Origin: Terriglobia bacterium
Lineage (GTDB): Bacteria; Acidobacteriota; Vicinamibacteria; Vicinamibacterales; CAVVIG01
Length of the DNA stretch: 64,000 nucleotides
Assembly: GCA_020073005.1 (NCBI GenBank)
Contig: JAIQFX010000027.1
Location: 120 to 64,119 of the forward strand
Direction of reading: 5' to 3'
This document shows positions 1-64,000 of the stretch, piece after piece. The number at the start of each line of letters is the position of its first letter. Position 1 is the stretch's first letter. Under the pieces are notes generated by a model, which worked only from the letters and a program-made list of their open reading frames with translations, did not search any database and had not been told where the DNA came from. The position numbers and the translations under genes were made by a program.

Positions 1-1
1 G

Positions 2-247
2 TCGGTCGCCGCAATGCTGGAAGAGGCTCGCGCGGCTGAGAGCGATCGCGATTTCATTTCAAAATGCAGCATCGGACTGAAAGAAGCACGTGAAGCCCAC
101 GTCAGGCTTCGCCTTCATGAAGCCTGTCGCATCGGGCCAGCCCCGGAAGCGGTGGCGCTTCGGGAGGAAGCCAACGCTCTGGTGTCAATCATCGGGACCA
201 TCGTCCGGAATAAGCGTGCGAACATGGCCCTAATTCTTCATTCCTAA
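2..247 (+). CDS. four-helix-bundle protein (TIGR02436 / 23S rRNA intervening-sequence protein family), 5'-truncated by window edge
   Basis: Frame is open from the window edge to TAA 245-247. 'DFISKCSIGLKEAREAHVRLRL' resembles the conserved F-I-x-K-L-x-I-A-x-K-E-x-x-E helix of the family. The ORF ends inside a TAATTCY array. Confidence 0.55.
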   Translation, partial: SVAAMLEEARAAESDRDFISKCSIGLKEAREAHVRLRLHEACRIGPAPEAVALREEANALVSIIGTIVRNKRANMALILHS

Positions 248-250
248 TTC
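231..250. repeat. TAATTCY heptamer array (single arm at end of four-helix-bundle gene)
   Basis: taattcttcattcctaattc; it contains the TAA stop of the upstream ORF. Confidence 0.7.
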
Positions 251-257
251 GACCGCC

Positions 258-1151
258 CTACTGCGGCTTCGCCGTTCCCGGTGTCGCCGACCGGCGCACG
301 GCGCTGATCGCGACGGCGAGCGCGGTCTTGGCCGCGATGCCGGTGTAGACCAGCGCGCGCTCGACGGCGCCCGCCGCCGGCGCGCGGTGCTTGCGGTAGA
401 AGATCCACATCGCGCGGTGCCACTCGATCGTCGCGTTCACGCGCATCGTGCCCGTGCCGCCCTGGCCGCCGAAGTGCGTGATGACCGCCTGCGGATAGTA
501 GACGACCTTCCAGCCCGCCAGCTTCGTCCGCCAGCAGAAGTCCATGTCTTCGCCGTAGAGGAAGTAGTCCTCGTCGAAGCCGTGCACTGTCTCCAGCACC
601 GATCGCCGCACCAGCAGACACGCGCCTGACACGGAGTCGACCTCGGTCGTCGCGTTCTCGTCGGCCGCGGTCATCAGGTAGCCCGCCACGTTCGGATTCT
701 TCGGAAAGAGCTTCGCGACGCCGGTGAAGTAGAGGAGCGCCGCCATCGGCGTGGGAATCCGGCGCCGGCACTGCTGCTGCAGCGATCCGTCGCCGCTGAG
801 CACTTTCGGTCCGACGATGCCGGTGTCGGGATGCGCGTCGAGGTAGCCGATCAGCGCGTCGAGCGCGCCCGCGTGCATCCACGTGTCGTTGTTGAGGACG
901 AGGATGTACTCGCCCTTCGACGCCTTCAGGCCGGCGTTGACGGTCCTGCCGAATCCAAGATTCTTCTCGTTCGAGAAGACACGCACGTCCGGGAATGTGT
1001 CGCGCACGATCGCGACCGTGTCGTCGCTGGACGTGTCGTCGACCGCGATGACCTCGTAGTCGGCCGTGGGCCGGTGCGCGCGGATCGAATCGAGGCACTG
1101 CGCGATCCACTCGTGCGCGTTGTACGTCGGAATGACGATGGAGAGTTTCAC
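258..1151 (-). CDS. family 2 glycosyltransferase
   Basis: N-terminal 'LSIVIPTYN', 'VDDTSSDDT' and 'YGEDMDF' (DxD) motifs typical of GT2. 297 aa. Confidence 0.85.
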   Translation of the reverse strand: MKLSIVIPTYNAHEWIAQCLDSIRAHRPTADYEVIAVDDTSSDDTVAIVRDTFPDVRVFSNEKNLGFGRTVNAGLKASKGEYILVLNNDTWMHAGALDALIGYLDAHPDTGIVGPKVLSGDGSLQQQCRRRIPTPMAALLYFTGVAKLFPKNPNVAGYLMTAADENATTEVDSVSGACLLVRRSVLETVHGFDEDYFLYGEDMDFCWRTKLAGWKVVYYPQAVITHFGGQGGTGTMRVNATIEWHRAMWIFYRKHRAPAAGAVERALVYTGIAAKTALAVAISAVRRSATPGTAKPQ

Positions 1152-1156
1152 GAGGG

Positions 1157-1242
1157 CTAATTAAGAATGAAGAATCATGAATTATGAAAGGGACGCCTGC
1201 GAGCGTTCGTCATTCTTAATTCCTAATTCTCCATTCTTAATT
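1157..1242. repeat. inverted pair of TAATTCY/GAATTAR heptamer arrays (long imperfect hairpin) filling an intercistronic gap
   Basis: Left arm is ctaattaagaatgaagaatcatgaattatgaa. Right arm is cattcttaattcctaattctccattcttaatt. It lies between the PGT stop (1253) and the GT2 start (1151). Confidence 0.8.
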
Positions 1243-1252
1243 GGACCGTTCC

Positions 1253-2632
1253 CTATCTTCCCCGGGCTCCGACCAGTGTTCTTGTCGTCCTGAGGAGTAT
1301 CGCGAGGTCGAGCAGGAACGACGCGTTCTTCACGTAGAAGAGATCGTACTCGAGCTTTTCGCGCGTCTGCTCGCGCGACGCGGCGTAGTCGTAGTGGATC
1401 TGGCCCCAGCCGGTGATGCCGGGCCGCAGGCCGTGCCGCTGGTTGTACATCGGCACGGCGGTGAGGAACTCGTTGACGAACACGCTGCGCTCGGGCCGCG
1501 GGCCGACGAGGCTCATGTCGCCCTTGATGACGTTGATCAGCTGCGGCAGCTCATCGAGCCGCCAGCGGCGCAGCCAGCGCCCGAGTCCGGTGACGCGCGG
1601 ATCGTCCTCGCTCGCCCACACCGGACCCGACGCGTCCTCCGCGCCCTCGACCATCGACCGGAACTTCACGACGTGGAACGGCCGGTTGTGCAGGCCGATC
1701 CGCTCCTGCGTGTAGAGCACCGGCCCCGTGCTCGTCATCCGGATCAACAGCGCGATGAGCAGCAGCAGTGGCGACAGGACGATCAGCAGCACGCTCGCGA
1801 GCACGAAATCGACGAGCCGCTTGAGGCTCGTCACGTACAGCGACGACCGGCCCATCAATCCCCACAGCAGCCACATCTCCGTGATCTGATCGCAGGGAAT
1901 GCGATTGAGGAAGCGCTCGCAGACGCTGGCGAGATCGACGATCTCCACGCCGCGGTTGCGCGCGGCGATGAGCGCCTGCAGGTACCGGTTCCAGCACTCC
2001 ATGCTGCTGCTGACGATGACGGTGTCGACCTTGCGGCTGGCGATCAGCTCGGCCAGATCCGATCCGTCGCCGAGCCACGGCGCGGTGTTGGGCGCGCTCA
2101 TGTCGCGGGCGGGCGCGACGTAGCCCTGAATCTGATAGACCGCGCCGGCCGCGCGCTTCAGCTCGCCGAGCAAGGCCGCGCCGACGTCGCCCGAGGTCAC
2201 GACGATCGCCTGGCGCTTGAAGAAATCGGCGCCGACGAGCGCGTAGACGAAGCGCCCGGCCATCGCGATGCCCGCGAAGATCGCGACGTTCAGGACGAAC
2301 ACGCCGCGGCCGACCGCGGGCTCGGTGCGGAAGAAGAAGATCAGCAGCTCCGCCAGCCCGGCGAGCAGGTAACACCCGGCGAGCTTGCGCAGCTCGATCC
2401 AGCTCGCGTACCGGCGGCGCGGATCGTAGGTCTCGAACAGGATGCCGGCGATGAAGAACACCGCCGCGTGGATCGCCAGCACGTTCCAATACTTAACGAG
2501 CTGGTCGTTCACCCAATACGATCCGAACCGCAGCGTGAAAGCGAGCTGCCACCCGGCCCACAACGCCACCAGATCGAGCGCGACGAGCGCGATCGTTCGC
2601 ATCGACATCTGCGTGCGAGGCGTGGGGATCAT
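1253..2632 (-). CDS. undecaprenyl-phosphate sugar phosphotransferase (initiating polyprenyl glycosylphosphotransferase, 'bacterial sugar transferase' family)
   Basis: C-terminal 'LVGPRPERSVFV', 'RPGITGWGQI' and 'KLEYDLFYVKN', with N-terminal TM helices. Start ATG 2632 forms an ATGA overlap with the upstream stop. The longer 737-aa ORF N-terminus is Arg-rich junk overlapping the neighbouring gene. Confidence 0.85.
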   Translation of the reverse strand: MIPTPRTQMSMRTIALVALDLVALWAGWQLAFTLRFGSYWVNDQLVKYWNVLAIHAAVFFIAGILFETYDPRRRYASWIELRKLAGCYLLAGLAELLIFFFRTEPAVGRGVFVLNVAIFAGIAMAGRFVYALVGADFFKRQAIVVTSGDVGAALLGELKRAAGAVYQIQGYVAPARDMSAPNTAPWLGDGSDLAELIASRKVDTVIVSSSMECWNRYLQALIAARNRGVEIVDLASVCERFLNRIPCDQITEMWLLWGLMGRSSLYVTSLKRLVDFVLASVLLIVLSPLLLLIALLIRMTSTGPVLYTQERIGLHNRPFHVVKFRSMVEGAEDASGPVWASEDDPRVTGLGRWLRRWRLDELPQLINVIKGDMSLVGPRPERSVFVNEFLTAVPMYNQRHGLRPGITGWGQIHYDYAASREQTREKLEYDLFYVKNASFLLDLAILLRTTRTLVGARGR

Positions 2633-4014
2633 AGGGCGGGTGGGGGAGCTGGGGCGGGTAAGGCAGGTGGGGAGACAGCCGCCTGCCACGCGTCCGCCGA
2701 GACGCGCGTGCCGGCCGCGATCACCATCCAGAACATGCCCATGATTTTGTACGAGACGAACGCGTCGACGAGCACGGCGCTGACCGACGTGGCCACCACG
2801 GCGAGCGCCGCTCCATACACGATAGCACGCGGCAGCGGCCCCGCACTGTGAGGAGTGCGGCGCGCGGCGCGGACGAGCATCCACAGCAGCGCCGCGAGAA
2901 GGACGATGAAGGTCACGAATCCGGCGACGCCCGTGTCCGCCAGCACGCGGACGTACCAGCCGTCGGGCGAGGCGGGCAGATCGTACTGGCGGACGTACGC
3001 GAGGTAGCCGCCGAGGCCGTCGCCGAGGAAGGGCCGCGCGAGCCAGTGATCGAACGCGAGCCGCCAGTTCTTCGCGCGCAGCGCCAGGCTCGGATCGGTC
3101 GCGATCGCCTGCCGGATGACGTCGGGATCGAGCGTCGTCGCGAGCGACACGACGCCGTGCACGAGCGTCAGCATCTTCTTCGACGTGATCACGTACGGCG
3201 CCGCGGCCGCGGCGACGCCCATCGTCAACAGCGTTCGCCACCGCGCGTGCCAGACGAGATCGATCGCGACGATCAGCACCAGCCCGAGCAGCGACGCGCG
3301 CGACTCGGAATTCGCCGTCACGATCGCGCCGGCCGCGAGCGCCAGCGTCGTCAACGGACCGCGGCTGCCGCCGGCGCTCCACAGCGCGTACATCAGGATC
3401 GTCGCGAGCATCATGTAGCCGCCGAAGTCGTACGAGGCCGAGAACGTCGGATAGAGCGTCGCCCACGGCGTGGGCGGTCCGGCGGCGGGCGCGTGCGTCC
3501 AGTGCTGCGCGAGCCAGATCGCGCAGATCAGCAGCAGTGCGGTGCGCGCGACCTCGACGAAGCGATTGAATTCGTCCGGCGCGAGCGCGCTATAGAAGAA
3601 GTAGTAGAGCAGGCCGTACTGGACGAGACGGCCCGCGTGAAACACGCCCGTCAGCGGCTCAGTCGACAGCGCGGCCACGCCGATCAACGTGCACGCGATC
3701 GCGACGCCCCAGTAGATCAATAGAAAGAATGTCGCGGGCGAGGGAGGCGCCGTGGCGTCCCCCGGATTCGTGGTGTCCGGCTTCAGCCGGATCCCGGGCC
3801 GGACCCTGAAGAACTTCCGCGCCCACCAGATCAGCACGAGCGCGAGCACGACATCGTCGACGCGGATCGGCGTCGTGTTGCCCGGCACGGCGGCGAGCGG
3901 CACCTTCGGCATCAGCGCGATGAACAGGACGAGAAACGCCCAGACGCGCGGCACGCGCCGGAGTTGGTAGGCCGAAACAACGACGCACGCGGCGATGATG
4001 ACGATGGGCGACAT
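2629..4014 (-). CDS. O-antigen ligase / Wzy-like polymerase family membrane protein
   Basis: About 10-12 hydrophobic helices in a polysaccharide locus. It carries an in-frame hairpin-repeat insertion ('RLKPDTTNPGDATAP'). Confidence 0.6.
   Translation of the reverse strand: MSPIVIIAACVVVSAYQLRRVPRVWAFLVLFIALMPKVPLAAVPGNTTPIRVDDVVLALVLIWWARKFFRVRPGIRLKPDTTNPGDATAPPSPATFFLLIYWGVAIACTLIGVAALSTEPLTGVFHAGRLVQYGLLYYFFYSALAPDEFNRFVEVARTALLLICAIWLAQHWTHAPAAGPPTPWATLYPTFSASYDFGGYMMLATILMYALWSAGGSRGPLTTLALAAGAIVTANSESRASLLGLVLIVAIDLVWHARWRTLLTMGVAAAAAPYVITSKKMLTLVHGVVSLATTLDPDVIRQAIATDPSLALRAKNWRLAFDHWLARPFLGDGLGGYLAYVRQYDLPASPDGWYVRVLADTGVAGFVTFIVLLAALLWMLVRAARRTPHSAGPLPRAIVYGAALAVVATSVSAVLVDAFVSYKIMGMFWMVIAAGTRVSADAWQAAVSPPALPAPAPPPAL
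3751..3805. repeat. CGTGG-GTCCGGCTTCAGCCGGAY hairpin unit inserted in-frame in the Wzy-like CDS
   Basis: cgtggcgtcccccggattcgtggtgtccggcttcagccggatcccgggccggacc. The same unit occurs at 29197, 30813-30873 and 56909. Confidence 0.75.
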
Positions 4015-4015
4015 G

Positions 4016-4118
4016 GAAATTATGAATTGGGAATTAGGAATTAAGAATGGAATCCCTGACTGTCTTCTCGCTAATTCTGAATTCTGAATTCTTAATTCTT
4101 AATTCCTAATTCCTAATT
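4016..4118. repeat. inverted pair of TAATTCY heptamer arrays
   Basis: Left arm is gaaattatgaattgggaattaggaattaagaatggaat. Right arm is ctaattctgaattctgaattcttaattcttaattcctaattcctaatt. It spans from the Wzy-like start (4014) into the last codons and TAG (4106-4108) of the Wzz-like gene. Confidence 0.8.
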
Positions 4119-4795
4119 ACCTGCCGCGCCGCGACGAACGCCGTCGCCATCAGAACACCGAGTCCCAACCCGACGGCGAGATTTACAGCGCGGCGCGGAT
4201 AGCCCGGCGCCGCCGGAAGCGCCGGTGGATCGACGACGACGACGCGTCGATGGACCGCGGGCGCGATGACCTCGGCTTCGTCGCGGCGGTTCGCCTCCAG
4301 CCCGCGCGCGACGATCGCCTCGGCGAGTTTCAGCGCGGCGTCCGGAGCCGGTTGCCACACGGTCAGCCGCACGAGATCCGCGCCGTCGATCGCATCGGCG
4401 GTCACCCACGCGGCCGCCTGTCTGTCGTCGAGCGATTGGCCCGCGGACAGCAGACCAGCATCGCGCGCGGCGAGCGTCACGAGGCCCGGCGCGGCGAGGC
4501 GCGGCGCCCAGCGGCCGGGCCCGCTCTGCCGCAGCGGATCGTTCTCATCGTAGAGGCGTCCGTCGGCGCCGATCTTCGGCTGATGTGTGCGCAGGAATTC
4601 GGCGACGACCTCCGGCGGCGGCCGGACGCTGAGGAGCGCGCGCGACGCGTAGAGCGGCGTCTGCAGCGCGGTGACGATCGCCGCGATCGCCACGCATGCC
4701 GCGACGATGATCAGGATTGGGAGTCGCGCAGTCCAGAGGAGTCGAAGGTACCACCCGGCCGGAGAGCGCGGCCGGTCCGTGGCAGCGTCGGTCAC
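4106..4795 (-). CDS. polysaccharide chain-length determinant (Wzz/PCP-like) protein
   Basis: N-terminal TM 'LPILIIVAACVAIAAIV' followed by 'LQTPLYASRALLSV', plus a C-terminal TM. GTG 4795 makes a GTGA overlap with the pseB stop. The start is inferred. Confidence 0.5.
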   Translation of the reverse strand: MTDAATDRPRSPAGWYLRLLWTARLPILIIVAACVAIAAIVTALQTPLYASRALLSVRPPPEVVAEFLRTHQPKIGADGRLYDENDPLRQSGPGRWAPRLAAPGLVTLAARDAGLLSAGQSLDDRQAAAWVTADAIDGADLVRLTVWQPAPDAALKLAEAIVARGLEANRRDEAEVIAPAVHRRVVVVDPPALPAAPGYPRRAVNLAVGLGLGVLMATAFVAARQVIRN

Positions 4796-5853
4796 ACGCG
4801 TGGGGCCGCCGGCTGGCCCGCGATGTCTCGCAGTTCGTCCATGCTCAGCCAGTGGTCGTTCGTGTCGCTCGCGTACGTGAAGTTCTCCGCCACCGGCCGG
4901 CCGCCGTTCGAGCGATAGTCGGCCAGCGTCCACTCGTGAAACGCGGGCGTGATCACGTAGTGCGTGTCGAACTCGAACGTGTAGCGCCACTCGTCGGCGG
5001 GAATCATCACTTCATGGAGCTTCTCGCCTGGGCGGATGCCGACGATGTCCAGCCGGCACTCGGGCGCGATCGCGCGCGCGAGGTCGATGGTCTTCATGCT
5101 CGGGATCTTCGGCACGAAGATCTCGCCGCCGCGCATCCAGTCGAGCGCCGCGAGGACCAGCGTCGCGCCCTGATCGAGCGTGATCCAGAACCGCGTCATG
5201 TCGGGATGCGTGATCGGCAGCACGCCCGACGCCCGCTTGGCCTGAAAGAACGGGATCACGCTCCCGCGGCTGCCGACGACGTTGCCGTAGCGCACGCAGG
5301 CGAAGCGCGTGCCGTGGCCACCGCCGTAGGAATTCGCGGCGACGAAGAGTTTGTCGGCGCAGAGCTTGGTCGCGCCGTAGAGATTGAGCGGATTCGCGGC
5401 CTTGTCCGTGCTGAGCGCGACGACGGTCTTCACGCCGGCATCGAGCGCGACCTCGATGATGTTCTGCGCGCCGATGACGTTGGTCTTGATGACCTCGAAC
5501 GGGTTGTATTCCGCCGCCGGCACCTGCTTGAGCGCGGCCGCGTGAACGACGATGTCCACGCCCTGAAACGCGCGGTGCAGCCGGTCGCGATCGCGCACGT
5601 CGCCGAGGAAGAAGCGCAGGCGCGGGTCGTCATTGAAGTGCTGCGCCATCTCGTTCTGCTTCATCTCGTCGCGGCTCAGGATGGCCAGCCGCTTCGGATT
5701 GGCGTGAGCGAGCGCGATTTCGCTGAACCGGCGGCCGAACGAGCCGGTGCCGCCGGTGACGAGCACCGACTTTCCTTCGAAGCAATTCGTGGCGATGCGG
5801 CGGGAGTCGAGCGACCCGCAGTACGTACGACGAACGGGGTTGGATTCAGTCAA
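4792..5853 (-). CDS. pseB: UDP-N-acetylglucosamine 4,6-dehydratase (inverting)
   Basis: 'VLVTGGTGSFG', 'LSTDKAANPLNLYGATK', 'RYGNVVGSRGSVIPFF' and 'MTRFWITL' are characteristic of PseB/FlaA1. Confidence 0.85.
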   Translation of the reverse strand: MTESNPVRRTYCGSLDSRRIATNCFEGKSVLVTGGTGSFGRRFSEIALAHANPKRLAILSRDEMKQNEMAQHFNDDPRLRFFLGDVRDRDRLHRAFQGVDIVVHAAALKQVPAAEYNPFEVIKTNVIGAQNIIEVALDAGVKTVVALSTDKAANPLNLYGATKLCADKLFVAANSYGGGHGTRFACVRYGNVVGSRGSVIPFFQAKRASGVLPITHPDMTRFWITLDQGATLVLAALDWMRGGEIFVPKIPSMKTIDLARAIAPECRLDIVGIRPGEKLHEVMIPADEWRYTFEFDTHYVITPAFHEWTLADYRSNGGRPVAENFTYASDTNDHWLSMDELRDIAGQPAAPRV

Positions 5854-5899
5854 GATCTTGTAGCATCGAGGGTTAGCGCGCCGGAGTGACTAGAAAATT

Positions 5900-7429
5900 T
5901 TAGTGGCCGGCGTCCACGCTGTCAACCCGAACACGGCCGACGGCCCGGAGCAGCAAGGGGACCGCCAGCGCGCCGGCGGCGAGGAGCCGCCAGCCGCCGA
6001 CAACCGCAATCGCCACCGGTCCGGGCGGGACGAAGCGGTCGATCGCCAGAACCATCCCGACGCCGGCGGCGGCCGTGACCGCGACGGCCGCGATGCGGCG
6101 CGCGATGATGCCCGCGCCGGCGAAGTGACTGAAGGCGTACGCGTTGATCGCGACGAACTCCGCGACGCACGCGATCGAGACGCCCGCGGCCACGCCGGCG
6201 AGGCCGTCGCCGGCGCCGATGTACGCGGCGCCGAGCGCGAGCAGCATTGCGGGCACGCTGATGAAGAGCGCGCGCACCTGCTTGTGCACCGTGAGCAGGA
6301 ACTGCGCGGCCGGCGGCGTGAGGCACAGGAAGTACGTGCCGACGAGCAGGATGCGAAGCGGCGGCACCGTCTCGATGTACTTCGGGAAGAACGCGGCGAT
6401 CGCCGGCGGGAGCGCGGCGTAAAGGACGATGATCGCCGCCAGCAGGACGTCGGCGAGCACGAGCAGCTGCACCTCGACGAACCGCCGCAGCGACTGCACG
6501 CTGTCGGTCGTCGCGAATCGCTCCTGGAACCTCGGGTACATCACCGTCGAGAGCACGTTCGGGATGGAGAAGAGGCCGGAGCAGACGATCGACGTCAGGC
6601 TGTAGACGCCGAGCGCGGTCGGTCCGAGCCGCGCCAGGATCATCATCTGATCGGCGCCGCGCAGCGTTTCGAACGCGACGGCACCGGCGACCATCGGCAC
6701 GCCGGCCGCGATGAGCGGCGGCAGCAGCGCCGCGTCGAACGCGCGCGAGAAGGGCTCGCGCAGTCCCGCGTGGAGCACGATCGCGAGCAGCAGCGCCGCC
6801 GCGAGCTCGACCGCGAGCACGCCGGGCAGCCCGAATCCGTACGCGCCGGCCACGAGCAGCACGGCCTTGATCACGTTGCTGCCGCCCTGGCGCGCGCTCA
6901 GCTCGCCGAACCGCTTCCGCGCCCGGTACAGCACGACGTAGTACGTCGCCGCGAGCTGCGCCCAGAGAATCGGCGCGTACAGCAGCATGCCGGCGAACGT
7001 CTGCGCTTCGACGCGCGATCGCAGCGCGATTGCGGCGACGGCCAGCGCCAGCGCGAGCGTCACGCCGACGCCGTGGACGAACCAGAACAGCGTGTGCTTG
7101 AGCGCGTCGAAGTCGCGCTCGCGTTTCGCGCCGAGCAGGAACGGCAGCTCGCGCTCGGCCGCGGTGAGCGCGCCGAAATGCCCGTACGTGCCGACGTAGG
7201 TCGGCAGCAGCTCGAGGCCGGTCCAGATGCCGGTGAGGTACGGACCGAGAGAGCGGCGCAGCACGAGCGCCGTGCTGAGCAGGAGGACGAGCGACACGCT
7301 GTTGAGGCCGGAGTACGTGAAGTCGCGCGCGACCGACACGTGCTCGTGATGGCGCACGCCGAGCCGCGCGAGGAGGCGATTCACCTGATAAACTATACCG
7401 TCCCTTGCCTGAGGATCTGAAAACCGCAC
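5900..7429 (-). CDS. oligosaccharide flippase (Wzx / MOP superfamily)
   Basis: About 12-14 TM helices in a polysaccharide locus. The 5' end overlaps the divergent pseC start, so the true start is probably downstream of 7429. Confidence 0.6.
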   Translation of the reverse strand: MRFSDPQARDGIVYQVNRLLARLGVRHHEHVSVARDFTYSGLNSVSLVLLLSTALVLRRSLGPYLTGIWTGLELLPTYVGTYGHFGALTAAERELPFLLGAKRERDFDALKHTLFWFVHGVGVTLALALAVAAIALRSRVEAQTFAGMLLYAPILWAQLAATYYVVLYRARKRFGELSARQGGSNVIKAVLLVAGAYGFGLPGVLAVELAAALLLAIVLHAGLREPFSRAFDAALLPPLIAAGVPMVAGAVAFETLRGADQMMILARLGPTALGVYSLTSIVCSGLFSIPNVLSTVMYPRFQERFATTDSVQSLRRFVEVQLLVLADVLLAAIIVLYAALPPAIAAFFPKYIETVPPLRILLVGTYFLCLTPPAAQFLLTVHKQVRALFISVPAMLLALGAAYIGAGDGLAGVAAGVSIACVAEFVAINAYAFSHFAGAGIIARRIAAVAVTAAAGVGMVLAIDRFVPPGPVAIAVVGGWRLLAAGALAVPLLLRAVGRVRVDSVDAGH

Positions 7430-8643
7430 AGCTCGCCCTGCACGGCGGCGCGCCCGTCCGCGCCACGCTCCTGCCGTACGGCCGCCACGAGATCGACGAG
7501 GACGATGTCGCCGCGGTCGCGCGCGTGCTGCGGTCGGACTGGCTGACGGGCGGACCGGCGGTCGGCGAGTTCGAAGCGGCGTTCGCGCGGGCCGTCGGCG
7601 CGCCCGACGCGGTCGCCGTCAGCAACGGCACCGCGGCGCTGCACGCGGCGATGTTCGCGATCGGCATCGGGCCCGGCGACGAAGTGATCGTCCCGCCGAT
7701 GACGTTCGCGGCGTCGGCGAACGCCGCCGTCTATCAGGGCGGGACGCCGGTCTTCGCGGACGTCGGCGCGGACACGCTGCTGATCGATCCGGCGCGGGTC
7801 GCGGAGAAGATGACCGCGCGGACCAGAGCGATCGTCGCCGTGGACTACACGGGCCAGCCGTGCGACTACGACGCGCTCCGCCGGCTGACGGCGACCCGGC
7901 CGGACGTCACGATCGTCGCCGACGCGTGTCACGCGCTCGGCGCGCGCGATCGCGATCGGCGCGTGGGCACGCTGGCCGATCTCAGCGTGTTCAGCCTGCA
8001 TCCGGTCAAGCACGTCACGACGGGCGAGGGCGGCGTCGTGACGACGGCGGATCCCGCGCTCGCGGGGCGGATGCGCATGTTCCGCAACCACGGCATCACC
8101 GTCGATCAGACGCAGCGCGGCGCGCGGGCGTCGTGGCTGTACGAGATCGTCGAGCTCGGCCACAACTACCGGCTCACGGACATCCAGTGCGCGCTCGGGC
8201 TCAGCCAGCTCGGCAAGCTGGCCGCGCGCGTCGCGCGCCGCCAGGCCATCGCGCAGGAGTACACGCGGGCGTTCGCCTCGCTTCCGGAAGTGCGGCCGCT
8301 GGCCGTGCGCGCGGACGCGAGCCACGCGTACCATCTCTTCGTGGTCCGCGTGGACACGGCGCGGCTGTCGGCGGATCGCGCGACGATCTTCGCCGCGCTG
8401 CGGCGCGAGAACATCGGCGTCAACGTCCACTACATCCCCGTGCACTACCATCCGTTCTACCGCCGGCGCTTCGGGTTCGGGCCCGGCCTCTGTCCGGTGG
8501 CCGAAGCCGCGTACGAGCAGATCCTCACGCTGCCGATGTTCCCGGCGATGACCGCGCGCGACGTGCAGGATGTCGTCGACGCCGTGACCAAGGTCGTGGA
8601 GGCGTTCAGACGCGACGACGAGGCCCCGCGACGCCGATCATGA
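7405..8643 (+). CDS. pseC: DegT/DnrJ/EryC1 aminotransferase, UDP-4-amino-4,6-dideoxy-N-acetyl-beta-L-altrosamine transaminase-like
   Basis: 'LPYGRHEIDEDD', 'VSNGTAALH' and 'FSLHPVKHVTTGEGG' (PLP lysine). TTG start. Confidence 0.8.
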   Translation: MPEDLKTAQLALHGGAPVRATLLPYGRHEIDEDDVAAVARVLRSDWLTGGPAVGEFEAAFARAVGAPDAVAVSNGTAALHAAMFAIGIGPGDEVIVPPMTFAASANAAVYQGGTPVFADVGADTLLIDPARVAEKMTARTRAIVAVDYTGQPCDYDALRRLTATRPDVTIVADACHALGARDRDRRVGTLADLSVFSLHPVKHVTTGEGGVVTTADPALAGRMRMFRNHGITVDQTQRGARASWLYEIVELGHNYRLTDIQCALGLSQLGKLAARVARRQAIAQEYTRAFASLPEVRPLAVRADASHAYHLFVVRVDTARLSADRATIFAALRRENIGVNVHYIPVHYHPFYRRRFGFGPGLCPVAEAAYEQILTLPMFPAMTARDVQDVVDAVTKVVEAFRRDDEAPRRRS

Positions 8644-9494
8644 CGACGTTCGTCGCCGAGGTCTCGAGCAACCACCACCGCGATCTCAATCGCGCCGTGG
8701 CGTTCGTCGAAACGGCGTCGCGCCTGGGCTGCGCGGCGGTCAAGTTTCAGCTGTTCAAGATCGAGGAGCTGTTCGCGCCCGAGATCCTCGAGAAGAGCCC
8801 GAAGCACCGGGCGCGCGCGCAGTGGGAGCTGCCCGAGTCGTTCCTGCCGGCGCTCGCCGCGCGCAGCCGCGATCTCGGCATTCAGTTCGCCTGCACGCCG
8901 TTCTCGCTCCGCGCGGTGGACGTCCTGCAGCCGCACGTGGACTTCTACAAGATCGCGTCCTACGAGCTGCCGTGGACCGATCTGCTGCGCGCGTGCGCGC
9001 GCACGGGCAAGCCCGTGGTGCTCGCGACCGGAATGGCGACGCTCGACGAAGTCGTGCGCGCCGCGGACACGCTGCGCGGCGCCGGCTGCGCGGATCCGCT
9101 GCTGCTGCACTGCACCTCCGGCTATCCGACGCCGGTGGAGCAGTGCAATCTCGCGGCGATCGAGACCATCCGGACCGCGACCGGCGCGCGCGTCGGCTGG
9201 TCCGATCACAGCGTGAGCCCCGCGGTGATCTACCGCGCCGTGCACCGCTGGCGCGCGGAGATGATCGAGTTTCATCTCGATCTCGACGGGACCGGCGCGG
9301 AGTTCGGCGCCGGGCACTGCTGGCTGCCGAAGCAGATCGGGCCCGTGATCGAAACCATCCTGCACGGCGTCGCGGCCGACGGCACCGGCGAGAAGCAGCC
9401 CGTGGACGCCGAGCGCGACGATCGCGCGTGGCGCGCCGATCCGAGCGACGGTCTGCGGCCCACGGTCGCGATCAGGAAGACGTGGACGCCGTGA
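8640..9494 (+). CDS. NeuB-family nonulosonic acid synthase (pseudaminic acid synthase-like, no SAF domain)
   Basis: 'AEVSSNHHRDL', 'AVKFQLF', 'FYKIASYE', 'LLHCTSGYPTP' and 'GWSDHS'. ATGA overlap with the pseC stop. The upstream part of ORF 7860..9494 is out-of-frame overlap with pseC. Confidence 0.75.
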   Translation: MTTFVAEVSSNHHRDLNRAVAFVETASRLGCAAVKFQLFKIEELFAPEILEKSPKHRARAQWELPESFLPALAARSRDLGIQFACTPFSLRAVDVLQPHVDFYKIASYELPWTDLLRACARTGKPVVLATGMATLDEVVRAADTLRGAGCADPLLLHCTSGYPTPVEQCNLAAIETIRTATGARVGWSDHSVSPAVIYRAVHRWRAEMIEFHLDLDGTGAEFGAGHCWLPKQIGPVIETILHGVAADGTGEKQPVDAERDDRAWRADPSDGLRPTVAIRKTWTP

Positions 9495-9496
9495 CG

Positions 9497-9607
9497 AAAT
9501 TGCGGAACGCGGAATGCGGAGCGCGGAGGTCTGGCGACGGAACAGCGCGAGCAATCGAGACGTTCGACGAGTCTCAATCCGCATTCCGCAATCCTCAATC
9601 CGCAATG
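9497..9607. repeat. inverted GCGGAAT/GCGGAGY heptamer arrays with about a 42-nt spacer
   Basis: Left arm is aaattgcggaacgcggaatgcggagcgcggagg. Right arm is tctcaatccgcattccgcaatcctcaatccgcaatg. It starts 3 nt after the synthase stop. Confidence 0.8.
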
Positions 9608-9624
9608 TTGTGGTGGAGCGCTGC

Positions 9625-10962
9625 ATGAGCGTGAAGGTCAAGTCATCGACCGCGAAAGGCCAGGAGCTCTACCGCCGCGCGAAGAAGCTGATCCCGGGCG
9701 GGACGCAGCTGCTGTCGAAGCGGCCGGAAATGTTCCTGCCCGATCAGTGGCCCTCGTACTACTCGAAGGCGCGCGGCGTCGAGGTCACCGACGTCGACGG
9801 CAACACGTACGTCGACATGTCGATGATGGCGATCGGCGCGTGCGTGCTCGGCTACGCCGATCCGGACGTCGACGCGGCGGCGAAGGCGGCAATCGACGCC
9901 GGGTCCGCCACGACCCTCAACGCGCCCGAGGAAGTCGAGCTCGCCGAGCTGTTGTGCGAGCTGCATCCGTGGGCGCAGATGGTCCGCTACGCGCGCTCGG
10001 GCGGCGAGGCGATGATGATGGCCGTCCGCATCGCGCGCGCACACACGCGCAAGGACAAGATCGCGTTCTCCGGCTACCACGGCTGGTGCGATTGGTACCT
10101 GGCGGCCAACCTCTCGGATGAACGCGCGCTCGACGGCCAGCTGATGCCCGGCCTCGATCCCGCCGGCGTGCCGCGCGGCCTGAAGGGCACGGCGCTGCCG
10201 TTCCACTACAACCGGCTCGATCAGCTGAAGGCGATCGTCGACGCCACGCGCGGCGAGCTCGGCGTCATTGTCATGGAGCCGCGGCGCGGCGACGCGCCGG
10301 CGCCGGGCTTCCTCGAAGCGGTGCGCGCGATCGCGACCGACATCGGTGCCGTGCTGGTCTTCGACGAAGTGACGACCGGCTTCCGCATGACCGACGGCGG
10401 CATCCACAAGCTCCTCGGCGTCAACCCGGACATCGCCGTCTTCGCGAAGGCGATGGCCAACGGCTATCCGATGGCCGCCGTCATCGGCACGTCGACCGTG
10501 ATGGAAGCCGCGCAATCCACGTTCATCAGCAGCACCAACTGGACCGAGCGCGTTGGCACGGTCGCGGCGATCGCGACGATCCGCAAGATCCGCCGCGAGC
10601 GCGTGACGGATCACCTGATCCGCATCGGCGAGCTGACGTTCGCCGGCTGGAAGGCCGCCGCCGCGAAGGCCGGCCTCGCGCTGCACACCGAAGGCCTGCC
10701 GAGCCTGACGCACTTCGGCTTCGAGCATCCGGACGAGCCCGCGCTGACGACGCTCTTCACGCAGGACATGCTGGAGCGCGGCTATCTCGCGTACAGCCAG
10801 TTCAAGCCGTCGTTCGCGCATCAGCCGTCGCACGTCGACGCGTACATGAAGGCCGTCGCATCGTCGTTCGCGATGATCGCGGACGCGATCAAGGCGGGCG
10901 ACTATGGATCGCGATTGAAAGGGCCGTCCGCAAGGCGCGGGTTTTATCGATTGACGTCGTAA
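9625..10962 (+). CDS. class III (glutamate-1-semialdehyde aminomutase-like) PLP aminotransferase
   Basis: 'SGGEAMMMAVRIARAHT', 'VFDEVTTGFR' and 'FAKAMANGYP'. ATG 9625 was chosen because upstream ORF codons are translated repeat array. Confidence 0.8.
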   Translation: MSVKVKSSTAKGQELYRRAKKLIPGGTQLLSKRPEMFLPDQWPSYYSKARGVEVTDVDGNTYVDMSMMAIGACVLGYADPDVDAAAKAAIDAGSATTLNAPEEVELAELLCELHPWAQMVRYARSGGEAMMMAVRIARAHTRKDKIAFSGYHGWCDWYLAANLSDERALDGQLMPGLDPAGVPRGLKGTALPFHYNRLDQLKAIVDATRGELGVIVMEPRRGDAPAPGFLEAVRAIATDIGAVLVFDEVTTGFRMTDGGIHKLLGVNPDIAVFAKAMANGYPMAAVIGTSTVMEAAQSTFISSTNWTERVGTVAAIATIRKIRRERVTDHLIRIGELTFAGWKAAAAKAGLALHTEGLPSLTHFGFEHPDEPALTTLFTQDMLERGYLAYSQFKPSFAHQPSHVDAYMKAVASSFAMIADAIKAGDYGSRLKGPSARRGFYRLTS

Positions 10963-11040
10963 TGAAGAATTAAGAATGAAGAATTACGAATTATGAATTC
11001 CGAACCATTCTTAATTCCCAATTCCTAATTCTTAATTTCA
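10961..11040. repeat. inverted pair of TAATTCY heptamer arrays
   Basis: aatgaagaattaagaatgaagaattacgaattatgaattc / attcttaattcccaattcctaattcttaatttcac. It includes the TAA stop 10960-10962. Confidence 0.8.
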
Positions 11041-11042
11041 CT

Positions 11043-11990
11043 GTGCATTACCGTCCCCTCGGCCGCACCGGCCTCGCCGTCTCCGCTCTCTCGCTCGGCA
11101 CGGTTTCCCTGGGCGTCGACTATGGCATCCAGGCGCCGGGCGAATTCGGCCGGCCAGACGAGGCGGAGGCGATCCGGCTGCTGCGCGCGGCGGTCGACCG
11201 CGGCATCACGCTCGTCGACACGGCGCCGACCTACGGCGAGAGCGAGCGCCTCGTCGGACGTGCGTTGGGCCGCGACGCGCGCATGCTGTTCGCGACCAAG
11301 GTCGGCTCCGCGCTGCACGAACGGCCCGGCGAGCTTCGCGGCCCCACGCTTCGCGCGGAGCTCCTCGCGTCGATCGACCGCAGCCGTCGCGCGTTCGGAC
11401 GCGACGTGATCGATATCCTTCAGTTCCACAACGCGACGCGCGAGCTGATCGACGCCGGCGAGGTGACCGACATTCTGCTGGACGTCAAACGCCGCGGCCT
11501 CGTCCGCGTGCTCGGCGCCTCGGTCCTGAGCGCCGCCGCGGCGATGGCCGCGATAGCATCGGGAGAGTACGAGCAACTGCAGGTCGCGTTCAGCGCGCTG
11601 GACCAGCGGATGGCCCGCGACGTGCTGCCCGCCGCGCAGGCGGCGGGCGTCGGCGTCGTCGTCCGCTCCGCCCTGCTCAAGGGCGCGCTCACGCCCAAGG
11701 CGCAGTGGCTGCCAGAGGCGCTCGCGCCGTTGCGCGAGGCCGCGATCCGCGCGCGCGACGCGCTCGCGGGCGGCGTCTGGGATCGGTTGCCGGATGCGGC
11801 ATTGCGCTTCTGCCTCTCGACGCCCGGCGTCGCAACCGTGTTGACGGGCGCGAGGACGATGACGGAGCTCGACGCGGCGCTCGAAGCAGAAGCGGCAGGG
11901 CCGCTTGATGCGCCGACGGCCGACGCTGCCGGGCGGCTTGCAGTGGCTGACGAAGCGCTTCTGGACCCGTGGCATTGGCCTGTGCCGTGA
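11043..11990 (+). CDS. aldo/keto reductase
   Basis: 'YRPLGRTGLAVSALSLGT' and 'DTAPTYGESE' AKR signatures. GTG start. Confidence 0.8.
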   Translation: MHYRPLGRTGLAVSALSLGTVSLGVDYGIQAPGEFGRPDEAEAIRLLRAAVDRGITLVDTAPTYGESERLVGRALGRDARMLFATKVGSALHERPGELRGPTLRAELLASIDRSRRAFGRDVIDILQFHNATRELIDAGEVTDILLDVKRRGLVRVLGASVLSAAAAMAAIASGEYEQLQVAFSALDQRMARDVLPAAQAAGVGVVVRSALLKGALTPKAQWLPEALAPLREAAIRARDALAGGVWDRLPDAALRFCLSTPGVATVLTGARTMTELDAALEAEAAGPLDAPTADAAGRLAVADEALLDPWHWPVP

Positions 11991-13018
11991 TGCGATCGAT
12001 CCTCATCCGTTGCGACGGCGGCGCCGACATCGGCATGGGCCACGCGGTCCGATCGCTGGCGCTTGCCGACGAGCTGCGCGACGCGCACGGCTGCGCGATC
12101 GCGTTTGCGATGCGCGAGCCCGCCGGCGCGGGCGCGGCCGCCGTGCGCGCGGCGGGGTACGCAATCGACGTGATCGAGGCCGACGATCGCCACGACTATC
12201 CCGACGTCCTCGCCGCCCTCACCGCGTCGCGCAAGGCTGACGTGCTGATCGTCGACGTCCGCGACGCGCTGTCGCGCGCGGCGCTCGACCGTCTTCGTCA
12301 GGCCGGCGTCCACATCGTCACGATCGACGACATCTCCGAACGGCGGCTCGCGTCGGACCTCGCGTTCTATCCGCCCGTTCCGCACGTCGCGGCGATCGAT
12401 TGGACCGGATTCACCGGTCGCCGGTATGCGGGCTGGGAGTGGGTGATTCTCAGAAGAGAGTTTGGGGCAGGTGGGGCTGGTGGGGAGAGCCCCGCGATCG
12501 ACGTGCTCGTGACGATGGGCGGGAGCGACGCGGCGGGGATGACGGCGTTCACGCTCCAGGCCCTCGAGCTGCTGCCGATGCCGCTCTCGGTTCTCGTCGT
12601 GGTGGGACCGGCGTTCACCCACGCGCTCGAGCTCATCGACGCGGCCGCGCGCTCACGGCACAGCGTTCGGATCGCACGGACGCCCGGGTCGATGGCGGCG
12701 CTGATGCGCGGGAGCCGGATGGCCGTCGCGGCGTTCGGCGTCAGCGCGTATGAGCTCGCGGCCTGCGGCGTGCCGGCCGTCCATCTCTGCCTGACGAGCG
12801 ACCACGAGCGCTCATCGTCTGCCTTCGTCGAGGCCGGCATTGCGATCACCGCAGGTGTATTCGGACACGTGCTGCCGGAGCAGATTGCCGACTCGGTGAC
12901 GCGGCTGATGGGGAATGCCGGCCGCCGCGGCGAGATGGCGGAGCGCGCGCGGCGCCTGGTCGACGGCCGCGGCGCTCGACGCGTGGCCGACGAGATCGTC
13001 AGCCGGTTACTGAGCTGA
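11990..13018 (+). CDS. pseG: UDP-2,4-diacetamido-2,4,6-trideoxy-beta-L-altropyranose hydrolase-like (GT-B, PseG family)
   Basis: 'IRCDGGADIGMGHAVRSLALA' and 'VLVTMGGSD'. TGATG overlap with the AKR stop. Confidence 0.7.
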   Translation: MRSILIRCDGGADIGMGHAVRSLALADELRDAHGCAIAFAMREPAGAGAAAVRAAGYAIDVIEADDRHDYPDVLAALTASRKADVLIVDVRDALSRAALDRLRQAGVHIVTIDDISERRLASDLAFYPPVPHVAAIDWTGFTGRRYAGWEWVILRREFGAGGAGGESPAIDVLVTMGGSDAAGMTAFTLQALELLPMPLSVLVVVGPAFTHALELIDAAARSRHSVRIARTPGSMAALMRGSRMAVAAFGVSAYELAACGVPAVHLCLTSDHERSSSAFVEAGIAITAGVFGHVLPEQIADSVTRLMGNAGRRGEMAERARRLVDGRGARRVADEIVSRLLS

Positions 13019-13125
13019 CGGACGGACGGACGGACGGACGGACGAAGGTAACCACGGAGGACACAGAGGACACAGAGGACACGGAGGAAGAGAATCCAGC
13101 CACAGAGACACCGAGACACAGAGAG
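13019..13125. repeat. (ACGG)n, GAGGACACA and CACAGAGA tandem arrays
   Basis: cggacggacggacggacggacg; then accacggaggacacagaggacacagaggacacggaggaag; then cagccacagagacaccgagacacagagag. It starts directly after the pseG TGA. Confidence 0.8.
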
Positions 13126-13174
13126 CGGCCGACACCGTGAAACTCCGTGTGCGACTGGCCCGCGAAGCGGGCCA

Positions 13175-13256
13175 CACTGCGGAAAAAGGCCGACGCAATC
13201 ACAAACGTTGATTCAATGCAGCGTCGTTTGTGTTGCGCCGGCCTTTTTTCGCAGTG
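13175..13256. terminator. bidirectional intrinsic terminator-like long hairpin between convergent genes
   Basis: cactgcggaaaaaggccgacgcaatcacaaacg pairs with cgtttgtgttgcgccggccttttttcgcagtg (2 mismatches and 1 bulge). The A-tract/T-tract geometry gives a U-run on both strands. Confidence 0.6.
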
Positions 13257-13294
13257 CGACGGCCGGCTCCGCCGGCCGCCGGTCGCACACGCTT

Positions 13295-13319
13295 CAACTC
13301 CTCCGTGTCCTCCGTGGTT
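13295..13319. repeat. inverted partner of the GAGGACACA array
   Basis: caactcctccgtgtcctccgtggtt is the reverse complement of aaccacggaggacacggaggagttg (compare 13050-13075). Confidence 0.75.
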
Positions 13320-13372
13320 TCATTTCTTCTGCGGTTTCCGCGAGTTCTGCGTTGATCGTCGTTCGTTGTGAA

Positions 13373-15244
13373 TCAACGAGTCTCGGCGACCAGCGCGGCG
13401 ACGCGGTCGGTCGCGTGGCCGTCCAGCTCGGACACGTACGCGCGCAGCTCGGCGCTGCGCGCAAGCGCCCCGCGATCCAGCCCGGCCGCGCCGGCGCGCC
13501 GCGCGGTGAGCTGTTGCCCGAGTTCCTCGATCGAGTACGCGATCGCGATCCCCGGCACGCGATCGAGCGGCAGCAGCTTCCGGCGGAAGACGGCATCGAA
13601 GACGATCGCCGGTGTGCCGAGCGCGATCGACTCGAGCACGGTCGTCGAGTACGCGGCGACGAGCACGTGCGACTTCTCGAGGATGTCGTACAGAATCGGC
13701 TCGCGGATCGTCGTCAACGTCAGCGGATCCCACCCCAGCGCCCGCGCGGCCTCCGCGTAGTACTCCGCTTCCTCGCCCGGATGCATCTTGTGAATGACGC
13801 GGACGTCGGTCTGCGTCCGGGCCCACGCGAGGACCGCGTCGATCATCAGCAGGTTCTCGTACTCGGACGCGCCCATCGAGTAGTCCGTCATGAAGCCGGA
13901 GCAGATCGTAACGGTGAATGTGGCTGGTGCCTGGTGACTGGTGGCTGGTGACTGACTCCCGACTCCCGACTCCCGACTCCCGACTCGCGCGGCGAGCGCG
14001 TCAAAGCGCGGGTTACCCGTTACAACAAAGCTCGCTGTCTGCGCGCCTTGCGCGCGATACCACGTCTCGGTCCAGTCCCCCCACGTGGCGAGCCGGTCCA
14101 CGTGCGCGACGGAATGCCCGTTCGGCTCGCCCGTGATGCCGTGCTGGATTCCCGTCGACGCCACGCCGAAGCGGCGCGCCGTGTCGATGAGCACGCGGTT
14201 GTACGCCGTCACGTCGCTCGACGTGAGCACTCGCCCGCCGGCGCACGCGTCGGTGAGCGACTGCAGGTGACGCAGCGCCGGGACCCACGCCGCGATGTGC
14301 AGCCACACCGTGCGGCCGACGAGCGGCCAGTACGGCACGCCGGCCACGGTGAACTGGCCGGCGTGCGCGCGATCGCCGCTCAACGAGAGCGCCTGCGCCA
14401 CGGCGTCGGCGAGCGCGCCCAGCCAGCGGATCGGATCGACGAGATCGGTGAACGCTTCCAGTGGGATGAGGTCGCGCGGTTGAAACAGCGCGCGCCCGGG
14501 CTGCGTCGCCCCCGCGATCACGATGGGACGCGCGGCGCCCTGAAGCCGCTCGACGACATCCGCGGTGAAGCGATCGCCGACGACGATCAGCGCGCGAGCG
14601 CCTGGCGACGGCATCGCACCGCGCGCGATCCGGCGCCACAGGCCCGTGAAGAACGTCAACCAGATGAAGCCCGGCTCGAGCACGAGCGCGCGAAATTCCG
14701 TGTTGACCCACTTCGTCGCGCGGCCGGCCCGAAGGCGCGCGAACGCCTGCGCCGCGCGCTGAAGGACGTCACCGCCGACGATCTCGGTCGTCAACCCGCG
14801 ACGGCTCGCCACGAGGCGCGCGGCGTCCACGAGCGGCCCGCCGCCGACGAGCACGAGGCGGCCCGGCGCGGATCGCGTCAGCTCGTCGTCGATCGCGGTG
14901 ACGTTGCGCACGGCGCGGCTGAACGACGGGATGAGCGTGTACTGCAGGTATGGGCCGAAGTTCGTGCCCATGGCTTCGGCGTGCTTGCCCGCGGCGCGCG
15001 TGACGCCGTCGAGCATCGCGCGATCGCGCTCGACGATGAGATCCGGCGTGAGGCCGTCGGTCGTCAGGCGCGCGTCGATTCCTTCGCGGCGCAGCCGCAT
15101 CGCGAGCAGCGCGTCGCCGGTCAGGACGGCGGCCGACGCGCCCCGCAGCCGCGCCGGCGCCAGCGCTTCCCGCAGCGCGCGTTCCGCGTGACGGTCCTCG
15201 ACGATCAGCAGCTGGTCCGTGATACGGCGAGCGTACCACGACAT
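13373..15244 (-). CDS. hypothetical two-domain protein, C-terminal half GT-B/Rossmann-like (candidate glycosyl- or nonulosonate-transferase)
   Basis: 623-aa ORF with normal composition in a sugar locus. The C-terminal 'VLVAAYSTTVLESIALGTPAIVF' resembles the GT-B donor-binding helix. No family was recognised with certainty. Confidence 0.45.
   Translation of the reverse strand: MSWYARRITDQLLIVEDRHAERALREALAPARLRGASAAVLTGDALLAMRLRREGIDARLTTDGLTPDLIVERDRAMLDGVTRAAGKHAEAMGTNFGPYLQYTLIPSFSRAVRNVTAIDDELTRSAPGRLVLVGGGPLVDAARLVASRRGLTTEIVGGDVLQRAAQAFARLRAGRATKWVNTEFRALVLEPGFIWLTFFTGLWRRIARGAMPSPGARALIVVGDRFTADVVERLQGAARPIVIAGATQPGRALFQPRDLIPLEAFTDLVDPIRWLGALADAVAQALSLSGDRAHAGQFTVAGVPYWPLVGRTVWLHIAAWVPALRHLQSLTDACAGGRVLTSSDVTAYNRVLIDTARRFGVASTGIQHGITGEPNGHSVAHVDRLATWGDWTETWYRAQGAQTASFVVTGNPRFDALAARVGSRESGVGSQSPATSHQAPATFTVTICSGFMTDYSMGASEYENLLMIDAVLAWARTQTDVRVIHKMHPGEEAEYYAEAARALGWDPLTLTTIREPILYDILEKSHVLVAAYSTTVLESIALGTPAIVFDAVFRRKLLPLDRVPGIAIAYSIEELGQQLTARRAGAAGLDRGALARSAELRAYVSELDGHATDRVAALVAETR
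13920..13986. repeat. GGTGRCT and GACTCCC heptamer arrays, in-frame inside the 623-aa CDS
   Basis: gtggctggtgcctggtgactggtggctggtgactgactcccgactcccgactcccgactcccgactc. On the minus strand it is translated as 'SRESGVGSQSPATSHQAPAT'. Confidence 0.8.
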
Positions 15245-15261
15245 CGTGTAACCTTTTATCG

Positions 15262-16209
15262 ATGCCCAAACGCAAGGCGTGGCAGGGTCACGCCGGAGAG
15301 GCGCTGGACACCGTCGACCAGTTCACGGTCATCGATTGCGACGCGTGCCGCTTCAAGCACATCGTTCCGATTCCCACGCCGGCCGAGCTCGAGCACACGT
15401 ACGGGCACGAGTACTACTCGACGACCAAGCCGCTCTACATCGAGCGCGACCTCGAAGATCGCGACTGGCTGAATCTCGTGTACTCGGAGCGGTACGACGC
15501 GTTCGAGCGGCTGCTCGGACTGAAGCGGCGCCGGCTGCTCGACGTGGGATCGGGCCCCGGGCTGTTCCTGCGCCACGGCGTCGAGCGCGGCGGGTGGAAG
15601 GTCAAAGGACTCGAGCCGTCGACGCAGGCCGTCGCCCACAGTCACACAATCGGGCTCGACGTCACGCAGGCGTTCCTGAATGAAGAGACCGCGGCCGCGC
15701 TCGGCCGGTTCGACGTCGTGCATCTGAGCGAAGTCCTCGAGCACGTGCCCGATCCGCTGGGCATGGTCAAGATCGCGCACGGCCTGCTCGATCCGGGCGG
15801 GCTGCTCGCCGTCATGGTGCCGAACGACTACAGTCCGATTCAGTCGGCGCTGCGCGACGGGTGCGGCTTCAGTCCATGGTGGGTCGCGCCGCCGCATCAC
15901 GTGAACTACTTCGACGTCCCGTCGATCCAGCGGGTGCTGAAGCCGCGCTTCGACGTCGTGTCCGTCGACACGTCGTTTCCCATCGATCTGTTTCTGCTGA
16001 TGGGCGACAACTACGTCGGCAACGACGCACTCGGGCGCGCGTGCCACGCGAAACGCAAAACGATGGAGCTGCATCTGGCGCGGGCCGGAAAATCAGGACT
16101 GAAGCAGGCGATGTACCGGAGCCTCGCGCAACTGGGCGTGGGCCGCGACGTGTTCGTCATCGCGCGCAGGCGCGGCGGGCGACGTGCACGGCGGAGCGGT
16201 GGGAAATGA
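15262..16209 (+). CDS. class I SAM-dependent methyltransferase with N-terminal C-x2-C zinc-ribbon-like motif
   Basis: 'LLDVGSGPGLF' (motif I), 'VHLSEVLEHVPDP' and 'IDCDACRFKH'. Confidence 0.8.
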   Translation: MPKRKAWQGHAGEALDTVDQFTVIDCDACRFKHIVPIPTPAELEHTYGHEYYSTTKPLYIERDLEDRDWLNLVYSERYDAFERLLGLKRRRLLDVGSGPGLFLRHGVERGGWKVKGLEPSTQAVAHSHTIGLDVTQAFLNEETAAALGRFDVVHLSEVLEHVPDPLGMVKIAHGLLDPGGLLAVMVPNDYSPIQSALRDGCGFSPWWVAPPHHVNYFDVPSIQRVLKPRFDVVSVDTSFPIDLFLLMGDNYVGNDALGRACHAKRKTMELHLARAGKSGLKQAMYRSLAQLGVGRDVFVIARRRGGRRARRSGGK

Positions 16210-17432
16210 AGCGGCGACGCCTTTTGCTGCTCGGCGCCGGCTTCGAGCAGATCGCCGCGATGGACGTCGCGCGCGATCTCGGCCTGCACGTGACCGCGTT
16301 CGACAACAATCCTCGCGCCGAAGGCGGCACGCGCTGCCACGAATTCGCGCCGGTCGATCTGCGGAATCCAGCCGCGCTCCTCGATGCCGCCAGGCGGGCA
16401 CGGCCGGACGCCGTGTTCGTGCACGCCGTCGAGCTCGCGGTCGAATGCGCGTCGGTCGCGGCGGCGCTCGGACTCCCGGGATTGACGCGCGAGTCCGCGA
16501 TCGCCGGAACAGACAAGGCGGTGCGCGTGGCCGCGCTGTCGAAGGCCGGCGTGCCGGTGCCGCGCTGGGCGCCGCTTCCTTCGTCCGGTCCGGCGGCGGC
16601 GTGGCTCGAGATCGCGACGACGCTCGCGCCGCCGTGGGTGATCAAGCCGACCGATCAGCGCGGCGCCATCGGCGTCCGGCGCTGCGAGACGGCAGACGAC
16701 GTCGCGCGGTACTTTCGCGATCGTGATGTGTCGTTCGGCGGCTTTCTGATCGAAGAATGGATTCCCGGTTCGCAGTTCAGCACCGAAAGCGTCGCCGTGA
16801 ACGGATCCGTCCGCCACACGGCGGTGGCGCTGCGCCACTACGACACGACCGGCGATCTGCTGCCGTGTCTGATTGAAGACGGCCACTCGATGCCGATCGC
16901 GCTCGCGCCCGCGACGCAGCAGGCGATGGATCGCGCGATCGCGCGCTCGTTCACGGCGCTCGGCATCCGCGACGGCGTCCTGAAGGGCGACCTCGTCGTC
17001 CGCGGCGACGGCGACGTCGTCGTGCTCGAGATGGCGGTGCGCACGTCCGGCGGACGCTTCGCGGACACCGTCGTCCCATTATCGAGTGGCGTCAACATTC
17101 TGTATCCGCTGATCCTGCAGGCGCTTGGTGAGACGCCCGCCGATCGCTGGTTCGCGCCGACGCGGACGGCCGGCGTGTCGCAACGATTCATCTTTCTGCC
17201 GCCGGGCCGCGTTCTCACGCGGTTTCCCGAGTTTTCCAGAATATTCGCGCGTCCGGGCCTCCACGAGTGGCGGATATCGGACACACTGTTCGGGAGCGGC
17301 GTCACACCGTCGGTCCGGAGTCACCGCGATCGCATCGGCTACGCGATCGCGTCCGCGGCGGATCGCGAGCAGGCGGACCGGCTGGTCCGCGACGTCCTGG
17401 CCGGGATTGAATGGAGCTATGAGCGCGCCTGA
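16206..17432 (+). CDS. ATP-grasp domain protein (carboxylate-amine ligase-like)
   Basis: 'PWVIKPTDQRGAIGV', 'FLIEEWIPG' and 'VVLEMAVRTSGG'. ATGA overlap with the methyltransferase stop. Confidence 0.75.
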   Translation: MKRRRLLLLGAGFEQIAAMDVARDLGLHVTAFDNNPRAEGGTRCHEFAPVDLRNPAALLDAARRARPDAVFVHAVELAVECASVAAALGLPGLTRESAIAGTDKAVRVAALSKAGVPVPRWAPLPSSGPAAAWLEIATTLAPPWVIKPTDQRGAIGVRRCETADDVARYFRDRDVSFGGFLIEEWIPGSQFSTESVAVNGSVRHTAVALRHYDTTGDLLPCLIEDGHSMPIALAPATQQAMDRAIARSFTALGIRDGVLKGDLVVRGDGDVVVLEMAVRTSGGRFADTVVPLSSGVNILYPLILQALGETPADRWFAPTRTAGVSQRFIFLPPGRVLTRFPEFSRIFARPGLHEWRISDTLFGSGVTPSVRSHRDRIGYAIASAADREQADRLVRDVLAGIEWSYERA

Positions 17433-18573
17433 TCGCATCGTGGTCGTCGGCAGCGGCGCGTACGTGATCGGCGACACGTACGGCCCGGGCGTCGTGCTGC
17501 GCAGCATTCTGGCGTGGCTCGATTCGCGCGGCCGCGCGGGCGACGTCGTGCTGACGTCGCGGACTGCGGCGCGCCGCGAGGAGGCCGCGCGCGGCGCGGC
17601 TGAAGCGGCCGCCGACCTCGGATCGCGCACGCCGGTCTCGGTCGTCGCGGCCGACGACGTGGAGCGGCTGCTCGGCGGGCGGCCGCTGGCGGTCTTCGTG
17701 TGCGTGCCCGATCAGGCGCATCAGCATTACGTCGAAGCGGCCGCCCGCGCGGGCGTTCCGGCCTGGCTCGTGAAGCCGGTCACGGGCGATCTCGCGACCG
17801 CGCGCGTGCTGGAAGCGTCCTGCCGCGCGAAGGGCGCCGCCGTCTGGGTCGACTATCACAAGCGGTTCGACGCGTCGAATCTGCTGCTGCGTTGGTCGGT
17901 CGAACGCGGCGAGCACGGCCGCCCGCTGCACTACTTCGTGCAGTTCTCGCAGCCGCGCGACCTGCCGATGCAGCACTTCGCCTGGGCCGTGGACGTCGAT
18001 CCGCTGACGTACATCGGCTGCCACTACCTCGATCAGATCGCGTTCGTGTTTCCCGGCGTGATCGCCGAGCGCGCGATGGCGATTACGATCGACGGCCCGG
18101 TCCGCCACGCGGTCGGCGGGCGGGCGCACGACAAGGTGATTTGCGACGTCGTGCTGCGGTACAGGAATCAGCCGCTGGTGGCGTCGCTGCACGTGGGGTG
18201 GGCGAACCCGCTCGGCGCGCCGGCCAAGAGCGTTCAGCGCGTCGAGCTCGACTTCGAGCAGGGAAAAGTCGTCGCGGATCAGACGGCGCGCGGCTATCAG
18301 GTCTGGACCGACGCGGGCACGCGCGAAGTGAATCCGTACTTCTTCCAGCGCCTGCCCGATCCGGTGACCGGCGCCGCGACCGTGACCGGGTACGGCTACG
18401 ACAGCGTCGCGCGTTTTCTCGACTACTGCGTGGCTGACGCAGACGAGCAGCACCGGCTGCGCGCGAGCGCGACGCTGCCGTGGATCGAGCACGCCGTGTT
18501 CGCCGAGCGCGTGCTCGCGGCCGCGACGGCCTCGATCGCCGCCGGCGGCCGCTGGGTGGACATCGCGTCATGA
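17419..18573 (+). CDS. Gfo/Idh/MocA-like NAD(P)-dependent oxidoreductase
   Basis: 'IVVVGSGAYVIG', 'VCVPDQAHQHYV' and 'VDYHKRF'. 14-nt overlap with the ATP-grasp gene. Confidence 0.65.
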   Translation: MSAPDRIVVVGSGAYVIGDTYGPGVVLRSILAWLDSRGRAGDVVLTSRTAARREEAARGAAEAAADLGSRTPVSVVAADDVERLLGGRPLAVFVCVPDQAHQHYVEAAARAGVPAWLVKPVTGDLATARVLEASCRAKGAAVWVDYHKRFDASNLLLRWSVERGEHGRPLHYFVQFSQPRDLPMQHFAWAVDVDPLTYIGCHYLDQIAFVFPGVIAERAMAITIDGPVRHAVGGRAHDKVICDVVLRYRNQPLVASLHVGWANPLGAPAKSVQRVELDFEQGKVVADQTARGYQVWTDAGTREVNPYFFQRLPDPVTGAATVTGYGYDSVARFLDYCVADADEQHRLRASATLPWIEHAVFAERVLAAATASIAAGGRWVDIAS

Positions 18574-19814
18574 TCACCGCGAAGGACGCGCTCGCCGCCG
18601 ATCTCGCGAAACTGACACCGGCCTCGCTCAAGACGGCGCCGCTCGCCGAGCTGACGGCGATCGCGCAGAAGATCCGCCAGCTCCTCATCGGCACCCGGCC
18701 GCAGGCGGATCGCGCGCTGGCGGCGAATCTCTCGAACGTCGAGCTGACGCTCGCGCTCCACCGCGCCTTCGACTGGCCGGACGATCGCATCGTCTGGGAC
18801 GGCGGCCATCAGATGGACACGCACCGGATCGTGACCGGACGCGTGGATCGCTTCGCGACGCCGGCGTTCGAGGCGTCGGGCCGCGCCGTGATGAAGACGG
18901 AAGGCGGCCCGGAGGTGATCGAGGCCGCGCGCGGCGGCACGTCGATCTCGATCGCGCTCGGGATCGCGCTCGGCCGCGCGCTCAAGGGCGACACGCGGCC
19001 GGTCGTGTGCGTCATTGGCGACGGCGCGCTCGCGCAGGGCGTCGCGCTCGAGGCACTCAATCACGCGGCGAGCGTGCCGCACGTGAATCTGATCGTCGTG
19101 CTGAACGACAACAGCGATTCGACCGGCGGCGGGGCGTTGCACGCGTACTTGCGCTCGCTCGCGGTCGGGCGGCGCGATCCCGAGGCGTTGTTTACGTCGC
19201 TCGGGTTCGATTACATCGGGCCTGTCGACGGTCACAGCGTCGAAGCTCTCTCGCAGGCGCTCGATCGCGCCAGGGTCTCGACGCAGATCCCGATCGTCCA
19301 CGTCAAGACGCAGCGAGGGTACGGCAGCAAGCCGCAGCCGGTCCGGCGCGACACGAATCGCTTCGCGGACGCGGCCGCGGCGATCGTCGCCGACGAGATG
19401 GCGCGCGACGAGCGTCTGGTCGTCGTCGTGCCGGCGCCCGCCGAAGAGCTCGGATTCGCCGCGCTGCTCGCGAAGCTGCCGGATCGCGTCTTCGCGCCGC
19501 GGCTCGACGAGCCGCATTCCTTCGCCGCGACGGTCGGGCTCGTGTCCGAGCGCTACAAACCGGTGGTCGTCGCGGACAGCGCGTTTCTCGAGCGCGCCTT
19601 CGATCACGTCGCGCGCGATCTCTGCGCGGGCAACGTGCCGGTCGTCGTGCTGGCGATCGGACGGCTGACGGAGCCGAAGGCCTGGCAGGGCCTGCCGCAC
19701 GTGCGCGTGCTCATGCCCGCGACGAAGGCCGAGCTCGACAAGACGCTGCGCGAGGCGCTGCGCGAAGTGCCGGGGCCGACGCTCTTCGTCCTGTCCGCCG
19801 GGCCGGCCGCGTGA
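18570..19814 (+). CDS. truncated 1-deoxy-D-xylulose-5-phosphate synthase-like thiamine-diphosphate enzyme (PP + Pyr domains, no C-terminal domain)
   Basis: 'NLSNVELTLALHRAFDWPDDRIVWDGGHQMDTHRIVTGR', 'GGTSISIALG', 'VIGDGALAQGVALEALNHA' and 'VLNDN'. Only about 414 aa. ATGA overlap with the upstream gene. Confidence 0.7.
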   Translation: MITAKDALAADLAKLTPASLKTAPLAELTAIAQKIRQLLIGTRPQADRALAANLSNVELTLALHRAFDWPDDRIVWDGGHQMDTHRIVTGRVDRFATPAFEASGRAVMKTEGGPEVIEAARGGTSISIALGIALGRALKGDTRPVVCVIGDGALAQGVALEALNHAASVPHVNLIVVLNDNSDSTGGGALHAYLRSLAVGRRDPEALFTSLGFDYIGPVDGHSVEALSQALDRARVSTQIPIVHVKTQRGYGSKPQPVRRDTNRFADAAAAIVADEMARDERLVVVVPAPAEELGFAALLAKLPDRVFAPRLDEPHSFAATVGLVSERYKPVVVADSAFLERAFDHVARDLCAGNVPVVVLAIGRLTEPKAWQGLPHVRVLMPATKAELDKTLREALREVPGPTLFVLSAGPAA

Positions 19815-19816
19815 AC

Positions 19817-21796
19817 ATGCTCCAGCTGTTCTCGATTTTTCATCTGAACCTCGCGTACTCCTCGATCGAAGAGGCCCAGCGGCCCGACGTCGTCCACCGG
19901 TGCTACTGGCCGCTCGTGCGCCTGATCGAGCGGACGGGGGCGCCGATTGGCATCGAGGCCAGCGGCTTCACGCTCGAAACCGCGGCGGCGATTGATCCCG
20001 CGTGGCTGCGCGCGCTGCGCGACCTCGTGTCGGCGGGCCGGTGCGAGTTCGTCGCGAGCGGCTACGCGCAGATCATCGGTCCGCTGGTGCCCGCGGCGGT
20101 CAACGCCGCCAACCTCCGTCTCGGACACGAGGTCTATCAACGGCTCCTCGGCGTCCGGCCGCGCCTCGCGTTCGTCAACGAGCAGGCGTACTCGGCCGGC
20201 CTCATCCAGCACTATCTCGACGCGCGCAGTGACGCGATCGTCATGGAGTGGGACAACCCAGCGCGGGCGCACGCCGAGTGGAACCCCGGCTGCCGCTACT
20301 TCCCACAGATGGCGGCCGGACAACACGGCGAAACCATTCCGCTCATCTGGAACACGGCGATCGCGTTCCAGCAGTTCCAGCGCTACGCGCACGACGAAGC
20401 GTCGCTCGACGAGTACCTGTCGTACCTGGGAGACAAGGCCGTCGCCACGCCGCGCGTGCTGGCGATGTACGGCAACGACGCCGAGATCTTCGACTTCCGG
20501 CCCGGCCGCTATCACACCGAAGCGCCGGTCGCGGCGGCAGGCGAGTGGAATCGCATCAACACGTTGTTCGATGCGCTGCAGGCGGACCCGCGCTTCGCGT
20601 TGATTCCGCCCTCCGGCGCGCTTGCGCTCATGGATCAGCCGGACGCGGGACAACGGCTGCACCTTGAATCTGCGTCCGACCCGGCGCCCGTCAAGAAACA
20701 ACGGAAGTACAACATCACGCGATGGGCGGTCACCGGGCGCGACTCGCTCGCGATCAACACCGCGTGCTGGCGGCGATACGCCGCGCTCACGAAAGATCCC
20801 GGCGCGACCGACGCGGCGTGGCGGGAGCTCTGCGAGTTGTGGTCCAGCGATTACCGGACGCACATCACCGATGCGCGATGGGCCGCGTATCGGAAGCGGC
20901 TCGATGGTGTAGCGCGAGCCGCGGTTGTAGCGCGAGGCTTTCAGCCGAGCGTCGCCGGCTCGCCTGAAAGGCTCGCCCTGCAATCCATCGCATCGGGCGA
21001 TCCCGGCGTCACGCGCGACGGCGCGTTCCTCACGCTGAAGCACGGCGCGGTCACGCTCGTCCTCAACTGCCGCCGCGGTCTCGCGATTCACGCGTTGTCG
21101 TTCGAAGGACGCGGCGATCATCCGCTCTGCGGCACGCTGCCGCACGGGTTCTACGACGACATCCACTGGGGCGCCGACTTTTACTCGGGAATGACGGTGA
21201 TGGAGTCGCCGGGGCGGCCGAAGATCACCGATCTGAACCGCGTGGAGCCGGTCGTCGGGCGCGACGATCAGGGCGCGCTCGTCGTCGAGGGCGCGATCGC
21301 GACCGACCTCGGCCCCGTCGTCAAGCGCGCGCGCGTCACGCCGTCCGCGGTGGACCTCGAGTACCGGCTGGAGTGGCCCGAGCGGCCGGTCGGCTCGCTG
21401 CGGCTGGGCGACGTCACGCTCCATCCGTCCGCGTTCGATCGCTCGACGCTTTTCTACCGCAGCCACAACGGCGGCGCGCGGCCCGAGACGTTTCCGCTGG
21501 ACGGCACGCGCGTGAGCCACGGCGACGCGGTGTCGTTCCTCGTGTCCGCGAGTCACGCGGTGGGCATCACCGAAGGCGTCGTGGAACTCGGCGATCGCGC
21601 GACCACGCTGCGCATCGAGGTCGACAAGACGCTCGCGGCCGTGGTGGGAATGGTGACGTACCAGCCGGTCGGCGACCGCTACTTCTGCCGCATCAGCTTT
21701 TCTGCAGGCGAAGTCGACGACACGCGCAAGCCCGCAGCCGCGACCGGCGCCGAGCCGCTCGTCTGCCGGTTTCGAATCACCGCGCAGCGCGCGTAA
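19817..21796 (+). CDS. glycoside hydrolase family 57-like protein
   Basis: The N-terminal 'FSIFHLNLAYSSIEE ... IEASGFTLE' resembles the GH57 catalytic-barrel start. GTG 19811 (GTGA overlap) is an alternative start. The upstream part of ORF 19007.. is out-of-frame overlap. Confidence 0.5.
   Translation: MLQLFSIFHLNLAYSSIEEAQRPDVVHRCYWPLVRLIERTGAPIGIEASGFTLETAAAIDPAWLRALRDLVSAGRCEFVASGYAQIIGPLVPAAVNAANLRLGHEVYQRLLGVRPRLAFVNEQAYSAGLIQHYLDARSDAIVMEWDNPARAHAEWNPGCRYFPQMAAGQHGETIPLIWNTAIAFQQFQRYAHDEASLDEYLSYLGDKAVATPRVLAMYGNDAEIFDFRPGRYHTEAPVAAAGEWNRINTLFDALQADPRFALIPPSGALALMDQPDAGQRLHLESASDPAPVKKQRKYNITRWAVTGRDSLAINTACWRRYAALTKDPGATDAAWRELCELWSSDYRTHITDARWAAYRKRLDGVARAAVVARGFQPSVAGSPERLALQSIASGDPGVTRDGAFLTLKHGAVTLVLNCRRGLAIHALSFEGRGDHPLCGTLPHGFYDDIHWGADFYSGMTVMESPGRPKITDLNRVEPVVGRDDQGALVVEGAIATDLGPVVKRARVTPSAVDLEYRLEWPERPVGSLRLGDVTLHPSAFDRSTLFYRSHNGGARPETFPLDGTRVSHGDAVSFLVSASHAVGITEGVVELGDRATTLRIEVDKTLAAVVGMVTYQPVGDRYFCRISFSAGEVDDTRKPAAATGAEPLVCRFRITAQRA
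20908..20977. repeat. TGTAGCGCGAGSC / GGCTCGCCTGAAAGGCTCGCC hairpin repeats in-frame inside the GH57-like CDS
   Basis: tgtagcgcgagccgcggttgtagcgcgaggctttcagccgagcgtcgccggctcgcctgaaaggctcgcc, translated 'VARAAVVARGFQPSVAGSPERLA'. A related unit lies at 41784-41807. Confidence 0.7.
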
Positions 21797-21822
21797 TCCG
21801 CATTCCCCACTCCGCACTCCGC
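21794..21822. repeat. single arm of GCGGAAT-type array
   Basis: taatccgcattccccactccgcactccgc. It begins with the TAA stop of the GH57-like gene. Confidence 0.65.
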
Positions 21823-21826
21823 CATG

Positions 21827-23806
21827 TCAGGGTCCCGTGACCGGATTCGTGACCTGGACGCCGAGAATCCGCACGTCGGCCTTCGGCTCGCCGGGCATGG
21901 CCGCCGGCGACCACGTCGGCGACGTGATGAGATCGATCCGCTGGTAGCCATCGTCTTCGGGCAGGAGCGGCAGGCGCAGCGACACCGGGACCCAGTCGTC
22001 GCGATGGAGAAGCACGCGATCGAGCGTGCGGCCGCCGATCGCGATCGTCACTTCCGTCGGCCCCGTGTTCGTGCCCAGGTGAATCGCGCGCAGCGTCAGG
22101 TGCAGCGCGTGCGCGTTCAGCGGCACGAAGAAGGTCCCGCGCCTCGCGGTCCAGCGGAACTGCACCCCGCTGTCCGCTTCCCACGGGTAGAAGCCGAACG
22201 TCTGCCTCGTCAGATCGAGATTGGCGATCTCGTGCCGCGCCCGCAGCGGCACCGACACGACGAGGGCGGCGGCGATCGCCGCGACCGCGATCGCCGCCGG
22301 TCTCGCGATCCACGCGGCGACGCCCGCTGACGCGCGGCCGGCCGCATGCGGCCGCGCCGCGAGCGGCGGCTGCGCGTCGCCGTCGGCGCGCGCCAGCGCG
22401 ACGCCCAGCAGGATCCAGAACGGGTACGCGACTTCCGCGACGAGCAGCGGATGGCTCGTCATCCACGTCGCGACGAACGTGGCGACGCCCGCGACGGCGC
22501 CGAGCAGCAGCACGTCGCGCGGATCCGCGCGGACGCCGCGGGCGAGCCGGATCGCCGCCGCGCCGAGCAGCCAGACGAACGCCGCGACGCCAATCAGGCC
22601 GAGCTCGCCGCCGATCTGCAGGAAGTTGTTGTGCGCGTTCTCGTGGAAGTAGAACCAGTAGATCGACTGCGGCATGAACTGGCCGGAGCGCTCGTAGTAG
22701 CGGCCGACGCCGACGCCGAAGACCGGCGCGCTCCGGATCATCCGCAGGCCCGTGATCATGAAGTCGCGGCGCATCGAGATCATGTTGGCCGCGGTGCGCG
22801 CGGCCGTCGGCCGCGGATCGATTCCCAGCGCGAGAACCGCGAGCGCGACGGCGACGGCGATCGCGACCGCGGCGGTCGCCCACGCCGGCCACCTGGCCGG
22901 ACGCAGCGGACTGATCGCGAACGCGACGATCACGCACGCGCCAATCGCGGAGACGAGCGCCACGCGCGATCCCGTCAGCCAGACGCCCGCCAGCAGCAGC
23001 GCGGTGATCACGCCCCAGGCCACGCGGGGCCACGACGGCCAGCGCGGCATGCGGCTCCAGCGCGTGTTCACGGCCAGCGTGAGCGCGATCAGCCCCGCCA
23101 TCGCGAAATACGATCCGGCCGCGTTGACGTCGGTGACGTGCACGCTTGTGCGGCTGGCGAGCAGTTGATGCAGGGACGCGGAGTGCGCGACGACGGCTCG
23201 AATCGTCAGGAGCGCCGCGCCGGCGGCGGCGAGCGTGGTCGCCGCGAGCAGGTGCACCGGCCGCAGCACGCCGTCGCGCGCGTGCCGGGCGACGAGCCAC
23301 GCGAGCGCCACGCCCTCGAGCAGCAGCGCGCCGTCGGCGACGCCGGTGTACGACGCGCCGGGCGGCTCGAGCAGGTAGTCGCGCGTCAGAAACATGAGGA
23401 AGTCGCGCAGGAACGGCCACGGCGCGTGCGTGCCCGTCTGCAGCACGCGGAGCGAGACGGCGATCGACGCGAGGACGATCGCCGTGAACACCGCGCCGGG
23501 CACGACGAGTCCCGGACGCTGACCGCCGAGCGGCGTGCGACGTGGCCGTCCGGCGGCGATGGCCAGCCCGGAGAGCGCGGCGAGGACGAGCGTTTCCGCG
23601 AGCCGCAGCCGCGTCGTGTCGGTCGCGATCAGCAGCCACGACGAGAACGGCGCCGTCACCGTCAGCGCGGCGATCGCCCAGTGCGGCCGGACGATGGCCA
23701 GCGCCCAGAAGGCGGCGAGCAGGATCCGGAGTTCGACGGGAACGGCGGCGGAGGTCAGCGCGGACAGGAGCGGGACGAGGAGCGCCGCTCCGCACAGCGT
23801 CGTCAT
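21827..23806 (-). CDS. O-antigen ligase/Wzy_C-domain membrane protein with C-terminal extracytoplasmic domain
   Basis: 'FHENAHNNFLQIGGELGLIG' (Wzy_C-like loop), at least 10 TM helices and a roughly 200-aa soluble C-terminus. Confidence 0.65.
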   Translation of the reverse strand: MTTLCGAALLVPLLSALTSAAVPVELRILLAAFWALAIVRPHWAIAALTVTAPFSSWLLIATDTTRLRLAETLVLAALSGLAIAAGRPRRTPLGGQRPGLVVPGAVFTAIVLASIAVSLRVLQTGTHAPWPFLRDFLMFLTRDYLLEPPGASYTGVADGALLLEGVALAWLVARHARDGVLRPVHLLAATTLAAAGAALLTIRAVVAHSASLHQLLASRTSVHVTDVNAAGSYFAMAGLIALTLAVNTRWSRMPRWPSWPRVAWGVITALLLAGVWLTGSRVALVSAIGACVIVAFAISPLRPARWPAWATAAVAIAVAVALAVLALGIDPRPTAARTAANMISMRRDFMITGLRMIRSAPVFGVGVGRYYERSGQFMPQSIYWFYFHENAHNNFLQIGGELGLIGVAAFVWLLGAAAIRLARGVRADPRDVLLLGAVAGVATFVATWMTSHPLLVAEVAYPFWILLGVALARADGDAQPPLAARPHAAGRASAGVAAWIARPAAIAVAAIAAALVVSVPLRARHEIANLDLTRQTFGFYPWEADSGVQFRWTARRGTFFVPLNAHALHLTLRAIHLGTNTGPTEVTIAIGGRTLDRVLLHRDDWVPVSLRLPLLPEDDGYQRIDLITSPTWSPAAMPGEPKADVRILGVQVTNPVTGP

Positions 23807-24420
23807 CAGCGCTCGAGCGTCTTCTGCAGGTCGAGAATCTGCTGGCGGAGCGCGGCGACGCTGGCTTCGAGATCCGACACGCGCATCTCGTGCCGGCGAT
23901 CGCGCGCCAGCATGGCGTCCGACTTCTTCAGCACTTCGTCGGCGACGGCGTTGATCGCGCCCGCGAGGCCGCGCGCGACGTCGCGGTGGCGCGCGTCGAC
24001 GTACGGCGCGATCTGCAGCAGGAACTCCAGCAGGCGGCGCTGCAGCTCGAGCAGCTCGGCCAGCATCTCACGCGTCGCGGCGATGGAGCGGCGTGTGTCG
24101 TTGGCGAAGCCCATCTGCCGGTTGAGGTGATCGACGACCGCGGCGTTGAAGGCTTCCTGCCGCCGGAAGAGCGGCGCGATGAACCGGCTCGCGAGATTGT
24201 TGAGCCAGCCTCGAAGGCCCGGCGCCGCGGCGGGGCGATCGGTCTTCCAGAGCGTGTTGAGCGCGGTGACCTGGTGCTCGTCCGGCGCGGGCGGCGGGAA
24301 CGGGAAGTCCGCCGGAAACACCTGCAGCGCGCGATCGAGCCGCGTCAGCGTCTCGGTGTACGCGCGCTCGACGGCGTCGCGTTCCGCCTTGAGCGCGGCG
24401 AGATCGTCGGGTCCTGGCAT
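23806..24420 (-). CDS. hypothetical coiled-coil protein
   Basis: 204 aa. Heptad-rich N- and C-termini ('LAALKAERDAVERAY', 'LEASVAALRQQILDLQKTLE'). 1-nt overlap with the downstream gene and 6 nt after thiG. Confidence 0.55.
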   Translation of the reverse strand: MPGPDDLAALKAERDAVERAYTETLTRLDRALQVFPADFPFPPPAPDEHQVTALNTLWKTDRPAAAPGLRGWLNNLASRFIAPLFRRQEAFNAAVVDHLNRQMGFANDTRRSIAATREMLAELLELQRRLLEFLLQIAPYVDARHRDVARGLAGAINAVADEVLKKSDAMLARDRRHEMRVSDLEASVAALRQQILDLQKTLER

Positions 24421-24426
24421 CGGACG

Positions 24427-25200
24427 TCAGCGACCGACCAACCCCTCGACCGGGCTGCTGGCGTTGGCGTACATCTTCCTGGGAATGCGCCCGGCGCGGT
24501 AGGCGAGCCGGCCCGCGCGCACGGCGAGCTTCATCGCTTCGGCCATCGCGACGGGATCCTGCGCGCCGGCGATCGCCGTGTTCATCAGCACGGCGTCCGC
24601 GCCGAGCTCCATGGCGAGCGCGGCATCCGACGCGGTGCCGACGCCGGCGTCGACGATGAGCGGGACGCGCGCGAATTCGCGGATGATGCGCAGGTTGTTG
24701 ACGTTCTGGATGCCGAGGCCCGATCCGATGGGCGCGCCGAGCGGCATGATCGCGGCGGCGCCGGCCTCCTCCAGCTTGCGGCAGACGATGGGATCGTCGC
24801 TCGTGTAGGGCAGGACGACGAAGCCCTCGCGCACGAGCACGTGCGTCGCTTCGAGCAGCGCGGCGTTGTCCGGGAAGAGCGTTTTTTCGTCGCCGATGAC
24901 TTCGAGCTTCACCCAGTTCGACAGTCCCGCCTCGCGCCCGAGCCGCGCGGTCCGCACGGCTTCATCCGCCGTGTAGCAGCCGGCCGTGTTGGGCAGCAGG
25001 AAGTACTTCGACGTGTCGATGTAATCGAGAAGCGATTCCTTGGTGCGATCGGAAATGTTCACGCGCCGCACGGCGACCGTGACCATCTCGGCGCCGGAAG
25101 CCTCGTGCGCCTTCACCATGATCGAGGGCGACGAGTACTTGCCCGTGCCGACGATCAGGCGCGAGGTGAACGTTTTGTCCGCAATCTTGAAAGAGTCCAT
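24427..25200 (-). CDS. thiG: thiazole synthase
   Basis: 'LLPNTAGC', 'VKLEVIGD', '[11 protein letters not shown]' and '[12 protein letters not shown]'. ATG 25200 was chosen because upstream ORF codons are translated repeat. Confidence 0.9.
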
Positions 25201-25204
25201 TGCC

Positions 25205-25298
25205 CTGCAGCTTTCAGCTGTCAGCACTCGGCTTTCAGCGCTCACTTCTTCCTTCTTCCTTCTTAATTCCTAATTCTTAATTCTTAATTCTCAATTCC
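25205..25298. repeat. concatenated arrays: CAGCTTTCAGCTG-type units, CTTCCTT heptamers and TAATTCY heptamers
   Basis: ctgcagctttcagctgtcagcactcggctttcagcgctcac; then ttcttccttcttccttctt; then aattcctaattcttaattcttaattctcaattcc. It abuts the thiS stop codon (TAG, 25298-25300). Confidence 0.8.
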
Positions 25299-25522
25299 TA
25301 CCCGCCGCCAACGAAGTTCACGATCTCGACCGCGTCGCCTTCACGAATCACCGTGCTCGCGAACGCATCGCGCTTGAGGACGACGAGGTTGAGCTCGACG
25401 GCCACGCGCCGCGCGTCGATCTGCAGGCTGGCCAGCAAATCGGTCACGCTCATGTTCGCTGTCGCCCCGGGGGGACCGGCGACGGCAATCTCGGTGCGGT
25501 CACCGTTCAGCGTAATCCACAC
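25298..25522 (-). CDS. thiS: sulfur carrier protein ThiS
   Basis: 74 aa ending in 'VGGG' (C-terminal Gly-Gly), upstream of thiG. GTG start. Confidence 0.8.
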   Translation of the reverse strand: MWITLNGDRTEIAVAGPPGATANMSVTDLLASLQIDARRVAVELNLVVLKRDAFASTVIREGDAVEIVNFVGGG

Positions 25523-25629
25523 GATCCAGAGGACATTCTAGCGCGACGGCGCACATTGACTCGCCTGAGAAATTCGACGTACCTTCATTCGATACTCTTA
25601 CCGCATTCATAGCAGCCGATTCCGTCCAT

Positions 25630-28600
25630 ATGCCGTCGCGTCCGACCGCTGATACCACGCCCGAGACCGCACTGGGCGTGCCGGGTTACACGTTCGCCGA
25701 TCTGCACGATCCGCCGAGGCTGGCGTCGCTCTACGAGCGCTTCTGCGAGGAAGTGGCCGCGGCCGATCCGGTTGTCTGGCGCGAGTGGGACGCGTATCGC
25801 CAGGCGCCGGATGCGCCGCGCGCGCCGCTCGCGGTGTCGAATCTGCTCACGAGCATGGCGCCGCACGTCAGCCGCTTCCTCACGCGCCTGTTTCAGGTGG
25901 AGCCGGACGCGCGCGCGATCGGCGACGCCACCCGCGCGCAGGACGATCTGTTCCGCTTCAAGGTGGACTTCGTGCGCCGCCGCGCGCTGCCGCTCGTCAA
26001 ACTAGACAAAGCAGGCGGCGCGCCCCTCACGGCAACGCCCGAAGACGATGCGATCGTCGACCAGCTGATCGCGCGATCGGCCGGCGTCGACCGCGAGCTC
26101 GCCGTCGCACGAGCAGGATGCGCGCTCCTCGATCAAGAGCGCGCCGAAGCCACCAGCCACCAGCCACCAGCCACCAGTCGCCAGGTCGATGCGCTCAAGC
26201 GCTGGTGCGCGTCGCGTCTGCACGACCGCGCGTACCGCGACTGGGTGATCTTCCGTTTTCCCGAGACGCTCGACTACTGGAAGCTCGTCGAGGTCCGGCG
26301 TCCCGAGCCGCGGCGGCCCGAGTCGATGCTCGGGCCTGATTGGCGGCGCCGCCGCCGCGATGGTTTCCTGCTCACGGACGCGCGCATGAATGCGCGCGAG
26401 ACGATGAGCGAGATCCATTACTGCGTGCTGTGCCACGAGCGCGACAAGGACTCGTGCTCGAAAGGCCTCTTCGAAAAAGATCTCACAGTTGTCGTCAACC
26501 CGCTCGGCATTCCGCTCGACGGCTGTCCCCTCGACGAGAAGATCTCCGAGATGCACACCTTGCGCAAGGCCGGCGACGCCGTCGGCGCGCTCGCGCTCGT
26601 CGTCGTCGACAACCCGATGTGTCCCGGCACCGGCCATCGCATCTGCAACGACTGCATGAAGTCGTGCATCTACCAGAAGCAGGAGCCGGTCAACATTCCG
26701 CAGATCGAAACGGGCGTGCTGACCGACGTCCTGCGGCTGCCGTGGGGCGTGGAGATCTTCGGTCTGCTCACGCGGTGGAATCCGCTCAACGTCCGCCGGC
26801 CGTACGCGCTGCCGTACAACGGCAAGAACGTCCTCGTCGTCGGCCTCGGCCCCGCGGGTTACACGCTCGCGCACTATCTGGTGAACGAAGGCTTCGGCGT
26901 CGTCGGCGTCGATGGACTCAAGATCGAGCCGCTGCCGCGCGACATCGTCGGCACCGACACCGTCGCGCCGCGGCCGATTCGCGACTGGGACGAAATCTAT
27001 CGCCGCCTCGACGAGCGCGTGCTCGAGGGATTCGGCGGCGTGTCCGAGTACGGGATCACCGTGCGATGGGACAAGAACTTCCTGACGCTGCTGCACCTGA
27101 CGCTCGCGCGGCGGCGCGGCCTGCGGATGTACGGCGGCGTCCGCTTCGGCGGCACGCTGCCCATCGAGGACGCGTGGACGTACGGCTTCGATCACGTGGC
27201 GATTGCCGCGGGCGCCGGACGGCCGACCGTCATCGACATGAAGAACAACCTGATCCGCGGGATCAGGAAGGCGAGCGATTTCCTGATGGCGCTGCAGCTG
27301 ACGGGCGCCTTCAAGCGCGACGCGCTTCCCAATCTGCAGGCGCGCCTGCCGGCGGTCGTCATCGGCGGCGGCCTCACGGCGATCGACACGGCGACCGAGC
27401 TGATGGCGTACTACCCGCTGCAGGCGGAGAAGACGCTGCGGCGGTACGAGACGCTCGTCGCCGAGATTGGCGAAGCGCGCGTGCGCGGCGCGTACGACGC
27501 CGAAGAGCTCGAGATTCTCGACGAGTCGCTCGCACACGGACGCGAGGTGCGCGCCGAGCGCGCGCGCGCCGCGACCGCCGGCGAGTCACCCGACTTCGTG
27601 CCGCTCGTGCGATCGTGGGGCGGCGTCACGATCGCGTACCGCAAGCGCATGGTCGATTCGCCGGCGTACCGGCTGAATCACGAGGAAGTGATCAAGGCGC
27701 TCGAAGAAGGCATCGTGTTCGCGGAGCTGCTGAATCCCGTTGAAGCAGTTTCGGACGCGCGGGGCGCGCTGAAAGAAGTGATCTTCAGGCGGGAAGGGCG
27801 GGAGAGGCAGGAAGGGCAGGAAGGGAACGTGACGCTCCCTGCGCGGACGCTGCTCGTGGCGGCGGGGACGACGCCCAACATCACGTGCGAGAAGGAAGCG
27901 CCGGGCCACTTCCAGCTCGACGCGAAGAAGAAATTCTTCCAGCCGCACGGCGTCACCGCGAACGGCGACGGCCGTTTCCATCTGACGCCCGATCCGAACG
28001 GCTTCTTCACGTCGTACGACGCCGACGGCCGGTTCGTCACGTACTACGGCGACAACCATCCGCGCTACGCCGGAAACGTCGTCAAGGCGATGGCCTCGGC
28101 CAAGCACGGCTTCCCGCAGGTGACGCGGCTGTTCGCGCGCGACCTCGCGTCGCTCGACGCGGGGAAGCAGGCCGATCGCGATCGCGCCTGGACGGCGCTC
28201 GTGCAGCGGCTCGACACCGATCTGCTCGCGCGCGTCGAGGACGTCGTGCGGCTGACGCCGACGATCGTCGAAGTCATCGTGAAGGCGCCGGCGGCCGCGC
28301 GCCATTTCCATCCGGGTCAGTTCTACCGGCTGCAGAACTTCGAATCGGTCGCGCGCCGCGTCGGCCCGACGCCGCTGCTGATGGAAGGCATCGCGCTCAC
28401 CGGCGCGTGGGTGGACAAGGAGCGCGGGCTGCTGTCGCTCATCGCGCTCGAGCTCGGCGTGTCGAGCCGGCTCGTCGCGTACCTGCAGAAGGGCGAGCCG
28501 GTCGTCGTCATGGGACCGACGGGCGCGCCGACGGACATCCCCGAGTGCCAGAACGTGCTGCTGCTCGGCGGCGGCCTCGGCAACGCCGTGCTCTTCTCGA

Positions 28601-29196
28601 TCGCGAAAGCGATGCGCGACCGCGGCAACAAGGTGATTTACTTCGCCGGCTACAAAAAGGGCGAAGACCTGTTCAAGCGCGAGGACATCGAGGCGGCGAC
28701 CGATCAGGTCATCTGGAGCACGGACACCGGCGCCGCGATCCCGCCCGGGCGTCCGCAGGACGCGCATTTCCGCGGCAACATCGTCCAGGCGATGATCGCG
28801 TATCAGAAGGGTGAGCTCGGCGATCGGCTCGTGCCGCTCGATTCCGTCGATCGGATCATCGCAATCGGATCAGATCGGATGATGGCGGCGGTCAAGGCGG
28901 CGCGCTACGGCGCGCTGGCGCCGTTCCTGAAGAAAGGTCACGTCGGCATCGCGAGCATCAACTCGCCGATGCAGTGCATGATGAAGGAAGTCTGCGCGCA
29001 GTGCCTGCAGAAGCACGTCGACCCCGCGACGGGGAAGGAAACGATCATCTTCTCGTGCTTCAACCAGGATCAGGAGATGGACCGCGTCGACTTCCCGAAC
29101 CTCGCGGCGCGGCTGCGGCAGAACACGGTGCAGGAGAAACTGTCGAATCTGTGGCTCGATCACTTGCTGCGTGGAGCGGCGCTGCCGCACATTTAG
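25630..29196 (+). CDS. large multidomain Fe-S flavoprotein oxidoreductase (GltD/DPD-like FAD-NAD(P) module fused to PyrK-like ferredoxin-reductase module)
   Basis: Cys clusters 'CVLCHERDKDSC' and 'CPGTGHRICNDCMKSC', dinucleotide fold 'VLVVGLGPAGYTLA', PyrK-like 'FHPGQFYRL' and 'LLGGGLGNA', and C-terminal 'CMMKEVCAQC'. 1188 aa. Confidence 0.7.
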   Translation: MPSRPTADTTPETALGVPGYTFADLHDPPRLASLYERFCEEVAAADPVVWREWDAYRQAPDAPRAPLAVSNLLTSMAPHVSRFLTRLFQVEPDARAIGDATRAQDDLFRFKVDFVRRRALPLVKLDKAGGAPLTATPEDDAIVDQLIARSAGVDRELAVARAGCALLDQERAEATSHQPPATSRQVDALKRWCASRLHDRAYRDWVIFRFPETLDYWKLVEVRRPEPRRPESMLGPDWRRRRRDGFLLTDARMNARETMSEIHYCVLCHERDKDSCSKGLFEKDLTVVVNPLGIPLDGCPLDEKISEMHTLRKAGDAVGALALVVVDNPMCPGTGHRICNDCMKSCIYQKQEPVNIPQIETGVLTDVLRLPWGVEIFGLLTRWNPLNVRRPYALPYNGKNVLVVGLGPAGYTLAHYLVNEGFGVVGVDGLKIEPLPRDIVGTDTVAPRPIRDWDEIYRRLDERVLEGFGGVSEYGITVRWDKNFLTLLHLTLARRRGLRMYGGVRFGGTLPIEDAWTYGFDHVAIAAGAGRPTVIDMKNNLIRGIRKASDFLMALQLTGAFKRDALPNLQARLPAVVIGGGLTAIDTATELMAYYPLQAEKTLRRYETLVAEIGEARVRGAYDAEELEILDESLAHGREVRAERARAATAGESPDFVPLVRSWGGVTIAYRKRMVDSPAYRLNHEEVIKALEEGIVFAELLNPVEAVSDARGALKEVIFRREGRERQEGQEGNVTLPARTLLVAAGTTPNITCEKEAPGHFQLDAKKKFFQPHGVTANGDGRFHLTPDPNGFFTSYDADGRFVTYYGDNHPRYAGNVVKAMASAKHGFPQVTRLFARDLASLDAGKQADRDRAWTALVQRLDTDLLARVEDVVRLTPTIVEVIVKAPAAARHFHPGQFYRLQNFESVARRVGPTPLLMEGIALTGAWVDKERGLLSLIALELGVSSRLVAYLQKGEPVVVMGPTGAPTDIPECQNVLLLGGGLGNAVLFSIAKAMRDRGNKVIYFAGYKKGEDLFKREDIEAATDQVIWSTDTGAAIPPGRPQDAHFRGNIVQAMIAYQKGELGDRLVPLDSVDRIIAIGSDRMMAAVKAARYGALAPFLKKGHVGIASINSPMQCMMKEVCAQCLQKHVDPATGKETIIFSCFNQDQEMDRVDFPNLAARLRQNTVQEKLSNLWLDHLLRGAALPHI
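26150..26184. repeat. CCAGCCA heptamer array in-frame in the oxidoreductase CDS
   Basis: ccaccagccaccagccaccagccaccagtcgccag, translated 'ATSHQPPATSRQ'. Confidence 0.8.
27788..27825. repeat. GGAAGGGC-type array in-frame in the oxidoreductase CDS
   Basis: ggcgggaagggcgggagaggcaggaagggcaggaaggg, translated 'REGRERQEGQEG'. Confidence 0.75.
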
Positions 29197-29216
29197 GGTC
29201 CGGCTTCAGCCGGACC
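29197..29216. terminator. GGTCCGGCTTCAGCCGGACC hairpin exactly filling the gap between two convergent stop codons
   Basis: 8-bp GC stem with a 4-nt loop between TAG 29194-29196 and TAA (minus strand) 29217-29219. There is no U-tract. Confidence 0.4.
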
Positions 29217-29438
29217 TTACGCGACGATCCAGCCGTCGCCGCGCAGCGTGTTCATGATCTTCACGGAGCGCTCGATGAGCTCGGTCGGCTCGTCGACTTC
29301 TTCCACTGATTCGGTCCCGTCGGGGTGGGTGATGACGACGCGGTAGCGGCCATCCGCGCGGTCGCGGGTGATCTCGTAGCGGAGCTTCTCGCCGTTGCGG
29401 TCGAAAAACCAGATCATTCGAACTTCAAGAATATTCAA
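29217..29438 (-). CDS. hypothetical small protein
   Basis: 73-aa ORF with ordinary composition ('MIWFFDRNGEKLRYEITRD...'). The internal ATG (MIWFF) may be the real start. Confidence 0.45.
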   Translation of the reverse strand: MNILEVRMIWFFDRNGEKLRYEITRDRADGRYRVVITHPDGTESVEEVDEPTELIERSVKIMNTLRGDGWIVA

Positions 29439-29492
29439 CCGCGGGAGCCCGGCGCAATTGGAAGTTTGCGTTCCGGTTGGTCGGTCGAGTCA

Positions 29493-31655
<2,163 letters not shown>

Positions 31656-31656
31656 G

Positions 31657-32628
31657 TCAGCGCAGGCTCGCCGCAAAGACGGCGGCGCCGAGCAGCCCGG
31701 CATTGTCGTTCAGGATCACGTGCACGGGCATCGAGGCGAGCAGATTCTCGAGCGGCGGTTTCGCGCGGAACGCGCGCATGAACGCGCCGGACGTCAGCGC
31801 CGGAAGGATCTTCGGCGCGATTCCGCCGCCGATGAAGACGCCGCCGGTCGCGACGCTGCGCAGCGCGAGATTGCCGGCCTGCGCGCCGTACGCCTCGACG
31901 AACAGATCGAGCGCCTCGACGCATCCAGGACAGCGTCGATCGAACGCCGCGGCCGTGATGGCCGCCGCCGCGTGCGGATCCTCGAGGTCGACGGCGGCCG
32001 CGCACCCGCCGGCGTGCGTCACGCGATGAACGTTGATCAGGCCGCGTCCCGAGACGACGTGTTCGACGTCGGCGCGGCCGTACCGCTTCGTCAGGTCGCG
32101 GACGACCGCGATTTCCCGCTCGGTGCGCGCGGCAAAGTCCGCGTGGCCGCCCTCGGACGCCGCCGGCACGTAGCGGCCGTCTACGTGGTGGATCAGTGCT
32201 TCGCCGAGACCGGTGCCGGCCGCGATGACCGCCATGTTGCCGCCGGGGACGGGCGACCCGCGCTGCAGGACGTGCAGCTCCGATTCCTGCAGCGCGGGCA
32301 CGGCCTGCGCCATCGCCTGCAGATCGTTGATCACGACGACGCGCGCGGCGCCGGTCGCGCGACTGATGCGCGCGCCGTCCACGCGCCACGGCACGGCGGT
32401 CAGTTCGGCGGCGTTGTCGATCACCGGTCCCGCGGCGCCGATGCACGTCACGCCGATCGTCGACGCGTCGACGGAGGCGCCGGACAGAAACGCCGCGATC
32501 ATCGCCTCGAGCGTCTCGTAGTCGAGCGTCCCGAACGATCGCGCGACGATCGGGCGCGGACGTACCGGATCCGCCTCGAAGAGTCCGAGCAGCGTCTTCG
32601 TTCCGCCGACGTCACCTGCGAGAATCAT
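31657..32628 (-). CDS. glk: glucokinase
   Basis: 'ILAGDVGGTKT' ATP-binding motif and Glk-family length (323 aa). Confidence 0.8.
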   Translation of the reverse strand: MILAGDVGGTKTLLGLFEADPVRPRPIVARSFGTLDYETLEAMIAAFLSGASVDASTIGVTCIGAAGPVIDNAAELTAVPWRVDGARISRATGAARVVVINDLQAMAQAVPALQESELHVLQRGSPVPGGNMAVIAAGTGLGEALIHHVDGRYVPAASEGGHADFAARTEREIAVVRDLTKRYGRADVEHVVSGRGLINVHRVTHAGGCAAAVDLEDPHAAAAITAAAFDRRCPGCVEALDLFVEAYGAQAGNLALRSVATGGVFIGGGIAPKILPALTSGAFMRAFRAKPPLENLLASMPVHVILNDNAGLLGAAVFAASLR

Positions 32629-32690
32629 TTCGTGGCCTTCTGCCTTCTTCCTTCTTCCTTCTTGACTTCGCTCTCATTCTCCATCATCTT
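32629..32690. repeat. CTTCCTT / GAAGGAA heptamer array in a divergent intergenic region
   Basis: ttcgtggccttctgccttcttccttcttccttcttgacttcgc. On the minus strand it gives GAAGGAA repeats (SD-like) directly upstream of the glk ATG. Confidence 0.75.
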
Positions 32691-32733
32691 TGGTTTTGTT
32701 CCGTCTCCCTCAGCGTTTCAGCGGAGAGGCCGT

Positions 32734-33873
32734 GTGACCTCATCCTCGCCTGACGTTCCGGGTTGTCCGCCGCTCGAGGGACAACTCGTCGTGTTCACCG
32801 GCAAACTCAGCTCGCTCGGCCGCCGCGACGCGCGCGCGCTCGTGGCGCGGCTCGGCGGCGCCACGGCCGACGACGTCAATGCGAAGACGACGATGCTCGT
32901 CATCGGCGCCGAGGGCTTCGGTCAGACGGACAAGAGCAACAAGCTGAAGCGCGCCGAGGAACTGAACGCGCAGGCCGGCAGCGTCGCAATCCGGATTCTC
33001 ACCGAGGAGGAATTCTGCCGCCTGACGGGCGTGCCGACGCCGGACACGCTGAAGCGCCAGTACCACGCGCTGCGCGATCTGCTGGCGCGGTACCGCGCGC
33101 TGCGCGAGGATCACGTCCGGTACCTCGTGAAGTGCGGCGTCCTGCGCCCGATGCTCCGCACCAACGCCGACACGTTCTTCGCGTTCCCGGACGTCGCCGT
33201 CATCAAGCAGGCGAACGAGGGTCTCGATCAGGGCGCGTCGTTCCGGAGCATCGTGCGCACGCTGCTGGCGTCGCGCGTGGGCCAGCTGGAGTTCGACTTC
33301 CGGCTCGACGCGGCGCCGGCGAAGATCATTGCGCTCCGTCGTCCGGCGGGCGAGAAACCCGCGGCGTCAGCGCCCGCGCCTGTGGAGTTGTCGCCGACCG
33401 CGCCGGTCGTGCGCGACACGGCGCTCGCCGAGGAGTACTTCCGCGCGGCGTCGGCGCTCGACGACGGCGAGTCGACGCAGGACGAAGCGGCGGCCGCGTA
33501 CCGCAAGGCGCTCGAGTTCGATCCGTACCTGGTCGCCGCGATCATCAATCTCGCGAACATTCACTACAGCCGCGACGAGCTGGCCGAGGCGCAGGCGCTC
33601 TACGAACGCGCCATCGGGCTCGAGTCCGATTTCTTCGAGGCGCACTTCAACCTCGGCAACATCTATCACGACCTCGGCCGCTACCCGGAGGCGCAGGCGT
33701 GCTATCGCGAGGCGCTGCGGCTCAATCCCTTCTACGCCGACGCGCACTTCTACCTGGCCGTCACATTCGAGAAGATGGGGCTCTCGCAGGACGCGCGGCC
33801 GCACTGGCGCGCGTATCAGCAGCTCGCGCCGCAGGGCGAGTGGGTGGAGCTGGCGAAGGAGTTTTCAGAGTAG
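32734..33873 (+). CDS. BRCT-domain / TPR-repeat protein
   Basis: 'LVVFTGKLSSLGRRDARALVARLGGATADDV' (BRCT, as in LigA) and C-terminal TPRs ('AIINLANIHY', 'AHFNLGNIYHDLGRYPEA', 'AHFYLAVTFEKMG'). GTG start follows GGAGAGG. Confidence 0.7.
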   Translation: MTSSSPDVPGCPPLEGQLVVFTGKLSSLGRRDARALVARLGGATADDVNAKTTMLVIGAEGFGQTDKSNKLKRAEELNAQAGSVAIRILTEEEFCRLTGVPTPDTLKRQYHALRDLLARYRALREDHVRYLVKCGVLRPMLRTNADTFFAFPDVAVIKQANEGLDQGASFRSIVRTLLASRVGQLEFDFRLDAAPAKIIALRRPAGEKPAASAPAPVELSPTAPVVRDTALAEEYFRAASALDDGESTQDEAAAAYRKALEFDPYLVAAIINLANIHYSRDELAEAQALYERAIGLESDFFEAHFNLGNIYHDLGRYPEAQACYREALRLNPFYADAHFYLAVTFEKMGLSQDARPHWRAYQQLAPQGEWVELAKEFSE

Positions 33874-33883
33874 ATGGCAGCCA

Positions 33884-34174
33884 TTAGTACCGGTAATCGT
33901 CGGGACTGCGCTTCTTCGGCGTGCGCCGGAGCTTGTAGAACGTGCAGTCGGGACACCAGGCTTCAGGGTTGAAGTTGATACCCGCGATCGGCAGGACGTC
34001 GCGGTGGCCGCAGCATTCCGGACCGTCTTCGGGCGGCCGCCGCCAGCGGCACGACTTGAAGCGCGCCACCGCCGGCGACATCTCGACATTCGGCGTCGCG
34101 GCCGGGGCGCCAGGCGCCGCGGGCGCGCCGGGCGGCGGATTCGACGTGCCGAACGGATCCGACATCGAACTCAT
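33884..34174 (-). CDS. hypothetical Cys-rich small protein
   Basis: 96 aa with 'CRWRRPPEDGPECCGH...WCPDCTFY'. ATGA overlap with the helicase stop. Confidence 0.5.
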   Translation of the reverse strand: MSSMSDPFGTSNPPPGAPAAPGAPAATPNVEMSPAVARFKSCRWRRPPEDGPECCGHRDVLPIAGINFNPEAWCPDCTFYKLRRTPKKRSPDDYRY

Positions 34175-35511
34175 TCTAATGGAACGCCGACGGACTTGGC
34201 CAGAAACGCCAGCGCGCGCCGCTCTTCCGGCGCGACCAGCGTGATCGCCTGTCCGACCTGATCGGCGCGGCCCGTGCGGCCCACGCGATGCACGTACGCA
34301 TCGGGCGAGTCCGGCACTTCGTAATTGATGACGGTGTGGATCGCGTCGATGTCCAGCCCGCGCGCGGCGATGTCGGTCGCGACGAGCACCTTGTACTTCC
34401 CGCTCTTGAATCCCTCGACGGCGATGCGCCGCTGATCCTGGCTGCGATCGGCGTGGAGCGCCGTGCACTTGACGCCCGCCGCGGCGAGCCGGCGCGCCAG
34501 GCGATCGGCGCCGATCTTCGTCCGCGAAAAGATCAGCACGGGCCCTTCCGGCCGGCGCAGATGATCGATCAGCCATTCGACCTTGCGCGACGCGGCGACG
34601 GCTTCGACGCGGTGCGTGATGCTCTTGGGCGGCGCGCTGCGCTGGCCGACCTGGATGTATTTCGCGGCGCGCGTGATTTCCAGCGCGTCGTGCACGACCT
34701 CGTCGGGCATCGTCGCCGAGAAGAGGAGCGTCTGGCGCACCGGCGGCAGCGCCGTGATGATCCGGCGGACGTCGGGCCAGAAGCCCATGTCCATCATGCG
34801 GTCCGCTTCGTCGAGGACGAGCAGCTCGACGGCGCTCAGGTCCGCGTTCTGCTGCCGCATGTGATCCATCAGCCGGCCCGGCGTGGCGACGATGATGTCG
34901 ACGCCGGCTTTCAGCGCGCGCTCCTGCATGCCCATCTCGACGCCGCCGTAGACCGCGGCGCTCGTGACGCTCGTGTGGTACGCGAGGCCGTGGATTTCGT
35001 CTTCGATCTGGACCGCGAGCTCGCGCGTCGGCGCGAGCACGAGCACGCGCGATTTGTTAGGGGGACGGGAGTCGGGCGGCAGGGGACGGGTCTCGCTGGC
35101 GGTCTCGGCGCGAGACCCGTCCCCTGTACTCCGACTCCCGTCCCCCGCGATCAGCCGCTGCAGCGTCGGCACGACGAACGCCGCGGTCTTTCCCGTGCCC
35201 GTCTCGGCGCACGCGATGAGATCCTGGCCGGCGAGCGCGAGCGGGATCACCGCCGTCTGAATCGGCCGCGTGTCGGTCCATCCGAGGTCGCGCGTGCCTT
35301 CGAGCAGCCGCGGATCCAGGCCGAGCGAGGCGAAAGGAACGGGCGTGGTGTCGCACGCGATCGGCTCGAGCGATAGCGGGGGACGGGTCTCCGAGCGACG
35401 TACGTGCGGAGACCCGTCCCCCGACCGTCTGGACCCGCGGCGCGGACCGCCGCGTGATCCGCGGCGGTGTCCGCCGTGCCCTTGTCCTCGACCAGTTGTC
35501 TTGGAGTTCAA
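34171..35511 (-). CDS. DEAD-box ATP-dependent RNA helicase (start uncertain)
   Basis: Q-motif 'TRPIQ', 'AETGTGKTAAF', 'PTRELA', 'LDEADRM', 'SAT' and 'HRVGRTGRA'. The ORF N-terminus overlaps infA out of frame. TTG 35511 is the first in-frame start after infA. Confidence 0.8.
   Translation of the reverse strand: MNSKTTGRGQGHGGHRRGSRGGPRRGSRRSGDGSPHVRRSETRPPLSLEPIACDTTPVPFASLGLDPRLLEGTRDLGWTDTRPIQTAVIPLALAGQDLIACAETGTGKTAAFVVPTLQRLIAGDGSRSTGDGSRAETASETRPLPPDSRPPNKSRVLVLAPTRELAVQIEDEIHGLAYHTSVTSAAVYGGVEMGMQERALKAGVDIIVATPGRLMDHMRQQNADLSAVELLVLDEADRMMDMGFWPDVRRIITALPPVRQTLLFSATMPDEVVHDALEITRAAKYIQVGQRSAPPKSITHRVEAVAASRKVEWLIDHLRRPEGPVLIFSRTKIGADRLARRLAAAGVKCTALHADRSQDQRRIAVEGFKSGKYKVLVATDIAARGLDIDAIHTVINYEVPDSPDAYVHRVGRTGRADQVGQAITLVAPEERRALAFLAKSVGVPLE
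35060..35146. repeat. 87-nt nested perfect hairpin (GGGGACG/GACTCCC type) in-frame between helicase motifs I and Ia
   Basis: gggggacgggagtcgg...aggggacgggtctcg...cgagacccgtcccct...ccgactcccgtccccc. It is 29 codons, translated 'GDGSRSTGDGSRAETASETRPLPPDSRPP'. Confidence 0.85.
35377..35421. repeat. perfect 16-bp hairpin of the same GGGGACGGGTCTC family
   Basis: gggggacgggtctccg-agcgacgtacgtg-cggagacccgtccccc, between infA and the conserved helicase core. Confidence 0.8.
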
Positions 35512-35524
35512 ACTGTTTTTGTGG

Positions 35525-35743
35525 CTAGCGTGCGCGGAACGTGATGATGCCCCTGACCGGATCGTAGGGCGAGACGCCCACCGTGACGCGATCGCCCGGA
35601 ACCACCTTGATGCGGAAGCGGCGCATGCGGCCGCTGAGCTGGGCAAGCACTTCGTGGCCGGCGTCGCACTGCACGCGGTAGAGCCCGCCGCTGTGCACGG
35701 CGACCACGGTGCCCTGCATGTCGATCAGATCATCCTTACTCAA
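35525..35743 (-). CDS. infA: translation initiation factor IF-1
   Basis: 'MQGTVVAVHSGGLYRVQCDAGHEVLAQLSGRMRRFRIKVVPGDRVTVGVSPYD' (S1-like fold). TTG start preceded by GAAGGAAGG. Confidence 0.9.
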   Translation of the reverse strand: MSKDDLIDMQGTVVAVHSGGLYRVQCDAGHEVLAQLSGRMRRFRIKVVPGDRVTVGVSPYDPVRGIITFRAR

Positions 35744-35791
35744 ATGCTAGCAGTCCTTCCTTCAAACAATGATTGTGCCATACGGGGCCAA

Positions 35792-36112
35792 TCATCGCCA
35801 GTGTCCTTCGACGAAATACCAGCCGCGCCGCTCGCGCTCCCAGTGGGCCGGAACCCAGCGTGCGCGGGGCCGCGGCGGCCGCGCCCAGGCGCCCGGCATC
35901 CACACGTAGGCCCGCCCATCCCACCGGTGGTAGCCCGCCACCCAGATGTACCCCGGCCCCGGCGCGACCACGCGCGCCTCGACGATCGGCGGCGGCGGCG
36001 CGACGACGACGTACATGCGCCCGCGCGGCGCGGCGCACGCCGACTCGATCAGAATTGATGCGCTCATTACAACGATGGCTGTCGCGATCCGGCGAAGATC
36101 TCGTAGCGTCAT
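35792..36112 (-). CDS. YXWGXW-repeat lipoprotein-like protein
   Basis: Signal/lipobox-like 'AIVVMSASILIESAC', with repeats 'GYIWVAGYHRWDGRAYVW' and 'WVPAHWERERRGWYFVEGHW'. Confidence 0.6.
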   Translation of the reverse strand: MTLRDLRRIATAIVVMSASILIESACAAPRGRMYVVVAPPPPIVEARVVAPGPGYIWVAGYHRWDGRAYVWMPGAWARPPRPRARWVPAHWERERRGWYFVEGHWR

Positions 36113-36116
36113 CGGG

Positions 36117-36135
36117 TGACCTCCGCGGGAGGTCA
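36117..36135. promoter_or_regulatory. 8-bp hairpin whose 3' arm (mRNA sense) contains the Shine-Dalgarno sequence of the lipoprotein gene
   Basis: The minus strand reads tgacctcc-cgc-ggaggtca-cccg-ATG. It also lies downstream of the stop of the upstream fusion gene. Confidence 0.35.
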
Positions 36136-36174
36136 AATGCACGATTGGTACCTGAGGGAATACGGAAGAATGGG

Positions 36175-38688
36175 TTACAGAGCGCGAACGGCGGCCTCGA
36201 CTTGTTGCGCGAGCGCCTCATAGTTGTCGCCCGTGAGCCGCATCGGCGCGCCGAACGCCACCCGCACGCGTCCCGGCCGCGCCATGTGCCAGCCGACACC
36301 GAGCACTTTTTGCAGCCCCTCCAGCCGCACCGGGATCACCGTCGCGCCGAGCCGCCCCGCAATCATGCCGATGCCGGGGCGAAACGTCTCGATCGCGCCC
36401 GTCTCCGATCGACGGCCTTCGGGAAAGATCAACACGGACGTGCCGTCGCCGAGCAGCTCGCCGATGTACCGCAGCGTCTGCCGCGCGCCCGCTTCGCGCT
36501 GCGGCAGCGGGAACGCGTTGAAGAAAAGGACGGCGAGGCTGTAGCTGATGCTGTTGGTCAGCCACGCGAGCCGGCCGTGCTGCGCCGGAAAGAAATGCGC
36601 GGCGAACATTTCCTTGCCCATCGCGGGCGCGAGACGGTAGCGCCAGCGCGCGGGCAGCGCGGCCATGATCACCGGGCCGTCCATGATGCTCTGGTGATTG
36701 GACGCGAAGATCACCGGGCCCTCGAGATCGCGCAGGTGCTCGAGACCGTCGACGCGCAGCCACGCGAACAGCCGCGCGATCGGCAGAATCCACGTCGGCA
36801 GGCTGACGCGGCGAATCGCGCGCGCGGGCCACGCCCGGCTCCACGTCGGAAAGCTGACCGGCTCCGCGGGCGCCGCGTCGCTCGCCGACGCGCGCGCCAC
36901 GAGCGTGCGCAGCTGGCCGAGGTCGCGCGCCTCCGAGAACGCGCGCTCGTCGATCCGCGTCTGGAACGTGTCTTCCATCGCCACCATCAGCTCGACGCGT
37001 TCGAGCGAGCTGAGGCCGAGCTCCTCGATCGTCGTCGTCGCAGAGATGTCCGGCCGGCCCGCGTACTTGGCGAGGAGCGCCGTCAGCGAGTCGCCGCCGG
37101 CCTTGACTATGCTCACAGGGCGCGGCGTCGCGCCGCCCGTCCTCGCCCAGTCGCGAATGACCGTGCGCTTCAGCTTGTCGGTCCCTTCCGTGCGGGGCAG
37201 CGCCGGCTCGGGCCAGACGAGCGCGCGGCGAATCTTCTGGTAGTCCTCCAGATGCGCGTTGGCCTCGCGGACGATCGCGTCAAGATCGGCGCCGGGCTCG
37301 AGCACGAGCACGGCGTGGACGCGCTCCTCTGATCCGATCGACACGCCGACGACGGCCGACTCGCGCACGCCGGCGACGTGGGCGAGGGCTTTCTCGACGT
37401 CCTCGGGAAAGACGTTCAGCCCTTCGGGCGTGACGATCATTTCCTTCTTGCGGCCGCGGATGTAGATCTGGCCGTCCGCGCCCATCTCGCCGATGTCGCC
37501 GGTGTGGAACCAGCCGTCCTCGAACGCGCGCGCCGTTTCCTCGGCGGCGTTGAAGTAGCCGCGCGTGACGTTCTCGCCGCGGACGAGGATCTCGCCGTCC
37601 GGCGCGATCTTGATCTCGACGCCGGCGATCGCCTTGCCGACCGAGCCTTTCTTCATCGCGAACGGGTGATTCAGGGTGACGATCGGCGCGGTTTCCGTCA
37701 GGCCGTAGCCCTGGATCACGGCGAAGCCGAGCTCGGACCAGAAGGCTTCGAGCTCGGCGTCGAGCGGCGCCGCGCCGACGATGCACGCCCAGAACTTGAG
37801 ACCGAACGCGCGATGCACGCGGCGATAGCGCCACCAGCGCCGTGTGAAATGCTGTGTCGGTCCGGGCGTTTTCGTTTCAGGCGCGAGACGCCAGACGTGA
37901 TCGCGCAGCACGTCGAGAATCTTCGGCACCGAGACGAGCACCGAGATCCGCCGCAGCTTGATCTGCTCGACGATCTCCGTCGGGTTGTAGCCGCGCATGA
38001 AGACGACGGTGCCCGTGAGCATCGGCGGGATGAAGGTGGCCATGGCCTGGCCGAACATGTGGCTGAGCGGGAGGAGGTTCAGGAACCTCAATGGATAGAA
38101 TGGTTTGCCCCACTTCCTGTACTTCAGGATCTCGCGCTCGACGGGCACGATGTTCGCCAGCACGTTGCGATGCGTGATGACGACGCCCTTGGGTTCCGCC
38201 GTGGCGCCTGACGTGAAGATGATCTCGACGATATCGTCGCGCGCGATCGCGATCCGCTGATCGGGCGCGGTCGGTCCCGGCGACGTGTCGTGCCAGTCGA
38301 TCGCGTTCAGCTTCCAGACGGGCGCGGTGATCGAAGTCGGCGGCGGCGCAACGTCCTGACCGATCAGGATGCCCTTCGCGTCGACGATGCGCGCGACGCG
38401 CGCCAGAAAATCCGGCGACGCGCGGTAATCGATCGGAACGACGACGACGCCGCGCAACAGACAGCCCCAGAACGCGACGATCCATTCCGGACGATTTTCC
38501 GACCAGAAGACAATCTTGTCGCCTTTCCGGATTCCTTGCAGATCGAGGCGCGCGGCGAATCCGTGCGCGGCGCGGCCGACCTCGGCGTACGTGTACGTCC
38601 GGCTCCGGAACCCGTCGTCGTACACGAGGAAGTCACCGCGCGCGGCGGCGAGATCGCCGAAAAAGTCAATGAGCGTGTCACGGACCAC
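36175..38688 (-). CDS. tri-domain fusion: AMP-dependent acyl ligase + acyl carrier (PP-binding) + PlsC-type lysophospholipid acyltransferase
   Basis: 'IIFTSGATAEPKGV', 'QGYGLTE', 'HTGDIG', 'GRKKEM', 'EELGLSSLERVEL', 'FASNHQSIMDG' (HX4D) and 'IFPEGRRS'. GTG 38688 was chosen. Confidence 0.8.
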   Translation of the reverse strand: MVRDTLIDFFGDLAAARGDFLVYDDGFRSRTYTYAEVGRAAHGFAARLDLQGIRKGDKIVFWSENRPEWIVAFWGCLLRGVVVVPIDYRASPDFLARVARIVDAKGILIGQDVAPPPTSITAPVWKLNAIDWHDTSPGPTAPDQRIAIARDDIVEIIFTSGATAEPKGVVITHRNVLANIVPVEREILKYRKWGKPFYPLRFLNLLPLSHMFGQAMATFIPPMLTGTVVFMRGYNPTEIVEQIKLRRISVLVSVPKILDVLRDHVWRLAPETKTPGPTQHFTRRWWRYRRVHRAFGLKFWACIVGAAPLDAELEAFWSELGFAVIQGYGLTETAPIVTLNHPFAMKKGSVGKAIAGVEIKIAPDGEILVRGENVTRGYFNAAEETARAFEDGWFHTGDIGEMGADGQIYIRGRKKEMIVTPEGLNVFPEDVEKALAHVAGVRESAVVGVSIGSEERVHAVLVLEPGADLDAIVREANAHLEDYQKIRRALVWPEPALPRTEGTDKLKRTVIRDWARTGGATPRPVSIVKAGGDSLTALLAKYAGRPDISATTTIEELGLSSLERVELMVAMEDTFQTRIDERAFSEARDLGQLRTLVARASASDAAPAEPVSFPTWSRAWPARAIRRVSLPTWILPIARLFAWLRVDGLEHLRDLEGPVIFASNHQSIMDGPVIMAALPARWRYRLAPAMGKEMFAAHFFPAQHGRLAWLTNSISYSLAVLFFNAFPLPQREAGARQTLRYIGELLGDGTSVLIFPEGRRSETGAIETFRPGIGMIAGRLGATVIPVRLEGLQKVLGVGWHMARPGRVRVAFGAPMRLTGDNYEALAQQVEAAVRAL

Positions 38689-38712
38689 GAGTGAACTATG
38701 ATATACGGCCCG

Positions 38713-39636
38713 ATGCGGATCTTCCTGACAGGCGCCACCGGTTACATCGGTTCGGCCGTGCTCGACGCGCTCGTGCGCGGCGGCCACGATGTGACGGCCC
38801 TCGTGCGCGACAACGAGAAGGCGCGGCGCGTCGCGAAACGCGGCGCGCATCCGGTGATCGGCAATCTGGCCGAGCCCGACTCGTTTCGCGGCAGCGCCGA
38901 CGGGCAGGACGGCTACGTGCTCACCGCGTTCGACTCGACGTCGGGCCGCGGACCGGCGATCGATCGCGCGGTGCTCGAGACGATTCTCGCGGCGGCGAAG
39001 CGCCCGCGCACGGCGGGCTCCGCGGCGCCGGCGCAGCGCTTCATTATCTATACGTCCGGCGTCTGGGTGCTCGGCCGGACTCCGGATCCGGCGGCGGAAG
39101 ACGCGTCGCTGAATCCGATCGACCTCGTCTCGTGGCGTCCGGATCACGAGCAGTTCGTGGTGGACTCCGCCAACGCCGCGCTGCGGACGGTCGTCGTGCG
39201 GCCGGGCGTCGTGTACGGCAGCAGCAACGGCATCGTCGGCGACCTGTTCAAGTCAGCCAGCAACGGCCTCGTCCGGGTCGTCGGCGACGGCAACAACCAC
39301 TGGCCGCTCGTGTACGACCGCGACCTCGCCGATCTCTATGCGAAGCTCGCCGCCAGCGCCGATGCCGGCGGCGTGTTCCACGCCAATGACGAAGGCGACG
39401 AGCGCGTCAACGACATCGTCGACGCCATCAAGCCGTACCTGCCCGTGCGCCCCGACGTGCGCCACGTCCCCATCGACGAGGCGCGCAGCAAGATGGGCGC
39501 GTACGCCGACGCCCTCGCGCTGGATCAGCTGGTCCGCAGCCCGCGCGCCCGCGCGCTGGGCTGGACGCCGACGCTGAAGTCAGTCGCCGGGAACGCCGCT
39601 CGGCTGCTGGAAGAATGGCGCGCCGAGCGGAACTGA
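38713..39636 (+). CDS. NAD-dependent epimerase/dehydratase (atypical SDR) family protein
   Basis: 'MRIFLTGATGYIGS' Rossmann motif. Confidence 0.7.
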   Translation: MRIFLTGATGYIGSAVLDALVRGGHDVTALVRDNEKARRVAKRGAHPVIGNLAEPDSFRGSADGQDGYVLTAFDSTSGRGPAIDRAVLETILAAAKRPRTAGSAAPAQRFIIYTSGVWVLGRTPDPAAEDASLNPIDLVSWRPDHEQFVVDSANAALRTVVVRPGVVYGSSNGIVGDLFKSASNGLVRVVGDGNNHWPLVYDRDLADLYAKLAASADAGGVFHANDEGDERVNDIVDAIKPYLPVRPDVRHVPIDEARSKMGAYADALALDQLVRSPRARALGWTPTLKSVAGNAARLLEEWRAERN

Positions 39637-39675
39637 AAACCGAAAAGTGAAAACTGAAAAGTGAAGGAGGAAGTG
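39634..39675. repeat. GAAAAST heptamer array
   Basis: tgaaaaccgaaaagtgaaaactgaaaagtgaaggaggaagtg. It begins with TGA 39634-39636 and ends as the SD of the next ORF. Confidence 0.75.
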
Positions 39676-40172
39676 ATGAAGTTGCGTCTCGCCCTCGCGG
39701 CCGTGGCATTGGCCGGGCTGGGTGTATCGCCGCGCCCGCGCCGAACGACATGAAGCTCCCGGCCGACGAGGAGGGCGCGAAGGCGCGCCTGGGCTCGTCG
39801 CCGCGGCACAGTGAATGGGTGAAGGTCAACGCGGTCTCGCAGCCCGGATTGAGTGCGGCCGTCGTGTACTACGGCACGGCGCCGAACGCACCGGGCGGCG
39901 CGCAGGGCTCGTTCACGCCGGCCGACACGCTCGCGCAGATCAAGGCGCCGGTGCTCGGGCTGTACGGCGGCGCGGACGCGCGCATCGGCGCGACGATTCC
40001 GGCGATGGACGCGAAGATGAAAGCGCTCGGGAAGCCGTACGAGCCGCACACGTTCGAGAACGCGGGCCACGGATTTCTCCGCGCGCAGACGGGCCAGAAC
40101 GGCGCGAACATGAAGGCCAGCGAGCAGGCGTGGCCGATGACGATCGCGTTCCTCAAGAAGCACACCAGCTAG
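39676..40172 (+). pseudogene. dienelactone hydrolase family remnant (frameshifted signal peptide, internal deletion of the nucleophile region)
   Basis: Signal peptide 'MKLRLALAAVALAGLGVS' (ATG 39676) stops at 39748-39750. A different frame continues 'AAPAPNDMKLPADEEGAKARLGSSPRHSEWVKV' and jumps straight to the C-terminal 'VYYGTAP...APVLGLYGGADARI...GHGF'. Confidence 0.5.
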
Positions 40173-40399
40173 TCCCCGAATGTCTCGACGTCTTCTTCTT
40201 CCGCTCCGGGGAGCAGATCGAAGAAGGCGTCGAGACTTCGATCGAGCGACCGCCGCAGCTGCGGGATCGTCCCGTCGAACGTGTGCAGCGTCAGCCCCGC
40301 GGTCGATCCATCAGCGAGCTTGAGCGTTCCTTCCTCGACGCCGCGCAGCGTGCCCTCCGGAATCAATCGCACTCCGTAAACCATCGTGTATCGCGCCAT
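40169..40399 (-). CDS. hypothetical small protein
   Basis: 76-aa ORF directly downstream of cca. No recognisable motif. Confidence 0.35.
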   Translation of the reverse strand: MARYTMVYGVRLIPEGTLRGVEEGTLKLADGSTAGLTLHTFDGTIPQLRRSLDRSLDAFFDLLPGAEEEDVETFGD

Positions 40400-40405
40400 A
40401 TCTCA

Positions 40406-41776
40406 TTAGACCATGCGTGTGGCCTGCTCGATGGCCTCGTCCAGGTTCGTCACTCGTCCATCCAACTGCAGTTCGTAAACCGCTTTCACGATCTCGCCGA
40501 CGCGCGGACCGGGCTTCAGGCCGAGCGCGAGGACGTGGCGGCCGAGGAGTAACGGCGCGGGCGGACCTTTATCCGCGCCGATCGAGCGCGCACGGTCGAG
40601 AAACCAGTCCATCGCGTCGCAGTTGAAACGACCGGGCTCGCGTCCGAGGCAGTCTGATTTCGCGAGGCGCGCGAGCAGCTCGAGATCGACTTTGGCGGCC
40701 AGCCGCCTGAACGCGCCGTCGCCGACCTCATCCCTCACCTTGAACCACATGCCCGGCTTCAGGTGCTGCGCCGTGAAGCCGAGCACCTGCTTGCGCACGT
40801 CGTAGCCGTCGATCGTGTGGACGTTGAGCCGGTCGAGCAGCAGCGTCGCCGGCGCGACGCCTTGCTCCTCGTGATCGATCGACCGGATCCGTCCGTCGCT
40901 GAACGCCGTCGTCGCCGGCTTGCCGAGGTCGTGACAGACGGCGCCGAGCATGATCGCGATCTGCTGCGGCCGCGGCAGATCGTCGATGCGCGTGCGCGCC
41001 TGATCGATCACCTGGAGCGTGTGCCCCCAGACGTCGCCCTCGGGATGCCACTCCGGCTCCTGCGGGCAGCCCGAGAGCGCCTGCAGCTCGGGCCAGAGTT
41101 TCGCGACGATCCGCAGATCCATCGCGAGCGCGAAGCCGATCGACGGCCGGCGCGCGAACAGCAGCTTTTCGACTTCGCCCCAGATGCGCTCGGCCGGCAG
41201 ATCGTCGAGCGCGATGCCGCGGCAGAGTGTTCGCGTGGGCTCGTCGAGGTCGAATTCGAGGCGCGCGGCGAACTGCACGGCGCGGAGCACGCGCAGGCTG
41301 TCGTCGGGGAACGTCGCCGGATCGACGGCGCGGAGCAACCGGCGCTCGATGTCGGCGCGGCCGCCGAATGGATCGAAGTACTCGTCGGCGAGTGGATCCC
41401 ACGAGATCGCGTTGACCGTGAAGTCGCGGCGCCGCGCGGCGTCCTCGATCGACATGTCCGGATCGCCGACGACGACGAAGCCGCGGTGGCCGCGTCCGGC
41501 CTTCGAATCGCGGCGCGGCAGCGAGACGTCGAGGTCGCCGAGCTTGTAGACCTGAAAGCTTTCGCCGACGGCTTCGACCTTGCCCTGCGCGTCGAGCAGC
41601 GCGCGCAGCCGGTCGGGCGCCACGCCGAAGACCTCGAGGTCGATGTTCTTGGCGACGTCGTCCGATGAAGGGCGGATCAGCCGGTCGCGTACCCAACCGC
41701 CGACGATGAGCGCGCGGCCGCCCGCGTCGCGGACGGCGGTGGCGATGGCGCGCGCGTGTTCGAGCGGTGCTGTCAT
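40406..41776 (-). CDS. cca: CCA-adding tRNA nucleotidyltransferase with HD domain
   Basis: 'LIVGGWVRDRL', 'DLEVFG', 'RDFTVNA' and HD 'VCHDLGK'. Confidence 0.8.
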   Translation of the reverse strand: MTAPLEHARAIATAVRDAGGRALIVGGWVRDRLIRPSSDDVAKNIDLEVFGVAPDRLRALLDAQGKVEAVGESFQVYKLGDLDVSLPRRDSKAGRGHRGFVVVGDPDMSIEDAARRRDFTVNAISWDPLADEYFDPFGGRADIERRLLRAVDPATFPDDSLRVLRAVQFAARLEFDLDEPTRTLCRGIALDDLPAERIWGEVEKLLFARRPSIGFALAMDLRIVAKLWPELQALSGCPQEPEWHPEGDVWGHTLQVIDQARTRIDDLPRPQQIAIMLGAVCHDLGKPATTAFSDGRIRSIDHEEQGVAPATLLLDRLNVHTIDGYDVRKQVLGFTAQHLKPGMWFKVRDEVGDGAFRRLAAKVDLELLARLAKSDCLGREPGRFNCDAMDWFLDRARSIGADKGPPAPLLLGRHVLALGLKPGPRVGEIVKAVYELQLDGRVTNLDEAIEQATRMV

Positions 41777-41783
41777 TGTGTGT

Positions 41784-41807
41784 GGCGCGAGCCTTTCAGG
41801 CGAGCGG
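41784..41807. repeat. GGCGAGCCTTTCAGGCGAGC unit
   Basis: ggcgcgagcctttcaggcgagcgg overlaps the SDR stop. The reverse-complement copy is at 20957-20977. Confidence 0.55.
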
Positions 41808-42596
41808 TCCGACTGGCTTTCGCCCGAATCGTTTGACGATCCGGTCGCAGAAGCCGGGCGCGATCGCGTTGACGACCGCGAGCGCTTTCGACCGCGGATA
41901 GGGATACACCTCCGGCACCGGACGATCGATGGCGCGCGCGATGGCGTCGGCGACGATCGTCGCGTCCTGGCGCGGACCGTAGGCGCGCGTGATCTCGAGG
42001 CCGGTCTGCTTCGACATGACGTCGAAGAACTCGGTCTCGGTGGAGACGGGATAGACGACCGTGACGTGGATGTCCGAGCCGGAGACCTCGGCGCGCAGGC
42101 ACTCGGCGAGACCGACCTGCGCGAACTTCGTCGCGGAATACGCGCCCATGTACGGCACGCCGCGCTTGCCGACGATCGACGACACCATGATGACGTGACC
42201 GCGGCCCTGCTTCCGGAAGACCGGCATCGCCGCGCGCGCGGCGTAGAAGGTGCCCATGTAGTTGACGTCCATCAGCCGCCGCATCTGGTCCGATGTGATG
42301 TCGTCGATCGCGCCGGCGACGCCGAAGCCCGCGTTGCACAACATGACGTCGAGCCGCCCGAAGCGCTCGACGGCCTTCGCGACCAGCTGCGTCATGTCGG
42401 CCTCGCGCGTGACGTCGGCGACGATCGGCAGCGCCTGACCGCCGGCGGCGGCGATCTCCCCGGCCACGGCGCGCAGCGCCGCCTCGCGCCGCGCGCAGAT
42501 CACGACGCGCGCGCCGTCGCGCGCCACGCGCACGGCGGTGGCGCGGCCGATGCCGGCCGACGCGCCGGTGATCGCCACAACGCGGTTGGGGTTCAT
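41796..42596 (-). CDS. short-chain dehydrogenase/reductase
   Basis: 'VVAITGASAGIG', 'NAG' and 'YSATK'. ATG 42596 was chosen because upstream ORF codons are translated array. Confidence 0.85.
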   Translation of the reverse strand: MNPNRVVAITGASAGIGRATAVRVARDGARVVICARREAALRAVAGEIAAAGGQALPIVADVTREADMTQLVAKAVERFGRLDVMLCNAGFGVAGAIDDITSDQMRRLMDVNYMGTFYAARAAMPVFRKQGRGHVIMVSSIVGKRGVPYMGAYSATKFAQVGLAECLRAEVSGSDIHVTVVYPVSTETEFFDVMSKQTGLEITRAYGPRQDATIVADAIARAIDRPVPEVYPYPRSKALAVVNAIAPGFCDRIVKRFGRKPVGPLA

Positions 42597-42623
42597 GTGC
42601 TGGCAGGATAGCATTGTCACGCT

Positions 42624-42694
42624 GGGTGGCTGGTGACTGGTGGCTGGTGACTGACGAGAAACGCTCAACGACCAATGACCAACGACTGACGACC
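42624..42694. repeat. two different heptamer arrays (GGTGRCT x4 and CAAYGAC x4) in a divergent intergenic region
   Basis: gggtggctggtgactggtggctggtgactgac and ctcaacgaccaatgaccaacgactgacgacc. They are not complementary to each other. Confidence 0.8.
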
Positions 42695-43840
42695 ATGGAT
42701 TCCTGCATCGCGCTTCTCCGCGATCTCGTCGCGATCAACTCGGTCAATCCCACGCTCGTGCCGGGCGCGCCGGGCGAGCGCGCGGTCGCCGAGTTCATCG
42801 CGGCCGACATGCGCACGCACGGTCTCGACGTTTCGATCGAGCCCGTCGTGCCGGATCGACCGAACGTCGTCGGCGTCCTCGAGGGGCGCGCGCCGGGGCG
42901 GACGCTGATGTTCTGCGGCCACACCGACACCGTCGGCGTCGCGGGCATGACCGATCCGTTCGCGCCGGTCGAACGTGACGGCCGTCTGTACGCGCGCGGC
43001 GCGCAGGACATGAAGGGCGGCGTCGCCGCGATGATGAGCGCGGCCGCGGAGATCGCGGCGCGCGGCGGCCTCGCGAAAGGCCGATTGATCGTCGCGGCCG
43101 TTGTCGATGAAGAGCACTCGAGCATCGGCGCGGACGCGCTCGTCACGAAGTGGCGCGCCGACGCGGCAATCGTGACGGAGCCGACCGACCTCGCGATCGC
43201 GGTCGGACACAAGGGTTTCGCGTGGGTGCGCGTCGATGTCGAAGGCAAGGCCGCGCACGGCAGTCGTCCGGCGGAAGGGCAGGACGCGATTCTGCGGCTC
43301 GGCCGCGTCCTCGCGCGGCTCGAGGCGCTGGACGCGACGCTGCAGGCGCAGCCGCCGCACGCGCTGATGGGCACCGGATCGCTGCACGCGTCGCTCATCG
43401 AAGGCGGACACGAGCTGAGCAGCTATCCCGATCATGCGACGCTGCAGATGGAGCGGCGGACGCTGCCCGGCGAGCCCGAATCGAAAGCGCTGGCGGAAGT
43501 GCAGCAGATTCTCGACGCGCTCGCGCGCGAGGATCCGACGTTCCGCGGCACGGCGACGGCGAGGTTCAGCCGGCCGGCGTACGAAGTCCCCGCGAATCAT
43601 GAGCTGCCGCGCGCGCTGACAGCCGCGCTGGCGCGCGCCGGAGGCCAGCCGCGCATCGCGGGCGCGAGTTTCTGGACCGACGCCGCAGTCCTCGGCCACG
43701 CCGGGATTCCCTCGATCCTCTTTGGACCGGGTGGGGCTGGACTTCACTCGACGGTCGAATACGTCAACGTGCGGGATGTGTTGACGTGTCGAGACGCGTT
43801 GATCGAGTTGGCAAAGAACTACTGCGGGTCAATTGGGTAG
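42695..43840 (+). CDS. M20 family metallopeptidase (ArgE/DapE-type deacylase)
   Basis: 'FCGHTDTV', 'ARGAQDMKGG' and 'VVDEEHSS'. Confidence 0.8.
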   Translation: MDSCIALLRDLVAINSVNPTLVPGAPGERAVAEFIAADMRTHGLDVSIEPVVPDRPNVVGVLEGRAPGRTLMFCGHTDTVGVAGMTDPFAPVERDGRLYARGAQDMKGGVAAMMSAAAEIAARGGLAKGRLIVAAVVDEEHSSIGADALVTKWRADAAIVTEPTDLAIAVGHKGFAWVRVDVEGKAAHGSRPAEGQDAILRLGRVLARLEALDATLQAQPPHALMGTGSLHASLIEGGHELSSYPDHATLQMERRTLPGEPESKALAEVQQILDALAREDPTFRGTATARFSRPAYEVPANHELPRALTAALARAGGQPRIAGASFWTDAAVLGHAGIPSILFGPGGAGLHSTVEYVNVRDVLTCRDALIELAKNYCGSIG

Positions 43841-44229
43841 TTGAGTAATTGGGTAGGTGGGTAATTGCCGTGACGTTGCCAGTATCGGATTGAACGCACT
43901 CGGATTCAGCGCGTTCGTTCGGGGACACCGTCGTTGTCGTGGAGAGACACCAGTGATGTGGCTTCCGAGTCGATCACAATAGGCGCTGATATGGATTGCC
44001 CTCGTCGGCGGGTGCGCGCTTGCTGCCGTCTCAATCAGCTACAGCGATCAAACGGCAACTGCTGAAGGCGGCAACATCAGTGTTGTGACCGAGGAGGCCG
44101 ACGAGTGTCAGTACTGGCTGAACCTCGTTGCGGATGCAAAACTGGCGACGAGTCCTGAGCGGAGCGGCGATGATTGCGGCGGGAAGCGATTACCCAATTA
44201 CCCAACCTTACTCAATTCCCCGATTCACC
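43831..44229. mobile_element. candidate palindromic element: inverted GGGTAATT arrays bracketing a decayed four-helix-bundle gene
   Basis: Arms are 43831-43867 (aattgggtagttgagtaattgggtaggtgggtaattg) and 44188-44229 (gattacccaattacccaaccttactcaattccccgattcacc). The interior looks lower in GC and has only broken ORFs. Confidence 0.45.
43983..44186 (+). pseudogene. degenerate four-helix-bundle (TIGR02436-like) gene fragment
   Basis: The frame reads '...AAVSISYSDQTATAEGGN...EEADECQYWLNLVADAKL', reminiscent of the 'AAxSIxxNIAEG' and 'KEAxETxYWLxLL' motifs. There is no plausible full-length ORF. Confidence 0.35.
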
Positions 44230-45160
44230 GTTCTCCGAAGATCCCTTTCATGACGAACGTGACGTTCGCCGGCCGCTCGCCGAGCCGCCGCATGAAGTAG
44301 GGGAACCATTCGCGGCCGAACGGGATGTAGACGCGGACGCGGTAGCCTTCCTTCACCAGCTTCGCCTGCAGATCGCGGCGGATGCCGTAGAGCATCTGGA
44401 ACTCGAACGTGTCGCGCGCGACGCCGCGCTCGCGCGCGATCTTGCACGCGAGATCGATCATCGCGGGATCGTGCGTCGCGATCGCGGGATCGTGTCCTTC
44501 GGTCAGCAGCGTCGCCAGCATGCGCGCGTACGCCGCGTCGACGTCGGCCTTGTGTTGATAGGCGATCGCCTTCGGCTCCTTGTACGCGCCCTTGACGAGC
44601 CGCACGCCCGCGCCGAGCGCGTTCAGGCGCGCCAGGTCCTGCTCGCTGCGATGGAGCGCCGACTGCAGCACGACGCCAATCCGCCGGTGGCCGTGGCGCC
44701 AGAGCGTTTCGAAAATCTCGAGCGTCACGTCGGTGTAGGGCGAGTTCTCCATGTCCACGCGGACGAAGAACCCCGCGGGCTCGCTGCGCGCCAGAATCTT
44801 CCGCAGGTTGTCGACCGTGATCGCCTTGTCCACGTCGAGGCCGAGCTGCGTGAGCTTCAGCGACAGGCCGCGGCCGATGCCGGCGGCGCCGATCGCGTCG
44901 ATGACCTCGAGGTAGTCGCGCGTGGCGGCCTCGGCCTTCGCGAGGTCCGTCACGCTCTCGCCGAGCATGTCGAGCGTGTGCGTCATGTGGCGCGCTTCGA
45001 CCGCGCGCGCCGCGTCGATGGCCTCGGCGACGCTCTCGCCCGCGATGAACCGCCGCGCGAAGCTCGACGGCCGCCGCATGCCGTACCGTGACGCCAGTTT
45101 CTTGAGGGTTCCGCTTCGGGCGAGGACGTGAAAGAACGCCTTCGACGCGCTGTCCAGCAT
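44225..45160 (-). CDS. proline dehydrogenase
   Basis: '[11 protein letters not shown]', 'HTLDMLGE', 'RLVKGAY' and 'ATHD', with PutA-like PRODH length (311 aa). Confidence 0.8.
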
Positions 45161-46249
45161 CTAGTGGGTCCGGCCTGTCGTCACGAGCAGATGCTCGATC
45201 GTCCGCGCGTAGTAGCGCAGCACCGTCCGCTCGCGCACGCGGAAGCGGCTGCCTTCGGCGACGACGATCCCGCGCGTCTCGAGCGGCTCGGCCGCCTCCT
45301 CGATCGCCTGCCGTCCGCTCGTGACGCCGAGGTTGGCGTGGCGCGCGGCGAGCTCCTCGATGAGCCGGTCGATGCGCTCCGTGAGATCGCGCCGCGTGAT
45401 GGACGGCCGCATCGCGGACGCGAAGACGGCGGTCGGCAGCACCTTGTACAACGCGCCGATGCGCGCGCGTATCAGCCGCGCCAGCTCGAGAACGTCCGTG
45501 CGCGAATGGACGTCGCAGCCGGCGACCGAAATGGCCGCGCCGAACGTGACGAACGCGCGCGACCAGTACCCGACCGCGTAGCGGACCATCTCCGCCACTT
45601 CGCGCGTGAACGGCCGCTGGCGCTTCTTGATGCGCTGATGCGCGAGGATGTGATCTTCCAGCACGAGGTCGTACGCGATGGCGGTCGGGACGATGACCAG
45701 ATCCGGCCGCTCGGCGCTGAGCACGGCGTGGAGCAATCCGGTCTTCGCGGGTTTCAGCTCGCCGCTGTAGCTGCGGCCGCCCTCCGGATAGAAGAACAGA
45801 TCGTGCTGCTTGACGATCTCCGCGACGTACGCCTTGAGCGTCGTCAGGTACGCGGGATCTCTGCTGTTGCGGCGGATCGGAATCGCCCCGGTGACGTGGC
45901 GGTTCAGCAGCCCGAGCGGTCCGCCGTAGAGATTGATCCCCGCCGTCATCAGCGGCGGACGAATGCCGTTGTCGTCGAGCACGAGCGGCTCGACCAGATA
46001 GTCGCAGTGGCTCTTGTGGTTCGAGGCGTAGACGACGCGATGTTCGCGCACCGCCGCCTCGACGTGGTGCAGGTTCTCGTGCTTGCGCTCGATCTTGCGG
46101 AGGATCGGATACAGCGGATGCTGCAGGGCGCGGTAGAACTTGTGCCGCTGCGTCGTCCGCAGCTCGTCCAGGTACGCGGAGACCTGCTCGCGCGGGTATT
46201 TCAGAATCTCTTCGCGCGCAAGCACCGCCTCGGAGATGTCGTCCAGCAT
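45161..46249 (-). CDS. PlsB/PlsC-superfamily acyltransferase
   Basis: '[11 protein letters not shown]' (HX4D) and '[12 protein letters not shown]'. ATG 46249 is preferred because a TATAGT box lies 10 nt upstream. GTG 46273 is the alternative. Confidence 0.7.
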
Positions 46250-46259
46250 CGGAGATTGG

Positions 46260-46265
46260 ACTATA
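46260..46265 (-). promoter_or_regulatory. -10-like TATAGT, 10 nt upstream of ATG 46249 (leaderless candidate)
   Basis: The minus strand reads gctatagtccaatctccgATG. Confidence 0.3.
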
Positions 46266-46311
46266 GCACGCACGAAGTGCGGGGACGGCCGCAGACTTCA
46301 GCCATCACACT

Positions 46312-47316
46312 TCAGACTTCAATCGCCTGACAGACCGCGTCCGCAAACTCCTGCGTGGACGCGGTGCCTCCCAGGTCCCGCGTGCGGACACGGCGCGCGC
46401 TGAGCACCGCGCGCAGCGCCTGCATGACGCGATCGGCGGCGCCGCCCTCGTCGATGTGCCGGAGCATCATCACCGCGGAGAGCAGCAGCGCGGTCGGGTT
46501 CGCGATCTGCTTGCCCGCGATGTCGGGCGCGCTGCCGTGCACGGCCTCGAAGACCGCGCACTCGGTGCCGAGATTCGCCGCGCCCACCACGCCGAGCCCG
46601 CCGACGAGTCCCGCGCAGAGATCCGACACGATGTCGCCGTACAGATTCGGCAGCAGCAGGACGTCGAACTGCGACGGGTTCATCACCAGGTGCATGCACG
46701 CCGCGTCGACGATGCGCTCGTCGTACGCGATCTCGCCGTACTCGCGCGCCACGCGCCGGATGCTCTCGAGGAACAAGCCGTCGCCGAGCTTCATGATGTT
46801 GGCTTTGTGGATCGCGGTCACTTTCTTCCGGCCGTGGCGCCGCGCGTGCTGGAACGCGAAGTGCGCGATGCGCGTCGACGCGCGCTCGGTGATGATCTTC
46901 AGGCTCTCGACGACCCCGGGCACGACCTCGTGCTCGAGGCCCGCGTAGAGATCTTCCGTGTTCTCGCGGACGATGACGAGGTCGAGCCCCTGGAACTTCG
47001 CGTCGACGCCCGGCAGGTTGCTCACGGGCCGCAGGTTCGCGTAGAGATCCAGCGCCTTGCGCAGGCCGACGTTCACGCTCGTGAAGCCCTGGCCGATCGG
47101 CGTCGTGACGGGGCCCTTCAGCGCGACCTTGTTGCGCCGGATGGAGTCGATGAGCGCGGCCGGCAGCGATTCGCCCGACCGCTCGAACGCCGTCAGGCCG
47201 GCGGCGTGCGTCTCCCAGTCGATCGCGACGCCCGCCGCGGCGATGATGCGCACGACCGCGTCGGTGACTTCCGGACCGATGCCGTCGCCGGGAACGAGCG
47301 TGATTGCGTGGGCCAT
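46312..47316 (-). CDS. isocitrate/isopropylmalate dehydrogenase family enzyme (NAD-IDH-like, 334 aa)
   Basis: 'LVPGDGIGPE', 'NLRP', 'VRENTEDLY' and 'NLYGDIVSD'. The ORF N-terminal extension was rejected. Confidence 0.85.
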   Translation of the reverse strand: MAHAITLVPGDGIGPEVTDAVVRIIAAAGVAIDWETHAAGLTAFERSGESLPAALIDSIRRNKVALKGPVTTPIGQGFTSVNVGLRKALDLYANLRPVSNLPGVDAKFQGLDLVIVRENTEDLYAGLEHEVVPGVVESLKIITERASTRIAHFAFQHARRHGRKKVTAIHKANIMKLGDGLFLESIRRVAREYGEIAYDERIVDAACMHLVMNPSQFDVLLLPNLYGDIVSDLCAGLVGGLGVVGAANLGTECAVFEAVHGSAPDIAGKQIANPTALLLSAVMMLRHIDEGGAADRVMQALRAVLSARRVRTRDLGGTASTQEFADAVCQAIEV

Positions 47317-47342
47317 GGGAGGATCGGGCGGAACGCCTCTCA

Positions 47343-47350
47343 TTATAATC
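47343..47350. promoter_or_regulatory. palindromic ATTATAAT -10 box shared by divergent genes
   Basis: TATAAT reads on both strands. It is 7 nt upstream of TTG 47357 (+) and 26 nt upstream of ATG 47316 (-). Confidence 0.35.
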
Positions 47351-47356
47351 GGCAGG

Positions 47357-48229
47357 TTGTCTGCGTTCTTGAACGCCGAACTGGAGTCGATCACCGCGGT
47401 CGTGCTGGACGCGCTCGACGTGCTCGCCCGGGCGCGCGCCGGCGGCGCGGATGCGGTTCCCGATCCCGCCGCGCTGATCTTCCTGCTCCGGCGATATCTG
47501 GCGAGCGATCGCGACGATCTGCGCGACGCGCTGGGCGAGGCGCTGGCGCCGGCCCTCGCGCGCGCCGCGGCCGAAACGCGCAGCCTCGAGTGCGCCGCCT
47601 GGCTCACGCTCTTCTCGGAAGCCAGCGCGATCTCCGACGATGACCGTCTTCCTTCAGCCGCCGCCGCGCTGATCGCCGACCTGCGGCGCGCCTGGCCGTC
47701 GACGGACGTCGTCGAACAGGGCATGGCGTCGGTCGACGCGTGCCTGCGCGCCGCGAACCTCGTCGATCCGCAGGACCTCGTGCCCGCCGCCATCGACGAG
47801 CTCGAGCGCGTCGTCGGCCATGCGTATCAGCCGGGCGACGGCATCGCCCACACGATTCATTCGCACGTGCACGCGCGCGGGAGCCTCGGCGATCACGTGC
47901 GGTCGGCGTCGGCGCTCCTCACGGCCTTCGAGATCAGCGGTCGCCTGCCCTATTCGATGCTGGCCGAGGAGTTGATGCAGACCGCTCGTCGAGATCTGCA
48001 GGGCGCGACGGACTTCATCGCGCGCTGCGAAGGCTGCCGGGTGCTGAGCCGCCTCGCCGCGCTGCACGCGGACGAGGCGTACCGCGGCGCGGCCGTCATC
48101 GCGCCGCATGTCGATTACCGGGCGGATGCCGAACGCGTAATCACGGCGCTCTCATCGGATCCGCTCGCGCGCGGATCCGGCGCCGGGGAGTACGGGCTGG
48201 CGCTGCTCGCGGCGCTGGACGCGCGATGA
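47357..48229 (+). CDS. hypothetical protein
   Basis: About 290-aa alpha-helical-looking ORF with normal composition. The start is TTG 47357 or 47369. No family was recognised. Confidence 0.45.
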   Translation: MSAFLNAELESITAVVLDALDVLARARAGGADAVPDPAALIFLLRRYLASDRDDLRDALGEALAPALARAAAETRSLECAAWLTLFSEASAISDDDRLPSAAAALIADLRRAWPSTDVVEQGMASVDACLRAANLVDPQDLVPAAIDELERVVGHAYQPGDGIAHTIHSHVHARGSLGDHVRSASALLTAFEISGRLPYSMLAEELMQTARRDLQGATDFIARCEGCRVLSRLAALHADEAYRGAAVIAPHVDYRADAERVITALSSDPLARGSGAGEYGLALLAALDAR

Positions 48230-48277
48230 GATTTCAGATTTGAGAATTCAGAATTCAGAATACAATTCCCTTCTCCC
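48227..48277. repeat. AGAWTTC heptamer array
   Basis: tgagatttcagatttgagaattcagaattcagaatacaattcccttctccc. It begins with TGA 48227-48229 and ends at the tkt ATG. Confidence 0.75.
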
Positions 48278-50152
48278 ATGTCCACCGACCGCGCCTCTCT
48301 GATTCCCGCTCTCAAGAACATCGCCACGCGGCTGCGCATCGATTCCCTGCGGTCGACGTCGCAGACCGGCACCGGCCATCCGACGAGCTGCTGCTCGATG
48401 GCCGACCTCACCGCGGCGCTGTTCTTCGCCGAGATGCGCTTCGATCCGAAGGATCCGCGCAACACCGAAAACGATCGCTTCGTGCTGTCGAAGGGACACG
48501 CGGCGCCGATTCTGTACGCCGCGTGGGCTGAAGCCGGCTTGTTCGATCGATCGGACCTGCTGAAGCTGCGCAGCATCGGATCCGATCTCGAAGGCCATCC
48601 GACGCCGCGGCTGTCGTTCGTCGACGTCGCGACCGGATCGCTCGGCCAGGGCATCTGCGCCGCGATCGGCAGCGCGCTGAACGCGCGGCGCATCGGATCG
48701 GACTATCGCACCTACGTGCTGCTCGGCGACGGCGAATCGGCGGAAGGCTCCGTCTGGGAAGCCGCCGACGTCGCGACGATGGACAAGCTCGACAACCTGT
48801 GCGGCATCACGGACGTCAACGGGCTCGGCCAGAGCCGCGCGACGATGTGGCGGCACGACATGGAGCAGTTCGCGCGCCGCTGGCGCGCGTTCGGCTGGCA
48901 CGCGATCGTGATCGACGGCCACGACATGTCGGCGATTCTCGACGCGCTCGCCGAAGCGCGGCGGACCAAGGGCCAGCCGACGATGATCCTCGCCCGGACG
49001 ATCAAGGGGAAGGGCGTGTCGTTCGTCGAGGGCAAGGACGGCTGGCACGGCAAGGCGTTCAAGAAAGGTGAAGAGCTCGATCGCGCGCTCGCGGAGCTCG
49101 AGAAGCAGTTCGTGCCCGCGCCCGCGAACGGACCGAATCTCGCCGCGCAGATCGCGAAGCCGGCGTCGACGCCGCGTCCAGTGGCGGCGCCGAAGCCCGT
49201 CGCGCCGCCCACGTACGCCAAGGGCGATCAGGTCGCCACGCGCGAAGCCTACGGCGTCGCGATCGCCAAGCTCGGCGAAGCGGATCCGCGCGTGGTCGCG
49301 CTGGACGCCGACGTCAAGAACTCCACCTTCAGCGACAAGTTCGAAAAGGCGCTGCCCGATCGCTTCTATCAGAATTTCATCGCGGAGCAGGTGATGGTCG
49401 GCGCCGCGATGGGGCTGGCCGCGCGCGGCGCGATTCCGTTCCCGTCGACGTTCGCGTGTTTCCTGACGCGCGCGTCCGATTTCATCCGCATGGCGGCGAT
49501 CAGCAACGTGAACGTCAAGTTCGCCGGGTCGCACGCCGGCGTCTCGATTGGGGAAGACGGTCCGTCCCAGATGGCGCTCGAGGATCTGGCCATGTGCCGC
49601 GCCCAGCCGAATTACACGGTGCTGTATCCGAGCGACGCGGTGAGCGCCGAGCGGCTCGTCGTCCTGGCCGCGTACCATCCCGGTCCGGCGTACATCCGCA
49701 CGAGCCGTCCGAAGACGCCGGTCATCTATTCCAACGACGAGACGTTCACGATCGGCGGATTGAAAGTGCTGCGCGAGAGCGCGAACGACGCGGCGACCGT
49801 GATTGGGGCGGGCGTGACCGTGTTCGAAGCGCTGAAGGCGTACGATCAGCTGAAGGCGGCGGGCGTGCCGATTCGCGTGATCGATCTTTATTCAGTCGCG
49901 CCGGTCGATCGCGCCGGGCTCGTCGCGGCCGCCCGCGCGACGAAGGGCCGCGTCATCACGGTCGAGGATCATTACGCGGCCGGCGGCATCGGCGATGCCG
50001 TGGCGGAGGCCGTCGCCGACGCCGGCGTCACGGTCCACCGGCTCGCCGTCCGCGAGATCCCGCGCAGCGGAAAGCCCGACGAGCTCCTCGATCGCTTCGG
50101 GATCTCGGCGTCGCACATCGTCAGCGCCGTCCGCGCGGCGGTCCCCGCCTAG
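48278..50152 (+). CDS. tkt: transketolase
   Basis: 'GHPTSCCSMADL', 'LSKGHAAPILYA', 'ATGSLGQG' and 'LGDGESAEGSVWEA', with Pyr and C-terminal domains present (624 aa). Confidence 0.85.
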   Translation: MSTDRASLIPALKNIATRLRIDSLRSTSQTGTGHPTSCCSMADLTAALFFAEMRFDPKDPRNTENDRFVLSKGHAAPILYAAWAEAGLFDRSDLLKLRSIGSDLEGHPTPRLSFVDVATGSLGQGICAAIGSALNARRIGSDYRTYVLLGDGESAEGSVWEAADVATMDKLDNLCGITDVNGLGQSRATMWRHDMEQFARRWRAFGWHAIVIDGHDMSAILDALAEARRTKGQPTMILARTIKGKGVSFVEGKDGWHGKAFKKGEELDRALAELEKQFVPAPANGPNLAAQIAKPASTPRPVAAPKPVAPPTYAKGDQVATREAYGVAIAKLGEADPRVVALDADVKNSTFSDKFEKALPDRFYQNFIAEQVMVGAAMGLAARGAIPFPSTFACFLTRASDFIRMAAISNVNVKFAGSHAGVSIGEDGPSQMALEDLAMCRAQPNYTVLYPSDAVSAERLVVLAAYHPGPAYIRTSRPKTPVIYSNDETFTIGGLKVLRESANDAATVIGAGVTVFEALKAYDQLKAAGVPIRVIDLYSVAPVDRAGLVAAARATKGRVITVEDHYAAGGIGDAVAEAVADAGVTVHRLAVREIPRSGKPDELLDRFGISASHIVSAVRAAVPA

Positions 50153-50335
50153 TTCTTTATCGAATCCTTCTGTCCCGCCCGAACGCCCCTAAACGGACGG
50201 GCGTCCTCACTCGTATTGAGAGGAAGGGCGAGTGCGCGTGTGGCGATGACAAGCGCACACAAATCCAAGCCGATGCACGGCGTGCATCGTCCAAAGGTAA
50301 CGTCCAGGCCTGCCGCCTTGTCTGAGTTAGACATC

Positions 50336-51115
50336 ATGAATGTGTCGCCCGAATGGATCGCCAGTGAAAAGGCCGTGCCGCCGCGCGTGCTCGTGGTCGA
50401 GGACGAACCCAACATCCGCGAGCTGGTTTGCTTACATCTCGGATTGGAAGGGTATGCCTGTGACGGCGTTGGCGACGGTCCGGAAGCGCTGAAGCGGACC
50501 GAAGCGGAGCGGTTCGATCTGATCGTGCTCGACGTGATGATCCCCGGCCTCGACGGCCTCGCGGTGTGCCGCGCGGTGCGCAAGGGGCACACCAACCACG
50601 ACGTGCCCATCCTGATGCTGACGGCGCGACGCGAAGAATCGGACAAAGTCGCCGGCCTGGAGAGCGGCGCCGACGACTACCTGACCAAGCCGTTCGGCGT
50701 GCGCGAGCTGATCGCGCGGGCCCGCGCGCTGCTGCGGCGGCCGCGCGTGCCGGTCGCCGCCGCGGGCGCGCGTCTCATGACCGGCGTGAACGGCGACGAG
50801 GTCAGTCCGCCGATCCGCGTCCACGGCGTCGAGATCGATCCGGCGCGGCGCCGCGTGCGCATCGAGGGCCGCGACGTCGACCTGACCGATCAGGAATTCC
50901 GCCTGCTGTACCTGCTCGCCTCGCACGCGGGGATCGTGTTCAGTCGCGAAGCGCTGCTCTCGAAAATCTGGCGCGGTGACACATTCGTCACAGTCCGCAG
51001 CGTCGACACGCTGGTCAAGCGCCTGCGCCGCCGGATCGAGACCGCTCCCGCGCGCCCGCGCTTCCTGCTGACCATCTGGGGCGTCGGCTACAAGTTCGCC
51101 GACGTGCACGTCTGA
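50336..51115 (+). CDS. OmpR-family response regulator (no adjacent histidine kinase)
   Basis: 'RVLVVEDEPNI', 'DLIVLDVMIPGLDG', 'LTARREES', 'DDYLTKPF' and winged helix 'LTDQEFRLLYLLA...TIWGVGYKF'. Confidence 0.85.
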   Translation: MNVSPEWIASEKAVPPRVLVVEDEPNIRELVCLHLGLEGYACDGVGDGPEALKRTEAERFDLIVLDVMIPGLDGLAVCRAVRKGHTNHDVPILMLTARREESDKVAGLESGADDYLTKPFGVRELIARARALLRRPRVPVAAAGARLMTGVNGDEVSPPIRVHGVEIDPARRRVRIEGRDVDLTDQEFRLLYLLASHAGIVFSREALLSKIWRGDTFVTVRSVDTLVKRLRRRIETAPARPRFLLTIWGVGYKFADVHV

Positions 51116-51133
51116 GAGCTGACAGCTCACAGG

Positions 51134-51139
51134 TATAAT
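51134..51139 (+). promoter_or_regulatory. -10 TATAAT, 8 nt upstream of ATG 51148 (leaderless candidate)
   Basis: aggtataatccccgcccATG, with no SD. Confidence 0.4.
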
Positions 51140-51147
51140 CCCCGCCC

Positions 51148-52821
51148 ATGCGTCGTCTCTTTCTCGTCGCGTTCGCGGGATTCGTGTCGGTCGCAGCGTT
51201 CGTCTCGGGTCAGGAACCCGCGCCGTCGCGCATCGCCGCCGACGATCGCACGCCGAAGCTCATCGTGCTGCTGACCGTCGATCAGATGCGCGCCGACTAC
51301 ATCGAGAAGTTCCACGAGCAGTGGTCGCGCGGCCTGCGGCGTCTCGTGACCGAGGGCGCGTGGTTCCGCCAGGCGGATTATCCGTACTTCAACACCGTCA
51401 CCTGCGTCGGGCACTCGAGCATCAGCACGGGCGCCGTGCCGTCCATTCACGGGATGATCCTCAACGCGTGGTGGGATCGCGGCGCGGGCAAACAGATCAC
51501 GTGCACCGACGACGACCGCGCGTCGATCATCAGCTACGGCAAGCCCGTCAAGGCGCAGGGCGAGAGCGCGGCGCGCATGCTGGCGCCGGCGCTCGCCGAC
51601 GAACTGCGCGCGCAGCTCAGTCCCGCGGGCAAGACGATCGCGTTTTCGCTCAAGGCGCGATCGACCGTCACGCTCGGCGGTCATCGTCCCGACGCGATCG
51701 CGTGGTTCGACGACAGCGGCGCGTGGGTGACGTCGACGGCCTTTTCGCCGGCGCCCGTGCCCGAGGTCGCCGACTTCATCACGCGCAATCCGGTCGAGAA
51801 GGATTTCGGCAAGGTCTGGGATCGATCGCTGCCGAAGAGCCGCTACCTCTACGAGGACCCGGCGGTCGGCGCGCACCCGGCCAGAGGGCTGACGCCGGCG
51901 TTTCCGCACGCGCTGTCCGGCGCGAAAGGCTCGATCGATCGGACGTTCTACGATCAGTGGCAGAGCAGCCCGTTCGCCGACGAGTACCTCGCGCGGATGG
52001 CGCTCGACGTCGCGGATCACATGAAGCTGGCTTCGTCGGGCGGCCGCACGAACATGATCGCGGTCAGCTTCTCGTCACTCGACAAGGTGGGCCACGACTT
52101 CGGGCCGAACAGCCACGAGATCCAGGACATCCTGATTCGTCTCGATCGCACGCTCGGCGATTTCTTCGCCGGTCTCGATCGGCTTGCCGGCCCCGGCCGC
52201 TACACCGTCGCGCTGACCGCCGATCACGGCGTGTCGCCGATTCCCGAACGCGCGACCGCCGTAGGGCTCGACGCCGGGCGCATCGGGAGCAACAACGTCA
52301 CGTCCGCGGCCGAACGCGCGCTCACCAAAGCCTTCGGTCCCGGTTCCTGGGTCAACCGGATCATCTTCACCGAGCTGTACCTGCGTGCTGGCGCGTACGA
52401 GAGGCTGCGGGAGAATCCAGCGGCGATGGCCGACGTTCGCGCCGCCATCACCAATGTTCCCGGCGTGCTGAGCGTGTACACACGCGACGAACTGGCAGCC
52501 GGCCACTTCGACGGCGATCCGATCGGACGCCAGCTCGCGCGCGGCTACTTCGCGGATCGGAGCGGCGATCTCGCGGTCGTGCCGAAACCGTACTGGATGC
52601 TGCAGGCCGACGGCACGACGCACGGCACCGGCTACGGGTACGACACGCACGTGCCGCTGCTGCTGATGGGATCGGGGATCGCGAAGGGCGAGTACCTCGC
52701 GCCGGCGAGCCCGACCGATGTCGCGCCGACGCTCGCGTTTCTCGCCGGCATCACGCTGCCGCGCGCGCAGGGCCGCGCGCTGACGGAAGCGCTCGCGCCG
52801 CTGGCGAAGAAGGGCTTGTAG
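51148..52821 (+). CDS. alkaline phosphatase superfamily protein (nucleotide pyrophosphatase/phosphodiesterase-like)
   Basis: Signal peptide, 'LLTVDQMRADY', 'TVTCVGHSSISTG' and 'ADHGVSP'. Confidence 0.75.
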   Translation: MRRLFLVAFAGFVSVAAFVSGQEPAPSRIAADDRTPKLIVLLTVDQMRADYIEKFHEQWSRGLRRLVTEGAWFRQADYPYFNTVTCVGHSSISTGAVPSIHGMILNAWWDRGAGKQITCTDDDRASIISYGKPVKAQGESAARMLAPALADELRAQLSPAGKTIAFSLKARSTVTLGGHRPDAIAWFDDSGAWVTSTAFSPAPVPEVADFITRNPVEKDFGKVWDRSLPKSRYLYEDPAVGAHPARGLTPAFPHALSGAKGSIDRTFYDQWQSSPFADEYLARMALDVADHMKLASSGGRTNMIAVSFSSLDKVGHDFGPNSHEIQDILIRLDRTLGDFFAGLDRLAGPGRYTVALTADHGVSPIPERATAVGLDAGRIGSNNVTSAAERALTKAFGPGSWVNRIIFTELYLRAGAYERLRENPAAMADVRAAITNVPGVLSVYTRDELAAGHFDGDPIGRQLARGYFADRSGDLAVVPKPYWMLQADGTTHGTGYGYDTHVPLLLMGSGIAKGEYLAPASPTDVAPTLAFLAGITLPRAQGRALTEALAPLAKKGL

Positions 52822-52823
52822 AT

Positions 52824-53825
52824 CTAGAGAATCGCTTCGGCGGCGGGAGATTCCGGCCAGACCGGCTCCGGCCGCGCGACGTACCCGGCGTGCGCGAACC
52901 GGCCCTGGAAGAGCGCGGTCTCCGACGCCCAGCACGTGAGCTTCACCCAGAGCCGCGCGATCACGTACGCCTGGCTGATCGCGGCGTCCGTCCACATCGA
53001 CACGCCCGCGCCGCCCGCGCCGGGCGCGACGGCAGCGTACAGCCCCACCGCGAGCAGGAACGCCCCGAAGTTCACGAGGAAGAGCAGCACGGCCGCGCCG
53101 GCGTTGCGCTGAATGAAGCGCAGCGCGCCCGCAATCGCCCCGAGCATGCTGCGGCGGTCTTCGACGACCGCCCGCACCTTCGCGTAGTCGAAGACGACCG
53201 TGCAGGCGGCCACGAGCGCGCCGAAGACGACATACAGCGCCGCGCGGTAGGCGAACGCCGTCGTCTCGACGGAGACGTCGTGGATCAGCCGCTCGTAGAG
53301 CCGATCGAACAGCCACCCGTGGACGACGCCGAACACGACGGCGTACACGATCCACTGGACGACGGCGAGCTGCAGGAAGCGGAAGAAGTACACGCCGCTG
53401 GCGGCGAAGAAGCCGTGCGCGCGCGTCGCGCGATCGCGCGCGTAGCGATCGATGAGGCCGCCGGCGACGAAGATCCACAGCACGACGTACGCGGACGCGG
53501 CGCCGACGATGACCGCCGGCCGCGTGGTGTTGTCGAGAAACGCGCTCAGGTTGTCCAGCACGGCGCCGAAGCCGATCACGGTCGGCTTGAACGTGACGCC
53601 GAGGCCGGTCGCCTGATCGCTGAACTCCTGCATCCAGTCGGAGTTCACGCCGCTCGCGGCCGTGTCCGCCGCGAGGCTGCGGCCGAGATGCTGATCGATC
53701 ATGCCGCGCAGCGCGATGGTGAGCGGCAGGCTGACGAGCAGCGTCAGCGCCCACATGCCCGCCAGCAGCGCGGGCGCGCGATTCACCCGGCCGGCGCCGT
53801 CCCGCCACGCGGACAGCGCGGTCAT
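52824..53825 (-). CDS. hypothetical integral membrane protein
   Basis: 333 aa with about 6 TM helices. ATGA overlap with the upstream M1 peptidase stop. Confidence 0.55.
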   Translation of the reverse strand: MTALSAWRDGAGRVNRAPALLAGMWALTLLVSLPLTIALRGMIDQHLGRSLAADTAASGVNSDWMQEFSDQATGLGVTFKPTVIGFGAVLDNLSAFLDNTTRPAVIVGAASAYVVLWIFVAGGLIDRYARDRATRAHGFFAASGVYFFRFLQLAVVQWIVYAVVFGVVHGWLFDRLYERLIHDVSVETTAFAYRAALYVVFGALVAACTVVFDYAKVRAVVEDRRSMLGAIAGALRFIQRNAGAAVLLFLVNFGAFLLAVGLYAAVAPGAGGAGVSMWTDAAISQAYVIARLWVKLTCWASETALFQGRFAHAGYVARPEPVWPESPAAEAIL

Positions 53826-55786
53826 ACGAGCGCCACCCACGAGAGCAGGCAATCCTCCAGCCAGACCATCCACTTCAGCGACCACTTCGTCGCCGCCGCC
53901 GATCCCTTCGGCTTGAGTGTCTTCGAGTTGTTCGTGTAGTCGACGTCGAGCAGCAGCACGCGATTCGGATCGACCTGCGCCGACAGCGCCGCCGCGGGGC
54001 GCTGGTACGTGTAGAGCTTCCAGCGATCCGTGCCGTCCCAATGTTCGGTGACGTGGTCGCCGCCCGTGAACGTCACGAGCACGTCGACGGGGAAGATCGC
54101 TTCGCCGTACCGCCGCACGATGACCGTCGTCCGGTAGCCGTCGCCCTCGCGCGCGGTCTGCAGACTCTGCACGCCGTAGTCGAAGACGTTCGAGCTGCGG
54201 TAGACCTGATCGAAGAACGGCGTCAGGTCGCGGCCGGCGACGGCCGAGGCGGTGTCGAAGAAATCCTGCGGCGCGGGATGCTTGAACTTCCACTTCTCGA
54301 AATGCGCCGCCATGATGCGCTGCACCGTGGGCCAGCCGATCCAGCGCTCGAGCGTATTCAGCCAGAGCCCCGTCTTGTTGTACGTGATGCTGCCGCCGGT
54401 GGACGGAAAGTACCGGAACGTCGGCGTCGACTGCGCGTCGGTGCGCGCGTCTCGACGGTAGCCCGCGAGCCGGTTGCCGTCGGTCTCGCGACTGACGACG
54501 ACGTCCTTGAACACCCACGGGATGAAGCCGCCGAAGTACCGGACGGCAAGGTAGTTGGGATCGTAGACCTGCGCGATGGCGCGCGCCGTGGAGAACGTGT
54601 TGAAGCCCTCGTCCATCCACGCGTCTTCGAATTCGTTGTTGCCCACGATGCCGTACCAGAACTGGTGGCCGGCTTCGTGCACGGTGACGCCTTCGGGCGT
54701 CGTCACGTGCGCCGGCGCGAGCCACCGCGTGCCGGCGGTGAAGAGCGTCGGATACTCCATGCCGCCGGCGCCGCTCTGGAACGCGGGATCGACGATCGTG
54801 ATGTGCCCGTACGGATACGCGCCGTACCACTCGCCGTAGTACTTGAGCGTCGTCCGCGTCGCGTCGAAGTGCCGCGCTTCCTGGCCGGCGTGCTCCGGCT
54901 GCAGCAGCAGGCGCATGTCGACCGGCGGCAGCGTCGGATGCTCGAAGCGCGCGGTGCGCACGAGATAGTCCGGACTCGTCGTCCACGCGAAGTCGTGCAC
55001 GTCCTCCTGGTAGTAGCGATGCGTAGTCGTGCCGTCGGCCCCGGAGACATTGTCGCGCTTCTCGCGCAGCACGCCGGTCGCGCCCACGACGAAGGCCTTC
55101 GGCAGGGTCAACGAGACGTCGTAGACGCCGTAGTCGGAGAAGAACTCCGTACCGGAATGGAATTGATGACAGTTCCAGCCGGCGTCCTGCAAGACGCCGA
55201 GCTTGGGAAACCACTGCGCGATGAAGAAGACGTTGCCGATGGCGCCCGTGCGCGCGAACGTTCGCGGCACGTGTGCGGTCCACTTCACTTCGATCGTCAG
55301 CGTCTCGCCTGGCGCGACCGGCTGCGGCAGCGGCACGGCCATCACCGTCTCGTCGTCGGGGTTGTCATCGTCTGGCGCGATGAAGCGCTTCGACGCCGTC
55401 AGCGCCGCGGGCGCGGATCCGGATCGCGAGACGACGATCGACGAGACGTCGATGCGCGACCAATCGTCGGCGGCGGGAGACTGTCCGCCGCCCTGCCGCG
55501 AGAAGGCGCGCTCGCGCATGAACGTCGATCGCGCGTTCTTCCACGCGTTCCAGTAGAGATGGAACTCGAGATCGGCCGCGGGCGTCGCCGTGATGTTGCG
55601 CCAGACGATGGTCTCGGAGCCGGTGATCGTGCGCGTCGCCGGATCGAGTTGCGCGGCGATCGTGTAGTTGGCGTTGCGCGGCGAGAGCGGCGGAGCGATC
55701 GCGCCGGTCGTGCCCGGCTGGGCCGACGCCCGCGAAGTTGCCGCGGTCAGAACGATCGCCATCAGCGCACGGCGCATCCGCTGCAT
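53822..55786 (-). CDS. M1 family zinc metallopeptidase (secreted)
   Basis: Signal peptide 'ALMAIVLTAATSRASA', 'HEAGHQFWYG' and 'WMDEGFNTF' (HExxH-x18-E). Confidence 0.85.
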   Translation of the reverse strand: MQRMRRALMAIVLTAATSRASAQPGTTGAIAPPLSPRNANYTIAAQLDPATRTITGSETIVWRNITATPAADLEFHLYWNAWKNARSTFMRERAFSRQGGGQSPAADDWSRIDVSSIVVSRSGSAPAALTASKRFIAPDDDNPDDETVMAVPLPQPVAPGETLTIEVKWTAHVPRTFARTGAIGNVFFIAQWFPKLGVLQDAGWNCHQFHSGTEFFSDYGVYDVSLTLPKAFVVGATGVLREKRDNVSGADGTTTHRYYQEDVHDFAWTTSPDYLVRTARFEHPTLPPVDMRLLLQPEHAGQEARHFDATRTTLKYYGEWYGAYPYGHITIVDPAFQSGAGGMEYPTLFTAGTRWLAPAHVTTPEGVTVHEAGHQFWYGIVGNNEFEDAWMDEGFNTFSTARAIAQVYDPNYLAVRYFGGFIPWVFKDVVVSRETDGNRLAGYRRDARTDAQSTPTFRYFPSTGGSITYNKTGLWLNTLERWIGWPTVQRIMAAHFEKWKFKHPAPQDFFDTASAVAGRDLTPFFDQVYRSSNVFDYGVQSLQTAREGDGYRTTVIVRRYGEAIFPVDVLVTFTGGDHVTEHWDGTDRWKLYTYQRPAAALSAQVDPNRVLLLDVDYTNNSKTLKPKGSAAATKWSLKWMVWLEDCLLSWVALV

Positions 55787-55847
55787 GCTACACCAGGCTC
55801 GGGCGGGAGCCCATGGACGCCGTGCATGCCGGTGGCCGGCCTCGCGC

Positions 55848-55853
55848 TATAAT
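55848..55853 (+). promoter_or_regulatory. -10 TATAAT, 9 nt upstream of ATG 55863 (leaderless candidate)
   Basis: gcgctataatccgattcttATG, with no SD. Confidence 0.4.
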
Positions 55854-55862
55854 CCGATTCTT

Positions 55863-56867
55863 ATGCCGCACATCAAAGTCATGCACTTCGGGCTCGGCCC
55901 GATTGGCGCCGCCATCGTCAAGCAGGTGGCCGCGCGCCCCGGTTTCAAGATCGTGGGCGCGATCGACATCGACGCCGCCAAGATCGGCCGCGATCTCGGC
56001 GACGTCGTCGGGCTGCCGAAGCGCCTGGACGTCAAGGTCTCCGGCGACGCGGCGAAGGCGCTGAAGTCGGCGAAGCCGGACGTCGTCGTGCTGTGCACGA
56101 ACTCGTCGATCAAGAAGGTGATGCCGCAGATCGAGACGATCCTCAAGGCGAAGTGCGCGATCGTCTCGACGACCGAGGAGCTGTCGTACCCGAGCTACAC
56201 GCACGTGCGGCCGTCGAAGCAGATCGACGCCTGGGCGAAGAAGGCCAAGGTCGCCGTGCTCGGCACCGGCGTCAATCCGGGCTTCGCGATGGACGCGCTG
56301 CCCATCGCGCTGACTGCGGTCTGCGAGCGCGTCGATCGCGTCGCGGTCCAGCGCGTGCAGGACGCGCGCATCCGCCGGCTGCCGTTCCAGCAGAAGATCG
56401 GCGCGGGCCTGACGACCGAGCAGTTCCAGAAGAAGGTGGAGGACGGAAGCGTCCGCCACGTCGGCCTGACGGAATCGATCGCGATGATCGCCGACGCGCT
56501 CGGCTGGCGGCTCGATCGCATCACGGACGAGATTCAGCCGAAGCTCGCCACCGTGACGATCTCGAGCGAGTTCCTCGCAGTCGATCCGGGGTACGTCTGC
56601 GGGATCATTCAGGACGGCGTCGGGTACCGCAAGGGCGAGCCCGCGATTCGCCTGCACATGGAGGCGTATCTCGGATCGCCGGAGACCTATGACGCGGTGG
56701 AGATTGAAGGATCGCCGAGTCTGTCGATGAAGATCGCCGGCGGCATCCACGGCGACGTGGCGACCGCCTCGATCGTCGTCAACTCGATCCCGAAGGTGCT
56801 GAGCGCGGCGCCCGGCCTGCACACGATGCGCGACCTCGCGCTGCCGTCGTTCTATCCGGGAAAATGA
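55863..56867 (+). CDS. DapB-like NAD(P)-dependent (amine) dehydrogenase family protein
   Basis: 'KVMHFGLGPIGAAI' Rossmann motif, with the overall pattern of the dihydrodipicolinate reductase-like / 2,4-diaminopentanoate dehydrogenase family. Confidence 0.6.
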   Translation: MPHIKVMHFGLGPIGAAIVKQVAARPGFKIVGAIDIDAAKIGRDLGDVVGLPKRLDVKVSGDAAKALKSAKPDVVVLCTNSSIKKVMPQIETILKAKCAIVSTTEELSYPSYTHVRPSKQIDAWAKKAKVAVLGTGVNPGFAMDALPIALTAVCERVDRVAVQRVQDARIRRLPFQQKIGAGLTTEQFQKKVEDGSVRHVGLTESIAMIADALGWRLDRITDEIQPKLATVTISSEFLAVDPGYVCGIIQDGVGYRKGEPAIRLHMEAYLGSPETYDAVEIEGSPSLSMKIAGGIHGDVATASIVVNSIPKVLSAAPGLHTMRDLALPSFYPGK

Positions 56868-56871
56868 TTCT

Positions 56872-56889
56872 GTCCGCCTGAAGGCGGAC
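56872..56889. terminator. GTCCGCCTGAAGGCGGAC hairpin after the stop of the + gene
   Basis: 7-bp stem with a 4-nt loop, 5 nt after TGA 56865-56867. There is no U-tract. Confidence 0.35.
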
Positions 56890-56908
56890 CCCACGACAGT
56901 GATTGGAT

Positions 56909-56934
56909 CCGTGGCGTCCGGCTTCAGCCGGACC
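56909..56934. repeat. CCGTGGC-GTCCGGCTTCAGCCGGACC unit abutting the stop of the minus-strand gene
   Basis: ccgtggcgtccggcttcagccggacc, immediately followed by TAA (minus strand) 56935-56937. Confidence 0.75.
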
Positions 56935-57261
56935 TTACCGCCTGCGCCGGTCGCGGCCGGTCCGGCGCTCGCCTTTTCGTCGCTCGACGCCGGTCGGACT
57001 GCCGAGATTCACTTTGCGGCGGTCGGCGTTGCGCCGCCGTTCCGCCGCGCGCCGTTCGCGCTCCGCCTTGGTAGCCGCCGCGGCCGCGGTCTTCGAGGCC
57101 GCCGCCATCTCCCGCTGCACCCGCGTCGCGCGTCGCGTCGGATCCAGGACGTCCAGCAATCCCTCGTAAATCGCCTTCGTGCGCGGGCCGTTGTCGCCTG
57201 CAGCAATCCGCTCGCGCATGTAACTCGCGGCGGACTTGATGTTCTCGCTCTGCCAACTCAT
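56935..57261 (-). CDS. hypothetical small basic protein
   Basis: 108 aa from ATG 57261, with an Arg-rich C-terminus containing 'ERRxxxDRR'-like repeats. Confidence 0.45.
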   Translation of the reverse strand: MSWQSENIKSAASYMRERIAAGDNGPRTKAIYEGLLDVLDPTRRATRVQREMAAASKTAAAAATKAERERRAAERRRNADRRKVNLGSPTGVERRKGERRTGRDRRRR

Positions 57262-57437
57262 ATGCCAAGACTGTAACCTATGGGCGCGCCGCAGCCGCAC
57301 ACTGTGCGATTACGATTCTGTCGGATACGCTTCCTCCCATAGATCATCTTTGCAGGAAATCCAGCGTGTCCTCCAATGCCGCTCGGGCGGAAGTCCGCTG
57401 CACAACTTTATTCCCATAGATTGTCTAGTGGAGTAAG

Positions 57438-57794
57438 ATGCCGGCCATGCCGAAGCGGGGAAATCCGCCCATCCAGGGAGAGATGCTGCAGGGCACGCTC
57501 GACCTGCTCATCCTCAAGACGCTCGTCGTCGGTCCGGCGCACGGGCACACCATCGCGTACGCCATCGAGCATCGATCGGAGGACGTGCTGCAGGTGGAGC
57601 ACGGGTCGCTCTATCCCGCGCTGCACCGGCTCGAGGACCGCGGGTGGATCGCGTCGTTCTGGGGCACGTCGGAGAACAACCGCAAGGCGCGCTACTACCG
57701 GCTGACGCCGAAGGGCCGCAAGCAGCTCACCGCGCAGACGAGCCGCTGGGACGAGATCGTCCGCGCGGTCAACCGCATTCTGAGACCCGCGTGA
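57438..57794 (+). CDS. PadR family transcriptional regulator
   Basis: '[23 protein letters not shown]' and '[16 protein letters not shown]...[12 protein letters not shown]'. Confidence 0.9.
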
Positions 57795-60487
57795 GCCTCA
57801 GGCGATTCTTCCGCCGGTCCCGCTGGGATGACGAGCGCGCGCGCGAGCTCGAGGCGCATCTCGCCATCGAGAGAGACGAGAACGTCGCGCGCGGGATGAC
57901 GCCGGACGAGGCGTGGGACGCCGCGCGCCGCAAGCTCGGCAACGCCACGCTCGTTCGGGAGGAGATCTACCGCATGAACACGATTGCGGTGCTCGAGACC
58001 GTCTGGCAGGACCTGCGCCACGGCGTGCGCCTGCTGCGACTGAATCCCGCGTTCGCCCTCGTCGCGATCCTGTCGCTCGCGCTCGGCGTCGGCGCCAACA
58101 CCGCGATCTTCCAGCTGCTGGACGCCGTGCGGCTCCGAACGCTGCCGGTCCAGAATCCGCGGCAGCTCGCCGAAGTGCGCATCGCCGTCGCGAAGGGCGG
58201 ACGCACGGGACATTTCACCAGCCGCCGCCCCATGCTCACGTATCCGATCTGGGAACAGATCCGCGATCGCCAGCAGGCGTTCTCGAGCGCGTTCGTCTGG
58301 GCCGCGAACGACTTCAACCTCACGACCGGCGGCGAGGGCCGCTACGCGCAGGGCCTGTGGGTGAGCGGCGACTTCTTCCAGACGCTCGGCGTGGCGGCGC
58401 TCGCCGGCCGCGTGCTGACGCGGGAAGACGATCGGCCCGGATGCGCGGCGCCGCCCGCCGTGATCAGCTCCGGCTTCTGGCAGCGCGAGTACGGCGGCGA
58501 GCCGTCGATCCTCGGACGCCAGATCCTGCTCGACGGCCACGCGTACGCCGTCGCCGGCGTGACGCCGCCGTCGTTCTTCGGCGTCGAAGTCGGCCGTGCG
58601 TTCGACGTCGCGATCCCGCTCTGCGCCGAGCCGCTGAGCCTCGGCGCCGACAGCGCGATCACCAGACCCGCGTCGTGGTTCCTGGCGATGTTCGGGCGGC
58701 TGAAACCGGGATGGACGGTGGAGAGCGCCGGCGCGCATCTCGCCACGCTCTCGGCGGCGATCTTCGCCGGGACCGTGCCGTCCGACTACCGCGCCGACGA
58801 CGCGGAGCACTACCGCGCGTTCAAGCTCGGCGCCTTCGCGGCGGACACCGGCGTCTCGAACCTGCGGCGCGATTACGAGTCGCCGTTGTGGCTCCTCCTC
58901 GGCACGACGGGACTGGTGCTGGTGATCGCGTGCGCCAATCTCGCCAACCTCATGCTCGCGCGCGCGACGGCGCGTGAGCGCGAGGTCGCCGTGCGGCTCG
59001 CCATCGGCGCGTCCCGCTGGCGCGTCGTCCGGCAGCTGCTCGCCGAGAGCCTGCTGCTCGCGGTCGCCGGCGCGGCCGCCGGCGCGCTGATCGCCCGCTG
59101 GCTGAGCGCGTTTCTGGTGGGCCTGCTCGCCACCGATCGCGATCCGATCTTCGTCGCGCTCGCGATCGACTGGCGCGTCTTCGCGTTCACCGCGGCGCTC
59201 GCCGTGCTGACGTGCGCCGTGTTCGGCCTCGCCCCGGCCATTCGCGTCACCGGACTGTCGCCGGGCGCGGCGATGAAGGCGGGCAGCCGCGGCAGCACGG
59301 ACGCGCGCGAGCGGTTCGGCCTGCGGCGCGCGCTCGTCGTCGCGCAGGTCGCGCTGTCGCTCGTGCTCGTGGCCGGCGCGCTGCTGTTCGTACGCAGCTT
59401 CCGCAACCTGATGACGGTCGACGCCGGGTTCCGTCAGGACGGCGTGCTCATGGTGCGGATGGATCTCACGCACACCGGCGTTCCGGCCGGACGCCAGATC
59501 GCGTTCCGTCAGGAGATCGTCGACCGGCTCGCGGCGCTGCCCGGCGTGACGTCGGCCGCGCAGACGAGGATGGTGCCGACGGGCGGCGGCTTCTGGAACG
59601 AGAACATCGTCGTGGCCGGCAAGGTTCTGCCGGATTACATCAACCTCAACGTCGTCAGCCCCGGGTACTTCAAGACGCTGGGCATGCCGATCCTGAACGG
59701 CCGTGACTTCGACGTCCGGCTCGACACGCCCGCGTCGGAGAACGTCGTGATCGTCAACCAGGCCTTCGCACGGAAAGTCTGGCCGGATCAGAATCCGATC
59801 GGGGAGGCGTTCCAGATCGACGAACCGCCAGGCGTGCCGCGTCCCGTGTTCCGGGTGATCGCGATCGTCAAGGACTCGAAGTACGACGATCTGCGAGAGA
59901 CGTTCGGTCCCATCGGCTTCTTCGCGGCGGCGCAGAATCCGAAGCCCCGTCCCGAGCTCCGCGTGGCGCTGCGTTACGAGGCGCCGACGGCGGCCGTTAC
60001 CGCCGCGGTGACCGGCGCCATGGCGGCGCTCGACCGCTCGATCGAGCTGCAGTTCCAGACGCTGGAAGCGCAGATTCGCAACTCGCTGCTGCGCGAGCGG
60101 CTGATGGCCACGCTTTCCGGCATCTTCGGCGCGCTCGCGGGCCTCATCGCCGCGATCGGTCTGTACGGCGTGATGTCGTACATGGTCGCGCGGCGCCGGA
60201 ACGAAATCGGCATTCGCATGGCGCTTGGCGCCGGCCGCGCGGACGTCCTGCGGATGGTGCTGCGCGAAGCCGGTGGGCTGCTCGCGGCCGGACTCGCGAT
60301 CGGGCTCGTGCTCGCCGTGGCGGCCTCGACGACGGCGCAGTCGCTGCTCTTCGGGTTGAAGCCGTGGGATCCCGCGACGCTCGCGCTCGGCGCCATCGGC
60401 CTCGGCGCCGTCGCGATGCTCGCGAGCTACCTGCCCGCGCTGCGCGCGTCGCGCCTCGAACCGACCGAAGCGCTACGCGAGGAGTAG
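57791..60487 (+). CDS. duplicated MacB-type ABC permease (ADOP family)
   Basis: N-terminal '[21 protein letters not shown]', '[26 protein letters not shown]', and two MacB-PCD/FtsX modules. GTGA overlap with the PadR stop. Confidence 0.85.
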
Positions 60488-60925
60488 CGGCGGGAACGGC
60501 CGCGCGAACGAGAACGCGTGCTGGCTGTCGCCGTGCGTACGGAGATAGGCGAGCTTCTTCTTCGCTTCCTCGACCGTCGGCTCGTGGCCGGCGGGAATCC
60601 ACCACATCGCCTGAAACGGTCCGTCGAATTTCTCGAACCACGAACTGCGCGCGCGCAGCAGCTCGCGGTGCGCGCTCGTGTACGCGTAGCGCTGCAGCGC
60701 CTCGACCGACGTCCAGACCGACATGTTGAAGATGATCAGCGGGTCGTCGTACGGCCGCAGGTACGTCGCGTTGCCGCCCTCGCCCTGGAAGCGCCACACG
60801 AAGCCCTCGCTCGCCTCGGCGAGCGCGTTGATCTCCGCGAGCCGCGCGACGAAGCCCGCCATGATCGGCGAATCGATCGGCGCGCGCATGCGCCCGATGT
60901 TCATCTGCGCGAGGTGAAGTGTCAT
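60473..60925 (-). CDS. DUF3291-like protein
   Basis: 'HLAQMNIGRMRAPIDSPIMAGFVARLAEINALAEASEGFVWR'. ATG 60925 was chosen. Confidence 0.6.
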   Translation of the reverse strand: MTLHLAQMNIGRMRAPIDSPIMAGFVARLAEINALAEASEGFVWRFQGEGGNATYLRPYDDPLIIFNMSVWTSVEALQRYAYTSAHRELLRARSSWFEKFDGPFQAMWWIPAGHEPTVEEAKKKLAYLRTHGDSQHAFSFARPFPPLLLA

Positions 60926-60928
60926 AAT
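60923..60928 (+). promoter_or_regulatory. -10-like CATAAT, 10 nt upstream of ATG 60939
   Basis: gtcataatcgaccgattgATG. It overlaps the start codon of the divergent gene. Confidence 0.3.
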
Positions 60929-60938
60929 CGACCGATTG

Positions 60939-61403
60939 ATGCAGATTATCGCGAAATGCCCGGCGTGCGACGCCGGGTTGCCCGTCTCCGCCCGTGAAGC
61001 GCCGTCCGCGATCAAGTGCGGCGGCTGCGGCCGCGACATCCCGCTGACGTTCTCCGAGGATCTGAAGGCCGACCGCGCGATCGATCGCTGTCCCGTCTGC
61101 GAGGGAACCGACTTCTATATCCGCAAGGATTTCGATCCGAAGATCGGCCTCACCGTCGTCGTCATCGGCGCGATCATCAGCGGCATCTTCTACTGGTTCG
61201 GCAAGGACCTCGTCGCCTACAGCATTCTCGCCGCCGCCGCGCTGATCGATCTCGTCGTCTACGGCCGGCTGAAGGATCTCACGGTCTGCTATCGCTGCCA
61301 CAGCGAATTCCGCGGCGCGTACGAACGCAAGGCGCCCGCATTCGATCTGCATACCGCGGATGTTCTTGAACTGGAGTATGAGAGGCGGATAGGACGTCGG
61401 TGA
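60939..61403 (+). CDS. hypothetical zinc-ribbon membrane protein
   Basis: 'CPACDAG...CGGCG', 'CPVCEG' and 'CYRCHSEF', with two TM helices. Confidence 0.5.
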   Translation: MQIIAKCPACDAGLPVSAREAPSAIKCGGCGRDIPLTFSEDLKADRAIDRCPVCEGTDFYIRKDFDPKIGLTVVVIGAIISGIFYWFGKDLVAYSILAAAALIDLVVYGRLKDLTVCYRCHSEFRGAYERKAPAFDLHTADVLELEYERRIGRR

Positions 61404-61508
61404 ATTGGGTGAGTGAGTAGTTGGGTAATTGAGTAATCGCGGCGGCATTTCGCCGCGGGCGACGCAGCCATTACCCAATTACCCAACTTCCCACTTACCC
61501 AATTCACC
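61400..61508. repeat. cargo-less inverted GGGTAATT arrays: about 39-nt imperfect hairpin spanning the gap between convergent stop codons
   Basis: Left arm is gtgaattgggtgagtgagtagttgggtaattgagtaat. The right arm's reverse complement is ggtgaattgggtaagtgggaagttgggtaattgggtaat. The arms touch TGA 61401-61403 and TGA (minus strand) 61509-61511. Confidence 0.85.
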
Positions 61509-62714
61509 TCAGAAGAGCGTGACCATCACCATTGCCCGCTCTTCAACCACGCTTTGATCGCTCGGAATCTCTATATATCCATCCGCCTGCGACAGGCTCG
61601 TGATGTCGCCGGATCCCTTGAACGCCGGGAAGGCGATGCCGTTGCGCAGGCGGACCGTGTAGAACTGGTGCCGGCCCGCGGCCGACACGATCCGGCGGCC
61701 GAGCGGCGCCTGCACCGTGCGCGGCGTGTGCGGCGGCAGCCGCGCGATCGCGCGCAGGAACGGCACGAGCAGGATGTACGCGTTCGACAGGCACGACGTC
61801 GGGTTGCCGGGCATCCCGAAAAACGGCGTGCCCTTCACGCGCGCGAACGCGGTCGGCTTCCCGGGACGCACGGCGATGCCGTGAAAGATCATCTCGCCGC
61901 GCAGGGCGATCGCGTCGACGACGAGGTCGCGCTCGCCGACGGAGCTCCCGCCCGAGAACACGACGAGATCCATCTGCGCGCACGTGTCGAGCGCGGCGAC
62001 GAGCGCGTCGACCGTGTCCTGCGCCGGATGCTGCGGCTCCGGCACGCCGCCGTGCGCGGAAACGATCGCGCCGAGCGTGAAGCGGTTGACGTCGAAGATC
62101 TGTCCCGGCTTCGGCGTCCGGCCCGGCTCGACGACCTCGTTGCCCGTCGAGAGAATCGCGACGCGCGGCTTCGCGAACACCTCGACGTCCACGCAGCCGA
62201 TCGCCGCGAGCGCGCCGACGCGGCTGGGCGACAACACGTCGCCGGAGGAGATGACGCGATCGCCCGCGGCGATGTCCGCGCCTCGACGGCCGACGTGGTG
62301 TCCCGCCGTGGCCGGCGCGAAGATCTGGATCTCGTCGCCGGTCTTCGCCGTCTCCTCGACCATCACGACCGCATCCGCGCCGGCGGGAAGCGGTGCGCCC
62401 GTCGCGATCTCCGCGCACGTGCCCGGCGCGATCGTCACCGACGAAGGCTGTCCCGTGTAGATCCGGTCGAGCTGACGCAGTCGCGCGGGCGTGGACTTCG
62501 ACGCGCCGGCGGTGTCGGCCGCGACGACCGCGTAGCCGTCCATCGCCGATCGCGCGAACGGCGGCACGTCCATCGGCGCGGTGACGTCGGACGCGGCCAC
62601 TCGTCCGGCCGCGTGCTCGATCGCCACGCGCTCGGTGCGCGCGATCGGACGCACGGCGGCGTCGAGGCGGCGCCGCGCTTCGTCCAGCGAAATGGTTGAC
62701 GTGAAGGGTCTCAC
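61509..62714 (-). CDS. moeA: molybdopterin molybdotransferase
   Basis: 'FARSAMDGYAV', 'STGNEV' and 'GMPGNPTS'. Confidence 0.85.
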   Translation of the reverse strand: MRPFTSTISLDEARRRLDAAVRPIARTERVAIEHAAGRVAASDVTAPMDVPPFARSAMDGYAVVAADTAGASKSTPARLRQLDRIYTGQPSSVTIAPGTCAEIATGAPLPAGADAVVMVEETAKTGDEIQIFAPATAGHHVGRRGADIAAGDRVISSGDVLSPSRVGALAAIGCVDVEVFAKPRVAILSTGNEVVEPGRTPKPGQIFDVNRFTLGAIVSAHGGVPEPQHPAQDTVDALVAALDTCAQMDLVVFSGGSSVGERDLVVDAIALRGEMIFHGIAVRPGKPTAFARVKGTPFFGMPGNPTSCLSNAYILLVPFLRAIARLPPHTPRTVQAPLGRRIVSAAGRHQFYTVRLRNGIAFPAFKGSGDITSLSQADGYIEIPSDQSVVEERAMVMVTLF

Positions 62715-63214
62715 CGCGACGCTTGCTGGACGAGATGTCCGAGCTCAGGGATGATGAGTTTATCCATCGCAAGCCGGACCGCCGCTTCCGATCCCGGCAG
62801 CGCGATGACGATCCGTCCGGCGACGAGGCCGGCGCACGCGCGGCTCATCATCGCGGCGGATCCGATCTGCTGATAGCTCAACATGCGGAACAGCTCGCCG
62901 AAGCCGTCGAGCCGCTTCTGCAGCAGCGCCGTCACCGCTTCGTACGTCGTGTCGCGCGACGTGATGCCGGTACCGCCCGTCGTGATGACGACCTGCACGT
63001 CCGGGTTCGCGAGCTGCCGCTCGACCGCGCCTCGCACCAGCTCGGGCTCGTCCTTCACGATCACACGCCCGCAGACGAAGTGTCCGGCGGCCGTCAGCAG
63101 ATCGTTGATGGCGTCGCCGCTCCGGTCGGTCGGCGCGGTGCGCGTGTCGCTGACCGTGACGATGAAGCACCGCACCGACTGCGGCGCGCGCGCCTTGTGT
63201 TCGGCGTCTGACAC
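62711..63214 (-). CDS. moaB: MoaB/MogA-family molybdenum cofactor biosynthesis protein
   Basis: 'FIVTVSDTR' and 'VVITTGGTGITSRD'. GTG 63214 is preferred (TACAAT 6 nt upstream). ATG 63256 is the alternative. Confidence 0.75.
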   Translation of the reverse strand: MSDAEHKARAPQSVRCFIVTVSDTRTAPTDRSGDAINDLLTAAGHFVCGRVIVKDEPELVRGAVERQLANPDVQVVITTGGTGITSRDTTYEAVTALLQKRLDGFGELFRMLSYQQIGSAAMMSRACAGLVAGRIVIALPGSEAAVRLAMDKLIIPELGHLVQQASR

Positions 63215-63220
63215 GGGGCC

Positions 63221-63247
63221 ATTGTAGCGTGTGGCACGTGTTACGAT
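63221..63247. promoter_or_regulatory. back-to-back -10 boxes (TACAAT minus strand, TACGAT plus strand) for divergent leaderless candidates
   Basis: attgta 63221-63226 lies 6 nt from GTG 63214. tacgat 63242-63247 lies 7 nt from ATG 63255. Confidence 0.35.
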
Positions 63248-63254
63248 CCGCCCC

Positions 63255-64000
63255 ATGACGATCGCCGGTGGCCACGAAGCCACGAAACCACGAGGAAGAA
63301 TATTTGGTACGTCTTCGCGTGTTCGTGTGTTCATGGTGGCATTTCTTGCAGCGGCAGGTGTCCTGGCGGCGCCGCGCGATCCGTTTCCGCTCGACCGCGC
63401 CGCCGAGCAGTGGGTCGCGCAGACGCTGAAGAAACTCACGCTCGACGAGAAAGTCGGCCAGCTCATCGTCCCCTCGTTCGAATCGAACTACCTCAGCACC
63501 GACAGCGACACGTTCGACGCGCTCACGCGGCTCGTCCGTGAGTACCACGTCGGCGGCTTCCACGTCTTCGGCGCGTCGATCCCCGCGCCGTCCGTCCTGC
63601 TCAACTCCGGCTACGGCACGGTCATTCTCGGCCAGCCGATGTCGGTCGCGTTTCTCGTCAACCGTCTGCAGGCGCTCTCGTCCGTGCCGCTGATGAACAC
63701 ATCGGATTTCGAGACGGGCGTCGGCTTCCGCCTCTTCGGCGCGACGAGCTTTCCGCGGCAGATGGCGATGGGCGCCATTCCAGGCGACGATGGCCTGCGG
63801 CTGGTGCGCGAGGAAGCGCGGATCACCGGAATCGAAGCGCGCGCGGTCGGCGTCCACGTGAACTTCGCGCCGATCGCCGACGTGAACAACAATCCGCGCA
63901 ACCCGGTCATCAACACGCGGTCGTACGGCGAGGATCCTGCGCGCGTCTCGGCGCTCGTGAGCGCGTACGTCGCGGGCGCGCGCGACGGCGGGATGATCGC
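63255..64000 (+). CDS. glycoside hydrolase family 3 (beta-N-acetylhexosaminidase/beta-glucosidase-like), 3'-truncated by window edge
   Basis: Not in the ORF track because there is no stop in the window. 'LDEKVGQLIV', 'HVNFAPIADV' and 'RSYGEDP' are GH3 N-terminal domain motifs. The alternative start is ATG 63333. Confidence 0.75.
   Translation, partial: MTIAGGHEATKPRGRIFGTSSRVRVFMVAFLAAAGVLAAPRDPFPLDRAAEQWVAQTLKKLTLDEKVGQLIVPSFESNYLSTDSDTFDALTRLVREYHVGGFHVFGASIPAPSVLLNSGYGTVILGQPMSVAFLVNRLQALSSVPLMNTSDFETGVGFRLFGATSFPRQMAMGAIPGDDGLRLVREEARITGIEARAVGVHVNFAPIADVNNNPRNPVINTRSYGEDPARVSALVSAYVAGARDGGMI
63267..63300. repeat. CCACGAAR octamer-like array at the 5' end of the GH3 gene
   Basis: ggtggccacgaagccacgaaaccacgaggaagaa. 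Confidence 0.6.

Follow-up and report, generated by a model that had tools for sequence, protein, structure and literature searches.

The window analysed here, a stretch of 64 kb (64,000 nt), lies on a contig with 68% GC whose nearest genome relatives are Vicinamibacterales (phylum Acidobacteriota), in agreement with the acidobacterial origin suggested in an initial annotation of this DNA. An identical copy of one of its proteins occurs in three ENA metagenome assemblies and three Logan runs, and a further locus, L121, covers the same contig beyond the left edge of the window. A polysaccharide-synthesis cluster in this DNA carries three hairpins built from TAATTCY and GAATTAR units (Table 1). 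As previously annotated, each of them occupies the entire gap between two co-directional genes, which the gene calls place at 1152-1252 (Bac_transf to GT2, hairpin 1), 4015-4105 (Wzz-like gene to Wzy, hairpin 2) and 10963-11042 (aminotransferase to aldo-keto reductase, hairpin 3). In all three the base of the stem is situated 4-5 nt past a stop codon, or includes the stop, and 3-4 nt before a start codon; for hairpin 1 the distances are 5 nt past the upstream stop and 3 nt ahead of a GTG start. The spacers are short (7-21 nt). At the left edge of the window lies the 3′ part of a gene encoding a four-helix-bundle (FHB) protein. The PF05635/TIGR02436 family to which it belongs is a very common family of small proteins of unknown function.

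Table 1 Array elements and FHB genes in the window (positions refer to the window unless L121 is named)
Feature	Position	Strand	Setting and remarks
FHB gene, 3′ part (codons 51-131)	1-244	+	PF05635/TIGR02436
Pyrimidine-rich arm of FHB-carrying element	229-250		partner arm off-window, L121 11407-11440
Hairpin 1, purine-rich arm	1157-1189		GAATNAR units; between Bac_transf and GT2, both on minus strand
Hairpin 1, spacer/loop	1190-1210		GC-rich, 21 nt, holds a small hairpin of its own
Hairpin 1, pyrimidine-rich arm	1211-1242		YTAATTC units
Hairpin 2, arm	4016-4053		GAATTRR units; ends 3 nt from Wzy start codon (4014)
Hairpin 2, arm	4072-4118		seven TAATTCY units; encodes final codons (VIRN*) and stop of Wzz-like gene
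GCGGAAY...RTTCCGC hairpin	9499-9606		NeuB to aminotransferase gap; −49.8 kcal/mol, z −3.9
Hairpin 3, purine-rich arm	10961-10999		first unit after aminotransferase TAA stop
Hairpin 3, pyrimidine-rich arm	11007-11040		ends 4 nt ahead of aldo-keto reductase GTG
Inverted 9-mer arrays	13053-13322		CACAGAGGA (13053-13124) and TCCTCCGTG (13299-13322); between convergent genes
Unpaired composite 7-nt array	25201-25297	-	fills thiS-thiG gap; purine-rich on mRNA strand
Unpaired array	32636-32663
Unpaired array, AACTGAA units	39631-39665
Unpaired array	48229-48261
Inverted 8-mer arrays	43833-44225	+	TTGGGTAR (43833-43867) and ATTACCCA (44189-44225), around degraded FHB pseudogene; between convergent genes
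Degraded FHB pseudogene	43983-44160		inside the 8-mer arrays
Empty (cargo-less) TTGGGTAR/ATTACCCA 8-mer hairpin	61400-61508		−69.5 kcal/mol, z −10.9; between convergent genes

Heptamer arrays and hairpins in the window

The number of heptamer arrays in the window is far above chance. TRF detected 15 period-7 arrays at a score of at least 40, compared with 0.1 in 30 dinucleotide shuffles (about 150-fold), and 23 at a score of at least 30, compared with 6.2; the rows for arrays of the TAATTCY/GAATTAR type start at 229, 4018, 4072, 10961, 11007 and 25260, and the sequence is as the initial annotation had described it. Six arrays or pairs of this type are present in the 64 kb together with L121, always in gaps between called genes. 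Folded on the mRNA strand, the three pairs reach −36.5, −30.0 and −19.3 kcal/mol (z −6.2, −5.8 and −5.4), and none of 200 shuffles matched the energy of any of them, which bears out the earlier proposal that they form hairpins. Single-arm and non-inverted arrays folded as controls gave z values of −0.6 to −1.1. The stems measure 26-45 bp, with z values from −5.4 to −10.9 once the 8-mer hairpin at 61400-61508 is included. The 3′ arms of the TAATTCY hairpins are not followed by a U-tract, and a comparison by eye revealed no similarity of the spacers to one another or to the interiors of FHB elements.

Six independent assemblies (three from ENA, three Logan runs) agree at every base of the 1157-1242 pair. 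Between the strains represented by L121 and L122, which are about 99.8% identical, the arm at 4072-4118 has either five or seven units, and this difference of exactly two units (14 nt) is the sole internal indel over about 6.6 kb of alignment. From these two observations we regard the arrays as real DNA that changes by slippage and rule out an assembly artefact.

Of the two arrays recorded as single arms in the initial annotation, one lies at 25245-25297. The other, the array at 229-250, had been taken for a single arm at 231-250. Since its partner lies outside the window in L121 (Table 1), it is half of an inverted pair that encloses the FHB gene as cargo. The FHB gene itself and its link to the arrays had been missed in the initial annotation. 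The encoded protein matches TIGR02436 with E 7.5e-14 (51.9 bits, cut-off 24) and PDB entry 2rld with E 5e-17, and PF05635 is precomputed for 120 of the 120 FHB homologues listed. Its C-terminus, LILHS*, is encoded by the array; many homologues end in IPNS*, encoded by ATTCCTAATTCC followed by TAA.

At least five further families of 7-9 nt units accompany TAATTCY in the window, and array units found there include GGTGRCT, GACTCCC, TCCGCAC, AACTGAA, CAACGAC and GAAGGAA. The second- and third-best matches to the FHB profile in the whole window are collinear, in two frames, and both fall at 43983-44160 between the 8-mer arrays. The TTGGGTAR family therefore occurs once around a degraded FHB gene and once empty, and the TAATTCY family once with FHB and three times empty: full enclosure is seen in the element at 1-250 and L121, a remnant at 43983-44160, and no ORF in the three TAATTCY hairpins. 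The 9-mer arrays at 13053-13322 flank a core of 175 nt with a terminator-like hairpin of its own. Four arrays are unpaired (Table 1), so that the arrays do not always form palindromic pairs as had been claimed. They stand in co-directional gaps directly ahead of the starts of thiG, glk, tkt and a dienelactone hydrolase gene, and at least three of the four (thiG, glk and dienelactone hydrolase) show a clear excess of purines on the mRNA strand, the tkt array less so. In the thiS-thiG array GAATTAR units are followed by GAAGGAA and then by GCTGAAA-like units. An Rfam scan of the 64 kb gave no match, neither to rRNA nor to any other Rfam family. A family of GC-rich, REP-like palindromes is also present in the window and is distinct from the heptamer hairpins.

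Gene junctions in related genomes

A comparison of orthologous gaps, as the initial annotation had proposed, showed that the hairpins are absent from most relatives and that the gaps there are tight. In eight relatives whose flanking proteins are 78-84% identical, the Bac_transf-GT2 gap measures −1 to 47 nt (at most 19 nt in seven of the eight), and the two genes often meet in an overlapping ATGA. Only the window and its 90%-identical relative have a gap of 101-104 nt with the hairpin; one further relative carries a different hairpin, made of 9-mers, at this place. The Wzz-like-Wzy junction is an 8-nt gap in a 92%-identical relative and holds an unrelated GC-rich palindrome in another. In the relative L286 the hairpin is absent and the Wzz-like gene ends in GTAATCAGGAATTGA, which looks like a pair of units from which an array could grow in place. 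The heptamer hairpins are specific to lineages and were inserted at gene junctions once tight or overlapping.

The junction between Ku and a CDP-alcohol phosphatidyltransferase gene, which is syntenic in 26 Vicinamibacterales species, displays the full element and its reduced forms side by side. The junction is without an insertion in ten species (gap −4 to 24 nt), five have a full FHB element (about 583-646 nt, a range that leaves out one further locus with a mis-measured gap), and six have FHB-less arrays of 7-8 nt with various units (43-170 nt); the other five cannot be assigned to any of the three. Among the FHB-less loci, L358 lacks about 400 nt relative to the full element of its closest relative, the loss lying between retained parts: both arms, the CGTACG motif beside the 5′ arm and the last ~20 FHB codons (VAAKKAAEKAERAASKRPLPNS-stop) are kept. 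Internal deletion within a full element can thus give rise to an FHB-less hairpin. The spacers of the three window hairpins of TAATTCY type contain no recognisable FHB remnant, so that a similar descent is presumed for them.

At an orthologous site 92% of arm positions are paired, and six compensated pairs stand against 3.0 ± 1.2 in shuffles, so that covariation of the arms among orthologues is modest. The mismatches within stems are G-U and A-C in equal measure (84 versus 88 at FHB loci, 3 versus 7 in the window) and thus give no sign of selection on a sense-strand RNA helix. Within the window we found no locus-specific co-evolution of arms: cognate arms pair no better than arms taken from other loci, which makes complementarity a property of the unit family and not of the locus. 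Since this evidence for selection at the RNA level is negative, the elements may be largely selfish or neutral DNA.

FHB genes and inverted arrays across phyla

We fetched 70 FHB loci, one genome per species, which span Acidobacteriota, Cyanobacteria, Bacteroidota, Planctomycetota, Verrucomicrobiota, Patescibacteria, Clostridia and Desulfuromonadales, among others. We took the 300 nt before the gene and the 150 nt after it as its flanks. The density of period-7 arrays there is 3.67 per kb, compared with 0.22 per kb in the remainder of these loci (about 17-fold), and no other repeat period is comparably enriched in the flanks. FHB has arrays on both sides in 43 loci. The upstream and downstream units are reverse complements of each other in 41 of these and match in direct orientation in one. 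The units are lineage-specific in sequence, namely GAATTAG-like in many loci, AAGTCAA in Nostoc, GATATGC in Lewinella and AAGTGCG in Hymenobacteraceae, and the period is constant at 7 throughout. At least 16 complementary positions connect the two flanks in 65 of the 70 loci. The same inverted-array build was found for all seven additional FHB ORFs that we met in loci fetched for other reasons.

The pairs also share a polarity. At FHB loci, 41 of 51 pairs have their purine-rich arm on the 5′ side, as do 12 of 14 short-gap hairpins within 1.4 Mb of loci not chosen for repeats; for an inverted pair this purine-first order reads identically on either strand. Most arrays stand apart from FHB genes. 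Unselected loci amounting to 936 kb contained 107 heptamer arrays and two FHB ORFs, and 120 loci selected for (TAATTCY)3 contained five FHB ORFs, three of which directly adjoin the array. These counts rule out that TAATTCY arrays in general adjoin FHB genes. More than 120 loci from many phyla contain the exact (TAATTCY)3 sequence, 14 of these have a GC content of at least 0.60, and hairpins of the form GAATTAG-spacer-CTAATTC are also present in other high-GC genomes. The heptamer hairpins are therefore not peculiar to this genome.

Possible origin, effects on transcripts and alternative explanations

We consider it moderately probable that the pairs of TAATTCY and GAATTAR arrays belong, as forms without cargo, to a widespread class of hairpin insertion elements that resemble the intervening sequence (IVS) of 23S rRNA and are probably substrates of RNase III. 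Such an element consists of two arms, each an array of tandem units of 7 nt (sometimes 8-9 nt) inverted relative to the other, with the purine-rich arm as the 5′ arm, and in its full form encloses a small FHB gene (PF05635/TIGR02436, Avd-like “S23p”), an architecture equal to that of the 23S rRNA IVS. The arms gain or lose units by slippage, and an internal deletion can remove the cargo and leave an “empty” hairpin. In a polycistronic transcript we infer that the element folds into a stem of 26-45 bp with its base 3-5 nt from the stop and start codons. Insertion at tightly coupled junctions might be tolerated because the stem folds out and leaves stop and start close together, in parallel to an IVS within an rRNA helix.

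In Coxiella the 23S IVS carries an S23p/FHB ORF with three to four tandem GACAGAT heptamers upstream, the number of which varies among strains, and RNase III cleaves its 28-bp terminal stem in vitro (PMC4990558). Because this stem is an RNase III substrate, cutting is also to be expected of the stems described here, which would probably split the operon transcript at the junction; AU-rich, mismatched stems may, on the other hand, be poor substrates. Processing of the mRNA appears to be the most plausible consequence of the hairpins.

With the IVS of Coxiella, Leptospira and others, the elements of the window share the complementary termini that form a long stem, the tandem heptamers (as in Coxiella), in the full form the PF05635 ORF within the stem, and the decay of the ORF while the stem persists. 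They differ in lying at junctions of protein-coding genes instead of 23S rRNA helices, in being mostly devoid of an ORF, in having longer arrays as arms, and in that acidobacterial FHB copies have a predicted sigma-54-type promoter of their own. The initial annotation could not attribute the hairpins to any described element. There is indeed no outright match, but the stem of the 23S IVS with its S23p/FHB gene comes close (Coxiella, PMC4990558).

Similarities to other repeat classes are less complete. The earlier comparison with the STRR of cyanobacteria is apt insofar as the arrays of the window are tandem 7-nt units, intergenic, dispersed, variable in copy number and of several families per genome. 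In Nostoc, AAGTCAA/TTTTGAC heptamers lie on either side of FHB genes, and a CCCCAGT-type unit forms an inverted pair in a Caldilineaceae locus. The STRR1-3 units are CCCCAGT, TTGGTCA and CAACAGT, whereas the window belongs to another phylum and has TAATTCY, GCGGAAY, GGTGRCT and other units. To our knowledge, neither the inverted-pair hairpin form nor the FHB link is part of the STRR description, and we know of no report of them in the searchable literature. Hairpin-like repeats inside tandem heptamers were reportedly described in Nostoc by Elhai et al. in 2008, a work outside the coverage of our search for a link between PF05635 and repeats, which found only the Coxiella IVS paper. As summarised in PMC4679880, LSSR (Mrazek 2007) have units of 5-11 nt with heptanucleotides as the commonest class; their sporadic phylogenetic distribution and length change by slippage recall the arrays of the window, but in that summary they appear as a statistical class without an architecture, while here we see inverted pairs, a fixed polarity and an associated gene. 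The arrays of the window fall under STRR and LSSR in the general sense and not under cyanobacterial STRR in the strict sense. TAACTGA direct repeats occur in marine Beggiatoaceae, Cyanobacteria and Bacteroidetes (MacGregor 2015, PMC4679880). The set of phyla is shared, the single arrays ahead of thiG, glk, tkt and the hydrolase gene are similar, and the unit AACTGAA (Table 1) is one base from TAACTGA. Of 170 TAACTGA sets in the genome studied there, however, 169 are direct and not inverted, and neither a hairpin nor a link to FHB was reported (MacGregor 2015, PMC4679880).

The arrays might instead be ordinary LSSR or STRR which arise by slippage in place, heptamers being favoured by the geometry of the polymerase, with no relation to FHB and with neutral inverted pairs generated by template switching. 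The two-unit difference in one arm between strains would be expected from such a process, as would units that vary between loci and, at one junction, between species, orthologous gaps of relatives without hairpins, stems without an RNA wobble bias, and the distance of most arrays from any FHB gene; the gene end of L286, with its near match to two units, would be a possible starting point. We nevertheless judge a purely local origin to be unlikely, for it does not readily account for one unit family with interchangeable arms at no fewer than six sites in 64 kb, for the constancy of the purine-first polarity, for FHB genes enclosed by inverted arrays across phyla (41 of 43 loci) or for the arrival of both arms together at junctions whose gap is 0-20 nt in the majority of relatives. 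In L358, moreover, the FHB-less hairpin derives from a full element.

Avd, the accessory protein of DGRs, binds nucleic acid. FHB is homologous to this protein (PMC10053308), and the arrays could serve as a cis-regulatory platform on which each heptamer binds one protomer of a cold-shock protein, of S1 or of FHB and so tunes translation downstream, a function suggested for the TAACTGA repeats of Beggiatoaceae. The position of the four single arrays, directly before start codons and for at least three of them clearly purine-rich on the mRNA, speaks for this, together with GGA/AGGA, Shine-Dalgarno-like, in several units and the like placement of TAACTGA repeats (MacGregor 2015, PMC4679880). A sequence-specific site for FHB is disfavoured, however, because FHB proteins stay 40-60% identical despite wide variation of the units, and in the pairs it is the pyrimidine-rich arm that abuts the start codon, with both arms sequestered in the stem; we rate such a function as quite improbable. 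Mobilisation by a classical transposase encoded elsewhere (RAYT, IS200/IS605 or another), as in REPINs or MITEs, seems very unlikely. The hairpins are, like REPINs, inverted extragenic doublets that are dispersed, lineage-specific and missing in relatives (PMC3116915), and REPINs are also regarded as non-autonomous partners of a gene present in a single copy. The arms, however, are tandem arrays of variable length without the conserved core of a 20-40 nt REP sequence, the spacers are mutually unrelated, the REP-like palindromes of the window are a separate matter, and no transposase, RAYT, integrase or reverse transcriptase was found among the ~55 proteins of the window and L121. The only ORF consistently tied to the hairpins is FHB, a four-helix-bundle protein without known catalytic activity. 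Equally doubtful is a role as intrinsic terminators or attenuators within or between operons: the stability of the hairpins and the location of several of them between convergent genes (Table 1) would fit it, yet the TAATTCY hairpins lack a U-tract after the 3′ arm, the stems are far longer and more AU-rich than those of typical terminators, and three of the hairpins are located inside a polysaccharide operon whose genes overlap, or nearly do so, in most relatives.

The main interest of the IVS-like insertion elements that we favour is that they connect heptamer arrays, rRNA intervening sequences and the FHB/Avd-like family. We know of no accepted origin or role for tandem heptamers such as STRR and LSSR, which have been known for more than 30 years; if the link between FHB and arrays holds genome-wide, the puzzles of the heptamer arrays and of PF05635 would merge into one. 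It is even conceivable, although we think this rather unlikely, that the FHB gene (Avd-like, S23p) is the autonomous core of ancient, phylum-spanning hairpin elements of which STRR, LSSR heptamers, TAACTGA-type arrays and the acidobacterial hairpins are largely non-autonomous or decayed progeny, with FHB acting in trans on the stems to propagate or maintain them. The hairpins mark sites at which tightly coupled genes stand 80-130 nt apart and should affect the expression of the operons concerned. They may also add to breaks in metagenome assemblies.

Hairpin elements in related genomes

Because relatives hold other hairpin elements at two operon junctions that carry a heptamer hairpin in the window, these junctions are recurrent insertion sites. 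In locus L333 the Bac_transf-to-GT2 junction is occupied by a TCTCTGCGG 9-mer pair, and in L278 the Wzz-like-to-Wzy junction holds a GGCAGGCCTGAAGGCCTGC palindrome.

The acidobacterial four-helix-bundle (FHB) genes, examined in the continuation of the contig beyond the window (L121) and in loci L207-L222, have in common a predicted sigma-54-type promoter, TGGCAC-N5-aTGCT, 13-16 nt 5' of the ATG. Two CGTACG palindromes, spaced 8-10 nt, adjoin the 5' arm in these loci and could be an enhancer-binding-protein site. With this arrangement the transcript would be near-leaderless and regulated. Among the matches listed, most FHB homologues from metagenome assemblies lie on contigs <2 kb, which suggests that short-read assemblies are broken by the flanking arrays or by the multi-copy FHB gene itself.

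Arrays at start codons and within reading frames

The start codons of thiG, glk, a dienelactone hydrolase gene and tkt are each directly preceded by a single array. On the mRNA strand most of these four arrays are rich in purines, and their placement is the one reported for the TAACTGA repeats of Beggiatoaceae (PMC4679880). Three further heptamer arrays fall within ORFs and keep the frame. All three are built of GGTGRCT-family units, and in one of them GACTCCC units follow. In a DUF6716-like glycosyltransferase, for example, one array gives an insert of ~24 residues C-terminal to the VVTGNPRFD motif; in a prolyl oligopeptidase, another encodes a stretch within the N-terminal propeller.

Coordinates of repeats and associated features
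Feature	Location	Position
GTCCGGCTTCAGCCGGAC palindromes	window	3774-3793, 29197-29216, 30813-30832, 30854-30873, 56871-56890, 56915-56934
(GACG)7	window	13017-13044
Core between 9-mer arms	window	13125-13298
In-ORF arrays	window	13913-13986 (GACTCCC units 13954-13986), 26148-26177, 31331-31362
Array 5' of thiG	window	25201-25297
Array 5' of glk	window	32636-32663
Array 5' of dienelactone hydrolase gene	window	39631-39665
Array 5' of tkt	window	48229-48261
FHB upstream region	L121	11300-11445
9-mer pair	L333	275-413
Palindrome	L278	2599-2690
Inverted heptamer pair	L177	2817-2922

Other repeats

The GC-rich palindrome GTCCGGCTTCAGCCGGAC, with 6 sites in the window vs 0.01 expected, is a second, REP-like repeat family unrelated to the heptamer arrays; some of the copies are found where convergent genes end. 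Within the 175-nt core that separates the inverted 9-mer arms, GGCCGACGCAATCACAAACG ... CGTTTGTGTTGCGCCGGCC make up a long hairpin with perfect pairing, bordered by runs of A5 and T6. The genes on either side converge, and judged by its sequence the core resembles a bidirectional terminator. Nearby, the gene ending at 13018 has a stop codon that marks the start of a perfect tetranucleotide array, (GACG)7. CCCCAGT is the classical cyanobacterial STRR1 unit, and the unit of an inverted pair in the Caldilineaceae locus L177, GGGGACT/CCCAGTC, is a rotation of it.

Follow-up and report, generated by a model that had tools for sequence, protein, structure and literature searches.

The question raised by this locus is what kind of element can lie both inside open reading frames and between the stop codons of neighbouring genes. 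A short G+C-rich hairpin does so repeatedly in the 64-kb stretch of DNA analysed here (the window), whose host belongs to the Vicinamibacterales, abundant soil bacteria with few cultured representatives, most of what is known about them coming from MAGs. The hairpin is a GTAG-type REP that is distributed across Vicinamibacterales/Acidobacteriota MAGs, and it probably represents a non-autonomous mobile element, copies of which persist in frame where they lie in tolerant loops.

Repeat families in the window and in related genomes

A search of the 64-kb window with the pattern GTCCGGCTTCAGCCGGAC, allowing up to three mismatches, gave six sites (3775-3792, 29198-29215, 30814-30831, 30855-30872, 56872-56889, and 56916-56933) where chance would give 0.21; in 100 shuffles this count was never equalled, which confirms that the hairpin family first noticed in an earlier note is a real repeat. 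At five of the six sites, a 6-nt tag, CGTGG(C/T/G), lies 5′ of the hairpin. The complete unit of 24 nt comprises a GT(A/G)G tag, one spacer base, a G+C-rich stem of 7 bp, and a 4-nt loop, has no terminal inverted repeats of its own, and is arranged singly, in direct arrays, or in inverted pairs that resemble REPINs or BIMEs. The exact 24-mer occurs in more than 113 stretches of GTDB genomes, and nearly all of the matches listed come from Vicinamibacterales/Acidobacteriota MAGs. Across 966 kb of fetched DNA, 263 main-family copies were counted, with the tags CGTGGC (121), CGTGGT (45), and CGTAGT (23) among them; the counts for CGTGGY are inflated because the sample was drawn with that pattern, and C-GTGG-Y precedes 18 of 32 copies in loci not selected by tag. 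C-GTAG-T is carried by about 35 copies besides the five around a transposase gene described below. Compared to the canonical GTAG, the main-family tag agrees in position and in three of four bases, the third base being mostly G. All 22 double changes at paired stem positions in the sampled copies retain Watson-Crick pairing. Direct pairs (61) outnumber inverted pairs (35) in the sample; therefore, the family is not a pure REPIN population. No Rfam family was matched at the gathering threshold anywhere in the window.

The intergenic copies in the window are closely associated with stop codons. A solitary hairpin with an exact core and no CGTGG tag (29198-29215, + strand) fills the gap between two convergent stops, as the earlier note had stated, namely the TAG at 29194-29196, which ends the + strand gene 25630-29196, and the TTA at 29217-29219, which is the stop of the − strand gene 29217-29438. 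As RNA, this single unit folds at −19.9 kcal/mol (z = −5.9) on the + strand and at −16.7 kcal/mol (z = −4.2) on the − strand. The small − strand gene is conserved in about 25 related loci; the hairpin copy is also present in loci L001, L002, and L121 and is missing from L132 and L136, in which these genes also converge. An inverted pair with a 14-nt spacer is formed by a subfamily variant tagged CGTGGG (56872-56895, − strand), which carries the compensatory stem change GTCCGCC...GGCGGAC, and by a unit with the tag CGTGGC and an exact hairpin (56910-56933, + strand). The hairpin of the former (56872-56889) begins 4 nt past the TGA (56865-56867) of a 2,4-diaminopentanoate-dehydrogenase-like gene, and its compensated stem is found in 14 copies elsewhere and also in L120. 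The hairpin of the latter (56916-56933) ends 1 nt before a stop, as had been claimed, although the ORF to which that stop belongs (56935-57300, − strand) is only putative, with a coding score of −2.8 and no Pfam match. The pair as a whole (56872-56933) is one of two inverted doublets in the window that fold as long hairpins (−36.9 kcal/mol, z = −4.5). No run of T follows the copies on either strand, a terminator scan of 29000-31000 and 56500-57400 returned no terminator-like sites, and a promoter scan around the intergenic copies found nothing.

Some units with a CTTTCAG loop, which had been taken as relatives of the main family, form a separate second REP family, GCGAGSCTTTCAGSCGAGC, with three sites in the window (20932-20950, 20958-20976, and 41787-41805) against 0.06 expected, and this accounts for the segments 20908-20977 and 41784-41807. 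Two GTAG-tagged units, 20932-20950 (+) and 20958-20976 (−), make up, together with a partial tagged copy at 20909-20920, a composite (20909-20977, + strand) within the GH57-family gene 19811-21796. This insert is in frame, reads VARAAVVARGFQPSVAGSPERLALQ, and folds at −44.8 kcal/mol (z = −3.7). It is located in a variable linker whose length matches that in distant homologues, and it is not a clean indel, since the linker is also variable, and of similar length, in homologues from all phyla. The remaining unit is exact, has a GTGG tag upstream, and lies in a 19-nt gap between two − strand genes (41787-41805, + strand). Across all fetched loci, no copies of GCGAGSCTTTCAGSCGAGC were found beyond these three. 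Two other segments had been placed in the CTTTCAG group: 56872-56889 belongs instead to the main family, with a compensatory G/C swap in its stem, and 25205-25245 lacks support as a member, as it matches no pattern and folds no better than shuffled sequence (z = −0.55).

In the fetched loci, 202 of the 263 sampled main-family copies are intergenic, though 81% of the DNA is coding; units occupy 33 of 98 convergent gaps (34%), 66 of 471 tandem gaps (14%), and 8 of 95 divergent gaps (8%), and the intragenic share is 12-23% (3/6 in the window), all of these proportions from fetched loci being rough because genes were called by a simple custom codon-usage caller and the loci were chosen for carrying the repeat. 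Thirteen copies begin 0-1 nt past a stop codon, and seven genes end at the TGA of a REP loop. The orientation of the units relative to the upstream gene is unbiased, with 70 in the same and 82 in the opposite direction.

Units inside reading frames

The first host gene (2629-4014, − strand) encodes an intact Wzy_C/O-antigen-ligase-like membrane protein of 461 aa (Pfam PF04932, 47.4 bits). Its composite insert (3751-3805, + strand) consists of one near-complete unit, with the tag CGTGGT at 3769-3774 and a hairpin with one mismatch at 3775-3792, and of partial unit remnants on both sides (CGTGGCGTCC at 3752-3761 and CCCGGGCCGGAC at 3793-3804). On the gene strand, the insert translates as RPGIRLKPDTTNPGDAT, and the surrounding translation is RPGIRLKPDTTNPGD. 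Distant orthologues have 'FRR-RDVP-PSP' in place of 'FRVRPGIRLKPDTTNPGDATAPPSP', and 0, 1, 2 or 5 units are present at this site across orthologues. The AF2 model puts the insert in loop 71-94, which connects helix 52-70 to helix 95-114; residues 73-80 have a pLDDT under 50. Folding of 3745-3812 as one structure gave z = −0.19; the Wzy-like copy is therefore a degraded composite rather than a clean REPIN.

The second host gene (29493-31703, − strand) encodes an intact prolyl oligopeptidase (POP; S9A) of 736 aa, with the Pfam domains PF02897 (Peptidase_S9_N) and PF00326 (Peptidase_S9). It contains a − strand unit (30814-30837; hairpin 30814-30831 with the loop variant TTTA, tag CGTGGC at 30832-30837), which encodes VASGFSRT, and a + strand unit (30849-30872; tag CGTGGT at 30849-30854, exact hairpin 30855-30872), which encodes VRLKPDTT. 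The two units form a REPIN-like inverted pair with inward tags and an 11-nt spacer, and fold as one long hairpin (−56.1 kcal/mol, z = −8.1). The protein matches PDB entry 1yr2 over its full length (E = 2.6e-154), 1yr2 lacking 11 residues where the insert stands, and about 55 orthologues of roughly 50% identity are, like the structures 1yr2 and 2bkl, 11-14 residues shorter precisely at this loop. In the AF2 model, the insert occupies residues 281-299, flanked by strands 272-280 and 300-303, and pLDDT falls below 50 over residues 284-292. In nine POP orthologues that are 65-83% identical, the R, K, P, and D codons of the stem are invariant at third positions, whereas conserved R/K/P/D codons elsewhere in POP differ in 27-48% of pairs (joint chance ~0.001); the loop, tag, and spacer of the insert do vary among the same nine.

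These data agree with the claim that the Wzy-like gene carries the unit in frame and POP carries it twice, with the reading frames remaining open. Both ORFs are full length, and POP aligns end to end with solved structures, so the host genes are neither split nor pseudogenised. Distant orthologues of the Wzy-like protein are likewise without the insert and hold no homologous residues at the site, and both inserts are placed in low-confidence loops of the AlphaFold models. On a wider scale, 33 strictly scored in-frame copies were found in 23 genes, and on either side of each copy, the coding signal peaks in an unchanged frame. Depending on the gene, their DNA is translated in one of four frames, as VRLKPDTT (13), VxSGFSRT (8-9), RGVRLQPD (6), and GPAEAGHH (5), and never as WCPASAG. 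About 4 of the ~52 genes in the window carry such segments. A HMMER search with the 30-residue insert peptide against 1.84 billion representative proteins gave only two significant matches, P0352 (a kinase-like fragment with four VRLKPDTT units) and P0353, a number that is uninformative on prevalence because the query is too short.

The number of units per POP or Wzy site varies from 0 to ~10 or more across orthologues, which also show deletion remnants and nested palindromes at these sites; in L003, for instance, a deletion has left behind an exact half-hairpin of 10 nt. On a UPGMA tree built from p-distances, the 121 POP orthologues show at least 21 state changes, and copies have been lost or have decayed in sister lineages with no visible harm. 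Among the compared loci, no fresh insertion was found in the form of an empty and a filled site in near-identical genomes, and the few clean pairs of empty and filled sites yielded no target-site rule. The insertions are old and common to related lineages, and their turnover is fast.

Probable transposase link and competing explanations

The family is connected to a transposase through a related MAG. In its locus L033, a gene of 167 aa (2284-2787) matches Pfam Y1_Tnp, scores 90.5 bits against the NCBIfam model NF047646 'REP-associated tyrosine transposase' (RAYT; cut-off 80), and has TnpA-REP (4er8) as its best PDB match. Two forward units precede the gene and three reverse units follow it, all five tagged CGTAGT and within 140 nt of the gene ends, and the stop codon of the transposase gene is the TGA of a REP loop. 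Inverted REP copies around a RAYT gene constitute the classic REPtron layout. In L093, there is a second RAYT with another repeat family around it. A motif regex and a phmmer search with the L033 RAYT found no RAYT in the 64-kb window, and only two RAYT genes are present in 1.36 Mb of fetched DNA; therefore, the link depends on a single REPtron from a MAG that is related to, but distinct from, that of the window, and the tags do not fully agree, being mostly GTGG in dispersed copies and GTAG in the REPtron. We infer that a RAYT moves these units and that the genome from which the window derives encodes one.

The following course of events probably accounts for these observations. A single-copy RAYT, an HUH/Y1 nuclease, would recognise the tag and hairpin, most likely copying units from single-stranded DNA. 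Most copies land or survive just downstream of genes, chiefly between convergent genes, where they press against stop codons or even provide them. Because five of the unit's six frames are stop-free, copies leave the protein functional and persist when they enter a tolerant loop and lengthen the gene by a number of bases divisible by three, the resulting peptides being VRLKPDTT and V(A/V)SGFSRT and, more rarely, RGVRLQPD and GPAEAGHH. A loop that has acquired a copy then becomes a fast-changing spot through unit duplication, insertion of nested palindromes, and deletion.

The stable hairpins directly adjoining stop codons and the enrichment between convergent genes could also be explained if the hairpins are kept as working RNA or DNA structures and their mobility is secondary or extinct. 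In convergent gaps, they would stop transcription or protect mRNA 3′ ends, and inside genes, selection would act on the stem, for example by its slowing ribosomes or marking RNA processing sites. The invariant third positions of the stem codons in POP and the consistently compensatory stem changes point in this direction, although repeated re-copying from the family consensus could also conserve the stem. The absence of a T run after any copy, the empty terminator scan, the lack of an Rfam match, the unbiased orientation, and the loss or decay of copies in sister lineages with no harm to be seen all speak against such a function, and the REP-flanked RAYT favours mobility. We regard this explanation as possible but rather unlikely. 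REPs are often co-opted, and a structural role is compatible with the mobile-element explanation and does not replace it.

It is improbable that the units are RPE-like or MITE-like palindromes that have no dedicated transposase and propagate through recombination, slippage during replication, or an IS transposase that they borrow, the layout at L033 being a coincidence of REPs accumulating around any gene. That layout, with forward units upstream and reverse units downstream, is diagnostic, the gene that it encloses exceeds a curated equivalog cut-off, and the different repeat family around the L093 RAYT fits 'one RAYT per REP family'; moreover, a 24-nt unit lacking terminal inverted repeats is far smaller than RPE-1 or a MITE. 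CGTC-tagged REPs, including Rickettsia RPE-4 and RPE-6, nevertheless occur without an associated transposase (Di Nocera et al. 2013, PMC3733652), the predominance of GTGG over the canonical GTAG is in line with such an origin, and the direct arrays, with a spacing of 10-25 nt, fit local duplication. A further explanation, that the KPDTT and SGFSRT segments are native conserved protein parts whose DNA likeness arose by chance in a 68% G+C genome, is extremely improbable. The V-R-L codons at the left edge of the POP insert do overlap a native β strand, 'HVVxL', which is present in element-free orthologues. However, intragenic, intergenic, and RAYT-flanking copies share 18-24 nt of DNA identity at a far greater number of sites than expected by chance, neither distant orthologues nor solved structures contain the segments, and the same DNA is read in four frames; this identity also excludes copies that are alike only at the protein level over unrelated DNA.

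Under the mobile-element explanation, it might further be supposed that the intragenic REP stems of Vicinamibacterales are actively maintained and more than just tolerated, either by selection on an RNA or DNA structure within the coding region or by continual RAYT re-copying, and that REP arrays generate variation in loop length and sequence in POP, Wzy-like polymerases, a DEAD-box helicase, and a kinase-like fragment. We offer this only as a tentative and rather unlikely proposal. If it is true, loop evolution in free-living soil bacteria, and not only in degenerate endosymbionts, would regularly draw on mobile palindromes. The system is tractable, since POP structures have been solved and many natural variants exist whose unit number ranges from 0 to 10 or more, and it allows one to ask how proteins tolerate repeat-encoded loops and whether mRNA hairpins of −56 kcal/mol matter. 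On the practical side, the repeats give rise to spurious short ORFs over REP arrays, inflated protein lengths, and odd 'low-complexity' loops in annotation; REP-encoded peptides affect protein family alignments, and MAG assembly and binning are affected because the same 24-mer recurs across contigs.

Comparison with known systems

The closest known systems are the GTAG-tagged REPs and REPINs with RAYT, such as E. coli REP/BIME and Pseudomonas REPINs (Nunvar 2010; Bertels & Rainey 2011, PMC3116915; Ton-Hoang 2012; Di Nocera 2013, PMC3733652). The present family resembles them in having a short G+C-rich hairpin behind a GT(A/G)G tag and many dispersed copies, whether single, clustered, or in inverted dimers. 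It likewise favours gaps that follow genes or separate convergent ones, includes a RAYT bracketed by inverted copies, and occurs alongside other such families, several of them being found in one genome. It differs in its host, Acidobacteriota (Vicinamibacterales), in its mostly GTGG tag, in the excess of direct arrays over inverted pairs, and in its large intragenic share. A literature search for the main-family sequence and for the peptides SGFSRT and KPDTT found no relevant paper in the library covered. Like Rho-independent terminators, the units place a G+C-rich hairpin right after stop codons, sometimes one common to convergent genes; unlike them, they have no U-tract on either strand, and the same sequence occurs inside genes and in arrays; with no terminator-like sites in 29000-31000 or 56500-57400, they do not count as intrinsic terminators.

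In-frame REPs are already known in other phyla, and the present family is notable mainly for its number inside genes: units, dimers, and clusters lie in frame in known genes of Opitutus terrae, Thauera sp., and Rickettsia conorii, where dimers encode 20-30 residues and clusters more, presumed to be neutral in flexible loops (Di Nocera et al. 2013, PMC3733652). The in-frame copies here are of the same kind and differ in repeat sequence, host genes, and lineage. In addition, their loop location was checked on structure models, one site was followed through ~120 orthologues, in which unit number ranges from 0 to 10 or more and both nested palindromes and deletion scars appear, and their stem codons are conserved at synonymous sites.

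The earlier note had likened the inserts to the in-frame palindromic elements of Rickettsia, selfish palindromes tolerated in surface loops. RPE-1, which Ogata and co-workers reportedly described in 2000, is a palindromic element of ~100-150 bp found in frame in genes of the obligate intracellular Rickettsia, and it has no known transposase; these elements are also mentioned in PMC3733652. The likeness holds for selfish palindromic DNA that is in frame in genes and tolerated in loops, here of low model confidence. It does not extend to identity, since the present unit is of 24 nt (~60 nt as a pair), belongs to Acidobacteriota, and is associated with a RAYT, and its closest kind is the GTAG-type REP/REPIN. 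Its hosts are free-living soil and groundwater bacteria with large genomes, and in-frame palindromic DNA is not limited to reduced intracellular genomes.

The hairpin repeat and its copies in the window

The 18-mer GTCCGGCTTCAGCCGGAC matches six sites of the window with at most three mismatches (3775, 29198, 30814, 30855, 56872, and 56916), against a mean chance expectation of 0.21 matches in dinucleotide-preserving shuffles, none of which (0/100) reached the observed number. This control matters because the G+C content is high throughout (66-71% across the whole length), and the repeat passes it, which confirms the hairpin family observed in the earlier note. As delimited from its flanks, the unit comprises a 6-nt tag, CGTGG(C/T/G), a 7-bp stem (GTCCGGC/GCCGGAC), and a 4-nt loop (TTCA). 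Inverted pairs with the tags inward are found at 30814-30872 (11-nt gap) and 56872-56933 (14-nt gap). The copy at 56872-56889 had been described as a CTTTCAG-related unit; it matches GTCCGGCTTCAGCCGGAC with a G-to-C change in one stem arm and a compensating C-to-G change in the other, and is thus assigned to the main family.

One copy is inserted in the gene of a Wzy_C protein (2629-4014, minus strand, 461 aa), which reads ...RPGIRLKPDTTNPGD... across the insert, and the pair at 30814-30872 is read through in frame in a prolyl oligopeptidase (POP) gene (29493-31703, minus strand, 736 aa). The same frame has the best coding score on both sides of the copies in both genes, showing that the frames stay open, as had been claimed, and that the genes are not split. 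The copy at 29198-29215 indeed lies between convergent stop codons: TAG at 29194-29196 ends an 1188-aa plus-strand gene, and the stop at 29217-29219 (TTA on the plus strand) ends a 73-aa minus-strand gene, a real gene, given that about 25 related loci have it downstream of POP at 71-95% identity. The 56872 copy starts 4 nt past the TGA of a 2,4-diaminopentanoate-dehydrogenase-like gene. Its partner at 56916-56933, said to abut a stop at 56909-56934, does end 1 nt from a stop, but that of a putative ORF (56935-57300, minus strand) with a coding score of -2.8 and no Pfam match.

Insertion sites in the host proteins

At the insert site, about 55 POP orthologues of about 50% identity consistently lack 12-14 residues, and solved POP structures have gaps of 11 (1yr2) and 14 residues (2bkl) there. 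Distant Wzy-like orthologues read 'W-FRR-RDVP-PSPATFF' at their site. Among closer ones, including loci fetched from related genomes (L handles) and homologous proteins (P handles), L119 contains a single unit, L120 two, and P0154 five, and L118 has a deletion derivative. The distant orthologues thus lack the segment and the host genes are intact, so neither of the refuting outcomes named in the earlier note occurred, and the in-frame insertion interpretation is supported. Their expected placement in loops also agrees with the structural models. In the POP AlphaFold model (mean pLDDT 80.7, below 50 at residues 284-292), the insert connects propeller strands 272-280 and 300-303, and in the Wzy-like model (mean pLDDT 87.2, below 50 at 73-80), it lies in loop 71-94 between two helices.

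The POP site was followed among the 120 best homologues (61-81% identical, 556-809 aa). It has no extra residues in P0041, P0043, P0081, and P0088. Others carry a single unit or a pair, L138 has five, and P0107 has about ten that resemble VRLKPDTT. The pair occupies one shared codon in the window, L001/L121, and L004/L122, where the units differ from one another by 0-4 nt but the spacers (GGCCCCACTGA, TACGGGGGTGG, and a 35-nt stretch) show no relationship. The insertions at the POP and Wzy sites are not fresh. POP of L003 and L129 lacks the element, and the exact half-hairpin GTCCGGCTGA retained in L003 reads, from its sequence, as a deletion scar. In L128, L131, L132, L136, and L167, the hairpin loop holds nested palindromes encoding the peptides PPSPPGGFG and PPFDDAQGGPEALEG, which split VRL from KPDTT. 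A recognisable motif is present in 29 of 121 POP orthologues, and its state changes at least 21 times on a UPGMA tree, compared with 26 for the shuffled trait; therefore, the site turns over very fast.

Nine POP orthologues retain the first unit, and among them the stem codons for R, K, P, and D do not vary, whereas 27-48% of pairs differ at conserved R/K/P/D codons elsewhere in POP (joint chance about 0.001); the loop third position, tag codons, and spacer vary freely. This invariance could be explained either by constraint on the stem itself or by repeated re-copying from the family consensus. Further hot spots of repeat-like peptides appear in the P0001-P0120 alignment at query residues ~125, 340, 479, 495, and 688, and such peptides (for example, RPEGLHYE, LRRASPELADH, and VSRSAKAS) resemble translations of other palindrome families. 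A 7-nt-period repeat (CACCAGC x4.6, 31331-31362) encodes residues ~113-125, a second loop with other repeat-like inserts in 17 orthologues and gaps in PDB 1yr2.

Distribution, reading frames, and other repeat families

An exact-match scan with CGTGGYGTCCGGCTTCAGCCGGAC, covering one genome per GTDB species, found at least 113 stretches, nearly all of those listed being in MAGs labelled Vicinamibacterales, Vicinamibacteria, or Acidobacteriota, a label shared by homologues of the Wzy-like and GH57 proteins of the window. The exact 24-mer also occurs in MAGs labelled Thermoleophilia and Bifidobacteriaceae (L032, L071, L045, and L062), one Thermoleophilia-labelled contig being 2.39 Mb long with three copies; these point to either mislabelled or mis-binned contigs or a broader host range.

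Genes in the window and fetched loci (966 kb) were called by codon usage, with a scorer trained on the long ORFs of the window; this scorer reproduced nearly all existing L001 gene calls. This DNA contains 263 copies with at most two core mismatches, of which 202 are intergenic, though 81% of the DNA is coding. Copies are held by 33/98 convergent, 66/471 tandem, and 8/95 divergent gaps, and 13 begin 0-1 nt past a stop codon. The loop itself supplies the TGA stop of seven called genes (L033 2785-2787 and 2907-2909, L048, L078, L083, L091, and L092), in the sole stop-containing frame (...S-G-stop). Tags are CGTGGC (121), CGTGGT (45), CGTAGT (23), and minor variants, counts inflated for CGTGGY by the choice of loci, with the consensus GT(A/G)G plus one base. 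Watson-Crick pairing is kept in all 22 copies with both stem-pair partners changed (six kinds of change). By arrangement, 110 copies stand alone, and neighbours form 61 direct pairs plus 25 tags-inward and 10 tags-outward inverted pairs.

The family is unusually rich in intragenic copies, and only one of the six frames of the unit contains a stop codon. Under strict scoring, 33 intragenic copies are spread over 23 genes and are read as VRLKPDTT (13), VxSGFSRT (8, plus one loop variant), RGVRLQPD (6), GPAEAGHH (5), and WCPASAG (0). The excess of VRLKPDTT and VxSGFSRT over 2/5 (p = 0.005) is weaker with orthologous POP copies counted once, so frame usage is mildly biased and no one frame is required. 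The kinase-like fragment P0352 (104 aa, metagenome), another type of host protein, carries a VRLKPDTT-type unit four times and VVSGFSRT once, apparently in an inter-lobe loop.

The supposedly related units at 20932-20976 and 41787-41805 are repeats, but of a separate family, GCGAGSCTTTCAGSCGAGC, with three sites against 0.06 expected (20932-20950 and 41787-41805, plus strand; 20958-20976, minus strand), preceded by GTAG or GTGG and having a tandem G-A mismatch in the stem. Membership of 25205-25245 was not supported by pattern search and folding. The pair at 20909-20977 folds at -44.8 kcal/mol, in frame within a GH57-family gene (19811-21796), and was rejected as a clean indel, since the linker it occupies varies among homologues of all phyla while keeping a similar length.

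A third palindrome family, with core GGGGACGGGTCTC, is found at 35060-35146 (37-nt arms 89% complementary, 13-nt spacer), in frame between motifs I and Ia of a DEAD-box helicase gene (34171-35250, minus strand), encoding about 29 residues; orthologues in L003 and L004 have an unrelated equal-length segment between near-identical flanks. A second copy lies upstream (35377-35423, perfect 17-nt arms). A large intergenic palindrome at 61399-61508 (46-nt arms 87% complementary, 18-nt spacer) is made up of TTGGGTAA-like 8-nt repeats, and a related array is at 43831-43867. Short 7-nt-period tandem arrays (AATTCTT-like, GTGACTG, GACTCCC, and others) occur at many gene boundaries in otherwise 68% G+C sequence: 4018-4118, 9575-9606, 10961-11037, 13920-13986, 25245-25297, 32636-32663, 39631-39665, 42625-42653, and 48229-48261. 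The related loci L123, L127, L135, L142, and L167 have comparable simple repeats after the small gene that lies downstream of POP, and AGCCACC x4.3 (26148-26177) lies within the 1188-aa Pyr_redox_2 gene.

Transposase association and comparison with known systems

Scanning every six-frame ORF for HUH/Y1 transposase motifs gave two candidates, in L033 and L093, and phmmer over 1.36 Mb added no further REP-associated tyrosine transposase (RAYT), including in the window. The L033 gene (2284-2787, 167 aa; MELA01000123, Acidobacteria bacterium RIFCSPLOWO2_12_FULL_65_11) encodes a product matching Pfam Y1_Tnp and NCBIfam NF047646 'REP-associated tyrosine transposase' (90.5 bits, curated cut-off 80), with E. 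coli TnpA-REP (4er8) as its top PDB match. Two forward units (CGTAGT plus hairpin) lie directly upstream and three reverse units directly downstream, the loop of the first being the TGA stop of the gene. This REPtron layout defines systems of repetitive extragenic palindromes (REPs) and RAYTs (PMC3733652, PMC6006769). Because of this layout and the RAYT matches, we file the window element as a GTAG-type REP family whose REPtron is known from a related genome, although the tag of its dispersed copies is mostly GTGG, not GTAG. A different repeat, with translation RRPGPFGPG, flanks the RAYT-like L093 gene (3631-4107, Y1_Tnp 34.6 bits), which probably represents another family's REPtron.

The copies show no bias in their orientation relative to the gene upstream, none is followed by a T-run, and Rfam gave no match. 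The hairpins might act at 3' ends or as structures within genes, which would explain the stem conservation. A literature search for the REP peptides of the window found no paper containing them in the library searched.

GTAG REPs have stems of 5-13 bp and loops of 2-20 nt, cluster frequently, form head-to-head and tail-to-tail dimers, include intragenic units, and are associated with transposase genes (PMC3733652). The window family fits this trait list of Di Nocera et al. (2013); its sequence and host lineage are new. The likeness to Rickettsia palindromic elements drawn in the earlier note holds for in-frame palindromes as such, but with the element filed as a GTAG-type REP, RPE-1 is an analogue only. 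In-frame REPs are documented in Opitutus terrae, Thauera, and Rickettsia conorii, where dimers encode 20-30 residues (PMC3733652), and the window family extends this kind to a new sequence and lineage.

Follow-up and report, generated by a model that had tools for sequence, protein, structure and literature searches.

Heptamer arrays at the stop codons of a Vicinamibacterales contig: probable arms and remnants of palindromic elements bearing a four-helix-bundle gene

Stop codons of an Acidobacteriota contig (Vicinamibacterales, JAIQFX010000027.1) have been found to lie against or within tandem repeat arrays over a stretch of 64,000 nucleotides, all of which was analysed and is called the window in the following. 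This stop-array pattern is real, and most of it is explained by the gaps between the genes being made of repeat elements. The arrays, which are built from units of 7-8 nt, are probably for the most part the arms of palindromic elements bearing a four-helix-bundle (4HB) gene, together with remnants of such elements, lodged in tiny gaps where they touch the stops mechanically; such a largely mechanical contact is not to be taken as a stop-targeting mechanism. The underlying element type resembles the intervening sequences of rRNA and occurs across phyla.

The original prediction had listed eleven stop codons that begin or lie within an array, and each of them, read directly, has proved to be a gene end abutting or inside a tandem array: 4106 (TAG), 10960 (TAA), 13016 (TGA, followed by (GACG)7), 21794 (TAA), 25298 (TAG, of ThiS), 39634 (TGA), 43838 (TAG, within its array), 44225 (TGA), 48227 (TGA), 61401 and 61509 (both TGA). 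All eleven coordinates are stops of ORFs with coding-type codon usage, most of which carry Pfam domains, and Tandem Repeats Finder (TRF) places an array of period 7 or 8 at each, except for the period-4 array at 13017, with stop-to-array gaps of -13 to +4 nt. Five further gene ends (258, 1253, 9492, 21827 and 46312) are inside an array or at most 7 nt from one. The claim that an array encodes the end of the Wzz-like protein (229 aa in the contig's own gene call) has likewise been borne out, as on the minus strand the protein ends with RQVIRN and the codons gta att agg aat TAG, i.e., VIRN and the stop at 4106, sit within the array. The gene map is that of a codon log-odds caller, agrees with the own gene calls of the 70-kb metagenome contig (ENA ERZ27247940 k141_11151) and has been annotated with Pfam and NCBIfam. 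The window has a G+C content of 68%, and its ThiG is 90-92% identical to the ThiG of Vicinamibacterales (Acidobacteriota) MAGs.

The repeat spectrum of the window, as determined with TRF, holds 18 rows at period 7, all with at least three copies and most of them intergenic, three at period 8, and none at periods 5, 6, 10 or 11. Two kinds of arrays have been distinguished. In the inverted pairs, the left and right arms are reverse complements from one common unit and form stems of 30-40 bp, whose fold z-scores are mostly between -4 and -12 (weaker in E4, -2.3); the other kind stands solo, and the solo arrays E8, E9, E13 and E18 are unstructured. The units include GAATTAA, GCGGAAT, TGAAAAC and AGAATTC, and none is a rotation of TAACTGA. 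The arms of E2, E3 and E5 belong to the GAATTAA-type family, those of E19 to the AATTGGGT type. Three gaps between divergent gene starts (32636, 42625/42666 and 63271/63310) also hold arrays, and stop-free arrays of the GGTGGCT family run in frame within three ORFs (13920, 26148 and 31331). The features are, in window positions:

1 to 247, plus strand: 3' two-thirds of a 4HB gene (PF05635, 37.9 bits with a cutoff of 33.8; TIGR02436, 51.9 bits); the full ORF (131 aa) is at 2448-2843 of locus L001, with its start 148 nt left of the window and its own stop, TAA, inside the right arm
229 to 250: right arm of this 4HB-bearing element, CCTAATT type, the reverse complement of GAATTAG; the left arm is at L001 2306-2345, and the stop of the GT2 gene (258) is 7 nt from the right arm
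1157 to 1246 (E2): ORF-less hairpin (fold -37.2 kcal/mol, z -5.2) whose arms are of the GAATNNN type; occupies the 101-nt gap from the sugar-transferase stop (1253) to the GT2 start (1151)
4018 to 4118 (E3): hairpin with arms 4018-4048 and 4072-4118, fold -36.5 kcal/mol, z -6.8; the right arm encodes VIRN and the Wzz-like stop, and the Wzy start (4014) is only 3 nt from the left arm
9502 to 9606 (E4): inverted GCGGAAT and ATTCCGC arrays with a 45-nt spacer, fold -55 kcal/mol, z -2.3; begins 7 nt past the stop of a NeuB-family gene (9492), and other contigs join its arms around different loops
10961 to 11037 (E5): GAATNNN-type hairpin filling an 80-nt gap, fold -19 kcal/mol, z -4.1; its first unit is overlapped by the TAA at 10960
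13017 to 13124 (E6, left side): (GACG)7, then GGAGGACACAGA-type units, beginning within the stop at 13016
13299 to 13320 (E6, right arm): CTCCTCCGTGTCC, reverse-complementary to the units on the left; a terminator-like hairpin is located in the spacer that separates the two arms, and other contigs connect 13078/13091 to 13299 via short, differing loops
13920 to 13986: GTGACTG and GACTCCC arrays, stop-free and in frame in the ORF 13373-15244 (minus strand)
21797 to 21822 (E8): TCCGCAC array, stop-free and unstructured, filling the 30-nt gap of the convergent stops 21794 and 21827
25208 to 25297 (E9): located between ThiS (stop at 25298) and ThiG (start at 25200); a solo GAATTAA-type arm (25260-25297) is followed by units of GAAGAAG and by an array of period 14
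26148 to 26177: AGCCACC array, stop-free and in frame in the ORF 25678-29196 (plus strand)
31331 to 31362: CACCAGC array, stop-free and in frame in a prolyl oligopeptidase gene (29493-31655, minus strand)
32636 to 32663 (E12): CCTTCTT array, not associated with any stop; the gap is divergent, and the start of the glucokinase gene follows 7 nt downstream
39631 to 39665 (E13): TGAAAAC-type array, the stop at 39634 being the first full unit; ends at the Shine-Dalgarno sequence of the following gene (ATG at 39677)
42625 to 42695 (E14/E15): divergent gap holding arrays of GGTGACT and of CAACGAC
43831 to 43867 (E16, left arm): AATTGGGTAG octamers, with the stop of an M20 peptidase gene (43838) inside
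44047 to 44159, plus strand: decayed 4HB remnant in the E16 spacer, found by tblastn with the intact copy of L085
44189 to 44225 (E16, right arm): ATTACCCA, with the stop of the proline dehydrogenase (ProDH) gene (44225) at its edge
46292 to 46321 (E17): GAAGTCT-type units (gene strand), overlapping the stop of the isocitrate dehydrogenase (IDH) gene (46312) and adding the residues EV
48229 to 48261 (E18): solo AGAATTC arm starting at the stop 48227
61405 to 61504 (E19): AATTGGGT-type hairpin filling the gap between the convergent stops 61401 and 61509, fold -73 kcal/mol on one strand and -76 kcal/mol on the other, z -11.7
63271 to 63332 (E20): GCCACGAA and CGTGTTCG octamer arrays in a divergent gap, weakly complementary, fold z -0.8

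Within -15 to +3 nt of the element edges, the window holds 11 stops and only 3 starts. Random placement in the pooled intergenic DNA has been found to yield 4.1 ± 1.4 stops (P<0.0002), and the positional bias that had been put forward is in this respect real. When the elements are permuted within their own gaps, 8.6 ± 1.5 stops are expected versus the 11 observed, which is not significant (P=0.10). For most elements, the spacer left over on each side amounts to a few nt, and because they nearly fill their own gaps, contact with a stop is mostly expected. The bias thus stands against pooled intergenic DNA at the scale of the window, is not significant within the gaps, and does not call for a stop-specific mechanism of the kind that might be sought to explain it, since minimal gaps, units that are rich in stops and whose period is no multiple of 3, and selection make one unnecessary.

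The composition of the units contributes directly to this outcome. About one stop triplet is present in each 7-nt unit of the stop-bearing arrays, and as 7 is not divisible by 3, all three frames are closed within three units. On entering the array from the neighbouring gene, the three frames meet their first stops at 6/13/20 nt in E3, at 7/14/21 nt in E9, and at 3/10/17 nt in E17. The same three-frame arithmetic has already been made for the TAACTGA repeats (MacGregor 2015, PMC4679880). Arrays inside ORFs contain zero stops on the coding strand, and those of E4, E8 and E12 are devoid of stop triplets. The stop type (TGA versus TAA/TAG) does not differ between stops near arrays and away from them (p=1), and therefore lends no added support to donated stops.

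Comparison with related genomes has revealed how the same junctions appear when no element is present. At the Wzz-like junction, the protein of L165 ends with RQTTRG and its TGA overlaps the next ATG (TGATG), where the window carries a 101-nt hairpin. Between sugar transferase and GT2, the genes of L166 overlap (ATGA); the gap measures 40 nt in L165 and 101 nt in the window (E2). Between thiS and thiG, many relatives have gaps of 5-25 nt, and others carry arrays of quite different units. In relatives devoid of elements, neighbouring genes overlap or stand 0-40 nt apart, so the gaps in the window are taken up by the elements. In the related MAG L085, arrays are found at orthologous sites as well; the site of E14/15 holds the same units there, though not in the same number of copies, and the site of E18, a single arm in the window, is occupied by a full inverted pair. 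The window arrays themselves are identical in an independent Logan contig and in five metagenome runs.

As one of two alternatives, it had been proposed that arrays have overwritten native C-termini and donated new stops. Among nine genes compared with orthologues or domain models, this holds for three and on a small scale of 2-4 residues, and the native end has been kept in the other six. In the Wzz-like protein, the last four residues have been replaced and the stop is array-donated (versus L165); IDH has been extended by two residues, with the array beginning exactly at the position of the TAG in L085; and the M20 peptidase is four residues longer, as L085 stops four codons earlier. Native ends are retained in the gene with its stop at 48227 and in ThiS (ending GG), ProDH (ending GER), the sugar transferase, GT2 and MoeA. 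In L085, the orthologue of the first of these reads 11 codons into a GAATTCA array; longer array-encoded tails of this kind are found where the units are without stops. The array at 26148, considered as a candidate insertion, has given no clear call; it sits in a linker that is variable in length and sequence among orthologues.

The complete element consists of a 4HB gene between two inverted arrays and is placed behind protein-coding genes. The 4HB gene at the window's left end (PF05635, '23S rRNA-intervening sequence protein'; TIGR02436, 'four helix bundle protein') is enclosed by arms of the GAATTAA type; the gene upstream is co-oriented with it, and its TAG directly adjoins the left arm. 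A 94%-identical copy is present at the same site with the same arms in L083, and a 54%-identical copy with the same arms at a different site of another MAG (L084). Arms of the AATTGGGT type (43831-43867 and 44189-44225) enclose a decayed 4HB remnant, and at the orthologous site of L085 (86-91% nucleotide identity) the gene is intact, scoring 55.1 bits on PF05635. The hairpins E2, E3, E4, E5 and E19 have no PF05635/TIGR02436 ORF between their repeats. As the loops of the short hairpins are mutually unrelated, these are not copies of a single master element. In metagenome runs that contain the organism, array depth reaches 3-4 times the depth of the flanks, and other contigs connect the same arms via different short loops; every arm type therefore exists in multiple copies whose loops differ.

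A single-protein search in reference genomes gave only two 4HB loci, and an alignment-based query was needed, which against metagenome contigs has returned 80 loci, 73 with usable flanks. Inverted repeats extend across the ORF in about 65 of these 73, with arms of period 7 and, in a few cases, period 8. According to TRF, the gene is bracketed by arrays of period 7 or 8, mostly inverted, at about 57 of the 67 non-identical metagenomic loci. The unit varies with the 4HB subfamily (GAATTAA/GAATTTG, CATTTTC, GATTGCG, GAATTGAC and GATATAT). Within the GAATNNN group, the duplex energy is -42.5 kcal/mol with the own partner versus -34.0 kcal/mol with partners from other loci (P<0.0002); each left arm pairs better with its own right arm than with foreign ones, and the arms therefore co-evolve. 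The 4HB ORFs have a median dN/dS of about 0.20 and are under purifying selection; the nearest solved structure to the protein is 2RLD, and the proteins match no PADLOC defence-system model. At independent 4HB loci, the distances from stop to array concentrate around 0, -7 and -14, and unrelated proteins end with N or with I(K/R/G)N directly before the stop (AAT TAA/TAG), like the VIRN end in the window. A 4HB gene of Verrucomicrobiales (L238) lacks heptamer arrays and has just a 13-bp hairpin downstream, so the association of arrays and 4HB genes has exceptions.

Complete plasmids from strains in culture or enrichment show the same architecture, and among them tblastn retrieved 23 records annotated as 'four helix bundle protein', 15 of them from Nostoc. 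At all eight plasmid loci inspected, one heptamer array immediately precedes the ATG and another immediately follows the stop, in most cases as an inverted pair, and these loci span Cyanobacteriota, Chloroflexota, Bacteroidota and Spirochaetota:

Anabaena cylindrica: 4HB gene between cas2 and cas1
Nostoc punctiforme and N. flagelliforme: 4HB genes with flanking heptamer arrays
Pseudanabaena: 4HB gene adjoining cas1
Gloeocapsa: 4HB gene between DUF1156 and a HEPN protein
Chlorohelix: 4HB gene between a helicase and an N6-methylase
Bernardetia and Treponema: 4HB genes with flanking heptamer arrays

As a control, 40 kb of the Bernardetia plasmid hold only two period-7 arrays, both of which flank the 4HB gene, and in Chlorohelix two of four period-7 arrays do so. 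Genes of the '23S rRNA intervening sequence protein' family are accordingly bracketed by heptamers in Acidobacteriota, Cyanobacteriota, Chloroflexota, Bacteroidota and Spirochaetota, and the elements are often situated within operons, e.g., between cas2 and cas1 or in restriction-type clusters.

Regarding the course of events that may have led to the present arrangement, the elements occupy junctions that overlap or measure 0-40 nt in relatives, and because these are so short, the outer edge of an element has to touch the upstream ORF. The A+T-rich units, with about one stop each and a period other than a multiple of three, close an entering frame within one to three units. Copies deeper in genes or in promoter and ribosome-binding regions would be purged by selection, and only stop-free arrays would persist inside ORFs. 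The outcome is a native stop that is directly abutted or a donated stop 2-4 codons later. The short hairpins and solo arms are most likely ORF-less remnants of 4HB elements. We infer that whole elements are gained and lost, that arrays change their unit number in place, and that the ORF-bearing forms decay. Presence and absence at orthologous sites, along with the same arm type at different sites, suggest mobility; no transposase, target-site duplication or insertion event has been seen in the window and the compared loci, and at E2, E3 and E19, inspection has revealed inverted ends and no target-site duplication.

If transcribed, paired arms would create a long stem right behind the stop, and by analogy with the rRNA intervening sequences such a stem is likely a substrate of RNase III; RNase III-cleavable stems directly behind stop codons are offered here as a hypothesis. 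A single metatranscriptome run has contributed only four stray fragments and gave no coverage of the window. The stems were also considered as intrinsic (Rho-independent) terminators and have been dismissed as such: they measure 30-40 bp, are A+U-rich in the GAATTAA type, and are not followed by a T run. A terminator consensus scan of the window has found no excess of terminator-like sites and has not called the array stems, and no Rfam family, rRNA included, scores above threshold anywhere in the window.

Pure slippage in situ, which would favour 7-nt units wherever the DNA is unconstrained and would dispense with a mobile element, leaving the stop adjacency to tiny gaps and to stop-rich arrays being barred from ORFs, appears unlikely as a full account. 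Different units at the thiS-thiG junction of different relatives, copy numbers that differ between orthologous arrays of the window and L085, arrays in divergent gaps and within ORFs, and the non-significant permutation within gaps are all compatible with it, as is the slippage idea of Mrazek for heptanucleotides, to the extent that it is cited in PMC4679880. It leaves unexplained, however, that the same arm families recur at non-orthologous sites of different genomes, that the two arms of a locus are inverted and vary together, that they are specifically associated with 4HB genes across phyla, and that whole hairpins of 90-100 nt stand in the window where the genes of relatives overlap. For E8, E12, E13, E14/15, E17, E20 and the in-ORF arrays, no link to 4HB genes has been demonstrated; together with the different units between thiS and thiG, this means that local slippage must explain part of the arrays. 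The other alternative of the original prediction, that insertion targets the 3' ends of genes, would imply recognition of stop codons, or of the 3' ends of transcripts, by the elements or their insertion machinery, and this we regard as improbable. Its support comes from many conserved ORF ends that meet the first unit with no spacer and from about 20 independent 4HB flank contexts, in which 17 flanking genes read towards the element and 13 of 20 stops are inside the array or at most 4 nt away; moreover, the 4HB gene is co-oriented with the upstream gene in all three loci read (L001, L084 and L085). Elements of the 4HB type do show a preference for 3' ends, but selection against insertions on the 5' side yields the same bias, hairpins also end 3-5 nt short of the downstream start codon, start-start gaps and ORFs carry arrays, neither a conserved target motif nor a target-site duplication has been seen, stop-codon usage near arrays is as elsewhere, and the within-gap P of 0.10 does not add to it.

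A function selected by the host, be it as a fail-safe stop for every frame, in terminating transcripts or stabilising their 3' ends, or in translational coupling, is very improbable, given that close relatives manage without elements at the same junctions, that E4, E8 and E12 carry no stops, that neither a U-tract nor an enrichment of terminator-like sites is present, and that a tail of 11 array-encoded residues is tolerated in L085. Such a function would suit the closure of all three frames within 20 nt, the stems directly after stops within operons, and the window genes of M20 peptidase and IDH, which lack the stop position of L085 and end on array stops with 2-4 extra residues. An analogy may also be drawn with REP sequences, which stabilise upstream mRNA. 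That the arrays are an artefact of assembling or sequencing low-complexity DNA can practically be dismissed; short-read contigs indeed tend to break within arrays, but the same sequence has been obtained across independent assemblies and runs, orthologous arrays are present in another MAG, and complete plasmids of cultured or enriched strains have the same architecture. A more far-reaching proposal, which we consider doubtful at present, would extend the preferred reading of 4HB elements and their remnants to a widespread self-maintaining element, broadly similar to REPIN-RAYT, whose protein would recognise its own arrays as DNA or RNA and whose dispersed offspring would be the ORF-less hairpins and solo arrays. 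If true, this would explain the excess of heptanucleotide repeats that has long been noted in certain bacteria, including the cyanobacterial STRR sequences, and the origin of the rRNA intervening sequences.

The closest known system is the 23S rRNA intervening sequence with an S23p (PF05635) ORF, known from Coxiella and Leptospira (PMC4990558). In Coxiella, its terminal inverted repeats are cut by RNase III, and tandem GACAGAT heptamers vary in number between strains (PMC4990558). Both systems share a long inverted-repeat stem whose loop holds the 4HB ORF, a varying number of tandem heptamers beside the ORF, and an ORF prone to decay. Unlike the rRNA intervening sequences, the window elements are located behind or between protein-coding genes instead of in helix 25 or 45 of the 23S rRNA, their whole stem is composed of tandem 7-8-nt units, and many copies are without an ORF. 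In our literature search, the Coxiella intervening sequence (PMC4990558) was the only published parallel found; a 4HB gene between heptamer arrays was not found described as a general architecture, and nothing relevant was found on heptamer repeats in Acidobacteria or on 4HB proteins together with heptamers. Three scattered observations are thereby joined: rRNA intervening sequences, the excess of heptanucleotide repeats, and the many orphan 4HB genes. For annotation, the elements account for short array-encoded C-terminal tails (ending IRN) and for breaks of short-read contigs at arrays.

The TAACTGA repeats of Beggiatoaceae, Cyanobacteria and Bacteroidetes are mostly direct and situated just upstream of starts, with one indirect (inverted) set reported and no associated gene (MacGregor 2015, PMC4679880). 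They share with the window arrays the intergenic position, the heptamer period, the stops in three frames, the overlap with ORF ends by a few codons, and, in some cases, the placement over upstream stops (PMC4679880); the window arrays, in contrast, use other units. Heptanucleotide long simple-sequence repeats (LSSR) are attributed to Mrazek et al. 2007, as cited in PMC4679880. Similar to LSSR and STRR sequences, the window arrays are extragenic, of period 7, abundant in some lineages only, and variable in copy number between relatives; here, unlike there, they form inverted, co-varying pairs tied to a specific gene family. The cyanobacterial STRR sequences are tandem repeats of period 7, and the heptamers flanking cyanobacterial 4HB genes may connect them with the 4HB elements. 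MITEs are comparable in being short, non-coding, variably present at orthologous sites, equipped with inverted ends, and possibly derived from ORF-bearing parents, whereas the loops of the present elements differ between copies and no transposase has been found. REP sequences and REPINs are reportedly dispersed extragenic hairpin doublets, mostly at gene 3' ends, with a RAYT gene that is itself flanked by repeats. The window elements resemble them as dispersed extragenic hairpins with a small associated gene between repeats, but their arms are tandem heptamers of several unrelated unit families and not a single palindrome of 20-40 nt, and the 4HB gene, unlike the tyrosine transposase RAYT, is without known catalytic activity. 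Among the Pfam matches of the window ORFs scanned, there is no Y1_Tnp or Y2_Tnp, which we take to be the RAYT-type families. A separate GC-rich, REP-like palindrome is also present in the window.

A large surface-polysaccharide cluster (258-24420) has been found to host six array elements where its genes adjoin, as well as one array within an ORF. It encodes a GT2 protein, a sugar transferase, two Wzy-like proteins, a Wzz-like protein and a flippase, together with a DegT aminotransferase, NeuB, a PseG-like protein, and ATP-grasp, methyltransferase and GH57-like proteins. In the window, heptamer arrays of the GGTGGCT/AGCCACC family run stop-free and in frame within three ORFs:

13920-13986, in-frame array within an ORF
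26148-26177, in-frame array within an ORF, located in a linker where orthologues differ in both length and sequence
31331-31362, in-frame array within an ORF

A polysaccharide cluster also hosts the four-helix-bundle (4HB) gene, close behind the preceding gene, in the window's own contig (L001, 1521-2843, behind a DUF218 gene) and in a Verrucomicrobiales MAG (L238, about 7000-7710); the L238 copy lacks heptamer arrays. Elsewhere, 4HB genes with heptamer arms have been found within defence-type operons:

L325, Anabaena cylindrica PCC 7122, between cas2 and cas1
L331, Pseudanabaena, adjoining cas1
L328, Chlorohelix, between a helicase and an N6-methylase gene
L332, Gloeocapsa, between genes for DUF1156 and a HEPN protein

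At the thiS-thiG junction, stop codons have been seen to lie within arrays. In two relatives (L003 and L004), where this junction precedes the ThiG match by ∼100 nt, ThiS extends beyond its Gly-Gly end by four (SSKG*) and three (EHV*) residues, respectively, and terminates within an array. ThiS function normally requires a free GG end, and these tails may therefore be costly or require trimming. The window carries an additional array in this gap:

25217-25243, period-14 array of the GCTGTCAGCACTCG type, with the solo GAATTAA-type arm on one side and the start of ThiG on the other

Consequently, the gap contains three different repeat types in succession.

A further repeat, GTCCGGCTTCAGCCGGAC, is a REP-like palindrome rich in G+C. 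Six copies of it have been found in the window, compared to 0.2 matches expected by chance:

3775-3792, REP-like palindrome
29198-29215, REP-like palindrome
30814-30831, REP-like palindrome
30855-30872, REP-like palindrome
56872-56889, REP-like palindrome
56916-56933, REP-like palindrome

Half of these copies (three of six) lie within ORFs, namely a Wzy-like gene and a prolyl oligopeptidase gene, and the palindrome makes up nearly all of two convergent gaps. Many metagenome contigs end at 3769/3791, and metagenome depth rises across 3737-4203.

Short-read contigs of this organism have been found to start and stop within arrays (L002, corresponding to 4019-9604, and further contig pieces). Array elements therefore fragment assemblies and are expected to be under-represented in MAGs.

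Other signals have also been observed. A terminator-like hairpin (13190-13260), with an A run ahead and a T run behind, lies between convergent genes, within the spacer bounded by the E6 arms. Many relatives (L087-L120) share a conserved, sigma-54-promoter-like motif, GGCACG-N4-TTGA(T/A), located ∼100-150 nt beyond the stop codon of proline dehydrogenase, where the window carries E16, an element enclosing a decayed 4HB remnant.
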